Shown in pieces: positions 1 to 32,641 of a stretch of 32,641 nucleotides of DNA. This DNA comes from Candidatus Altimarinota bacterium. Lineage in GTDB: Bacteria; Patescibacteriota; Gracilibacteria; UBA4473. Location: the NCBI GenBank assembly GCA_020630245.1, contig JAHDBZ010000002.1, forward strand, positions 42,442 to 75,082, given 5' to 3'. Numbering within the stretch: position 1 is the first letter of the stretch; each line of letters begins with the position of its first letter. The position numbers and the translations under genes are program-made. Below the pieces are notes generated by a model. That model ran no database searches, had not been told where the DNA came from, and saw only the letters and a list, made by a program, of their open reading frames with translations.

Positions 1-343
1 GTCCGGCGTAACCAAGCTCTCCGATGAAGATGCTTTCGGTTAAAATTTCTTCTGACAGTTTGATCTGACCGGTGGTTTGCAAGATTCCGAGAGCAATGGC
101 TAGATCAAAACGGGGTCCGTGTTTTTTGAGATCGGCGGGGGCCAGGTTTACACTGAGTCGATTATTGGGGAAAAAGAATCCGCTGGATTTGAGACCGGCG
201 CGCAGACGTTCTTTAGATTCTAGCACCGCTGCATCTCCCAAGCCGACGATGTGAAAAGCAACTTTGCCGCGGTGACTTGCCACTTCGATTTCGACGATGG
301 CTGATTCTAGGCCAAAGAGATTGAGACTTTTGAGTGTTATCAT
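1..343 (-). CDS. comM: Mg-chelatase-like ATPase ComM/YifB, N-terminal part (gene continues beyond the left edge)
   Basis: A minus-strand ATG at 341-343 opens a frame that stays open to position 1, so it is absent from the ORF track. The translation MITLKSLNLFGLESAIVEIEVASHRGKVAFHIVGLGDAAVLESKERLRAGLKSSGFFFPNNRLSVNLAPADLKKHGPRFDLAIALGILQTTGQI matches the Lon-protease-like N-domain of YifB/ComM (NLAPAD.KK.G..FDL.IALGIL). Confidence 0.7.
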   Translation of the reverse strand, partial: MITLKSLNLFGLESAIVEIEVASHRGKVAFHIVGLGDAAVLESKERLRAGLKSSGFFFPNNRLSVNLAPADLKKHGPRFDLAIALGILQTTGQIKLSEEILTESIFIGELGYAG

Positions 344-505
344 ACGAAAATATTGATTGGATATAGTCGCCTCGTCGAGAGGCCATCTTCATACAAACTT
401 CATAAAGTGTATATTTAAGTCATTCGTGTTGAGAGGTGGTTTGTTTTTTAGTTTTTGGAGAAATTGATTTAAAAAAGCTTCGGTTTTTTGTCATACTTGT
501 GTCCG

Positions 506-883
506 ATGAGTTTTATTGGAAAGTTTTTATTTCATATTGCCGCTACGGCCGTTGTATTCTGGGCGATCGAAACCTACGTTTTACCGGGTCAATTTTCTGT
601 CGTTGGGCAGCATTGGTGGGCCTATGGGGTGGTAGCCTTTATTTTTGGTCTGTTAAACTTTTGGATCAAACCTCTCGTGAAGCTAGCAATGCTGCCAATC
701 AACATTATCACTCTAGGGTTTGCTTCTCTAGCAATTAACGGCATCTTGCTCTTTATGATGCAGTATGGATTACAGATGTATGATGTGTATGGTGTGACAT
801 TGAGCGTCGAAGGTATTCTTAGCTACTTGATTGCAGGAGCAATTCTAGGAGTCGCTCATACGGTGGTACATTGGATTAGCTAG
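506..883 (+). CDS. DUF360 / phage-holin-family-4 (YvlD-like) small membrane protein
   Basis: 125 aa with about 4 TM segments. The pattern LPG....G.......A...GLLN..I.P......LP....TLG......NG..L is typical of the YvlD/DUF360 family. I prefer the ATG at 506 over the TTG at 488 used by the ORF track. Confidence 0.65.
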   Translation: MSFIGKFLFHIAATAVVFWAIETYVLPGQFSVVGQHWWAYGVVAFIFGLLNFWIKPLVKLAMLPINIITLGFASLAINGILLFMMQYGLQMYDVYGVTLSVEGILSYLIAGAILGVAHTVVHWIS

Positions 884-952
884 TAGCATAATTTGCTAAT
901 TTTTGAATGGCGGATTGTTGAGTTTTGTAGTGGGGTTCTTAGACTGGCGGTG

Positions 953-2080
953 ATGGATTATGAACAGCGTTCGGTAGACATAAGAACCAAGTCAGGCGGG
1001 CAGATTTACACCGGCCTAAAAGCAGAACTTAGCACCCAAGAAGATTTAGCGACTTATTATAGCCCGGGGATTGCAGGGCCTTGTCGAGTGATTGCGACAG
1101 ATCCACAGCGCTCAAAAGAGCTCACGCAACGACGCAATACGGTAGCGGTGATCTCTGATGGATCTGCGGTTCTAGGGCTTGGGAATATCGGTCCAACCGC
1201 AGCCTTGCCTGTAATGGAAGGCAAATGCATGCTGCTCAAACATTTTGCAGATGTAGATGGTGTGCCGATCGTGCTTGATACTCAAGATACGGATGAAATT
1301 ATTGAAACGATTACCCGTCTGGCGCCTAGTTTTGGTGGGATTAACCTAGAAGATATTGCAGCCCCTCGTTGTTTTGAGATCGAAGCGGCGCTGTCGGAGC
1401 GTTTAGATATACCGGTCTTTCATGATGATCAGCATGGTACTGCAATTGTCGTGCTGGCAGCGCTAGAAAACGCTCTAAAAGTAGTGGGCAAAGATAAAAC
1501 AAAGATAAAAGTTGTGATCGTGGGAGCCGGAGCAGCGGGGATCGCGATTGCGCAGCTCTTGTCTGACTGGGGAGTGGTTAATTTAACATTGGTTGACTCC
1601 AAAGGAGTCGTCAGCTGTGATCGTGCGGATCTGCACCAGAGCAAGCTCAATTTTTGTTCGGTTAAGACGGGGGATCTCGAGTCGGCGCTGATCGGATCAG
1701 ACGTCTTTGTCGGCGTTTCTAAGCCTGAGCTGCTTAATACGGAAATGATACAGGCGATGGCAGAGAAAGCGATTATTTTTGCACTCTCAAATCCAAATCC
1801 AGAGATTCGTCCGGAAACCGCACTGGCAGCTGGAGCAGCCGTGGTGGCTACGGGGCGTTCAGACTATCCAAATCAGATTAATAATGTACTTGTTTTTCCG
1901 GGTATTTTTCGAGGACTGTTGGATGCGGGGGCGACCACTGTAAATACTCAGATAAAATTGGCCGCAGCGGCCGCATTAGCAGGTTTGGTAACCAACCCTA
2001 CGACAGATAAAATTGTCCCGAGTCCGCTTCAGGCAGGGGTTAGCGATGTCATTGCGACGGCGGTTGCCCAAAATGTCTAG
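953..2080 (+). CDS. NAD(P)-dependent malic enzyme (short, about 375 aa type)
   Basis: Malic-enzyme hallmarks are present: LATYYSPGIA, AVISDGSAVLGLGNIGP.AALPVMEGKCMLLK, FGGINLEDIAAPRCFEIE, PVFHDDQHGTAIV, and the Rossmann motif VIVGAGAAGIAIA. The first ATG in frame is at 953; the ORF-track start at 893 is TTG. Confidence 0.9.
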   Translation: MDYEQRSVDIRTKSGGQIYTGLKAELSTQEDLATYYSPGIAGPCRVIATDPQRSKELTQRRNTVAVISDGSAVLGLGNIGPTAALPVMEGKCMLLKHFADVDGVPIVLDTQDTDEIIETITRLAPSFGGINLEDIAAPRCFEIEAALSERLDIPVFHDDQHGTAIVVLAALENALKVVGKDKTKIKVVIVGAGAAGIAIAQLLSDWGVVNLTLVDSKGVVSCDRADLHQSKLNFCSVKTGDLESALIGSDVFVGVSKPELLNTEMIQAMAEKAIIFALSNPNPEIRPETALAAGAAVVATGRSDYPNQINNVLVFPGIFRGLLDAGATTVNTQIKLAAAAALAGLVTNPTTDKIVPSPLQAGVSDVIATAVAQNV

Positions 2081-2128
2081 GGCTTAAAGTTTGAATTTTT
2101 TATTAAACTCGATAGTTTTACTCGGAAA

Positions 2129-3460
2129 ATGCCACATTATAAAAGAAACCTTCGTTTTATTCTCTTTGTGATACTACCGCTGCTGGGATTCCTCCTGGGC
2201 TGGACGCTCAGTCAGAAGAATTCTGTTCGCAATCAGGTAGATGTTGCTGTAGAAGCCACTAATGAAAAGCCGAAAGACACGCCACTGCGACTCTTTCGAA
2301 AAACAGATCCAAAGGACGTAGATTTGAGTGTGTTTTGGGAAACCTGGAATACGATGGAAGAGCACTATCTGCACACAGATGATTTATTGACTAAGGATCA
2401 GGTCTACGGAGCTACGAAGGGATTAGTGGAGTCACTGGATGATCCTTACACCGTCTTCATGTCTCCAGAGGATACGGCCAAGTTTGAAGCATCGATGACG
2501 GGAGAGTTTGAAGGCATCGGAGCTGAAATCGGGATGCGAGATGAAAATATTGTGATCGTAACACCACTCAAAGGTTCTCCAGCCGAAATTGCTGGTCTGC
2601 GACCGGAGGATATTGTCTTCGAGGTGGATGGAGAGTCAGTGTATGGTTGGTCGATCGAAGAAGCTGTGACTGAGATTCGAGGCCCGAAAGGAGAACCAGT
2701 CACCCTTACCATTGTGAGAGAAGGTGAGCGCAAGCCTCTAGATATTACGATTGTGCGTGATGAGATTGCCTACGAAACCCTAGACTGGGAAATGAAAGAC
2801 GATGTGGCGGTCCTCTCTTTTTACCAATTTGGTGAAAAAATTGAGACGGAATTTCAGGAAGCGTTAGAGGCAGTCCTGCTCGAATCTCCAGAAGGAGTAA
2901 TTATTGATCTTCGTAATAATGGTGGCGGATTATTGGATGCCGCTATTTCTATTATCGGAGAATTCATCAGTGACGAAGTCGTGGTTAAAACCCGCGGACG
3001 CAAATTTGGTGATTCCGGAGATCTACGAAGTCAAAAGAATGGGGCCCTACAGGAATTACCACTCATTGTGCTGGTGAATGAAGGGTCAGCCAGTGCTTCT
3101 GAAATCTTTGCTGGAGCGGTGCAGGACTATAACCGCGGCCTGCTTTTAGGTGCCAAAACATTTGGAAAAGGTTCTGTACAGAACTGGGTCCAGCTTGATG
3201 ATGGCTCTAGTCTAAAGGTGACCATTGCCGAATGGCTCACGCCAAAGGGACGCTCTATTCACGAAGTGGGCATTACCCCTGACGAGGAAATCGAGGTGAC
3301 AATTGAAGATTTTGAAGCTGACTTTGATCCAGTGCTGTCTCGGGCCCTTGAATTGATTGGTTCAGATGAAATGGCGCAGATTATGTCAGAGGCAGCGGTT
3401 GAGGCAGATGAAAATATTGAAGAAAACGTCACATCTGATAATACTAATACGTCAGAGTAA
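2129..3460 (+). CDS. Carboxy-terminal processing protease (peptidase S41, PDZ domain), membrane-anchored
   Basis: An N-terminal TM segment is followed by FEGIGAEIG, the PDZ segment PLKGSPAEIAGLRPEDIV..VDGESV, DLRNNGGG, the catalytic Ser context NEGSASASEIFAGA, and GAKTFGKGSVQ (catalytic Lys). Confidence 0.9.
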   Translation: MPHYKRNLRFILFVILPLLGFLLGWTLSQKNSVRNQVDVAVEATNEKPKDTPLRLFRKTDPKDVDLSVFWETWNTMEEHYLHTDDLLTKDQVYGATKGLVESLDDPYTVFMSPEDTAKFEASMTGEFEGIGAEIGMRDENIVIVTPLKGSPAEIAGLRPEDIVFEVDGESVYGWSIEEAVTEIRGPKGEPVTLTIVREGERKPLDITIVRDEIAYETLDWEMKDDVAVLSFYQFGEKIETEFQEALEAVLLESPEGVIIDLRNNGGGLLDAAISIIGEFISDEVVVKTRGRKFGDSGDLRSQKNGALQELPLIVLVNEGSASASEIFAGAVQDYNRGLLLGAKTFGKGSVQNWVQLDDGSSLKVTIAEWLTPKGRSIHEVGITPDEEIEVTIEDFEADFDPVLSRALELIGSDEMAQIMSEAAVEADENIEENVTSDNTNTSE

Positions 3461-3463
3461 ATA

Positions 3464-4822
3464 ATGATGAAGAAATTTTTATCACTTTCGGTATGTGCGT
3501 TCGCCCTAGTGCTTGGAACGTCTGCTAGTGCTTTTGCAGTAGAAACACCAAAACCCTTACAGCTACTGTTTGGTGATCAGGTTTATACTCTGAACTTTGC
3601 TACCAATCCAGAACTGCTGGGTCGAACTTCGTCACACACGCTAGAGCTAGGAGATACAAGACTGCCCCTAGACCTTGATCAGGGATTGCCACCAGTGGTA
3701 GAAAATGTTCGTATTCAAACTGAATTTGACAACGTTATTAATCGAGCAGCGCTTGAAGCGTTTTTTGTGCGCAATACACCGCTCCTTAATGATGAAACTC
3801 CACCGGTATACATCGGGTATGATGATTCTGGGAATTTTTCAGTAACTGGATTTCCGAAATCTGGGTATTACGTAGATTTTGATACGCTGGAAATTTTGGT
3901 AAATCAAGCCATCTCTTATGGTTATGAGCACGTGAGAGTGCCAGCTCAAGATGGTTATTCTCCAGTAATTCCTGATCAAGAATTGATAGATCGAGGTATT
4001 ACAGATGTTTTAGCTGTCGGTAAATCAAATTTTCGAGGTTCTTCGGCCGCTAGACGTCAAAATATTCGCGTTGCTTCTGATAAATATAACGGACTTATCC
4101 TCGCACCAGGAGAGCAATTTTCTTTTAATGGTATCCTTAAATCAGTACGACCCGAGGATGGTTATGTAGAGGAGTTGGTGATCAAGGGGAATGACACGGA
4201 AAAAGAATACGGTGGAGGGATCTGTCAGGTTTCGACGACAGTTTACCGAGCCGCTTTCAATGGAGGGTTGCAACTAGATGAACGTTTTAATCATTCATAC
4301 GCTGTGCCGTACTATCAACCGCACGGTTTTGATGCCACGATCTATCTTGGAGGCAAAGATTTTAAATTTACGAATGATACTCCCGCAGATTTGATTATTC
4401 AGACCCTGGTTTCTGGAGATGACATGTATTTTGTTTTTTATGGGACCGATGATGGACGAAAGGTAGTTTCAGAAGGGCCCTACATTTCAAATCATCGTCC
4501 AGAGCCAGCCCCTATCATTGAGGAAACAACGGTCTTGCCACCAGGAGTGCAGGAATACGTTTCCTATGGACAGGATGGGTTTGATACGGTGTGGAATCGA
4601 ACGGTTTATAAACCAGGAGAGGCGCCGCTCGAAGAAACTTTCGCCTCTTACTACAAGGCCTGGCCAGCTCGAATTGCACGAGGAGCCGGTGGGCGCTATC
4701 AAGATATCCCGGTTGAGGTCGTAGAAGAAGTAGAGCCGGTAGCTGTAACACCAGAACCGGCGCCAGCTCCGGAGTTAGATCCAGACTTTTTCTCGCTCGA
4801 AAATTCAACATTTGCCGATTAG
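3464..4822 (+). CDS. VanW family protein (secreted)
   Basis: Signal peptide MMKKFLSLSVCAFALVLGTSASAFA. The VanW core reads APGEQFSFN...GYVEELVI.G......YGGGICQVSTTVYRAAFNGGL...ER.NHSY.V.YY. The C-terminal tail is Pro-rich. Confidence 0.85.
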   Translation: MMKKFLSLSVCAFALVLGTSASAFAVETPKPLQLLFGDQVYTLNFATNPELLGRTSSHTLELGDTRLPLDLDQGLPPVVENVRIQTEFDNVINRAALEAFFVRNTPLLNDETPPVYIGYDDSGNFSVTGFPKSGYYVDFDTLEILVNQAISYGYEHVRVPAQDGYSPVIPDQELIDRGITDVLAVGKSNFRGSSAARRQNIRVASDKYNGLILAPGEQFSFNGILKSVRPEDGYVEELVIKGNDTEKEYGGGICQVSTTVYRAAFNGGLQLDERFNHSYAVPYYQPHGFDATIYLGGKDFKFTNDTPADLIIQTLVSGDDMYFVFYGTDDGRKVVSEGPYISNHRPEPAPIIEETTVLPPGVQEYVSYGQDGFDTVWNRTVYKPGEAPLEETFASYYKAWPARIARGAGGRYQDIPVEVVEEVEPVAVTPEPAPAPELDPDFFSLENSTFAD

Positions 4823-4855
4823 TGTATTGACACTGGTATAGAGCGGGGAAGTCAA

Positions 4856-4888
4856 GGCCAAAAGAATTGTCCTTTGGGGCCGCTTTTT
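4856..4888 (+). terminator. Possible intrinsic terminator after the VanW gene
   Basis: GGCCAAAAG (4856-4864) pairs imperfectly with CCTTTGGGGCC (4871-4881) and is followed by GCTTTTT. The stem has an internal loop, so it is only moderately convincing. Confidence 0.4.
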
Positions 4889-4904
4889 GGCACAATTTAA
4901 AGGT

Positions 4905-6161
4905 ATGAAAATAAAAATAAATTTTTCCCTCTTGTTAATAGTGTTATGGGGAAGCTTTGTGGGGGGAGAAGCTAAAGCCTTGGATGTTATAGGTGACGCG
5001 GCCAAAGTGGTTCGTACCCAGCAAGTGGTGCCTTTGAATGTTGCAGTGAAAGAAGGGCCTTCAGCCGACAGTTTTTTTGTTGAAATATTTGCACCACGTA
5101 ATGTAGCTGGCGGCGGGCAGGCTCGTTTTTCTTGGTTTGATCAAAATCAAATTCCGGTTGGTTCTTATGCCGCTTCAGTGGGAGAAGATGATTTTTTGGG
5201 ATTATTAACAATTCGGATTCCCAAGCTTGAATTTGTTGGAGACTACCGATTACAGGCTGATATTTTTTCAGAGAATGGCTGGTTATTAGCGACGGGGAAT
5301 ACAGCAGTTCAGATTAGTTCGGGAGATGAGCGTATGCAGCTGTCGGCGCCGATACTGATCCGTAAGCCAGATGGTTTTAGTCTGAGTTTTGACGTGCGCA
5401 ACTATAATCTGCGTCAGACTGTAGTGCCTCGTCTGCAGGGTTTTTTCATTAAAAATGGAGAACGGCAATACGTTTTACAACGAAAATTGGAGCCAGTTTC
5501 GCTAGGAGCTCGACAGCGTTCGACGGTAGAGTTCGATGTCGAAGACGATTTTCCGCCAGGAGAATATTATTTAGAGGCTTGGGTCGAGTCGCCAACGGGG
5601 AAATATTTGTCCGGAGTTCTAGAGTCTTATCTCCAGTTGCCCGGTAATTATGCTCGTTTGGCCGATCTAGAAGTTAAGTTTGATGGTCAGACAGCCGACC
5701 GAGCACAGATTCTTTTTGAAGGATTTGCGCTTGTGCCTCAGGGGCGAGATTTACAAGTGTTTGTCAAAAGTGAGCACGATGGCGCGTCGCTCGCAGAATC
5801 ATCGATGTCGGTCCCAGTGGTAGATGGTTACTTTGCTGAGCGATTGGACGTAAAATTTCCAGAAACGGTGAATTTCTTCTCTGGTACTATGGAGTTGTTT
5901 TCGGGATCGGATTTTGACCTAGGAGATAGTCTGTTGACACAAGCTTTTCAATCTCCGGTAGTGGAGATTGGCGGAGGAGAAATTGTTCCGCAGCCAGTTT
6001 TGGTTCCGTCAACTACCAAAGATGGCGCACCGCTTAATTTTGCCCCTCCAATTCCTTGGTGGGAAAAATGGTGGGTGTGGTTGTGCTTGGCTTTGTTCGT
6101 GTGTGTGGGGATGGTCCTCCTGATAACGCTTACTCGCCGTAAATCTAAACGTGTTTTTTAA
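4905..6161 (+). CDS. Hypothetical surface protein: signal peptide, repeated Ig/CARDB-like beta segments, C-terminal TM anchor plus basic tail
   Basis: Long ORF with the ATG at 4905 (MKIKINFSLLLIVLWGSFVGGEA). C-terminus: WWEKWWVWLCLALFVCVGMVLLITLTRRKSKRVF. No catalytic motif recognised. First gene of a tightly packed five-gene block. Confidence 0.7.
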   Translation: MKIKINFSLLLIVLWGSFVGGEAKALDVIGDAAKVVRTQQVVPLNVAVKEGPSADSFFVEIFAPRNVAGGGQARFSWFDQNQIPVGSYAASVGEDDFLGLLTIRIPKLEFVGDYRLQADIFSENGWLLATGNTAVQISSGDERMQLSAPILIRKPDGFSLSFDVRNYNLRQTVVPRLQGFFIKNGERQYVLQRKLEPVSLGARQRSTVEFDVEDDFPPGEYYLEAWVESPTGKYLSGVLESYLQLPGNYARLADLEVKFDGQTADRAQILFEGFALVPQGRDLQVFVKSEHDGASLAESSMSVPVVDGYFAERLDVKFPETVNFFSGTMELFSGSDFDLGDSLLTQAFQSPVVEIGGGEIVPQPVLVPSTTKDGAPLNFAPPIPWWEKWWVWLCLALFVCVGMVLLITLTRRKSKRVF

Positions 6162-6169
6162 GTTTTTTT

Positions 6170-7399
6170 ATGAATAAATTTTTATGTTTCGGTCTTGCAA
6201 TATTGTTCCTATCTCCGACGCTGACGTCGGCGCAGTCAGATGTGAATATTCGGTCGCAATGTTTTGACCGCCTCAAAGAACAGGCGTTGCAAATAGAGGA
6301 CTTTCGACTGGCCAGAGCCGAACTCGAAGCGATTGATTACGCTACACTCGACAATCGATTGTCTCGTTATTACCAAGGTCATTCCTCTTTTGGAATTGAT
6401 GTTGACCAACCTATATTCGACCTGAGAGTCTTTAGTTTTGGTCGTCAGACTGGTTATGTGCACCCGCCCTATTCTCCGTTTCCGGTAGGGGCGAAGTCGG
6501 AGCAATGGAAAATGGCGGCTAAAGAATTTATCTTAGCTGAAGAATTTATTCGCAACCCAGAAGGAGAACGACAGTTTTTGGGTTGTGGTTTTTTTCGGAT
6601 TGGGGCGCGGGATCTAAAGTCTGTAACGGCGGACACCTATCTGTATGATGGTCCTGTTTCGTCTGTTATGTCGACTCAAGGTGATCACAAGTTCTGGTAC
6701 AACTTCAATACTTCGTTTAATTATGAGGATGCGCCACAGGCAAACTGGTATCGATTGTTTGTGTATCCAAAAGCTACACAAAATAGCTACTTTAGTCGTT
6801 ACGAAGTCCTCGACAGTTTTCCTGGGAATCAATTGGATGATTTATCAATCCTGACAGAAGCTGGTATTACGGCAAGACGAGCTGAGGGGGGCGATTTTAC
6901 AGAGCTTGATCCAGTAGAAACTGGCAGTGCTTTTGCGCTCAATGCCTACTATCAGGCTATAGCAGATCGTTATCCAAATTTTGCAGATCGTTTAGCACTG
7001 CGTGGGGTCTTAGAATACAAAAATCTACAGAAGATCTTGGCAAGTCCCAATAGTTCTGCCGTCAATTACGTTTGGGATACCTTGTTAGACACAAAGGACA
7101 TTACTCGTTATGCAGCGGCTCAGATTGCGGGCAAGGATATAGAGTCCGATCCCATTTTTGATCAAGTATTGAATGATCCGAAGGCTGTGAATCAATCAAT
7201 TTTGGATCTTGCTTTGGTACCTGCCTCAGACTCTGGGGTGGTCGATGTGTCGGCCGTCACGGTTACAGATCAAGTTCGAGAATCTAAGCCATTAGCTCTA
7301 CAGGATAACCGTGGTACTTTTGTGATGGTTGTAGTATTATTACTACTGTTATTCGTTCTTCTTGCTTCTTTGCTGTTCTTTGCGCGCAGACATAAATAA
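6170..7399 (+). CDS. Hypothetical surface protein: signal peptide and C-terminal TM anchor plus basic tail
   Basis: N-terminus MNKFLCFGLAILFLSPTLTSAQS. C-terminus FVMVVVLLLLLFVLLASLLFFARRHK. It starts 8 nt after the upstream gene. No known motif recognised. Confidence 0.7.
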   Translation: MNKFLCFGLAILFLSPTLTSAQSDVNIRSQCFDRLKEQALQIEDFRLARAELEAIDYATLDNRLSRYYQGHSSFGIDVDQPIFDLRVFSFGRQTGYVHPPYSPFPVGAKSEQWKMAAKEFILAEEFIRNPEGERQFLGCGFFRIGARDLKSVTADTYLYDGPVSSVMSTQGDHKFWYNFNTSFNYEDAPQANWYRLFVYPKATQNSYFSRYEVLDSFPGNQLDDLSILTEAGITARRAEGGDFTELDPVETGSAFALNAYYQAIADRYPNFADRLALRGVLEYKNLQKILASPNSSAVNYVWDTLLDTKDITRYAAAQIAGKDIESDPIFDQVLNDPKAVNQSILDLALVPASDSGVVDVSAVTVTDQVRESKPLALQDNRGTFVMVVVLLLLLFVLLASLLFFARRHK

Positions 7400-7404
7400 T
7401 TTCC

Positions 7405-8751
7405 ATGAAAAATTTTCTATCGTTATTGGCTCTCAGTTTATTTATAGGTCTGTCACTGTTTTCCTCGGCTGAGGCATTGAATTTAATTTCTGAAGAATCT
7501 GAATTTGAAGAAGACATCCTCAATCAGATCGAATTGCTGCGTTCCGACCCATTCCTAAACGTTGACCATGTAAGTGCTCATGAGCAGGACGATGTTTATG
7601 AAGCGGTGGCCGTGAGTACGACCACTCCACCAGATCTAAGCCAACAGACATCAAATGATAGTTCAATTGTCTTAGGAGCCAGAACAGGGGCCCCCTTTAC
7701 CGATCAGTGTGATGGACGGAGTCACTATGGAGCACTGAGTCATCAGCGCGGCAATTCGTTTTGTTACGGTCCAGCACCCAAAGGTTACAAGGCAACGATC
7801 GATCCGTATCTTTGTCAAAACATGGATCAGTACTTTCGTACCTGTCCGCCATTTGGGAATGGAGTGACGGGAAAAAAAGAAGACTGTGGTATGACTTCGG
7901 GTGTGACTTGGGGACCACCAGGTAAACCATCAACTACGGCCTGGGGTACATGGACTAGTTGGTGGAAAGGACTTTCTGCTTTCTGTATGAAAGAGGGATA
8001 TTGGTCTGACTCAGATGCTTCACGTCTGCCAGACGTAAATTCAAAAGCAACGATCAAATTTACGATTGCTGCTTCAGACGGGGAAAAGACTTACCGCTCG
8101 GAACAAAAGAAAAATGATAGTCAGGAAATTGTGGTTGAAGGTGATTTTGATACTAGTGGGGGTACCGCCGCGCGAACGCTCACCAGTCCTTCGTTTAATT
8201 CACCTTTTATCTACCTTACCAATCAGGTGGGCGCTGTAGCCGTTCAGCTAAACTCTCTCTGGAATCAATATCAAAGTCAGTCGCCAGCGTTCAATCTCAA
8301 AAACGGTTGGCTAGTGGACAATGATTCGCCGTCACCACTCTTCTACGAGTTAGGGCTCACACAGGTAGAGCTCAGTCGTGCGGGAATGAATTTCCAGTCA
8401 AAAGAGGCCCTAGAGAAATTTTTAACCACCGGGGATTTCTTTGATCGTTTAGGATTCACAGCCCTAGAAAAAAATAATTCACTAGGGTATTTGCTGCCAA
8501 GGCTACCAGAATCTCCACACTATTATCTAACGATTTTGGATTCAGGTTCTGTGTCTCAGCTTTCATCGATGTCAGTTGATCCAAGGCCTGAGACATTGGT
8601 TCGTCGTTACTTTGCGGTGTATCCAACTCAGGTTCCAGTCCACGCTAGCGGTGAATTGGATTATCCAGGATTAGTTTCTGATGTCGGTTTTACGGTCCGT
8701 GATTATGGTGAGATTATTGTAACCCCTGATATGTTTGTTATTTGGAAATGA
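7405..8751 (+). CDS. Hypothetical secreted Cys/Trp-rich protein
   Basis: Signal peptide MKNFLSLLALSLFIGLSLFSSAEA. There is a Cys- and Trp-rich segment (CDGRSHYG...CYGP...CQN...CPPFG...CGMTSGVTWGPPGKPSTTAWGTWTSWWKG). It starts 5 nt after the upstream gene, and its TGA overlaps the next ATG (ATGA at 8748-8751). Confidence 0.7.
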   Translation: MKNFLSLLALSLFIGLSLFSSAEALNLISEESEFEEDILNQIELLRSDPFLNVDHVSAHEQDDVYEAVAVSTTTPPDLSQQTSNDSSIVLGARTGAPFTDQCDGRSHYGALSHQRGNSFCYGPAPKGYKATIDPYLCQNMDQYFRTCPPFGNGVTGKKEDCGMTSGVTWGPPGKPSTTAWGTWTSWWKGLSAFCMKEGYWSDSDASRLPDVNSKATIKFTIAASDGEKTYRSEQKKNDSQEIVVEGDFDTSGGTAARTLTSPSFNSPFIYLTNQVGAVAVQLNSLWNQYQSQSPAFNLKNGWLVDNDSPSPLFYELGLTQVELSRAGMNFQSKEALEKFLTTGDFFDRLGFTALEKNNSLGYLLPRLPESPHYYLTILDSGSVSQLSSMSVDPRPETLVRRYFAVYPTQVPVHASGELDYPGLVSDVGFTVRDYGEIIVTPDMFVIWK

Positions 8752-11700
8752 AGATAAAAATTTTTCGGATTCAGTTTTTGTTGATGGCTTTGTTTATGCT
8801 CAGTTCACTGGGAATAGCACAGGCGGCCAATGAGCGTGTTGATTGTCTCGATAGTGGCAATTGTAGTGATTTGGTCTATACGCAACACCAAGGAAAGATC
8901 ACCGCTCGTTGTCACAGTTCTGCGACGGCTTCTAGCTTGCCGGTAAAGATTACCCTCAATGGTGATGTTTACACGGGAACTTTAGATTGTAGTAACAATG
9001 GTGGAAACGGTGGAGGCGGATCTAGTACGACCGGTCCGTGGACCATCGGACCCTGGGGGACTTGTACACAGGAGTGTGGCGGTGGCCAACAGTTTCGCGA
9101 CGTAACATGTGGCTACGATAGTTGTGATGGAGTGAGGCCGGCAGAATCTCAAGCCTGTAATACGCACGCCTGTGAAAACTGTAATGCCGATAGTTGGTTT
9201 GGAGATGATCCAGCCAATATCTGTGTGGGACAACAAGGAGTGCAAACCAATGAATGTGGTGATGAACGTAATGTTGATGGAACCTGGAATCCACAAGACT
9301 GGTCTCCACACCCCAGCGTGGTCTGCTCGTTTGATACTTTTTATCAGGGGACAAGTTGTGGTCAGGATCGCGAATCCAGCGGTTCTCGAGACTGTCAACC
9401 AACCTGGCAATGGCTGCGACCAGCCGATCCAGAACCATTAGTCAGTGCTAATGTTGAAAGTGATTTTAACAACCTACGTCTTACCGGAGATCTTTACTAC
9501 GCAGTCGCTGGTAAAGGTTTCTTCGATGTTAATGATGTACGAGCGGCTCGAGTAGTTCTCATCTCGGCCGGCAATGAATATGAATATGCGGTTAATCTTA
9601 GAGATATTACGTTCACAGATCGTGGTTATGATTTCCTGGTAGATCTTTCGGTTCTCCAAACGCAAACCCCCGCCGGAGCGGCTGGGCCGATTAATTTTTC
9701 TGATGGTGATTGGAGTGTTGATGTTATGTTTGAGCACAAGCATGATGGCATGGCTAACTATGCCTGGGTAAGGAATAGTGATAGTGGACAATTTGTTCTC
9801 GATAGCACCGCGCCAAGCGGTACGACGATACATCGACAAACAGCTGACAGTGATGCTCAAGAATATCCAGATACATTACTGACTAATGAGCCGGGTTTTC
9901 TTTGGGTCAACTGTGTCGACAGTGGGGCCGCTGGATGTCTTGGAGATGTGGCAGATCTAGATGCTGATTCTACGGTAGATAATTATCAGCCATTTGCTGT
10001 GAAAGGGAACTTCTGTCCAGATGGAGCGGTTTGTGATACATCAGGAACTCGTAGTTTTGAGATTTGCGATCGAGCCGATAATTGTAGTCTCGTAGATGCG
10101 GTACTCGACAACTATGATCCCATAGCGCCAAGTCCATTAGATTTTGTGATGGGACTGCAACCGGGAGGAGCTGGTTTTCTCGGAACGGTTCTCAAGGCCA
10201 GTGCTGACTATTTCCCAAATCTAGACTTTGTAGATCCTGGTGAAGTGATTGAAAGAGGAACGCCTAGTATCGTCGGATCTCGAGCCTACATCACTCCAGA
10301 TGACTACGATCAGATTTTTGATGAACATGCTTGTGGAGATCCAAGTGTGTCACCATTTGCGCACAATGAGGCGGATGGTCAGTGTGAACTCCAAAATAAA
10401 AATTACCCAGCTAGCTGTGAAACGCTGGCTAGTTGTCCAGATCCATGTCCGGCAGGATATTTTTGGGATGAAGGCCTCAACCGTTGTGAACAGGCGCCTA
10501 CTTGTACTGACACAACTTGGACACCGCTTGAAACAAGTGTCTGTAGTGGCACTGATTTCACACAGGTTAGTAACTGTGGGAATCGACGTTCTCGTACCGG
10601 ATCTAAAGACTGTTCGGCTACTAGTAACTGGCGGATTACTCAACCACCACTCTGTCCGATTGGTTGTGGCCAGTCTGCACAAACGTTAGAAGGAGCGGTG
10701 ACTTGTCCGGGTACCGATTGTGATCCGGCCGAGGAGCCAGCGGTTCCGACTCGAAGCTGTGCCGCCACAGAGGTCTGCCCACCTAGCTTCTCGGGAACCT
10801 GGGAAATTACTCAGCCAGAGGCTTGTTCCACCGCTTGTGGTCTTGGAGAGATTACTCTGTTGGGGAGTGTTCGATGTTCGACTGGCAATCCTTCTGATTG
10901 TGATCCCGCGCTCGAACCAACGGTGCCTACGCGACTCTGTAATGCGACTGCGACTTGTCCGCCGACGTTTACGGGAACCTGGAGTACAAATCCTGCACCG
11001 CAGTGTCCGACAAATTGTGGTGAGCCGGCTTCAACCAAAACCGGGAGTGTGAGTTGTTCTGATAATAATTGTGATCCGGCACAACGTCCGACAACTCCAA
11101 CTCAAACCTGTAGCGCGACGGCAACTTGTCCGCCGACATTTACAGGGACCTGGACAGCCAATCCTGCGCCAGCCTGCTCTACGGCCTGTGGCCAATCGGC
11201 TAGCACGCAGACCGGTACTGTAACTTGTTCTGACAACAACTGTGATCCATCTGCGAAACCGGCAGCTCGGACTCGAAGTTGTAGCGCGACGGCAACTTGT
11301 CCGCCGACATTTACAGGGACCTGGACAGCCAATCCTGCGCCAGCCTGCTCTACGGCCTGTGGCCAATCGGCTAGCACGCAGACCGGTACTGTAACTTGTT
11401 CTGACAACAACTGTGATCCGTCTGCGAAACCGGCAGCTCGGACTCGAAGTTGTAGTGCTACCGCATCTTGTCAGCCAGTTACAACTTGTAACCCTGTTGA
11501 TTATGACTTTGACGGTTGGTGTCGTCGAGATGCATCTAACCAAACTATTCCAATGTGTAACAACATCAACTTCATGGATTCTTTCTGTGGAGGTGATCCA
11601 AATTGTACGCTCCGAAATATGAATATGACTACTAATACTTGTGCCGTTTGTAGAGCTACCTTCGAAGTCTGTATTACGACGACTCCAAATTCAAACTCGA

Positions 11701-11981
11701 CCAATAATACGGCTTCTAATACTACGCCTACCTATGACGGAACCTGGAGTACAACGCCGGCACCACAATGCCCAACAGCTTACTGTGCTTTCTCAACCTC
11801 AGGTGCTGTCAATTGTTCTACAGAAGATTGTGATCCAGCCTTGCGTCCAGCCGTACCTCGTCGAGACTGTTTAAGTACCGCTGTGTGCCAGGAGGAACGC
11901 CAGTTTATTGAGAACTTAGAAAATAATTCTAATAACTCTGATCCATCAATTGATGATGGTAATAATTTTGATTTTCGATAA
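8748..11981 (+). CDS. Large secreted Cys-rich protein with thrombospondin type-1-like repeats (putative adhesin)
   Basis: Signal peptide MKIKIFRIQFLLMALFMLSSLGIAQA. A canonical TSR reads WTIGPWGTCTQECGGGQQFRDVTCGYDSCDGVRPAESQACNTHAC (9039-9173). Five consecutive 57-60 aa degenerate TSR-like units lie at 10629-11471, with one more at 11745-11888. The ATG at 8748 overlaps the upstream stop. Confidence 0.8.
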   Translation: MKIKIFRIQFLLMALFMLSSLGIAQAANERVDCLDSGNCSDLVYTQHQGKITARCHSSATASSLPVKITLNGDVYTGTLDCSNNGGNGGGGSSTTGPWTIGPWGTCTQECGGGQQFRDVTCGYDSCDGVRPAESQACNTHACENCNADSWFGDDPANICVGQQGVQTNECGDERNVDGTWNPQDWSPHPSVVCSFDTFYQGTSCGQDRESSGSRDCQPTWQWLRPADPEPLVSANVESDFNNLRLTGDLYYAVAGKGFFDVNDVRAARVVLISAGNEYEYAVNLRDITFTDRGYDFLVDLSVLQTQTPAGAAGPINFSDGDWSVDVMFEHKHDGMANYAWVRNSDSGQFVLDSTAPSGTTIHRQTADSDAQEYPDTLLTNEPGFLWVNCVDSGAAGCLGDVADLDADSTVDNYQPFAVKGNFCPDGAVCDTSGTRSFEICDRADNCSLVDAVLDNYDPIAPSPLDFVMGLQPGGAGFLGTVLKASADYFPNLDFVDPGEVIERGTPSIVGSRAYITPDDYDQIFDEHACGDPSVSPFAHNEADGQCELQNKNYPASCETLASCPDPCPAGYFWDEGLNRCEQAPTCTDTTWTPLETSVCSGTDFTQVSNCGNRRSRTGSKDCSATSNWRITQPPLCPIGCGQSAQTLEGAVTCPGTDCDPAEEPAVPTRSCAATEVCPPSFSGTWEITQPEACSTACGLGEITLLGSVRCSTGNPSDCDPALEPTVPTRLCNATATCPPTFTGTWSTNPAPQCPTNCGEPASTKTGSVSCSDNNCDPAQRPTTPTQTCSATATCPPTFTGTWTANPAPACSTACGQSASTQTGTVTCSDNNCDPSAKPAARTRSCSATATCPPTFTGTWTANPAPACSTACGQSASTQTGTVTCSDNNCDPSAKPAARTRSCSATASCQPVTTCNPVDYDFDGWCRRDASNQTIPMCNNINFMDSFCGGDPNCTLRNMNMTTNTCAVCRATFEVCITTTPNSNSTNNTASNTTPTYDGTWSTTPAPQCPTAYCAFSTSGAVNCSTEDCDPALRPAVPRRDCLSTAVCQEERQFIENLENNSNNSDPSIDDGNNFDFR
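11109..11450 (+). repeat. Near-perfect 171-bp x2 tandem duplication inside the TSR-repeat gene
   Basis: Copy 1 (11109-11279) and copy 2 (11280-11450) differ at a single position by eye (GATCCATCT versus GATCCGTCT). A diverged third copy precedes them at 10938-11108. Each unit is 57 codons, so the frame is preserved. Confidence 0.95.
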
Positions 11982-11988
11982 TTCATAA

Positions 11989-14304
11989 ATGTATAAAAAT
12001 CTAATTTCAGCTTTCGGTTTTCTTTTGATTCCAAGTCTTGTTTATGGAATAGGGGTTCCTACCTCAGGTATTGATTGGGAAGCCTCTATGATTTCTATTC
12101 AGAGTTTTGATGCCGCACACCCTACGCATGAAGCAAACTTTAGCTGTTTCGGTGGCGGTTTTTCGGATCTACCGATTTCTCGAAGTCTACAAGAAATGGC
12201 CTTTTCAAATACCAGTCCTGGACCGGAGAATGATTCAGGGCTGATTACAGGTTCTTCGTGTTTCCAACAAGCTGGAGAGTATCAACTACAGATCTCCTTA
12301 GTCGATAATGCGGGTAACATTGGTACCGCTGAGAGTTATTTACTCACGGTTCGACCCGCCGAGGCAGATTCTTTGCTCACCACTATTCGACCGATTGCTT
12401 ACGAAAAAGAAACAGACAATCCAGCTATTGGCACTCTAAATGGTAATACGACTGATTGTACGGCAGAAAGATTAGTAGCCAATGCCGAAGATGATTGTCA
12501 GCTACAGGTAAGTCTACGTGATGAATTTGGGAATGTTGTGGTAGTGAACCGACCACTCGGACGGATGGCAATCCCTGGAAGAGATATCAATAACCGAGAT
12601 CTCAATACCTTTGCGGATGCAGAGGGAGTATTTATCGATGGATTACGCCTCAACGACAGTCTAAACAATCCTTCCTTTCGAACTGATAATGATGGAAATT
12701 TTAATTTTACGGTGAGCGCTCTCGCACCTTCGATTGACATTATTACCTCGCCGATTGATGCGGCATTTAAATTGTCTCAGATTATTCCGCGTAATACACC
12801 GTTTGAATTTCCAATTCCAGCTATTGCTGATGATGGTTCTACTTCAGGGACTACAACGGTTACTAAATCTGCTGACCTACAGTTTGAGCCATGGGTGAAA
12901 TTATTTTTGAGTGACAACGCTCCAAGTGGAGGCAGTGCCTCGGCCCCTAATGAGCCACTTTACTTCTTGCTGGGAGATACCAAGGTGCTCTACGCTTTCG
13001 CAGGGACGATGCTGGACCACTTTTTGCCGAGCGGATTTGATGTTTTTGTGAAGGGGTTCAATCGCCCAGTAGGACTGTTTTTTGAAGACGAAGATCTGAC
13101 GTCTGGTTTTGGTGATATCGATGGAGACACCGTACCAGAAGGTTTAAGGATTTCATTGGCGGGGAATGCGACCTCGCGAAGTGAAGACTTCGAAACAATT
13201 CTGAAATCTGCTAGTGGTCTCTCCAGTGATGAAAATGTGGCCTTTGGCTCCAAAATTCGTCACAGTTATCGAGAGGGATCTTCTACCAAAACGGTGTTGT
13301 ACCCAGGTGGAAATCTAGGTTCTTCCATCGGTCCAGATCCAGCGTTCCCAGCGGTTACCCTTCCGGTAGATTCCATCCCAGGCGGAACTCCAGGAACAGC
13401 TACCGCTCTCTTAGTAGGAGCTGATATCGAAGGAAAAGTATTAGCCAATCAAGACGTCCGAGCTGTAAACGATGCTAATGCCAAATTTGTAACGGTCGGA
13501 GGTATAACAGCCGTTGATATTCGTGAAGATGTCACGAGAAATGCCGAAGTAATTACCCGTGGTTCAAATTCAGTTAACTCTCCGGGAAGTAATATCAACT
13601 TCAATATTAATTCTGGCTGGACAGGAGATGTTGCATACTTCGAGGATGCCACGGTTACCCTGACTGGAGCCTCCAGCCCAATGGTGTTTGACCAAGGACA
13701 AAAAACGATCGTAATCCGTGATGGAAATCTCTTTATTCCAGATGATCTTATCTACGGACCAGGATTTGATGATTCACTTGGGGTGATTTTGATTAACTCT
13801 ACGGTGAATAACCTCGATCTCGGGCATATATTTGTGAAAAATGACGTACAGCGCTTGGTCGGAACTTATTACGCGGAAGGTTCTATCCTCAGTACGGATG
13901 CGATTACCGATCCGCAGCATACTGACACGATTGCGAATCGAGAACTTACTAATATGGATGATCCCAATGCACCGCTGGGTCTACAGCTCTTACTTGAGGG
14001 AACGATCCTGACTCGGAACACCTTGGGAGGAGCGCTGCTTGATCCGCCATTCACACCGGAAGGGCCAACGACCGAGCAAGACGAGGCCATCAAATACGAT
14101 CTGCACTTCGTACGGCGTTACGTACCGCCACTGGATCCTGTGACGCTTGATCCGTTACCAGACAGTGCCAATAACAACTGTGTAAAACCAGATGGTGCTA
14201 CGTGTGATGTCAACAAGCATTCATTCGTCATCAGAGCTGATGGTCGGGTGCGAAATCTGACACCACCAGGGTTTGATCAGTTGAGTGGGTTCTCGGCGCA
14301 GTAG
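11989..14304 (+). CDS. Large hypothetical secreted protein (Ig-like plus probable beta-helix regions)
   Basis: Signal peptide MYKNLISAFGFLLIPSLVYG. A Big_1-like segment reads DCQLQVSLRDEFGNVVVVNRPLG. The C-terminal half has short beta-strand periodicity (TVTLTGASSPMVFDQGQKTIVIRDGNLFIPDD...VILINSTVNN). It starts 7 nt after the TSR gene. Confidence 0.75.
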   Translation: MYKNLISAFGFLLIPSLVYGIGVPTSGIDWEASMISIQSFDAAHPTHEANFSCFGGGFSDLPISRSLQEMAFSNTSPGPENDSGLITGSSCFQQAGEYQLQISLVDNAGNIGTAESYLLTVRPAEADSLLTTIRPIAYEKETDNPAIGTLNGNTTDCTAERLVANAEDDCQLQVSLRDEFGNVVVVNRPLGRMAIPGRDINNRDLNTFADAEGVFIDGLRLNDSLNNPSFRTDNDGNFNFTVSALAPSIDIITSPIDAAFKLSQIIPRNTPFEFPIPAIADDGSTSGTTTVTKSADLQFEPWVKLFLSDNAPSGGSASAPNEPLYFLLGDTKVLYAFAGTMLDHFLPSGFDVFVKGFNRPVGLFFEDEDLTSGFGDIDGDTVPEGLRISLAGNATSRSEDFETILKSASGLSSDENVAFGSKIRHSYREGSSTKTVLYPGGNLGSSIGPDPAFPAVTLPVDSIPGGTPGTATALLVGADIEGKVLANQDVRAVNDANAKFVTVGGITAVDIREDVTRNAEVITRGSNSVNSPGSNINFNINSGWTGDVAYFEDATVTLTGASSPMVFDQGQKTIVIRDGNLFIPDDLIYGPGFDDSLGVILINSTVNNLDLGHIFVKNDVQRLVGTYYAEGSILSTDAITDPQHTDTIANRELTNMDDPNAPLGLQLLLEGTILTRNTLGGALLDPPFTPEGPTTEQDEAIKYDLHFVRRYVPPLDPVTLDPLPDSANNNCVKPDGATCDVNKHSFVIRADGRVRNLTPPGFDQLSGFSAQ

Positions 14305-14353
14305 AAAAATGTGCTAGTTTGCTAATTTGTGAGTTTGCTAATAGAGTATCGGC

Positions 14354-15358
14354 ATGACGTGGTTGCCTTGGCTATTGTGCGGGTTAATACTTGGTTCAGG
14401 GCTGACCTGGATGGCCGTGAAATGGTTTCCAAGATTTAAGCTGTTGGATTTTCCAGAACGCTATGGACTCCAGCGGGATCGTCTACCGTATCCAGGAGGG
14501 TTGGTTTTATTTGTGCTTAGTTTCGCACTGCTGTGCTTAGATTTAGGGTTTTGGATTTTGTGTTTGCCTTTGCTGGTTTTAGGAGTCCTCAGCTTTATCG
14601 ATGATCGCCATCAAGTATCTGCCCTCAAAAGACTTGTAGTGCAATTGTGGTTAGCTTTGTTTCTCGTACTGATGGGCGTGCAGATTGATTTCATTACCAA
14701 TCCTTTTGCAGCGACGAATTTTCCACTGGCGGATTTTTCTCCTTGGCTAGCGGGAGTCGTTACGGTGATTTGGATCGTGGCCATTCAAAACGCCATTAAT
14801 TGGTTTGATGGTTTGCCGGGGTTATCCGTTGGGGTGTCTGCTGTCGGTTTTTTGACACTTGGAATTCTGGGGCTCGTACAGCCAGAGTTATTTTTTGATC
14901 CAGCGCATCAGTCTCTGACCTTAGCTAATTTTTACCTGGCCGGACTCTGTGTTGGGGCGTGGTGGTGGTATTGGCGTGGGCGTATTATTTTGGGAGATAC
15001 AGGCTCGCAAGTTCTAGGTTTCTTACTAGCCGTCATGGCTATCTGGTCTGGCGCTAAAATTGCTACTACATTGATGGTACTCTGCCTGCCAATGCTTGAT
15101 TTTGTATGGGTGATCTTTCGACGGGTCGTATTTGATCGTAAATCGCCATTTTCGGGTGATATGTCACACATGCACCACCTGCTCGCGAAAAAGGCTCGTG
15201 GGCGCATTATTTCGCTAATTTTGACGATCTCTTCTCTCCTGATAGGGATGATTGCTATCTTTGTGACTCCGATGATGAAGCTCTGGAGTTTGTTGATCCT
15301 GGGTGGAGCGATTGTGGGGCTAAACTGGTGGTTGTTGACCGATAGTAGAGAGCGGTGA
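14354..15358 (+). CDS. Glycosyltransferase family 4, WecA/TagO-type polyprenyl-phosphate sugar-1-phosphate transferase
   Basis: Multi-TM protein with AIQNAINWFDGLPGLS, ILGDTGSQVLGFLLA and the WecA-type C-terminal motif SPFSGDMSHMHHLL (MraY would read HHHFE). Confidence 0.85.
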   Translation: MTWLPWLLCGLILGSGLTWMAVKWFPRFKLLDFPERYGLQRDRLPYPGGLVLFVLSFALLCLDLGFWILCLPLLVLGVLSFIDDRHQVSALKRLVVQLWLALFLVLMGVQIDFITNPFAATNFPLADFSPWLAGVVTVIWIVAIQNAINWFDGLPGLSVGVSAVGFLTLGILGLVQPELFFDPAHQSLTLANFYLAGLCVGAWWWYWRGRIILGDTGSQVLGFLLAVMAIWSGAKIATTLMVLCLPMLDFVWVIFRRVVFDRKSPFSGDMSHMHHLLAKKARGRIISLILTISSLLIGMIAIFVTPMMKLWSLLILGGAIVGLNWWLLTDSRER

Positions 15359-15435
15359 GCAGAGAGCACAAGATAAACAATACACATGGCAAACCCATGC
15401 CACATACCACTTACCACCTACTACTTACTTATTAG
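15354..15435. repeat. 7-nt periodic tract filling the convergent intergenic gap
   Basis: In one 7-nt phase it reads GGTGAGC AGAGAGC ACAAGAT AAACAAT ACACATG GCAAACC CATGCCA CACATAC CACTTAC CACCTAC TACTTAC TTATTAG. The right half reads GTAAGTA GTAGGTG GTAAGTG GTATGTG on the minus strand. Confidence 0.7.
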
Positions 15436-15437
15436 CT

Positions 15438-16331
15438 TTACGTAATCGACGCATCGTAGATTGCCTGAATCGAGGCATCCATCATAGTCGAGAAGTCTTC
15501 ATCTGACTGGTTGACGTTCAGGCCTTCGCTTAGAGCGCGAGAAAAGCTGGCGATCATGCCGTGATTTTCACTGAGACGTCGATTGGCTTCATCTCGAGAG
15601 TATCCTCCTGACAACGCTACGACTTTGAGACAACGTGGGTGATTGATGCAGTCAGCGTAGAGATTTGTTTCCTCCGGAAGGGTGAGTTTGAGCATGACTT
15701 CTTGCCCTGGCTTGAGTCCATCGAGTTGCATCATGAGCTGATCCTTCAGAATTGCTTCGGCCTCGGCTTTGTCCGGAGCGTGGATATCGATTTCTGGTTC
15801 GATAATTGGAACGAGACCATGACTCAAAATTTGTCGGCCGACGGCGAATTGCTGGGCTACAACCATTTCGATACCGTCTTGGTTTGCGCCTTTGATAACC
15901 GAGCGCATTTTCGTTCCAAATACGTCTTTGCTCTTCGCTTTATCGAGAAGCTCATCTAGCCCTGGAATGTCTTTCATCATTTGGGCTTGATTGGCTTCTT
16001 CTGCCAGTCCTTTGTCGACTTTTAGGAAAGGAACCACGTTTTTTTCTTCCCAGAGATATTGAGAAGTTGGTTTGCCCATCACTTCGCGATCAAGCGTGTT
16101 TTCAAAAAGAATCGCCCCGAGGATGCGGTCTCCACCAAAACTACTATCGGTCATGATGCGAGTTCGCATGGCATGAACGGTGGCAAACATTTCTTCATCG
16201 TTACTGTAAGCGTCTTCCATAACGCCGTAGACTTTAAGAGCTTTTGGTGTACTCCCGCCACTCTGATCGAGGGCAGCGATGAAACCAGGAACGTTTTTTA
16301 CTTTTTGTAGTTGATCGTCGAACACAGACAT
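15438..16331 (-). CDS. fda: Fructose-bisphosphate aldolase class I (staphylococcal Fda type)
   Basis: Recognisable along its length as the roughly 296-aa Gram-positive class I aldolase: GFIAALDQSGGSTPKALK.YGV, ILGAILFE.T.DREV, VVPFLKVDKGLAEE, FGTKMRS, GLVPIIEPE, V.LSGGYSR..AN, IASFSRAL, IYDAS. Confidence 0.92.
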   Translation of the reverse strand: MSVFDDQLQKVKNVPGFIAALDQSGGSTPKALKVYGVMEDAYSNDEEMFATVHAMRTRIMTDSSFGGDRILGAILFENTLDREVMGKPTSQYLWEEKNVVPFLKVDKGLAEEANQAQMMKDIPGLDELLDKAKSKDVFGTKMRSVIKGANQDGIEMVVAQQFAVGRQILSHGLVPIIEPEIDIHAPDKAEAEAILKDQLMMQLDGLKPGQEVMLKLTLPEETNLYADCINHPRCLKVVALSGGYSRDEANRRLSENHGMIASFSRALSEGLNVNQSDEDFSTMMDASIQAIYDASIT

Positions 16332-16417
16332 TTTGTGAGGGTTAAGTTGTGTGAATTTTAATAGACCAAATGAATTTTAACAAGAAACTAGAATGCGAGA
16401 ACATTAGAATCTCGTGT

Positions 16418-17653
16418 CTAGCTTTCTAGCGATCTGACTAATGTCTGAAAATGATCCCCTTTTTCCTGAAAGTTCGCGTACTGATCGTAGCTTTTAGCCG
16501 CTGGGGAAAGCAGGATGGTCGAGTGCTTGTCGTCAAAAGACGAATTGTGTACCAGGTCCATGACAGCTTCGAGATTCTTTACCTCCACGATGTGGAGCGA
16601 GGTTTCGATCTGTTTGAGTTCGTCGGCTAGTTCTGAGCTGGTCACGAAGACGAAGATATGCGGGACATTCTCTTCGAGAAATCTCACTAGAGCCGTCGGA
16701 TCATCACCGCTACTCTTTCCGCCGAGGATGAGACCGCCGATTTCTTTCTGTAGATGTGTCACCGCCGCGATAGTGGCTGACGGGTTTACGGCGATGGCGT
16801 CGTCGTAAAATTTCAAACCCTGGGCTTCGCCCACCAGTTGCAGACGATGATCGGGAAGCGGGGTCGTGCGGAGGGCTTCGGCGAGGACTTTGGTATCGTA
16901 TTTGATTTTTAATTTTTTGAGCACTACTGGGATCACACCGAGGTTCTCACGGAAATGCGTGGCGTCGAGGATTGATTCGAGCTTGTAAGTCCGTGGTCCG
17001 AGCTTGGGCGCGGCGGTAAGATTTTTGGGTGGTTTTTGAAAACGGCCAGCCGTGACTTTTGGCGCCACTAGGTGATCCCCAGGTTGCTGGTGCCACCAGA
17101 GATTAGCTTTGGCCCAGAAATACGCGTACTCGTCGCCGTGGCGATCGATGTGGTCGGGAAAGAAATTGAGGAACACCGCGGTGTGCGGTGACCGCCGGAT
17201 GAACTGTGCTTGGAAACTCGAAACCTCTACCACTAGGTAGTCGAGTTGGCCGTGCTGGAGCTTTGGCAGGGCTTCAAGCAACGGAATACCGATGTTGCCA
17301 GCGGTTTCGGCCCGTAGACCGAGCTGCTGCAGGCAGTGGGCCATGGCCATGGTAGTTGTGGTTTTGCCTTTCGACCCGGTGATAGCGATGACCTTACGAC
17401 GTTCGTCGTCAGTGAGGTTGCTAAAAAAATAATTGGCCTGACTGGTCAGTTTGTGTCGTTCGGAGACCGGGATCTGTTCCGGCGGGATTCCTGGGCTGAG
17501 CCAGATCTGATCATAGCTGTCCCAATCCCAGTCGATGAGGTGCGTCCGGGCATCATAAATCGTGATCTGCTCCGCCAGATGATGCTGTTGGAGGAAATCA
17601 TGGGTGGACTGCCCTTCGCGCCCGTAACCGTAGATCAGGATGTGGTTGGACAT
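16418..17653 (-). CDS. murD: UDP-N-acetylmuramoyl-L-alanine--glutamate ligase (MurD family; possibly MurD2-type)
   Basis: N-terminal Rossmann-like IYGYGREGQS, Mur-ligase P-loop ITGSKGKTTTTMAMAHCL, VVEVSSFQ, FLNFFPDHIDRHG, and C-terminal LLSPAAKSYDQYANFQEKGDHF. At 411 aa it is slightly short for MurD. Confidence 0.85.
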   Translation of the reverse strand: MSNHILIYGYGREGQSTHDFLQQHHLAEQITIYDARTHLIDWDWDSYDQIWLSPGIPPEQIPVSERHKLTSQANYFFSNLTDDERRKVIAITGSKGKTTTTMAMAHCLQQLGLRAETAGNIGIPLLEALPKLQHGQLDYLVVEVSSFQAQFIRRSPHTAVFLNFFPDHIDRHGDEYAYFWAKANLWWHQQPGDHLVAPKVTAGRFQKPPKNLTAAPKLGPRTYKLESILDATHFRENLGVIPVVLKKLKIKYDTKVLAEALRTTPLPDHRLQLVGEAQGLKFYDDAIAVNPSATIAAVTHLQKEIGGLILGGKSSGDDPTALVRFLEENVPHIFVFVTSSELADELKQIETSLHIVEVKNLEAVMDLVHNSSFDDKHSTILLSPAAKSYDQYANFQEKGDHFQTLVRSLES

Positions 17654-17703
17654 CGGGTGGGAGTATTAGGGATTTGGGGCTTGGTGGCAAGGTTGACAGG
17701 AGG

Positions 17704-17740
17704 GAGAGATAGTGAGCGGTGAGCAGAAAGCAGTGAGCAG
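17704..17740. repeat. Tandem heptamer tract (RGTGAGC)n upstream of murD
   Basis: GAGAGAT AGTGAGC GGTGAGC AGAAAGC AGTGAGC AG, read directly from the sequence. Confidence 0.8.
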
Positions 17741-17776
17741 TTAACCCTCCTGCGGCGGGCAAGCAGATAACAGTAG

Positions 17777-17796
17777 GGGCAGGTCGCGACCTGCCC
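17777..17796. promoter_or_regulatory. Perfect 20-nt palindrome GGGCAGGTCGCGACCTGCCC
   Basis: The sequence is exactly self-complementary. It lies about 125 nt upstream of the murD start, in a 397-nt non-coding gap. Function unknown (operator, loop-less hairpin or recombination site). Confidence 0.4.
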
Positions 17797-17943
17797 GGTT
17801 AGGTGGTTTGATGGTTGGAGAGTTAATGAACGACGAAAATTTTCGGTCCGTGATTCAAATATTATGCCCCCTTGAGCAAGGTGAATTTCCGATGGAAAGA
17901 GAAGATCCCCTGGGGGATAAAGGGGGTTCGGGGGATTTACACC

Positions 17944-17977
17944 AAAAAAACCTTCGGCATCACGGGGATACCGAAGG
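17944..17977 (-). terminator. Rho-independent terminator of the 18051-18662 gene
   Basis: The minus strand reads CCTTCGGTATC-cccgt-GATGCCGAAGG, an 11-bp stem including one G-U pair, followed by TTTTTTT. It lies about 75 nt downstream of the stop codon. Confidence 0.75.
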
Positions 17978-18050
17978 GGAAATTAAGATCTTGAGGTACC
18001 AAACCTCCCTTCTTCGCACATCAAGATCTTTTTTTCATTCCGGCATCGTC

Positions 18051-18662
18051 TTACGCAAATGTGAAGGTGATGCCCCAGTTTTCGACTTTGGCTTGACCGG
18101 ACGCAACAACATAACCAGCTTCTTGGAGAGCGTCAGCAACAACGTTCAGATCCGAGAAAGCACCGTCAGAGGCAGACCCCACTGTATCTGTCGCCCGGAC
18201 TGTGGCGAGGTTTGCAGTATAGCCGAACTCCGAGAAAGCGCCGTATGATGCCTCCGGAAAGTCAGTCGCCGATAGGGCATAGTTCATAACAGGCGCAGGG
18301 TTCGTAGCAGCGTTCACAACTTCAAGGCTCTGGAATACGTCAGCAGCTGCAGTATTTGATACCACAGAGAGCCCGGATCGGTTCTCCGCCAGGCCGTATG
18401 TCAGACCGGTCATTTCCGCTGTGTCGCCTTCAACCTTTGCATAACCCAATGTGGTCGTGTCGGTTTGAAGGCCCAGGATTGTCGCTTGTTTCGCATCATA
18501 ATTTTGAACTGTAGCGTCAGAAGCTTCCATAAGCCCCGGGCTGTAGTCGGCCATAATTAAAACAGGCGATTTTTCAACGGTGTCGAATGTTGCAGCATTA
18601 GCTGTTCCAGCCATGCCAATTGTTAGGGCCAACGAAGTGGCCAATAAAAAAGTACGTTTCAT
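18051..18662 (-). CDS. Hypothetical secreted protein (203 aa), probably foreign to its neighbourhood
   Basis: The ATG at 18662 is preceded by a strong SD (GAGGAcgttATG). Signal peptide MKRTFLLATSLALTIGMAGTANA. The mature part is rich in Ala, Thr, Ser and Asp, and I recognise no family. The ORF-track start at 18707 is less likely. Confidence 0.7.
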   Translation of the reverse strand: MKRTFLLATSLALTIGMAGTANAATFDTVEKSPVLIMADYSPGLMEASDATVQNYDAKQATILGLQTDTTTLGYAKVEGDTAEMTGLTYGLAENRSGLSVVSNTAAADVFQSLEVVNAATNPAPVMNYALSATDFPEASYGAFSEFGYTANLATVRATDTVGSASDGAFSDLNVVADALQEAGYVVASGQAKVENWGITFTFA

Positions 18663-19071
18663 AACGTCCTCATAAAAAGAGACTAATAATAATTTTAGAC
18701 AGACCACGAATGGCCTGAATGAACCCAGCTAGCTAGACGGGTTCTTACTTGATGTCTATAGTGGTGCTAGCCCGCCAATATTCGTGTTTTTTCTTACAAA
18801 CACTGACGGGCTAACACCTTCTTTAAGAGAATTTTTATAAAAAAGATTTTGGGTACGAAATGGAAAAGATCTTCAAATCACACTAAATGAAAGCTACCCC
18901 GAAGTGGGGTGCTGTCAGATAAATCTGATTTGTTTTCTAGTTTAAAGATGGTTTTTTGTTTTGTAAATTTTTTTATAGGGAAATAGTTAGTAGAGATCAG
19001 TTAACAGCTTAGATCCTTCGAAGAGCTCAGGATAAGTTCGATTAACGGCTCGCCAGCTTGCCGAATCTCAC

Positions 19072-20430
19072 TTACATACTGCTCACCCGCTGTGCGATTT
19101 CCTCCGGAATACAGTGTTCACTCAGGGCCGTGTAATCAAAATCGTCTGGGAGATCGAGGTGGGATTCCCACTGGGAGACTTCGGGGTAGTACTTGGCGGC
19201 GAGGGAAAAGGCTTGTTTGACTTCGTTGACGGTGCCCACGCATTCGAAAGGTTTGTGAGTCGTCAGGCCGAGGAGTTCCTGCCAGGTTTCATCGATCTGT
19301 GGATCACTGAACATGTTTTTGCCGAAGACCTTGAGCAGTTCTGCTGGTGGGATGAAGGGGGAGAGGATGAGAAAAACAAAGGCACACTTGGAACATTCGC
19401 CACACCAGTACAATGAACCCCTCGCCCCCCCCTTATCAAGGGGGTCTTTATGAACGGTAAAGTTGCGGTTGCACGAAGAGAATTTATCTGCGAAGCGGTC
19501 CCAGGCTTTGCCCGCAAAGAGCTCAGCGATGCGAAGCTCGGTGAGTGGACGTAGCAGTGAAAAATATTCGAGTTCGGGATGAATATAGGTCCGCACGTAG
19601 TGGCAAAAGTTTTTCTCAAACTCGAGCGTCTTGGAATACTGGTGGTTAATGGCTTCGCCATCGAGTACCATGGTCGGTTCGTTAGCAGAAGATTCATTTG
19701 AGAATGCCACGTATTTTTGATTGGTCAGCACAGCAGTGATCACCGACAGGAAGGCCCAGATCGAGGAGATCGGGACATGACCGTTGATGGCCCCACGTGC
19801 ATTTAATGCAATCAAGTGCGGGCTGATAGTGCGTTTGATCTTGAGGTGGTTCTTTGACCACTGGTTACCGTGGATTTCTTTGAGACTTGGGATGAGTCCT
19901 GGGTAGTCACCGACCGTCCAGGTCTGGAAATCTAGTCCTGCGTCCTGCAGGAGCTGTACGCTGGTCAGAGAATCTTTTCCGCCGCCGAGAGGGACGATGA
20001 GGGTGTCTTTGAGGGGATGAGAGATTGCGAGATCGCGAGATTGCGAGGTTGCGAGATCCGGGAAGCTTGGACGGAAGGGCGTGATCTTATTCGTATAAAA
20101 GAGTTCTCCCAGACCGTGGTAGTAGGTTTCGGTAAAAAACTGTGCTTGGTCTTCTGTCAGGATCGAAAGGTCTTCCGCGAAGGTTATGGTTTGTGGGAGA
20201 CCGGCTTTGTAGTACGAAATCCCCGCCATGACGAAGTAGCCAAACAGGGCCGCGTCCAAGGCTGCGTGATCAACCGTGTCGGCGAACTCAAAATCAAAAC
20301 GAACTCGCTCCGTGAATTTTTCATCATCCAGTGCGTAATGACACTCCAGGGTTTTTTCTGACGCATTCCAATCAAAGCCTTCGAAGTGGAAAACGTGGTA
20401 GTTAGTGAGCAGTGAGCGGTGAGCGGTCAT
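19072..20430 (-). CDS. PP-loop (adenine nucleotide alpha-hydrolase) ATPase with a 140-aa N-terminal domain; candidate MurL-type UDP-MurNAc-L-Ala-L-Glu epimerase
   Basis: PP-loop motif LIVPLGGGKDSLTSVQLL (SGG.DS-like, near 19960-20010). C-terminal Cys cluster YWCGECSKCAFV. Its size (452 aa) and its position on the same strand near murD fit MurL, but that assignment is inference. The annotated start codon lies inside a heptamer tract. Confidence 0.6.
   Translation of the reverse strand: MTAHRSLLTNYHVFHFEGFDWNASEKTLECHYALDDEKFTERVRFDFEFADTVDHAALDAALFGYFVMAGISYYKAGLPQTITFAEDLSILTEDQAQFFTETYYHGLGELFYTNKITPFRPSFPDLATSQSRDLAISHPLKDTLIVPLGGGKDSLTSVQLLQDAGLDFQTWTVGDYPGLIPSLKEIHGNQWSKNHLKIKRTISPHLIALNARGAINGHVPISSIWAFLSVITAVLTNQKYVAFSNESSANEPTMVLDGEAINHQYSKTLEFEKNFCHYVRTYIHPELEYFSLLRPLTELRIAELFAGKAWDRFADKFSSCNRNFTVHKDPLDKGGARGSLYWCGECSKCAFVFLILSPFIPPAELLKVFGKNMFSDPQIDETWQELLGLTTHKPFECVGTVNEVKQAFSLAAKYYPEVSQWESHLDLPDDFDYTALSEHCIPEEIAQRVSSM
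20024..20055. repeat. Tandem octamer tract inside the PP-loop gene
   Basis: ATTGCGAG ATCGCGAG ATTGCGAG GTTGCGAG. On the minus strand it encodes the low-complexity linker DLATSQSRDLAISH. It shares the 19-mer AGATTGCGAGATCGCGAGA with 30401-30419. Confidence 0.85.
20404..20427. repeat. Tandem heptamer tract overlapping the 5' end of the PP-loop gene
   Basis: AGTGAGC AGTGAGC GGTGAGC GGT. The reverse complement encodes the annotated N-terminus MTAHRSLLT. Confidence 0.8.
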
Positions 20431-20478
20431 TAGGTAGGAGAGATCTTAGGGTAGCATTTTCACAAAAAAAACCAATGC

Positions 20479-20502
20479 ATTGCAACATCGCAACACCACA
20501 AC
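20479..20502. repeat. Tandem octamer tract between the LysW-like ORF and the PP-loop gene
   Basis: ATTGCAAC ATCGCAAC ACCACAAC. It has the same positional pattern as ATTGCGAG ATCGCGAG AACACGAG at 30403-30426. Confidence 0.75.
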
Positions 20503-20516
20503 ATTAGATCATTGTT

Positions 20517-20696
20517 CTAAAAGTCATCGTCCTCTTCGTAGAGTTTGATACGAATTGGGTTTTCTTGTTTGACCATGATCTCGGCACCACACAGTGAACA
20601 CTCGAGGACATCACCTTCGATAATATCGGTGCTTTCTACCTCAAATCTTCCTCGACAATCAGGACAGTACAACTGTACCGCATAGGTGGTGGTCAT
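20517..20696 (-). CDS. 59-aa LysW-like zinc-ribbon protein with acidic C-terminal tail (below the ORF-track size cut-off)
   Basis: The minus strand runs from ATG (20694-20696) to TAG (20517-20519). Translation: MTTTYAVQLYCPDCRGRFEVESTDIIEGDVLECSLCGAEIMVKQENPIRIKLYEEDDDF. The CP.C...(12-13 aa)...GD/E-V..C..CGAE..V....P pattern resembles LysW amino-group carrier proteins, but the canonical EDWGE C-terminus is missing. Confidence 0.6.
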   Translation of the reverse strand: MTTTYAVQLYCPDCRGRFEVESTDIIEGDVLECSLCGAEIMVKQENPIRIKLYEEDDDF

Positions 20697-20790
20697 GCTT
20701 CGTATGATAAGTGTGGGTTATCTAGTGTTTTTTATCGTTTTGAGCCGAAATTGCAAATGGGACAAGGGGGGGGATATGTTGTATTTAATA

Positions 20791-20825
20791 AGATGGTGGT
20801 GAGCAGTGAGTGGTGAGCAGTAAAC
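20791..20825. repeat. Tandem heptamer tract
   Basis: AGATGGT GGTGAGC AGTGAGT GGTGAGC AGTAAAC. Confidence 0.8.
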
Positions 20826-20946
20826 ATTAATTTTTGATTAAATTCATGATTTGAAAGAGTTTTTGTTTTTTGATTTTATATCTGAAATGGAAATCCCAAA
20901 TTATCAAAAGTTGCAAATTTGGCAGTCGGGAATTTAAGTTGCAGAT

Positions 20947-21240
20947 ATGACTTACGCTGCTACGAAAAATTTTCCCAACACAGAAAAATTTGGCCTTTCT
21001 TCGCAAATGCAAAGAGCTGCTGTTTCGATTCCTAGTAATGTTGCAGAAGGTTACAGACGACATTCTAAAGCTGATTTTAAGCGATTTCTATATATCAGTC
21101 TTGGCTCACTATCTGAATTAGAAACGCAGTATGTGATTGCTCATCGCCAAAAATTTATATCAGACAATCAATTACAGATATTTCAGGAAAGATCACAGAG
21201 GTTAACTCGTATGATGTATAGTTTTATAAAAAGCTTATAA
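20947..21240 (+). CDS. Four-helix-bundle protein (23S rRNA intervening-sequence protein / Avd-like family), N-terminally truncated by an in-frame TAA
   Basis: Family hallmarks: FP..EKFGLSSQMQRAAVSIPSNVAEGY.R.S..DF.RFL.IS.GSL.ELETQ. The same frame upstream (ATG 20887) encodes MEIPNYQKLQIWQSGI, then TAA (20935-20937), then VADMTYAA. That matches the normal family N-terminus (..L.VWQ......) interrupted by one stop codon. Confidence 0.7.
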   Translation: MTYAATKNFPNTEKFGLSSQMQRAAVSIPSNVAEGYRRHSKADFKRFLYISLGSLSELETQYVIAHRQKFISDNQLQIFQERSQRLTRMMYSFIKSL

Positions 21241-21244
21241 CTCT

Positions 21245-21293
21245 GCTCACCGCTCACTGCTCTCTGCTCTCTGCTCTCTGCTTCCTCCTCACC
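21245..21293. repeat. Tandem heptamer tract (reverse orientation) covering the 3' end of the methyltransferase gene
   Basis: GCTCACC GCTCACT GCTCTCT GCTCTCT GCTCTCT GCTTCCT CCTCACC. On the minus strand it encodes the C-terminal ...RRKQRAESREQ plus the stop codon. Confidence 0.85.
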
Positions 21294-21838
21294 ACCATCA
21301 CCGAATCATCCGCATCAAGCGGAAAAGTCTCATAAATCCATTCGTCTTGAGTTTCGATAAAGTTCCAGAACGGCGTCATTTTTTCACGGAATTTTTCGAC
21401 GTCATCGATAATAATTATTCCACCGGGTCGAAGTTTGGGAGCACAAAGCTCGAAGAAAATGTGGGTGTCGCGCTTGCGGGCATCGATGAAGATCAGATCA
21501 AAGGTTTCGTTGATTTCCGGTAGGACATCTTTGGCATTTCCAAAATGTTGGGTGACATGTTTTTCGAGTCCGGACTCGCGGATGTTTTCGGTGGCAATGG
21601 CAAAACTTGGCGCGGAGACATCGATGGTGTGTAGATGCCCGTGATTGTTTTCAATGACATCGCCGAGCCAGATCGTTGAGTATCCATGAGCCGTTCCAAG
21701 TTCTAGGATTGAGGTGGCTGAAAGTTGTGTTGCTTGATCATGAAGCCATTGGCCAACGATGGGAGAGACGCTGGGAACATCCCCGGCGAGATCGTCGGCT
21801 TTGAGTGATTTTAAAAAGACCCTTCGTTTGTTATCCAT
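21254..21838 (-). CDS. Class I SAM-dependent O-methyltransferase (family 3, YrrM / caffeoyl-CoA OMT-like)
   Basis: SAM motif ILELGTAHGYSTIWL, then FDLIFIDARK and LRPGGIIIIDDV. Confidence 0.85.
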   Translation of the reverse strand: MDNKRRVFLKSLKADDLAGDVPSVSPIVGQWLHDQATQLSATSILELGTAHGYSTIWLGDVIENNHGHLHTIDVSAPSFAIATENIRESGLEKHVTQHFGNAKDVLPEINETFDLIFIDARKRDTHIFFELCAPKLRPGGIIIIDDVEKFREKMTPFWNFIETQDEWIYETFPLDADDSVMVVRRKQRAESREQ

Positions 21839-21857
21839 CGAGGGTTATTGTGCGGAT

Positions 21858-22685
21858 TTAGATTTGGTTCTCAAGGCGGGCTTCGGCAAATTCGTCTAGA
21901 TTTTTTTGCAAGACTCTTATGACTTCTTCATGGGTTGCTTTTTGTCGTTGGCTACACTCAACAATACAACGACTAAAGTGAATGAAGGTCTTTTGCGCTT
22001 TATTGGAAAAAGCGTCCTCGGGTCGAAATGGCAGAGCGGGATGAGTGTCTGCGGTGATGATGCCGATGTTTTGCTTTGCTTTGGGCAGCTCTTTGATCGC
22101 CGTCCAGGCGCCCTTGTAGAGTCCAGCATTCATGCGTCGCAGCTGACCATTCTCAGATCGAAAGCCCTCAGGATAGACGAGAACAGCTTGCTCTTGGGCG
22201 ATAGTTTCTATCTGCGCTCTTCCGATCTCTCTCATCGCTTCTAGGGGTGACTTTTTGCGATCAAAAATGATCGGGTCTAGAGCCCGGATCCCTTGAGGGA
22301 ATTTTAGGGCACGTCCTTTACGCCATTCTTGGTCTCCTTCAGTCAGTTCTTTCTTAAGCATGATGCGTGTATGATTTGGGATCATGCTGTAGGCCGCCAT
22401 CGCTTCTAAACCAAATAACTGATGATTCCCCACAATCAGCGGGACGTCATCTCTCTCTGAAAGATCGATACCTTCAAGTGTAACGGGTATCCCAGCAGCT
22501 GCCAGTTTTGCAAATATGGCTTCAGACCTTTTTTTGGCTTCCTGTCGGGCCCGGTCTGGAGAGGCTTCTTTTCGAACTTTCCCAACACTCGACAGCACTG
22601 ATAGAGCGAGAGCGCCAGTTTCTCGTTTTGATAAATTTTTAGACTTATCGAAAGGCTCGTGACCAGGAATTACAGGAAGTTTCAC
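21858..22685 (-). CDS. Lysophospholipid (PlsC-like) acyltransferase family protein, atypical
   Basis: GTG start. IVGNHQLFGLEAMA resembles acyltransferase block I, but the H-x4-D aspartate is not in the canonical position. LVYPEGFRSENG corresponds to block III (FPEGTRS). Confidence 0.55.
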   Translation of the reverse strand: MKLPVIPGHEPFDKSKNLSKRETGALALSVLSSVGKVRKEASPDRARQEAKKRSEAIFAKLAAAGIPVTLEGIDLSERDDVPLIVGNHQLFGLEAMAAYSMIPNHTRIMLKKELTEGDQEWRKGRALKFPQGIRALDPIIFDRKKSPLEAMREIGRAQIETIAQEQAVLVYPEGFRSENGQLRRMNAGLYKGAWTAIKELPKAKQNIGIITADTHPALPFRPEDAFSNKAQKTFIHFSRCIVECSQRQKATHEEVIRVLQKNLDEFAEARLENQI

Positions 22686-22709
22686 GGCGGGATTTATACC
22701 AGTGATTTT

Positions 22710-25271
22710 TTAGTCTTCAAGTTTTTTTAGGTCGTATAATATTTCCAATGCCTCCTTGGGACTGAGTTCATCTGGTTGGATGTTTTTGAGGGCGTTTTCG
22801 ATAGCAGATTCTTTGGGGGTTTCGACTTCTTGAACGCGCGGTTGAGAGAAGAGATTTGGTTTCCCAGACAAGAGGTTTTCCGATTCAAGACGGGTGAGAA
22901 TCTCGCGAGATTTATCGACCACGGTCTTGGGAATTCCGGCCAGCTTAGCGACTTCAATCCCAAAACTGTCAGCGATGCCGCCGGGTTTGATTTTCCGAAG
23001 GAAAAGGATGCCGGTCTCGTTCTGAGAAACGGCGACATGATAATTTGCGGCGGCCTCTAGATCTTCCGCTAGTTCGATTAGCTCGTGGTAGTGTGTGGCA
23101 AAGAGGGTTTGGGATTTGACCTCGTTGTGCAGATATTCGGTAATGGCCCAAGCGAGTGAGATGCCATCGAAGGTCGACGTCCCGCGACCGATCTCATCGA
23201 GGATGATAAAACTCCGATTGGTGGCTTGGTGAAGGATGCTGGCGGTTTCAGCCATCTCGACGAAGAACGTTGATTGTCCGGCGGCAAGGTTGTCCGACGC
23301 TCCCACGCGAGTAAAGATCCGATCGACGATACCCCACTCAGCTTTTTCGGCGGGGACAAAGCTTCCCATCTGTCCTAAGATAATGATCAGAGCATTTTGT
23401 CTCAGGAAAGTTGATTTCCCCGCCATATTTGGTCCGGTGATCAGATGTAGACGTGATTCGACGCCAGACATTTTGAGGTGATTGCGGATAAATGGCGTGT
23501 GGCTGAGATTTTCTACGACAGGATGACGGCCGGCTGATATCTGAATAGCTGATGGTGAATCGTAAATAGTCGGGCGCTGCCAGCGTTGCACTTGAGCGGT
23601 TCGGGCCAGAGTAATGATGGCGTCGATCTGCCCGATGGACTTGGCGGCCTGTTGTAGAGATTCGATATGTGTGAGAAATTTCTGTCGGAGATTGATAAAC
23701 AGTTCGTGCTCGAGGGCATGTGCTTCGCTACCGGCCGACAGAACCTTTTCTTCGTATTCGGCGAGTTCTGGCGTCGTAAAGCGTTCGGCATTGACCAGTG
23801 TCTGACGACGAGTCCAGGTGTCAGGTGCGGCGCTGGCTTGGGCTTTGGAAACTTCTAAGCAGTAACCAAAATTTTTCGAGTACTTAATCCGTAGATTGCT
23901 AATACCAGAACTTGATTTAGCTTCGTTGAGAAAATTTTCGAGCCAGCTTTCGGCTTCACGACTCAGTGTCCGCAGTTCATCCAGTCGCGGGTGGTAGCCG
24001 TCACGAAACATACCACCAGCAGTAATTTCTAATGGAGGAGTGTCGATGAGACTTTCGATGAGTTCCGATTGCAGGGTCTCAAATTGTCCGAGAGCGGGCA
24101 GGTATTTATTGAGAAAAGTCGTATTGATCTTTTTGCAGTGAGTAATGACTTCTGGGAATTGCGCCAGCGCATCACGAAAGAAAGCCAAGTCACGTGCGTT
24201 GCCCCGTTGACTGGCCAGGCGAGCCAGCAGTCGCTCAAGGTCCGGAATGTTTTTGAGGGTTTCGTGTAGTGTCTGTCGTGCTTGGTTTTCACTTAAACTA
24301 GTTTCTACCGCATCGAGACGATGATTTATAGTGTCGACTTGGAGACTGGGCTGGAGTAACCACTGTCGTAGCTGACGAGCCCCAAGGGCGGTGCCCGCTT
24401 TGGAAAATACAGACCACAGAGTACTTTTGGGATCTCTGCCGGTTAGGGGTTGGAAGATTTCTAGATGGCGTAGCGTTTGAGAATCCAAGATTAATTGTCG
24501 CCCGGTTTGATAGTATTGGATTTGATTGAGGTGTGGTGTGGCTTTGCGCTGTGTAAACTGGATGTAATCGAGGAGAGCGCTGCCACAGATCAGGATATTT
24601 GTAAAAGTTTCAATGCCTGCGACAGCTAGATGATTGTCTGGAAACTGTACCGTAAGTGTTGCCTGTGCAGTTTTAGCATTTGGAAAATCTCGTGGTACCA
24701 GGTGCGCTGGCGGGAGTTTCTTGGTCCAGGTATCATCCTGATAATGATCTCGTGGGAGTAATATCTCTCGGGGAGCAATCCGGTAGAGCTCATCCCAAAA
24801 ATTTAGTTCGTCACTCGTCTGCGTCGTGCGAAAGTCTCCGGTCGAGAGATCGACATAAGCAATGCTAAAGTTTGGTTCTTTGTCGTTGGCTGGCAAAATA
24901 GCCGCTAAGAAGTTATTGGCGTCGTCGGTTAAATTTCCAGATTCAAGTGTCGTTCCGGGGGTAATTACACGGTCGATAACGCGGATGATTTTTTTGTCTT
25001 CGGTCTCTACCTGTTCGGCAACGGCGACGCAATGACCAGTTTCGATCAATTTCTCGAGGTACTCTTTATGGGCATGATGGGGGAATCCCGCCATGGGCAT
25101 TTCGTTGTCGGTGCCACGATGTCGAGCGGTCAGAGTGATCCCTAGGACCTTCGACCCTACGACTGCATCATCAAAAAATAACTCGTAAAAATCCCCCAAA
25201 CGAAAGAAAAGAATGGCTTCTGGGTTTTGATTTTTGAGTTCCCAGTACTGACGCTGAACGGGGGTAGACAT
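22710..25271 (-). CDS. mutS: DNA mismatch repair protein MutS
   Basis: 853 aa. N-terminal mismatch-binding region TPVQRQYWELK......ILFFRLGDFYELFFDDA, Walker A ITGPNMAGKSTFLRQ, STFFVEM.E, LDEIGRGTSTFDG.SLAWA and FATHYHEL. Confidence 0.95.
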   Translation of the reverse strand: MSTPVQRQYWELKNQNPEAILFFRLGDFYELFFDDAVVGSKVLGITLTARHRGTDNEMPMAGFPHHAHKEYLEKLIETGHCVAVAEQVETEDKKIIRVIDRVITPGTTLESGNLTDDANNFLAAILPANDKEPNFSIAYVDLSTGDFRTTQTSDELNFWDELYRIAPREILLPRDHYQDDTWTKKLPPAHLVPRDFPNAKTAQATLTVQFPDNHLAVAGIETFTNILICGSALLDYIQFTQRKATPHLNQIQYYQTGRQLILDSQTLRHLEIFQPLTGRDPKSTLWSVFSKAGTALGARQLRQWLLQPSLQVDTINHRLDAVETSLSENQARQTLHETLKNIPDLERLLARLASQRGNARDLAFFRDALAQFPEVITHCKKINTTFLNKYLPALGQFETLQSELIESLIDTPPLEITAGGMFRDGYHPRLDELRTLSREAESWLENFLNEAKSSSGISNLRIKYSKNFGYCLEVSKAQASAAPDTWTRRQTLVNAERFTTPELAEYEEKVLSAGSEAHALEHELFINLRQKFLTHIESLQQAAKSIGQIDAIITLARTAQVQRWQRPTIYDSPSAIQISAGRHPVVENLSHTPFIRNHLKMSGVESRLHLITGPNMAGKSTFLRQNALIIILGQMGSFVPAEKAEWGIVDRIFTRVGASDNLAAGQSTFFVEMAETASILHQATNRSFIILDEIGRGTSTFDGISLAWAITEYLHNEVKSQTLFATHYHELIELAEDLEAAANYHVAVSQNETGILFLRKIKPGGIADSFGIEVAKLAGIPKTVVDKSREILTRLESENLLSGKPNLFSQPRVQEVETPKESAIENALKNIQPDELSPKEALEILYDLKKLED

Positions 25272-25273
25272 GT

Positions 25274-25315
25274 GGTGAGTGAACGGTTAACAGATAACAG
25301 TTAACAGTTAAATGA
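25274..25315. repeat. Tandem heptamer tract immediately upstream of the mutS start
   Basis: GGTGAGT GAACGGT TAACAGA TAACAGT TAACAGT TAAATGA. It begins 3 nt from the mutS ATG (25269-25271). Confidence 0.8.
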
Positions 25316-25412
25316 GTATAAAAAACTTAATAATTCAGCTTTAAAAAGCAATGAGGATGAGAAATGTTTACAAGAATTGACTTTAAATCCTTTTTGTGTA
25401 TTAAGGCTGTGA

Positions 25413-26252
25413 ATGGATAATTTGCAATTGCCAGCGGATCGATCGGACTTGCGTAAATTTTTAGAACCGGTTGGTGATCGTGTTGATATTGACGATTTCG
25501 AGACCCGTTTTCTCGCCGGTCATAGTGTTGAAGGTCTTGCTTTCGAGACCAAAGAGTTATTGCTACGACGTTTAGAAAATTGGTTGTGTTTTTCGTGCAA
25601 AGACATTGAACAAAATGTAGTTGATTATTTTTCGTCGAAGGTGCAGGAAATTGCATTTCCTTTTTTGAAAGATTTAGAGGCGCTCCTTGACAATCGTGGT
25701 CCTAGTCAGATGAAAGCACTGCTAGATATTTTTTGTTCTCAGCCTGGTCGTTTAATTACCATCGAAGCTATGAATAACGCACTCAGTGGTGTTAACGTAC
25801 AAAGAGGCGATCGTTCGCCTCACTTAGTAGCTCTGCAGCCTGTAAGAAAATTTCTTGCTACTCATGGATATGATCAGGATATGGTTCAGGGCCATCATGC
25901 TTTTGGAGTTAGTTTTGGTGATTTGCGATTAGATGAATATGAGTCATTAGAGCTCTTACCAGGATTGATTTTTTATCCGGGGATATTTTATCTGGCTGAT
26001 TATCGAACAGCACAAAAAAGGAAAGCCTACCTCTCTCCGAAAAACACTGGGAAATTTTTTTCTTGGATGGTGGATAAATCTCTTGGCCTTGATCCAATCT
26101 ATCCAAGTTCTACTGTGGATGATACAACTGCATCACTTGCGCCTCTAAAACGAAAATTGCTTTTAGGTAAATTTTCTCCCCAGGCAATCAAACCAAATCG
26201 AGAGAGAGATTCCAAAGATCTGCGGTATTGTTTAGACGCTGCTTTACTGTAG
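25413..26252 (+). CDS. Hypothetical cytoplasmic protein (279 aa), no family recognised
   Basis: Long ORF divergent from mutS, with no signal peptide or TM segment. It is preferred over the overlapping 109-aa minus-strand ORF at 25327-25656. Confidence 0.55.
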   Translation: MDNLQLPADRSDLRKFLEPVGDRVDIDDFETRFLAGHSVEGLAFETKELLLRRLENWLCFSCKDIEQNVVDYFSSKVQEIAFPFLKDLEALLDNRGPSQMKALLDIFCSQPGRLITIEAMNNALSGVNVQRGDRSPHLVALQPVRKFLATHGYDQDMVQGHHAFGVSFGDLRLDEYESLELLPGLIFYPGIFYLADYRTAQKRKAYLSPKNTGKFFSWMVDKSLGLDPIYPSSTVDDTTASLAPLKRKLLLGKFSPQAIKPNRERDSKDLRYCLDAALL

Positions 26253-26265
26253 CCCATTAAATATT

Positions 26266-27537
26266 ATGGTGAGGGGGATGATGCGGATTTTTTTCTGGAT
26301 ATGTCTGTGTAGCATGCTGCCGGGTCTGCTGATCCGAATTCCTTTTGGCGGCGGCGGAATTTTGCTGTCAGATGTCCTGTTGCCAGTTTTTGCCGCTAGT
26401 TGGCTGGGGATTAAATTGATCTATGATCGGCAACTGCCGGTGTTGCCGTTTTGGTGGCCTGCGTTTGGTTTTGTATTAGTCGCGTTACTCAGTTGGATTC
26501 TGGGGGCGTGGGATCTGGATCTGAAAGCCAAAATTTTGTCTTTCTCTTATATCATTCGTTTTGTGTCGATCATGATTCTCGGATGGGCAGCTCTAGATCA
26601 ATTGAAAGCTAAAGATGAAAAATTAAAGATTGGTGCGGCAAATAAAATCCTCGATGGTTTGTTTGTGATCGTCGGGATTATTATCTTGATTGGATTTGTG
26701 CAGTTTTACCTGATTCCGGATATTTCAGCTTGGTCGACCGCAGGAGGGTTTGACCCGCATATGGGACGATTTTTGGGTACTTGGATGGATCCGAATTTTG
26801 TGGCAGGACTATTGGCTTTCTTTATCCCCGTTATGTTTGGGAGGCTCTACGAGCAGTTGAGAAGTCAGAAGTTAGAAGTGAGAAGTATCTTGCTTTCCGG
26901 TTTGATTGTAATCTGTCTTGGGGCTTTGTTCCTCACCTTTTCGCGGAGTGGATATCTGGCGGCGGTAGCGGGATTGGGATTGTTTTTCCTGCTCCGGGAT
27001 CCAAAAGTGATCATTATTGCCATTATAGTGGTAATACTGGGAATCGGTTCGAGCGAGCGAGCGCAGCAACGGGTTGGGGAGCTAGCTGGGACACTATCTT
27101 CGGTCGTACTTGGCCATACTGACGAGATTGATGCTACCGCTAAATTACGTCTGCAGAGCTGGGGTAAAAGTATGATTCTCTGGGAAAAATATCCAGTACT
27201 GGGTATCGGTTACAATACGTATCGTTATCGAGCGGCGGAAGAAGGCATCGTCGATGCCAATTATTTCTCAGCGGGGGGCTCTGACTCAACCTTGCTCACG
27301 GTGCTGGTGACGACGGGGACACTGGGATTTATTGCTTTTCTTTGGTTTTACGCGCACTTCTGGTGGCGGAATGCCTGGCGGTATTATCATTTTGGGACCA
27401 CACTAAATCTCGGATTTGTGGCCGGTTGGTCAGCGATTTTAGTACACAGTGTATTTGTGAATTCGATGCTTTTTCCACTGATATTTATGCCGATGATCGT
27501 GGTGGCGGCGGTACTTGAGGCTCGGCAGAGTGATTAG
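26266..27537 (+). CDS. O-antigen ligase / polymerase-like (Wzy_C) polytopic membrane protein
   Basis: About 10 TM segments. The characteristic LTFSRSGYLAAVAGLG segment is followed by a periplasmic loop (ERAQQRVGE...RLQSWGKSMILWEKYPVLGIGYNTYRY). The start could instead be 26278 or 26281. Confidence 0.8.
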   Translation: MVRGMMRIFFWICLCSMLPGLLIRIPFGGGGILLSDVLLPVFAASWLGIKLIYDRQLPVLPFWWPAFGFVLVALLSWILGAWDLDLKAKILSFSYIIRFVSIMILGWAALDQLKAKDEKLKIGAANKILDGLFVIVGIIILIGFVQFYLIPDISAWSTAGGFDPHMGRFLGTWMDPNFVAGLLAFFIPVMFGRLYEQLRSQKLEVRSILLSGLIVICLGALFLTFSRSGYLAAVAGLGLFFLLRDPKVIIIAIIVVILGIGSSERAQQRVGELAGTLSSVVLGHTDEIDATAKLRLQSWGKSMILWEKYPVLGIGYNTYRYRAAEEGIVDANYFSAGGSDSTLLTVLVTTGTLGFIAFLWFYAHFWWRNAWRYYHFGTTLNLGFVAGWSAILVHSVFVNSMLFPLIFMPMIVVAAVLEARQSD

Positions 27538-27578
27538 GGGGCTTGCCGGGCAGCCAGGGGTTGTTATTATCACACTTG

Positions 27579-29360
27579 ATGATTCGTCTTCTTGGTTTCT
27601 TGATCGTAGTACTGGCCATGTTTGGTCTGAGCTGGCAGTTTATCAACCAGCGCGTGCCCGCCTGGGAAGCTGAGATGAAATACCTTGTCGAGGCCGCTAC
27701 ACAAGCCGGGGCTGATCAACACACTTGGTCGGCGCTAACGCAACGTGCCGATACAAATCTACCCGGGTTCTATCCTTTTTCAGTGGTGCACAATGTACTC
27801 AACGAAGGGTATGATCTGAGCCGGGCTCTGGACGACTTTCGGCCGACGCCAGAAATCAATTGGGAGCTCAGTGAGATTCCAGCGAGTCAGTTTGATTCAC
27901 TTTGGAATTTGTTCGATCAAGTCGAAACTTCTCTCGCTCGAATCAATCGCAACGCTCGTTCTTTGCCACGTTGGTGGATGAGCGATAGCCAGAAAACGGC
28001 TCGGGATAACTCTTTGGCACAGATCGAAATTTGGCAACGATACGTCAAAGATCTCCGCCGCCTAGAGCGAGTGTTTAAAGAATTCCAGGGCAAGGAAGAC
28101 CGAGTTTTGATCTTGCTTCAAAATCGTAACGAACCGCGTCCGACAGGCGGATTTGTGGGGAGTCTGATCTTGCTCGACTTCTTTCCAGAGAAAGTCACTT
28201 GGCGGTTCCTAGACATTTATGAACTCGATCGATTACTCACGGTACGAGACCAATTACCAGCGCCGGAGTGGTTTCATGACCTGTCCAAGATGATTTCATT
28301 GCGTGATGCCAATTTTTGGCCGGATTTTCGCACCAGTAGTCAGCAGTACCGGCAGATGTTTGAAGCCATCGGACAGAAACCGCCGCGGACGGTGGTGGGT
28401 ATAAACCTGAGTGTTATCGAAACGCTTTTGCACCTCACTGGTCCGGTGACGATTGAGCCGTGGGGGGTTGAGCTCAATGAGCAAAACTTTGACCTTGTGT
28501 TACAGTTTTTGGTCGAGTCCAAGATTAGCGGACGTTTTTCGGTCAAACAGCCGATTATGCAATTTGCTCAGAAGCTCATGTCACCCACTCACCTGCGTCA
28601 GCTCAATGTGAGTCGGTTGCGGGCGTTTGATTGGGAAGAGTTCTGGGCGGAGAAACATATCTTGGCGCATTCACAAAACGTCAATCTGCAAAAGCTAATT
28701 GAGCGCTGGTCGTTCGACGGGCAGATACGTCGCAAGGTCGAAAGTGATAATTTTTTGCAGTTTGATTTCGTGTCCATTGGTGCGAATAAATCGGACAAAT
28801 TCGTCTGGACCAAACTCTGGCATGACAGTGAGATCTTCCGAGATGGGCGTGTGCACAACACGGTTAAGATTAAGCGAACTCATTCCCTGCAACCCAATGA
28901 AATCAATGACTTGTTGGGTACCAATGCCTGGACACCGAATGTGCGAGACCTCCTCAGCCCAGACCTCTACTGGAAACTAGGTGCCGGGGAGAATCGGATC
29001 GTTCTCCGCGTCATGACACCGGTAAACGCTCGGTTGCTCAGCCAGAAAAATCCAAGTGGAGCTATTCGCTCGACGGTTTCAAATGATAAGAAATACAAAA
29101 TCTGGGCGATCCCACTCAATGTAGTGCCTGCAGAAACTCTGGAAGCGGAGTTTACCTATGAAACCGTGATTGATCGTGGCTCGCAACGCTGGCGGCCGTA
29201 TTTTTTGCAGCTCTTGGGAACGCCAGCCCGAGATAAGACGAGTCTGATCAAGACGATTTCAACAGAACGTGGTGGTAAATTTAGTGCCCAGACTAGTAAT
29301 ATCGGCCGGCCGGAGCCCCTAGTAGATCAGGATTTTCGAGCGGTGATCGAATTTCAGTAA
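27579..29360 (+). CDS. DUF4012 domain-containing membrane-anchored protein
   Basis: An N-terminal TM segment, then the DUF4012 signature LLQNRNEPRPTGGFVGSLILLDF. I prefer the ATG at 27579 (MIRLLGFLIVVLAMF) over the TTG at 27543. Confidence 0.8.
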   Translation: MIRLLGFLIVVLAMFGLSWQFINQRVPAWEAEMKYLVEAATQAGADQHTWSALTQRADTNLPGFYPFSVVHNVLNEGYDLSRALDDFRPTPEINWELSEIPASQFDSLWNLFDQVETSLARINRNARSLPRWWMSDSQKTARDNSLAQIEIWQRYVKDLRRLERVFKEFQGKEDRVLILLQNRNEPRPTGGFVGSLILLDFFPEKVTWRFLDIYELDRLLTVRDQLPAPEWFHDLSKMISLRDANFWPDFRTSSQQYRQMFEAIGQKPPRTVVGINLSVIETLLHLTGPVTIEPWGVELNEQNFDLVLQFLVESKISGRFSVKQPIMQFAQKLMSPTHLRQLNVSRLRAFDWEEFWAEKHILAHSQNVNLQKLIERWSFDGQIRRKVESDNFLQFDFVSIGANKSDKFVWTKLWHDSEIFRDGRVHNTVKIKRTHSLQPNEINDLLGTNAWTPNVRDLLSPDLYWKLGAGENRIVLRVMTPVNARLLSQKNPSGAIRSTVSNDKKYKIWAIPLNVVPAETLEAEFTYETVIDRGSQRWRPYFLQLLGTPARDKTSLIKTISTERGGKFSAQTSNIGRPEPLVDQDFRAVIEFQ

Positions 29361-29370
29361 TTTTAGAACC

Positions 29371-29410
29371 CAACACCAGGGGGCTTTGGGCACTCGGTGT
29401 TGTTTTCATG
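29371..29410 (+). terminator. Possible intrinsic terminator after the DUF4012 gene
   Basis: CAACACC (29371-29377) pairs with GGTGTTG (29396-29402) and is followed by TTTTCATGTTT. The 18-nt loop makes it a weak candidate. Confidence 0.35.
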
Positions 29411-29446
29411 TTTACGAATCGATATTTTTTACTACGGTGAGAGCGA

Positions 29447-30397
29447 ATGCTCGAACTTATGTTAATGGCGATGCTGGGCGCTGGCGAATCGCCGGTGTTT
29501 TCAGCACAGGAGTATGGTGCGCAGACAGTGGACAAGGTCAGTGTGGCCTGGCTTGATCTCCCAAAATTACCGATTAAGAAACCTGGTAAAACAGCGCCAG
29601 TACTCATTTCAGAACCCTTTGTCGCGGTATACGCTCAGGATCCGGCGAGTAGCAAGGTGTTTTTTGCGCATGAGATCGATCGCCCACAGCCAATCGCTAG
29701 TATTACCAAACTGATGACTTATCTCGTGATCCGTGAGAATCACAGCCTGGATGAAGTGGTAAAGGTCTCGCCGGAAGCCGCTCGGATAGGTGGCGCTTCG
29801 ATTGGGTTGTATGCCAATGAAGAGCTTACCGTTGGGACACTGCTCGAGGCTATTTTGATTCCTTCGGCTAATGATGCGGCTACGGCCTTGGCGATCTGGG
29901 ATGCGGGATCGGAAAAAAACTTTGTCGAAAAAATGAATGCGAAAGCGCGTGAGCTGGGACTCGATTCTGCGCAGTTTTATAACGCTTCAGGACTCGATGT
30001 CGAGGGGCCCGTGGACAACTGTGATGTGACTCAGCCGGGCTGTAAGATCGAGACCAAGGGAAACCTTATGTCGGCGCGTGATGTGATGAAACTAACCCGG
30101 ATCTTGCTCCGAGATGAGTGGTTTGCGGCCGTTGTGCAGCTCCAGCACTTCTACGGTACTTCCATCGACGGGGAATTTTTCCACGAGAAAGTTACGACGA
30201 ACCGTTTATTTGGTAGTTTTGTTGATACCAAGGGGGTTAAAACTGGTTACACACCATTAGCTGGGCAGTGCTTTGTAAATCTTGCGGTTGATGAAGACGG
30301 CAATGAAGTGCTGACGGTCGTATTAGGCTCAACGGACCGTTTTACCGAAACCAAACACATCGTGGATTGGGTGTGGGATAGTTTTGAGTGGCAATAG
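29447..30397 (+). CDS. D-alanyl-D-alanine carboxypeptidase (peptidase S11, PBP5/DacA-like)
   Basis: All three penicillin-binding motifs are present in order: SITK (IASITKLMT), SAN (IPSANDAA) and KTG (VKTGYT). Confidence 0.9.
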   Translation: MLELMLMAMLGAGESPVFSAQEYGAQTVDKVSVAWLDLPKLPIKKPGKTAPVLISEPFVAVYAQDPASSKVFFAHEIDRPQPIASITKLMTYLVIRENHSLDEVVKVSPEAARIGGASIGLYANEELTVGTLLEAILIPSANDAATALAIWDAGSEKNFVEKMNAKARELGLDSAQFYNASGLDVEGPVDNCDVTQPGCKIETKGNLMSARDVMKLTRILLRDEWFAAVVQLQHFYGTSIDGEFFHEKVTTNRLFGSFVDTKGVKTGYTPLAGQCFVNLAVDEDGNEVLTVVLGSTDRFTETKHIVDWVWDSFEWQ

Positions 30398-30402
30398 GGC
30401 AG

Positions 30403-30426
30403 ATTGCGAGATCGCGAGAACACGAG
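30403..30426. repeat. Tandem octamer tract in the convergent intergenic gap
   Basis: ATTGCGAG ATCGCGAG AACACGAG. The 19-mer AGATTGCGAGATCGCGAGA (30401-30419) is identical to 20022-20040. Confidence 0.85.
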
Positions 30427-30429
30427 ACT

Positions 30430-30801
30430 CTAGAAGGGGCGTATTTTGACAATGCTAGCGCCCATGATCACCATGACAAAGCTAACGGCACTCCACTGCC
30501 AACCAAAATCGATTTTGACGCGTTCACGAGCATCGTAGACAGCCTGCAGTTTTTCTCGGTCTGATAAAATAGCATCTTCCATCCGATCTAATCGCGTTTC
30601 GACACGGTCTAAACGAGTTTCGACGCGTTCGATTCGGTGTTCAATGTGTTCCAGGTGCTTTCCTATGGCGATGAATTTTTCGTCGATTGTATTTAGTTTT
30701 TGTTCTATGGCCTCAAAGCGTCGTTGATTTTCAGCTTCGAGGCGATCAAGCCGCTGGTTGGTGGCTTTTAACATCTGGATAACGACGTCTATTTTTTCCA
30801 T
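30430..30801 (-). CDS. Coiled-coil protein with C-terminal TM segment (XhlA-like architecture)
   Basis: Heptad-rich N-terminus with the duplicated unit RVETRLD RVETRLD (21-nt DNA repeat at about 30585-30647). C-terminal hydrophobic segment WQWSAVSFVMVIMGASIV. The family assignment is tentative. Confidence 0.6.
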   Translation of the reverse strand: MEKIDVVIQMLKATNQRLDRLEAENQRRFEAIEQKLNTIDEKFIAIGKHLEHIEHRIERVETRLDRVETRLDRMEDAILSDREKLQAVYDARERVKIDFGWQWSAVSFVMVIMGASIVKIRPF

Positions 30802-30978
30802 AGTTCATTTTTACTCTATAAACCGATGGAAAGGCAGTCAAGTAGTGGTCTTCATCTAATCTTCATGAAGTTGTATTTGCGAGTGTTAGGTGTCGTTTCT
30901 ATGGTTTGATAAAAAACTGCTAAAAAGTTAAATCCAACATTTTTTGTCTTTGGGCTCGCTTTCTGACCTTTATTTGCC

Positions 30979-31007
30979 TTGAAAAAAGGCTTAATTTAAG
31001 ATATAAT
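30979..31007 (+). promoter_or_regulatory. Consensus sigma-70-type promoter placing the TSS within a few nt of the ATG at 31017 (leaderless or near-leaderless)
   Basis: TTGAAA (30979-30984), an exact 17-nt spacer, then TATAAT (31002-31007). The ATG is 10 nt past the -10 element and there is no SD. Confidence 0.5.
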
Positions 31008-31016
31008 GCATAGATA

Positions 31017-32641
31017 ATGACAAAAACAAAAAAACTACTGGTATTGGGGTTGAGTGTACTATTTCTGTTCGGAGGTAGTGTTTTTGGACAATCGAGAGAT
31101 GAACTTAAAGCAGACATCGCAAAACTAAAGACACAAATATCTGAGGAGACGAAGAAATTAAATCCTTTTGAATTTACCTGGGGAGGATTGGGTATAACAC
31201 AGAAAACTTATACGAGAGAAGGTATAAATTCTGAGCAAACACGCATAATTGCTGAAATTGAGGAGAAAAAAACGGAAAAAATACAGGCTACTAGTTTTAT
31301 TGTGACACACGAAGCTAAATTAAAAGCAGTGGATGAGAAGGTTTCTGTAGCAGAATCTGAGCTGTCTACTAATCAGGAAAAATATAGACAGGAATGTTAT
31401 ATTCCATCTGGCAGCACCTACCAGCCTGGAACTTACAAAAATGATGATTTTTGTAGGGGGTTAGCAGAGCTTGTAGAAGAAAAAAGACAGCTACTGTTAA
31501 CCGCAAAAACAGAACAAACAGAACTGAAAAACAATGAAAAATATACTCAAAGTAGAACGTTGATTCGATCAGTAGACCAACAAATAAAGAATCTGGAATC
31601 AGATTTAGCGTTCCAAAATGATAGACTTAAAAGTTTGGAGAATGCGGAAAAAGCTCAGCAACAAAAAATTATAGACTTGCAAACAGATTTAGAAAAAAAG
31701 ATTCAGCAGCTAAACGCCCTCAACGATCAGTATAGAAAGGATTTTAACTGTGACTCTGAAGAAAATAAAAATAGTGGACGCTGTACAGGATTGGTTGACG
31801 AAGAATCGTCTCCGTGCGAGATAGGTTTTGTGGCTGCCGCTGATGGAAGTTGTAAGCCTCTTAAAGAAGATCTAGTAGAAAATTCAACTGATGACAGTAC
31901 TGCAGCTCCTACGACAGCCGATGCGGGAGGAGACAATAGTGCTGGAGATACTCCTTCAACACCAAGTCCAACGACGAGTGGATCTACTACTCCAGAACCA
32001 GTAAACCCGTCTTATCAATCTAAATTTGATACGGCTCAGGATGTTTGTCCAACTGGAGAAAGTGCGGCACGTACTCAGTGTCTAGAAGCGACCAGCGGTG
32101 GCTGTAAAAGTAAACAAGGCTCAGCACTGAGCCAGTGTCTAGCAACGGTTTGTGACGCGGAAAAAACAGCTCGTGATAAAGCTACTTGTTCGAATGAAGC
32201 CAAGAAATACGTAGAAAACAATCCACCAGCCGGCCTTGAGAACTTTCAAAACAAAGAGAAAGCCTACAACCAGGCTAAGGAGAATTATGAAAAATGTACA
32301 AAGGGAAAGACTGATGAGGAAATCAAAGAGCAATGTAAAGACGAGAAAGATAAACTTGATAAGGCAGAAGAAGAATTCGATGCGGCTAATACTGCCGATA
32401 TAAAGGACTACAACAAAGCCTTGGGCAATGCCACACAATCAGCTGACGAAGCTGATAAAGCTCGTGTCCGCCAGCAACTTCAAACGCAAACGGGTTTCTT
32501 TGATCTTAATAACCTGAGCGTCGGGAATGAAAAAAATCTTCGGATCGACGGATCAAGTGATCCAGAGAATCAAAAGAACAATATCCTGTCACGGATCATT
32601 AATCTGCTGGCACGACTCTTTGGGACGTTGGCGGTGCTAAT
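31017..32641 (+). CDS. Secreted coiled-coil / Cys-containing protein, 3'-truncated by the window edge
   Basis: The frame is open from the ATG at 31017 to the last base, so it is absent from the ORF track. Signal peptide MTKTKKLLVLGLSVLFLFGGSVFG. It has long Lys/Glu/Gln coiled-coil stretches, a Thr/Pro/Ser linker (TPSTPSPTTSGSTTPEP) and paired Cys residues. It ends in a hydrophobic stretch, ILSRIINLLARLFGTLAVL. The DNA is visibly more AT-rich than its neighbours. Confidence 0.75.
   Translation, partial: MTKTKKLLVLGLSVLFLFGGSVFGQSRDELKADIAKLKTQISEETKKLNPFEFTWGGLGITQKTYTREGINSEQTRIIAEIEEKKTEKIQATSFIVTHEAKLKAVDEKVSVAESELSTNQEKYRQECYIPSGSTYQPGTYKNDDFCRGLAELVEEKRQLLLTAKTEQTELKNNEKYTQSRTLIRSVDQQIKNLESDLAFQNDRLKSLENAEKAQQQKIIDLQTDLEKKIQQLNALNDQYRKDFNCDSEENKNSGRCTGLVDEESSPCEIGFVAAADGSCKPLKEDLVENSTDDSTAAPTTADAGGDNSAGDTPSTPSPTTSGSTTPEPVNPSYQSKFDTAQDVCPTGESAARTQCLEATSGGCKSKQGSALSQCLATVCDAEKTARDKATCSNEAKKYVENNPPAGLENFQNKEKAYNQAKENYEKCTKGKTDEEIKEQCKDEKDKLDKAEEEFDAANTADIKDYNKALGNATQSADEADKARVRQQLQTQTGFFDLNNLSVGNEKNLRIDGSSDPENQKNNILSRIINLLARLFGTLAVL

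Follow-up and report, generated by a model that had tools for sequence, protein, structure and literature searches.

A five-gene block of exported proteins with a putative two-gene core in a Patescibacteria-type genome

A block of five plus-strand genes, G1 to G5, takes up 28.8% of the window (the whole stretch of DNA that was analysed, 32,641 nucleotides in length). We lean slightly towards the reading that this is a co-transcribed envelope operon, in which G2 and G3 make up a membrane-anchored base carrying variable adhesin-like proteins. Judged from sequence comparison, the evolutionary core of the block appears to be the two-gene module G2-G3, which is sometimes accompanied by G5. The most likely role would be cell-surface display for binding another cell or polymer, and we infer an attachment function for the block, as was proposed in a preliminary description of this DNA.

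G1 (4905-6161, 418 aa), G2 (6170-7399, 409 aa), G3 (7405-8751, 448 aa), G4 (8748-11981, 1077 aa from the ATG at 8748) and G5 (11989-14304, 771 aa) all lie on the plus strand with gaps of 8, 5, -4 and 7 nt in order, the G3/G4 junction being an ATGA overlap. It turned out in the ORF check that the coordinates, sizes and spacers of the preliminary description were right, and so was its estimate of about 29% of the window. Since TAA, TAG and TGA are all used as stops within the window, the code is standard and the ORF ends are real; the host would be a member of the Patescibacteria (CPR), of Peregrinibacteria/Gracilibacteria type, with the standard genetic code. The topology of the five proteins was judged by hydropathy. 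Each of them has a single hydrophobic segment at the N-terminus with an AxA-type site behind it, an export-type signal in agreement with the signal peptide claimed for every product. A second hydrophobic segment, at the C-terminus and with R/K residues after it, is present in G1 (387-412) and G2 (377-408) alone. The TM helix and basic tail previously described at the ends of these two were thus borne out by hydropathy and, for G2, by AlphaFold2. Taken together, the block would be a co-oriented operon of Sec-exported envelope proteins, probably co-transcribed.

Between the VanW gene and G1 there is a GC hairpin, imperfectly paired and with a T-run after it (4856-4888, plus strand). This terminator-like hairpin is present as noted before, but it folds no better than its shuffles (z = -0.6) and was not reported by the terminator scan; it may serve the gene upstream as a weak terminator. 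Within the block the scan found 11 terminators against 11 expected, which is no excess. The neighbours of the block in the window are VanW, S41 protease, GT4 and Mur ligase genes, and the flanks consist of housekeeping genes. The adjoining wecA-like transferase corresponds to a GT4 (MraY/WecA-family) gene at 14354-15358, downstream of G5. None of G1-G5 could be assigned to a functional family in Pfam, NCBIfam, PHROGs, PADLOC or PDB sequences, and the sole family match is that of the TSP1 repeats in G4. No catalytic, transport or secretion-machinery family was matched by any of the five, in keeping with the earlier failure to recognise such motifs.

G2 is followed by an adjacent G3 in eight independent lineages (the window, L002, L003, L005, L012, L014, L017 and L018), with a gap of <=27 nt or an overlap and with about 36-62% identity to the window proteins. 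Outside the window, G3 is always directly 3' of G2 in these lineages. The two are even fused in frame in one protein (P0060), the topology of which is consistent, with the G2 TM, a short basic loop and the G3 signal-like TM. What stands after G3 is a secreted protein in every lineage examined, or a second G2 copy in L017, where it comes right after the pair and the contig stops 80 residues into the next ORF. The secreted proteins are unrelated and their families differ by lineage; for example, L002, L005, L012, L017 and L018 all combine G2-G3 with other partners. In the favoured reading, G2 and G3 would associate physically into a base that is anchored in the cytoplasmic membrane and lies on its outer face, and the gene or genes after them would encode the variable, outward-facing part.

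According to its model, G2 is probably a type I membrane protein with an ectodomain fold that has no solved relative. It contains a signal peptide, a conserved ectodomain, a TM helix (382-408) and an RRHK tail. The ectodomain includes N-terminal helices, an antiparallel beta-sheet (68-200) and a helical domain (210-349), and the linker at 351-382 is disordered. In the AlphaFold2 model, a confident one (pLDDT 82.7, pTM 0.76), residues 382-408 form a helix. Foldseek against PDB returned no match at E<=0.001, and the top match was 3hlz (7.8e-3, prob 0.30). The family has 11 proteins, in which C31/C139, H98-P-P and E124-E125 are invariant (alignment A1), the invariant polar residues being H98, E124, E125 and D160. 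One relative sits in a Peribacteria MAG. The viral contigs contained none.

In G3, the signal peptide is followed by a variable N-terminal half, which contains Cys, and by a conserved C-terminal half. It appears to be a secreted protein ending in a widespread, unannotated domain of ~190 aa (8176-8748, plus strand; residues ~258-448), which was delimited by profile search and alignment A6. The consensus of this domain is KPxIYLYP...GW.V...PDG...YLFYE...LGL..E...F..YWLP.L...P.PD..IRV...R.GFTVVEWGG. The invariant polar residues of G3 are E315, E355, R400 and E436. The profile search reached 1482 representative proteins at E<=1e-3 (56 at E<=1e-30), and the domain is C-terminal in all of the close matches (56/56) and in 95% of the remote ones. 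Most of these proteins also have an N-terminal hydrophobic segment. The domain has no Pfam, NCBIfam or PDB match and is absent from Pfam-A.

The invariant polar residues of G2 and G3 could equally mark an enzyme, and the presence of invariant acidic, His and Arg residues in both families speaks for another explanation, in which G2 and G3 work in the biogenesis or remodelling of the envelope (acting, for example, on peptidoglycan, a wall glycan or exported proteins) and the adhesin-like genes are merely their operon-mates. The occurrence of the G3 domain in about 1,480 clusters, mostly of exported proteins and one from an archaeon, also suggests a general envelope function. Besides, envelope genes are frequent neighbours of the pair, in the window as well as in L002 (FtsW and glycosyltransferases), L005 (Lnt) and L017 (DUF4012), which is weak evidence because such genes are dense in small genomes. 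Against this explanation, there is no similarity to an enzyme family by sequence, nor by fold for G2, and the gene after G3, where examined, always encodes a secreted protein or, in L017, the second G2 copy. We consider it unlikely, and the membrane-anchored base remains our preferred reading of the pair.

The order of the whole block can be pieced together from two close relatives at 53-63% identity, L003 (S41-VanW-G1-G2-G3-G4) and L007 (G4-G5-GT4-aldolase-Mur ligase...MutS). Co-occurrence of the five genes in relatives thus exists, but it covers all five at 53-63% identity only. On the distant contig L014, G2, G3 and G5 are contiguous with gaps of 8 nt and 6 nt and identities of 38, 40 and 34%, and this trio is without G1 or G4. 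In L008, L009, L015 and L016, no G2-G3 lies within 8-10 kb of the G5 relative; being solitary in these four genomes, G5 is independent of the G2-G3 pair.

In the searches run, which for G1 and G4 were less than exhaustive in the large protein collection, G1 has one ortholog, in L003 (56% identity), and G4 was seen in no genome but two close relatives, L003 and L007; L001, a public copy almost identical to the window sequence, was excluded and not counted as a relative. G1 carries a signal peptide, an ectodomain of ~360 aa, a TM helix (387-412) preceded by the aromatic juxtamembrane motif WWEKWWVW, and an RRKSKR tail. A JGI metagenome scan with G1 gave sequences with only the C-terminal anchor motif in common. 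The ectodomain has no Pfam, NCBIfam or PDB match and no detectable internal repeat, and G1 shows weak similarity to a giant Laminin_G_3 protein, in the N-terminal part of the latter. Among the adhesion-type modules suggested before, the TSP1 repeats of G4 and the Ig segments of G5 were recovered, but the CARDB-like segment of G1 came down to a Wzt_C match below the cut-off (E 0.005) plus a G.Y.L motif. From its sequence and distribution, G1 looks like a lineage-specific, membrane-anchored add-on, which would be an extra to the base.

In the model of the preliminary description, the five proteins make up a single dedicated attachment apparatus. Here it is taken to need every one of them: G1 and G2 would be its two anchored bases, and G3, G4 and G5 would be distal. 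Such an apparatus would agree with the common orientation of the five genes, with their gaps of <=8 nt or overlaps, and with a gene order that is kept at 53-63% identity when L003 and L007 are taken together. Beyond the close relatives, however, only G2-G3 persist, joined by G5 once (L014, without G1/G4), and five lineages pair G2-G3 otherwise. The single ortholog of G1, the restriction of G4 to two relatives and the solitary G5 relatives of four genomes also count against it, and we think it quite improbable.

G4 is a Cys-rich protein (7.1% Cys) with a signal peptide and seven TSP1-like 6-Cys units, which were recognised by Cys spacing and a repeat HMM, with a Cys period of 57 aa. One unit is at aa 96-143 (nt 9033-9176), five are in tandem at aa 626-913 (nt 10623-11486) and one is at aa 998-1048 (nt 11739-11891), all on the plus strand. 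The first of them matches PF19030 TSP1_ADAMTS (aa 98-142; 27.4 bits with a cut-off of 23.8) and the semaphorin-5A TSR in PDB (E 0.003). All seven share the 6-Cys framework CSxxCGxG...C...C...C of TSP1/TSR, whereas the WxxW ladder of TSP1 is represented by two Trp in unit 1 (GPWTIGPWG) and by a single GTW in the other units, and G4, being bacterial, is without the eukaryotic glycosylation context. A tandem DNA repeat (10937-11476, plus strand; 171 bp x 3.2) encodes near-identical TSP1-like units, two of which are identical at the protein level, and the G4 ortholog in L007 is shorter and split into 308 + 585 aa. In the favoured reading, G4 would form a Cys-rich stalk built from seven TSP1-like repeats, the copy number of which may change via the tandem DNA repeat.

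A comparable case is the 14-gene cluster of large Cys-rich exported proteins in Candidatus Peribacter riflensis (7.2 +/- 2.4% Cys), for which strain variation was reported, an attachment role was proposed and the similarity reported, a weak one, was limited to pappalysin and Cys-rich repeats of Myxococcus (Anantharaman et al. 2016, PMC4736985). G4 falls into this class by its signal peptide, its large size (1077 aa), its Cys content (7.1%, in a range of ~5-10%) and its Peregrinibacteria-type genome, the likeness being one of description and not of directly compared sequences. The broad lineage is shared as well, given the G2 relative in a Peribacteria MAG. The reported strain variation is paralleled by the repeat and length variability of G4. 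In contrast to the Peribacter proteins as described, the repeats of G4 are of TSP1 type, and the G2-G3 pair is not described in that paper (PMC4736985).

The mature N-terminus of G4 (aa 25-82; 8820-8993, plus strand) contains a candidate Cys-framed module, ...L.L.C...I.L.VNG..D.L.C, which was seen by alignment. Pairwise comparison of aa 25-82 with the proteins encoded after G3 gave shuffle z values of 4.3 (L018), 4.5 (L014) and 3.4 (L005). The module may tentatively be common to the proteins encoded directly after G3 elsewhere, and it stays tentative in G4 because leave-one-out profiles of the module did not recover the window G4. This points to an extension of the favoured reading that is possible though rather doubtful, namely that G2-G3 is a modular platform for surface display, not recognised before, in CPR of Peregrinibacteria/Gracilibacteria type, and that it holds interchangeable cargo via the N-terminal module. 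The cargo would be recognised by ...L.L.C...L.VNG..D.L.C in the gene after G3; in the window this cargo would be the TSP1-rich G4, in L014 a protein of the G5 Ig type, and in L002, L005 and L018 members of other families. If true, adhesins would be anchored and exchanged by a route separate from sortase, S-layer and pilus display.

The failure of the module test for G4, together with the varying third gene and the often solitary G5 relatives, also agrees with the opposite case, in which unrelated secreted proteins lie together by chance and G2-G3 is the only true unit, unconnected to G4 and G5. On the other side, G2, G3 and G5 are contiguous in L014 across gaps of 8 and 6 nt, with identities no higher than 34-40%, and G3 overlaps G4 by an ATGA, which suggests translational coupling. 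A chance assembly is improbable in our opinion, and display of G4 and G5 on a G2-G3 base remains the reading that we follow.

G5 contains a signal peptide, an Ig-like array and a conserved C-terminal region. Its family has 17 proteins, some of which are hypothetical proteins of 'Candidatus Gracilibacteria bacterium' (alignment A3), and the viral contigs held no relatives. Family members match Big_1, Invasin_D3, Big_13 and PKD, the Big_1 and Invasin_D3 matches being weak. AlphaFold2 (pLDDT 73.6) and Foldseek placed a beta-sandwich/Ig-like array at aa ~30-445 (nt 12076-13323, plus strand), and the model was matched to InvE 5n40 (prob 0.99), intimin 6tqd (1.00), invasin 1cwv (0.95) and the entry 1f00 (0.95), and also to the SdrD Ig array. 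The tandem Big_1-type Ig arrays of the inverse autotransporters invasin, intimin and InvE superpose on the G5 model, at fold level only (7-12% identity). Unlike invasin and intimin, G5 is without the N-terminal LysM/beta-barrel anchor, no Pfam domain of which was found in G5 or its family, and its Ig array starts ~10 residues past the signal peptide. It also has no C-type lectin tip; in its place is a conserved C-terminal domain of its own of ~265 aa (aa ~507-771; nt 13507-14301, plus strand), where conservation within the family is highest. Within this region, aa 536-674 form short regular strands (pLDDT 76-92). The probable beta-helix of the preliminary description, looked for in G5, was not established: no beta-helix structure was matched with confidence, one phage 'pectin lyase fold' protein being matched at prob 0.09. 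From the model, G5 is an Ig array of invasin/intimin type to which a conserved C-terminal domain is joined, and it would serve as an Ig chain ending in that domain.

Several described systems were also looked for. As in the LPXTG proteins of monoderm bacteria, G1 and G2 have a signal peptide, a C-terminal helix and a positive tail, but they were rejected as sortase substrates, since the LPXTG-like motif is absent: G1 has PPIPWWEKWW where it would stand, and none is conserved ahead of the TM in the G2 family, in which the pre-helix region is variable (alignment A1). With no conserved LPXTG-type motif, the simplest reading of the G2 proteins is that they stay in the membrane permanently, as type I anchors. 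Type IV pilins and pseudopilins were rejected because all five proteins begin with a classical n-h-c signal peptide that has an AxA-type site, and no class III (prepilin) leader is found in G1-G5; S-layer proteins, because G1-G5 contain no SLH or other S-layer domain in Pfam and NCBIfam; and phage structural or anti-phage defence proteins, because G1-G5 have no PHROG or PADLOC match. No toxin or Rhs families were found in G1-G5 either, and so the pilus, S-layer or toxin match that would have spoken against the preliminary description did not appear. A divergent form of a described system (sortase-dependent or type IV pilus, S-layer, polymorphic toxin or phage-derived receptor-binding cluster) is very improbable given these results, the housekeeping flanks and the lack of viral-contig relatives of G2 and G5, even though the C-terminal TM and basic tail resemble the end of a sortase substrate and Ig arrays are known in pilins and phage fibres too.

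Cultivated Saccharibacteria need several protein adhesins in order to grow as epibionts (Wang et al. 2023, PMC10633639). Saccharibacteria are a different class of Patescibacteria, and the likeness is functional and not drawn from sequence: their adhesins belong to the same functional class that we infer for this block.

The five consecutive plus-strand genes G1 (4905-6161, 418 aa), G2 (6170-7399, 409 aa), G3 (7405-8751, 448 aa), G4 (8748-11981, 1077 aa) and G5 (11989-14304, 771 aa) form a real operon-like block of surface-protein genes. Their coordinates, sizes and spacers (in order 8 nt, 5 nt, an ATGA overlap of 4 nt and 7 nt) agree with the tight packing given in the preliminary description. 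By hydropathy, all five products begin with a single hydrophobic segment that carries an AxA-type site, in line with the signal peptide that had been proposed for each. Only G1 (387-412) and G2 (377-408) also end in a hydrophobic helix with basic residues behind it, the same two products that had been described as ending in a TM helix plus basic tail, and the G2 helix also appears in its AlphaFold2 model. The genes encode exported proteins, two of them membrane-anchored, with adhesin-type folds in G4 and G5. The terminator-like hairpin reported ahead of the block (4856-4888) is present, but its folding is no better than that of shuffled sequence (z -0.6) and we rejected it as a terminator. Since this hairpin is weak and terminator-like sites inside the block show no excess (11 found and 11 expected in the scan), we infer from gene spacing only that G1 to G5 are probably co-transcribed.

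To see how far the block is conserved, we compared related contigs, most of which are short; the same sequence as the window is also present in SRR14415275. Judged from two contigs, L003 (S41-VanW-G1-G2-G3-G4, stopping inside G4) and L007 (G4-G5-GT4-aldolase-Mur ligase...MutS-Wzy), close relatives keep the full gene order with 53-63% identity. The flanking housekeeping genes are 60-84% identical to those of close relatives, so that the block evolves somewhat faster, not dramatically. The five-gene synteny looked for in the preliminary description is therefore kept in close relatives but not farther out, where the constant part is G2 followed by G3 alone. Such distant pairs were found in six loci (L002, L012, L014, L017, L018 and L005, which is the same as L004 and L006 and was counted once). 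Their proteins are about 36-44% identical to those of the window, and the two genes overlap or are at most 27 nt apart. L017 (2081-6234) contains G2 (463 aa), G3 (355 aa) and, directly after them, a second G2 copy (446 aa); the series adjoins a DUF4012 gene, and the contig stops 80 residues into the next ORF. In a 720-aa protein from a Logan contig (P0060), a G2 homolog with its TM helix (residues 9-436) continues in frame into a G3 homolog; the joint consists of a short basic loop plus the signal-like helix of G3, and the membrane topology is consistent. This may be a Rosetta-stone fusion or the product of a missed stop codon, the latter being possible as the source contig is only 2.7 kb long. 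G2-G3 is a conserved unit without characterised relative, embedded in the block.

In the AlphaFold2 model of G2 (pLDDT 82.7, pTM 0.76), helices at the N-terminus are followed by an antiparallel sheet and a helical domain, and a disordered linker leads to the TM helix. Foldseek against PDB gave no structure at E<=0.001 (top match probability 0.30), and the confidently modelled G2 has a fold without solved relative. In G3, the conserved residues include E315, E355, R400 and E436, and the C-terminal ~190 residues are a domain shared by 1482 representative proteins at E<=1e-3 in a profile search, 56 of which (E<=1e-30) make up the G3 family proper. In nearly all carriers the domain closes the protein at its very C-terminus, and an N-terminal hydrophobic segment is present in most of them. 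Its remote relatives (P0092-P0183) are 200-1120 aa long with varied N-terminal parts, one with CarboxypepD_reg, and include a protein of the archaeon Methanolobus profundi (WP_143072321) and one from a Patescibacteria MAG. All named members are labelled "hypothetical protein", and no Pfam-A or NCBIfam model and no PDB sequence relative was found for the domain. Once described as a family, it would give well over a thousand hypothetical proteins an annotation.

A life attached to other cells is assumed for CPR/Patescibacteria, and to our knowledge the only contact proteins identified so far are those of type IV pili and a few adhesins of Saccharibacteria. This locus, with the G2-G3 pair, the G3 domain and variable adhesin-like partners adjoining, offers a testable handle on CPR surface biology. 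G2 and G3 would form a membrane-anchored base, and the gene or genes after G3 would supply a variable outward-facing part, here the TSP1 stalk of G4 and the Ig array of G5. The display may serve to bind another cell or a polymer, which fits the epibiotic lifestyle of cultivated Patescibacteria, whose epibiotic growth requires multiple adhesins (PMC10633639). The binding target of G2-G3, once shown, would reveal how the surface of this CPR clade is constructed. The main rival is that G2 and G3 are envelope-remodelling factors, as the acidic, His and Arg residues that are invariant in both proteins, the envelope genes nearby and the wide distribution of the domain that ends G3 would suggest; against this, no enzyme similarity was detected by sequence for either protein, nor by fold for G2. 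If the pair were an envelope enzyme system, the finding would still be useful, though more ordinary.

What follows G3 differs between lineages. The next gene encodes another secreted-protein family in L002 and L005, and yet other secreted proteins in L018 and L012. After the signal peptide, the proteins encoded right after G3 share a ~55-aa Cys-framed pattern in an alignment of the window, L003, L018, L005, L002, L012 and L014. Leave-one-out profiles recovered this module robustly in L018 (2.5e-7), L014 (1e-4), L002 and L005, with E from 2.5e-7 to 1e-4 over the four, while window G4 and L012 were not recovered as carriers. Pairwise shuffle z scores against post-G3 proteins are 3.4-4.5 for window G4 and 3.7-6.5 for its ortholog in L003. 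As the profiles missed window G4 and L012, an N-terminal "docking module" shared after G3 is kept as a tentative idea from sequence comparison.

The same conservation pattern weakens the view of G1-G5 as one dedicated five-component apparatus, which had been proposed at first: only G2-G3 is constant far out, where it stands with other partners, and G5 is often alone. In L014, a G5 homolog (1192 aa, 34% identity) directly follows G2-G3 between leucine-biosynthesis flanks, and G1 and G4 are absent. G5 relatives stand alone, without G2-G3 within 8-10 kb, in L008, L009, L015 (8001-10097) and L016 (8001-10076). Taken as a whole, the block is an assembly of adhesin-like genes specific to its lineage, and this kind has been noted before in Peribacteria. 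Known pilus, S-layer, sortase-substrate, toxin, phage and defence systems fail on their defining features, including the pilus, S-layer and toxin systems that the preliminary description had set against its own proposal, and a viral origin of G2 and G5 is ruled against by the absence of relatives of either in IMG/VR.

For the five window proteins, Pfam and NCBIfam gave no family at threshold except TSP1 in G4, PHROGs and PADLOC gave no matches at E<=0.01, and PDB sequence searches gave nothing useful beyond TSR and Ig hints. PDB searches with four family profiles (A1 for G2, A3 for G5, A6 for the G3 C-terminal domain, and A2) also yielded nothing beyond weak Ig matches. The absence of a recognised catalytic, transport or secretion family, noted at first sight of the sequence, thus holds in all these databases.

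G4 contains 7.1% Cys and seven TSP1-like 6-Cys units by repeat HMM (aa 96-143, five in tandem at 626-913, and 998-1048), which bears out the TSP1-like repeats seen earlier. A tandem DNA repeat within G4 (10937-11476, plus strand; 171 bp, 3.2 copies, 83% matches) encodes two identical TSP1-like units and is likely a site of repeat-number variation. The ortholog in L007 is far shorter and split into two ORFs. G4 fits the large Cys-rich exported proteins known from Peribacteria, for which an attachment role was proposed (PMC4736985).

The AlphaFold2 model of G5 is an all-beta chain (pLDDT 73.6), whose N-terminal ~415 residues match the tandem Ig arrays of InvE, intimin, invasin, SdrD and integrin legs in Foldseek. 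Its family members give weak Big_1, Invasin_D3, Big_13 and PKD matches, so the Ig-like segments proposed for the block are placed in G5. The C-terminal ~265 residues have many invariant family positions and are modelled as short regular strands, but PDB and BFVD searches gave no confident beta-helix match; the suggested beta-helix is plausible but unproven. A FemAB gene lies ~1 kb upstream of the solitary G5 homologs of L015 and L016, and a Mur ligase gene is ~3.5 kb away from them; window G5 is ~2 kb from a Mur ligase. These positions may reflect a loose synteny between the G5 family and cell-wall genes.

G1 had no family match in the searches run and no significant internal repeats, and the signs of a CARDB-like module in it are a sub-threshold Wzt_C match (E 0.005) and a G.Y.L motif. 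Outside L001, a near-identical public copy of the window, its only ortholog in these searches is in L003. The sole match in a JGI metagenome scan was rejected as a relative, the ORF being unrelated apart from a C-terminal WWEKWWVW+TM motif. WWEKWWVW, TM helix and basic tail are common to G1 (6081-6161) and a 286-aa ORF of L013 (9734-10591), and may be a recurrent anchor motif. In L009, a Laminin_G_3 protein (942-8798, 2618 aa), separated by a 348-aa gene from the downstream G5 homolog, weakly resembles G1 162-334 in residues 180-360 (i-Evalue 1.5e-4, 323-sequence search).

Upstream of the block are genes for malic enzyme, an S41 protease with PDZ domain and a VanW protein. Downstream are a GT4 (MraY/WecA-family) transferase, corresponding to the wecA-like gene recognised before, and genes for aldolase, Mur ligase (16418-17653), MutS, a Wzy_C protein and DUF4012. 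Two short ORFs separate the Mur ligase gene from a minus-strand gene (19072-20430) for a 452-aa protein without match in the local Pfam copy; its L007 ortholog (66% identical) has precomputed MurL_N and MurL_epimerase_C matches. No tRNA or Rfam match was found in the window. G5 relatives carry the name "Candidatus Gracilibacteria bacterium" hypothetical protein, and G2 relatives occur in a "Candidatus Peribacteria" MAG and in "Patescibacteria group bacterium UBA2135". Gracilibacteria use an alternative code with UGA=Gly, which was rejected here because three intact genes end in TGA and conserved genes are unbroken; TAA, TAG and TGA each terminate genes in the window, which makes the code the standard one. 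The host is probably a CPR bacterium of the Peregrinibacteria/Gracilibacteria clade using that code. At the end of the window, a plus-strand ORF (31018-32641) that extends past it resembles another exported protein: its N-terminal signal peptide (MTKTKKLLVLGLSVLFLFGGSVFGQ) precedes a coiled-coil-like stretch rich in K and E, after which a part with Cys residues follows, in A-rich, low-GC (38%) surroundings.

Follow-up and report, generated by a model that had tools for sequence, protein, structure and literature searches.

The 32,641-nt stretch of DNA analysed here (the window) encodes a secreted, cysteine-rich protein with thrombospondin type-1 repeats (TSRs) that, judged by its sequence, is a probable adhesin. 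We consider it likely, with a probability of roughly 0.6, that this protein serves a Patescibacteria-like bacterium in adhesion or recognition at the cell surface, with the domain identities described below and with tethering through an anchored partner. The protein has 1077 aa when translated from the ATG at 8748; with the TTG at 8742 as start codon, it has 1079 aa. It contains 76 cysteines. The mature form has a net charge of −74. It is a bacterial modular protein, disulfide-rich and very acidic, with predicted Sec export. The signal peptide is followed by a short N-terminal region with cysteines, one canonical TSR, and two Cys repeats of approximately 30 aa. Next come a beta-rich central module, another copy of the Cys repeat, five TSR-derived repeats in tandem, a linker rich in Cys, and a sixth TSR-derived repeat. 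The features are as follows.

8748–11981, + strand: gene encoding the secreted, Cys-rich protein with TSRs (ORF list; single uninterrupted ORF).
8748–8825, + strand: Sec-type signal peptide MKIKIFRIQFLLMALFMLSSLGIAQA, read from the sequence, with predicted cleavage between AQA and A.
9039–9173 (aa 100–144), + strand: TSR1, canonical TSR of the ADAMTS subtype (PF19030 match; W-x4-W, CGGG, Q-x-R, six Cys).
9210–9284 (aa 157–181), + strand: small Cys repeat, copy 1 (HMM 19.3 bits, i-E 2.4e-5).
9300–9386 (aa 187–215), + strand: small Cys repeat, copy 2 (HMM 25.7 bits, i-E 2.4e-7).
9399–10511 (aa 220–590), + strand: conserved beta-rich central module (motif VKGNFC..C...R...CD...NC......YDPI.P, Cys-rich tail).
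10518–10604 (aa 593–621), + strand: small Cys repeat, copy 3 (HMM 32.9 bits, i-E 1.3e-9).
10629–10784 (aa 630–681), + strand: putative diverged TSR, copy 1 (six Cys in canonical register; aligns to TSR3 of homologue P0001).
10800–10964 (aa 687–741), + strand: putative diverged TSR, copy 2 (in-register PF19030; aligns to TSR4 of P0001).
10980–11135 (aa 747–798), + strand: putative diverged TSR, copy 3 (AF2 model, Foldseek, HMM score).
11151–11306 (aa 804–855), + strand: putative diverged TSR, copy 4 (bacterial TSR HMM).
11322–11477 (aa 861–912), + strand: putative diverged TSR, copy 5 (near-identical recent duplicate of copy 4).
11487–11735, + strand: Cys-rich segment (8 Cys), then an N/T/S-rich linker (sequence).
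11745–11891 (aa 1002–1050), + strand: putative diverged TSR-like copy 6 (likeness to the other diverged copies).

PF19030 (TSP1_ADAMTS) was the sole family matched in the Pfam search of the TSR protein, and the Cys-rich segment at 11487–11735 matched no family in that search. TSR1 scored 27.4 bits against PF19030 within the full protein (cut-off 23.8) and 37.9 bits (E 2e-9) when scanned alone, spanning model positions 1–55 of 55; its score against PF00090 (TSP_1) was 19.2 bits, slightly under the cut-off of 21.6. The translation of 9039–9173 is identical to the peptide given in the initial annotation, and the signal peptide together with the PF19030 match bears out its description of a secreted bacterial protein carrying a TSR. 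The cysteine spacing of TSR1, C1-x3-C2-G ... C3 ... C4 ... C5-x4-C6, is the group-1 pattern, and in HMMER alignments all six cysteines align with those of the TSRs of thrombospondin-1 (TSP-1) and semaphorin-5A (Sema5A). TSR1 has two Trp residues in the W-x4-W spacing, a single Arg in strand B (QQFRDV), and Gln at other ladder positions. W-x4-W is the ADAMTS-type Trp spacing, and TSR1 also shares the C-x3-C-G-G-G, Q-x-R-x-V-x-C, and C-x4-C spacings of ADAMTS-type TSRs (PF19030). The semaphorin-5A TSR in the PDB matches TSR1 with an E value of 0.003. A profile built from TSR1 and the four canonical TSRs of P0001 matched thrombospondin-1 TSR structures with an E value of 6e-11, and the six cysteines of TSP-1 TSR2/TSR3 (PDB 1LSL, 3R6B, 7YYK) align with the canonical bacterial TSR profile. 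These matches indicate that TSR1 is a genuine TSR of the ADAMTS subtype. The label "ADAMTS-like" holds for the repeat subtype but does not extend to the architecture, because the reprolysin, disintegrin, and spacer domains of ADAMTS/ADAMTSL proteins are absent from the protein in Pfam searches. It also differs from the apicomplexan TRAP adhesins, which consist of vWA, TSR, TM helix, and cytoplasmic tail, in that it has no vWA match and no apparent TM segment.

The TSR family was first defined in animals and apicomplexans. The literature treats the TSR as an animal-type adhesion domain (PMC3417536), which, together with ADAMTS being the best Pfam subtype, would favour horizontal acquisition from a eukaryote and binding to a eukaryotic host or extracellular matrix. 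We consider this quite improbable. TSR1 is 62% identical to a Magnetococcales copy and scored 58.2 bits against the bacterial TSR profile, whereas the highest-scoring eukaryotic PDB chain reached 18.7 bits. Its closest relatives are thus bacterial TSRs, and a recent acquisition from a eukaryote is not indicated. In addition, TSRs are dispersed over many prokaryotic phyla, those of the present protein are flanked by modules seen only in prokaryotic-type proteins, and no other eukaryote-like domain was found in the locus by Pfam. The suggestions that the domain was acquired horizontally and that it binds a eukaryotic host surface find no support here, and the locus contains no sign of a eukaryotic host.

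One narrow motif scan of prokaryotic species-representative genomes gave 48 TSR loci, contrary to the expectation of few bacterial examples. They are found in archaea and, among bacteria, in Magnetococcales, Bdellovibrionota (one of them on the complete chromosome of a Bdellovibrio), Myxococcota, Patescibacteria, and gut Bacilli, and many come from predatory or host-dependent lineages. The loci lie in long ORFs on contigs with a GC content of 0.28 to 0.73, and several score very strongly in Pfam, up to 364 bits. Those of a Magnetococcales MAG (L002/L004), Proteobacteria UBA2136 (L005), Bdellovibrio sp. HCB290 (L032), Patescibacteria (L017/L044/L047), and Gracilibacteria (L012/L030), like the TSRs of the metagenomic homologue P0001, are of the same subtype as TSR1 and share with it the pattern W..G.W..CS.TCGGGTQTR.V.C....C.G..P...Q.CNTQAC, with 43–62% identity among the ranked loci. 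The N-termini of the prokaryotic TSR ORFs examined are hydrophobic and signal- or anchor-like. Among other combinations, a gut Bacilli MAG encodes a TSR and a type-IV-pilin N-methylation signal on one protein, PKD and TSR are combined in one Nanoarchaeia protein, and a myxobacterial MAG ORF (L006) has the full ADAMTS-like architecture of propeptide, reprolysin, disintegrin, and TSRs. TSRs are thus not confined to animals and apicomplexans but are scattered over many prokaryotic phyla, and their presence in many bacterial genomes argues that the window protein is not a rare eukaryotic import. Searches of the open literature gave no description of prokaryotic TSRs and no binding data for any of them.

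In regards to the six degenerate units, their W...C-x3-C motifs start at 10629, 10800, 10980, 11151, 11322, and 11745, exactly as the initial annotation had placed them. The five tandem copies also form a tandem repeat at the DNA level (period 171, 3.2 copies, 83% matches). Copies 4 and 5 are identical at 157/171 nt; among the 10 differing codons, 6 are synonymous, and the 4 replacements all fall within the last six residues. The seven TSRs counted earlier comprise one repeat above the Pfam cut-off and six strongly diverged units below it. Scanned singly against Pfam, none of the six reached a curated cut-off and two gave no TSP1 match; the best scores against PF19030 were 13.5 (copy 2, E 0.09), 11.6, and 10.4 bits (E 0.09–0.84), in register. 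We also scored the copies against a bacterial TSR HMM built from 139 instances, with 1000 shuffles of each copy as the control. Copies 2 and 4 scored 10.7 and 17.3 bits, values reached by none of the shuffles, and copies 1 and 3 scored 6.8 and 6.0 bits, values reached by 3/1000 and 13/1000 shuffles, respectively. The score of copy 6 was no better than those of its shuffles, and the link of this copy to TSRs therefore runs indirectly, through the other diverged copies, to which it is 45% (copy 1) and 54% (copy 3, joint alignment) identical.

These units might instead be an unrelated or convergent Cys-rich repeat that shares the C-x3-C-G spacing by chance. Besides the sub-threshold Pfam scores, this explanation is favoured by the residues of the units: each has one Trp, the second Trp is absent, and strand B carries T/S/G/K/L in place of the Arg ladder. 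The C4-C5 and C5-C6 spacers are longer than in canonical TSRs, and unlike the solved TSRs, the units have no residues for layered Trp-Arg stacking. Furthermore, a PDB profile search with the diverged repeats gave no match, and no relatives of the ladder-less repeat were found among 5.8 billion proteins. The AF2 model of copy 3 (pLDDT 92.2) has three strands, but canonical TSRs were among the sequences aligned as its input, and their presence biases the prediction toward the TSR fold. The top 21 PDB matches of this model in Foldseek were all TSRs, with E values of 0.33 or worse and TM of approximately 0.5; the weak E values are attributable to the tiny size of the domain. They included THSD7A (8OXR), properdin (6S08), Unc5D (5FTT), Sema5A (8CKG), BAI1 (7R84), TSP-1, TRAP, and F-spondin.

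A chance resemblance is nevertheless improbable in view of the alignments. In hhalign, the diverged and canonical repeats aligned with 73% probability and an E value of 3e-5 with C1–C5 in register, and in the joint MAFFT alignment the six Cys, as well as W, V, and P, show no variation, the one exception being copy 6, which has C-x4-C without Gly in place of the CG motif. Two consecutive diverged repeats matched TSR3-4 of P0001 in BLASTP (30% identity, E 1e-4), at the position occupied by canonical TSRs in that homologue, and the array matched TSR arrays of other bacteria in tblastn (E 1e-8 to 1e-10). Together with the shuffle-controlled HMM scores and the model of copy 3, which is confident despite the bias of its input, these results make diverged TSRs the best explanation of the six degenerate units, which keep the six-Cys framework and have lost the Trp-Arg ladder. 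Convergent use of the fold, which had been proposed as another option, is unlikely because sequence homology is detectable. The other prokaryotic TSR proteins named here keep canonical TSRs, and among them all the ladder-less variant occurs only in the window protein.

The second Cys module noted previously is real and lies within 3 nt of the positions assigned to it; three copies are present, not two. It belongs to a family without a name, with the consensus WxPxxSTVCxGxxFTQxNxCGxxRxxxGT, which is widespread in bacteria. The HMM was built from repeats of the unrelated proteins P0003, P0005, P0012, and P0016, and a search of the six-frame translation of the window gave nothing significant beyond the three copies. 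The central module had no Pfam, NCBIfam, or PDB match, and its AF2 model was unreliable (pLDDT 44.8). In a profile search of 1.84 billion representatives, it was found in at least a dozen proteins of approximately 770–1030 aa (E 4e-40 to 8e-7), and the alignment has 24 invariant columns; the motif and the C-terminal Cys pattern are both present in the TSR protein. The family includes P0004, P0006, P0008, P0025, P0040, P0045, P0050, P0057, and the L030 Gracilibacteria ORF, which are prokaryotic envelope proteins composed of an N-domain, a TM segment, and the central module.

The TSR gene is a member of a tightly packed cluster that encodes secreted and membrane-anchored envelope proteins. The neighbouring genes are as follows.

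3464–4822, + strand: VanW-domain protein, upstream neighbour (Pfam VanW, E 9e-41).
4887–6161, + strand: probable partner gene (signal peptide, beta-rich domain, C-terminal transmembrane anchor).
6170–7399, + strand: cluster gene (signal peptide and C-terminal TM; no known family matched).
7405–8751, + strand: cluster gene (signal peptide; no known family matched).
11989–14304, + strand: downstream secreted protein of 771 aa, beginning 7 nt past the TSR gene.

Gaps in the 6170–8751 part of the cluster are 5–8 nt, with a 4-nt overlap with the TSR gene. The ATG of the TSR gene at 8748 overlaps the TGA stop of the upstream gene as ATGA, which indicates translational coupling. The downstream protein has weak Ig-like matches (He_PIG/Big_13). 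Its C-terminal domain matches a portion of P0081 at 28% identity (E 1e-21), and P0081 also bears the small Cys repeat. The window further contains MutS, Mur ligase, S41 protease, VanW, Wzy_C, DUF4012, and D-Ala-D-Ala carboxypeptidase, in keeping with a bacterial origin.

P0001, a metagenomic protein with 49% identity, is the only close homologue of the TSR protein. The central module, the small Cys repeats, and the N-domain partner of the window are all present in P0001 and the L030 ORF as well. A 56% identical homologue of the VanW-domain protein lies immediately upstream of P0001 on its contig (L001). The probable kinship of the bacterium with Patescibacteria is read from the genes of the window and from these relatives on L001 and L030. 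After the third small Cys repeat, P0001 has two canonical TSRs, whereas the window protein has the diverged array. An assembly artefact or eukaryotic contamination giving a chimeric ORF is hardly credible. The GC content is slightly higher at 9–11 kb (0.49–0.51) than in the flanks (0.44), within a range of 0.44–0.51 across the locus, but this shift is nothing specific and is explained by the Cys/Gly/Pro/Ala/Thr-rich composition. On the other side, the ORF is uninterrupted, begins with a bacterial signal peptide, and is translationally coupled to its neighbours, and an independent metagenome contig has the same architecture with conserved neighbours.

No hydrophobic segment was seen in the sequence after the signal peptide, and the TSR protein, without an anchor of its own, might therefore be released from the cell. 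We propose that it is held at the cell surface via the anchored product of 4887–6161. The N-terminal domain of P0001 is a homologue of this product (59% identity), as are the N-terminal domains of six other proteins. In P0001, P0045, P0050, P0025, P0040, and P0008, a TM segment joins this N-domain to the central module within one protein, and the same fusion occurs in the L030 ORF. The window instead encodes the N-domain/TM part in a gene of its own, with two extra genes between, whereas it is fused in P0001. The fusions in the relatives support tethering to the 4887–6161 product. Thus held, the disulfide-stapled TSR-like units would project as a rigid rod, and the protein would mediate adhesion to, or recognition of, another surface; for an episymbiotic lineage, the envelope of a bacterial host would be the most plausible one. 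Binding may fall to the canonical TSR, the small Cys repeats, and the central module, and the array, rich in S/T/P/A and without the ladder, may serve mainly as a stalk or spacer.

Mammalian TSRs bind the bacterial envelope, as reported in a preprint for BAI1 with the LPS core, mindin with LPS and LTA, and TSP-1 with peptidoglycan (doi 10.1101/2023.01.30.525907). The TSRs of BAI1, mindin/spondin-2, and TSP-1 belong to the same domain family and recognise envelope glycoconjugates like the ligand proposed here. Eukaryotic TSRs bind anionic ligands through an electropositive face (doi 10.1101/2023.01.30.525907), whereas TSR1 (net charge −3) and the tandem array (net charge −7) are neutral to acidic and lack such a face, which counts against the proposed role.

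Alternatively, the protein could be part of the envelope structure, for example a scaffold associated with an S-layer, a spacer, or an organiser of the cell wall, and bind no other cells. We regard this as unlikely, although several observations fit it: the cluster adjoins VanW, the S41 protease, a family-4 glycosyltransferase, an O-antigen ligase-like protein, and the D-Ala-D-Ala carboxypeptidase; the VanW adjacency is conserved on L001; and the stalk-like array has no ligand-binding Trp-Arg face. Adhesion is suggested instead by the TSRs and the multi-copy small Cys repeats, which are typical of adhesive or recognition proteins, by the pilin-linked TSR of another bacterium, which points to adhesive use, and by the recent repeat duplication, a feature that fits variable surface adhesins better. 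These three points are not decisive.

We offer as an unlikely extension that TSR-fold modules are widely used for adhesion by prokaryotes with a predatory, episymbiotic, or host-dependent life (Bdellovibrionota, Myxococcota, Patescibacteria, Nanoarchaeia, and reduced gut Bacilli), which would grip prey or host envelopes with them, with the ladder-less repeat as a derivative and possible shared ancestry with eukaryotic TSRs. If so, the window protein would be a new derivative in which the three-disulfide scaffold alone provides a stalk or a new binding surface, and eukaryotic TSRs, including the LPS- and peptidoglycan-binding ones of innate immunity, could share an ancient envelope-binding ancestry and not be an animal invention. 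The ladder-less repeat suggests that a TSR sequence can drift far while its disulfide framework is kept, which would help in building more sensitive domain models. Partner-cell recognition by ultrasmall episymbionts and bacterial predators is little understood, and secreted multi-repeat proteins such as this one are concrete candidates for it.

The gene encoding the TSR protein lies in a single unbroken ORF that opens with TTG at 8742. Translation probably begins at the ATG at 8748, where an ATGA combines this start with the TGA stop of the preceding gene. The product opens with a signal peptide typical of Sec export (MKIKIFRIQFLLMALFMLSSLGIAQA|A), and 76 cysteines make up 7% of its residues. 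The peptide quoted in the initial annotation for nt 9039–9173 was identical to the translation, and the starts of the W...C-x3-C motifs (10629, 10800, 10980, 11151, 11322, and 11745) agreed with the positions reported there. The mature protein (window 8826–11978) was extremely acidic (net charge −74; 126 D+E versus 52 K+R), for which a saline habitat or cation binding could be the cause.

Features of the TSR gene
8742 (TTG) to 11981, + strand: TSR gene, single unbroken ORF
9210–9284, + strand: small Cys repeat copy 1 (aa 157–181), HMM match
9300–9386, + strand: small Cys repeat copy 2 (aa 187–215), HMM match
10518–10604, + strand: small Cys repeat copy 3 (aa 593–621), HMM match

Residues 100–144 (TSR1) matched Pfam PF19030 (TSP1_ADAMTS) over its whole length. 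Scanned alone, the repeat scored 37.9 bits (E 2e-9), and in the context of the full protein 27.4 bits; both values exceed the curated cut-off of 23.8 bits. The closest solved structure by sequence was a semaphorin-5A TSR. A profile of TSR1 and the four canonical TSRs of P0001, a metagenomic protein and the only close homologue, matched thrombospondin-1 TSR structures with an E of 6e-11 and with all six cysteines aligned. These sequence comparisons support a solid assignment of residues 100–144 as a canonical TSR.

We surveyed one genome per prokaryotic species using one narrow peptide pattern, which gave 48 loci.

Distribution of the TSR loci
Bdellovibrionota: 8, one on a complete Bdellovibrio chromosome
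Myxococcota: 5
Patescibacteria, Gracilibacteria or Saccharibacteria: 5
Gut Bacilli: about 9
Other groups: Magnetococcales, Nanoarchaeia, Methanosarcinales, and several further phyla

The repeats were located in long ORFs on contigs with a GC content of 0.28–0.73 and reached Pfam scores of up to 364 bits. Bacterial TSRs are thus less unusual than had been supposed. No description of prokaryotic type-1 TSRs was found in the open literature; in the papers retrieved, "bacterial thrombospondin" refers to type-3 repeats, and TSP1 was still regarded as an animal-type domain in a 2012 review (PMC3417536). TSR1 was 62% identical to a Magnetococcales copy and scored 58 bits on the bacterial profile versus 38 bits on the Pfam ADAMTS model; TSR1 therefore belongs to a bacterial TSR population. 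As to the two origins initially proposed, these comparisons give no sign that the repeat was imported recently from a eukaryote, and convergence is unlikely because sequence homology is detectable.

Among the other TSR proteins, a 1093-aa ORF of an Archangiaceae MAG (L006:67–3345, JAACJQ010000269.1; contig GC 0.69) carries M12B reprolysin metalloprotease and disintegrin domains, a reprolysin propeptide, and six or more TSP1_ADAMTS repeats. By its domain matches, this myxobacterial ORF has the complete architecture of an ADAMTS-like protein, and we found no paper in the open literature that links ADAMTS to myxobacteria in this sense. A TSR protein of a gut Bacilli MAG (L023:4666–6606, GC 0.28) opens with a type-IV-pilin N-methylation motif, and an archaeal protein of a Nanoarchaeia MAG (L025:4442–7267) combines PKD domains with a TSR. 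The latter two sequences suggest an adhesive use of prokaryotic TSRs.

In regards to the six diverged repeats (copies 1–5 in tandem and copy 6 isolated), three matched PF19030 in register when scanned singly, at only 10–13.5 bits, and the remaining ones gave no TSP1 match in Pfam. Each thus fell below the Pfam cut-off. A profile of the diverged repeats found no match in the PDB or among 5.8 billion proteins. Even so, several independent comparisons linked these repeats to TSRs. Profile–profile comparison with canonical bacterial TSRs gave a probability of 73% and an E of 3e-5, with cysteines C1–C5 in register, and a joint MAFFT alignment of diverged and canonical repeats retained an invariant W, six Cys, one Val, and one Pro. 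P0001 carries two canonical TSRs immediately after its third small Cys repeat, where the window protein has the diverged array, and two successive diverged repeats aligned with those two TSRs in BLASTP (30% identity, E 1e-4). Using tblastn, the array matched TSR arrays in unrelated bacteria with E values of 1e-8 to 1e-10. Against a bacterial TSR HMM built from 139 TSR instances of the 48 loci, copies 1–4 scored 6.0–17.3 bits, levels reached by no more than 13 in 1000 shuffles of the same composition, and copy 6 was indistinguishable from shuffles.

The AlphaFold2 model of copy 3, whose input alignment included canonical TSRs, had three strands and a pLDDT of 92.2. When this model was compared with the PDB in Foldseek, all 21 top-ranking matches were TSR structures, though with E values of 0.33 or worse. 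The diverged repeats possess a single Trp, not two, and a strand B without Arg, and the defining Trp–Arg ladder has therefore been lost. From the sequence comparisons and the model, we conclude that the six repeats are a TSR-derived, ladder-less variant, which is so far unique to the window protein. At the DNA level, a tandem repeat with a 171-bp unit spans the last 3.2 tandem copies. Copies 4 and 5 share 157 of 171 nt; 10 codons differ, 6 of them synonymously, and all four replacements fall within the final six residues.

The second Cys module of the initial annotation proved to be real, with three copies by HMM, not two. The HMM was built from repeats of the unrelated proteins P0003, P0005, P0012, and P0016, and apart from the three copies in the window protein it gave no significant match when run on all six reading frames of the window. 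The repeat comprises about 30 aa (approximately W-x-P-x2-S-T-V-C-x-G-x2-F-T-Q-x-N-x-C-G-x2-R-x3-G-T) and occurs in many copies each in numerous database proteins. Neither Pfam nor NCBIfam holds a model for it, and Pfam gave no match on the proteins that carry it.

The central module (aa 220–590, approximately 370 aa between the repeats) had no match in Pfam or NCBIfam, its profile found nothing significant in the PDB, and the AF2 model of this region was unreliable (pLDDT 44.8). A word-indexed protein search with this region by itself gave no match and missed even P0001, probably because the index caps the number of candidates. An exhaustive profile search retrieved 221 proteins at E ≤ 0.001, the majority of which share the small Cys repeat only; at least 12 (about 770–1030 aa) contain the central module at residues ~430–800. 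P0001 was 49% identical to the window protein across 60% of the query. A scan of metagenome contigs with two alignments (A3 and A8) yielded no relatives.

The central-module proteins, like an ORF of locus L030 (Gracilibacteria MAG; genetic code 25), have an N-terminal beta-rich domain, then a TM segment, and then the central module. In the window, the N-terminal domain and TM anchor are encoded apart, by gene 4887–6161, and two extra genes (6170–7399 and 7405–8751) lie between it and the TSR gene. The 4887–6161 product shared 59% identity with the N-terminal part of P0001, and six further proteins have a homologous N-domain. Because this part is fused to the central module in the relatives, a Rosetta-stone link suggests an association between the two window proteins. 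The product also carries a signal peptide, and it is joined to the central module in P0001, the L030 ORF, and several others; genes 4887–6161 and 8748–11981 versus the single polypeptides L001:1398–5606 (P0001's contig) and L030:2106–5480 represent a gene fission or fusion. Directly upstream of the latter, L030:454–2094 encodes a second secreted protein with a TSR, and TSR genes therefore cluster at that locus.

The window is plainly bacterial by its gene content (MutS, Mur ligase, S41 protease, VanW, family-4 glycosyltransferase, a Wzy_C protein, DUF4012, and D-Ala-D-Ala carboxypeptidase), with the standard genetic code, TGA as a stop, and a fairly even GC content (0.44–0.51). Judged by its genes and by the kinship with the L030 Gracilibacteria MAG, the organism is probably Patescibacteria-like. 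The genes between 2129 and 15358 share one direction with gaps of 3–64 nt. Five consecutive genes at 4887–14304 encode signal peptides, two with C-terminal anchors as well, and NCBIfam had no match for the TSR protein or its four unassigned neighbours. The secreted protein encoded downstream (771 aa, window 11989–14304) resembles P0081, another carrier of the small Cys repeat, at its C-terminal end: its last ~280 aa share 28% identity (E 1e-21) with the C-terminal part of P0081. Towards the N-terminus, the 771-aa protein shows a D-x-AGN motif with weak Ig-like matches. Rfam and tRNA scans of the whole window found no rRNA, tRNA, or RNA family, and a promoter/terminator scan did not exceed shuffles and did not inform the operon limits. 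The window end (30400–32641) has low GC (0.38), a strong positive AT skew (0.25), and mostly short ORFs, the lone longer one being a 123-aa coiled-coil-like ORF with RLDRVETRLDR repeats (30430–30801, − strand). The VanW gene upstream is also kept on P0001's contig. The VanW and cell-wall gene neighbourhood lends support to the main rival explanation, in which the window protein is purely structural in the envelope.

We infer instead a putative role in surface adhesion or recognition, because the protein is secreted and disulfide-rich, has a repeat architecture with recent duplication, and is probably tethered through the anchored 4887–6161 product. The pilin-signal TSR protein of another bacterium, the many survey loci from predatory or host-dependent lineages, and the reported binding of mammalian TSRs to the bacterial envelope components LPS, lipoteichoic acid, and peptidoglycan (doi 10.1101/2023.01.30.525907) point the same way. 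Charge speaks against a straightforward parallel with those mammalian proteins: the electropositive face that they use is missing from TSR1 and from the array, both of which are neutral to acidic. The ladder-less array, rich in S/T/P/A, may therefore serve chiefly as a rigid stalk. The initial reading of the repeats as TSRs is retained, but such repeats are not rare in bacteria, and neither a recent eukaryotic origin nor a eukaryotic target is evident. The window protein is a new addition to the under-described prokaryotic TSR proteins, and two of its accompanying modules are unnamed.
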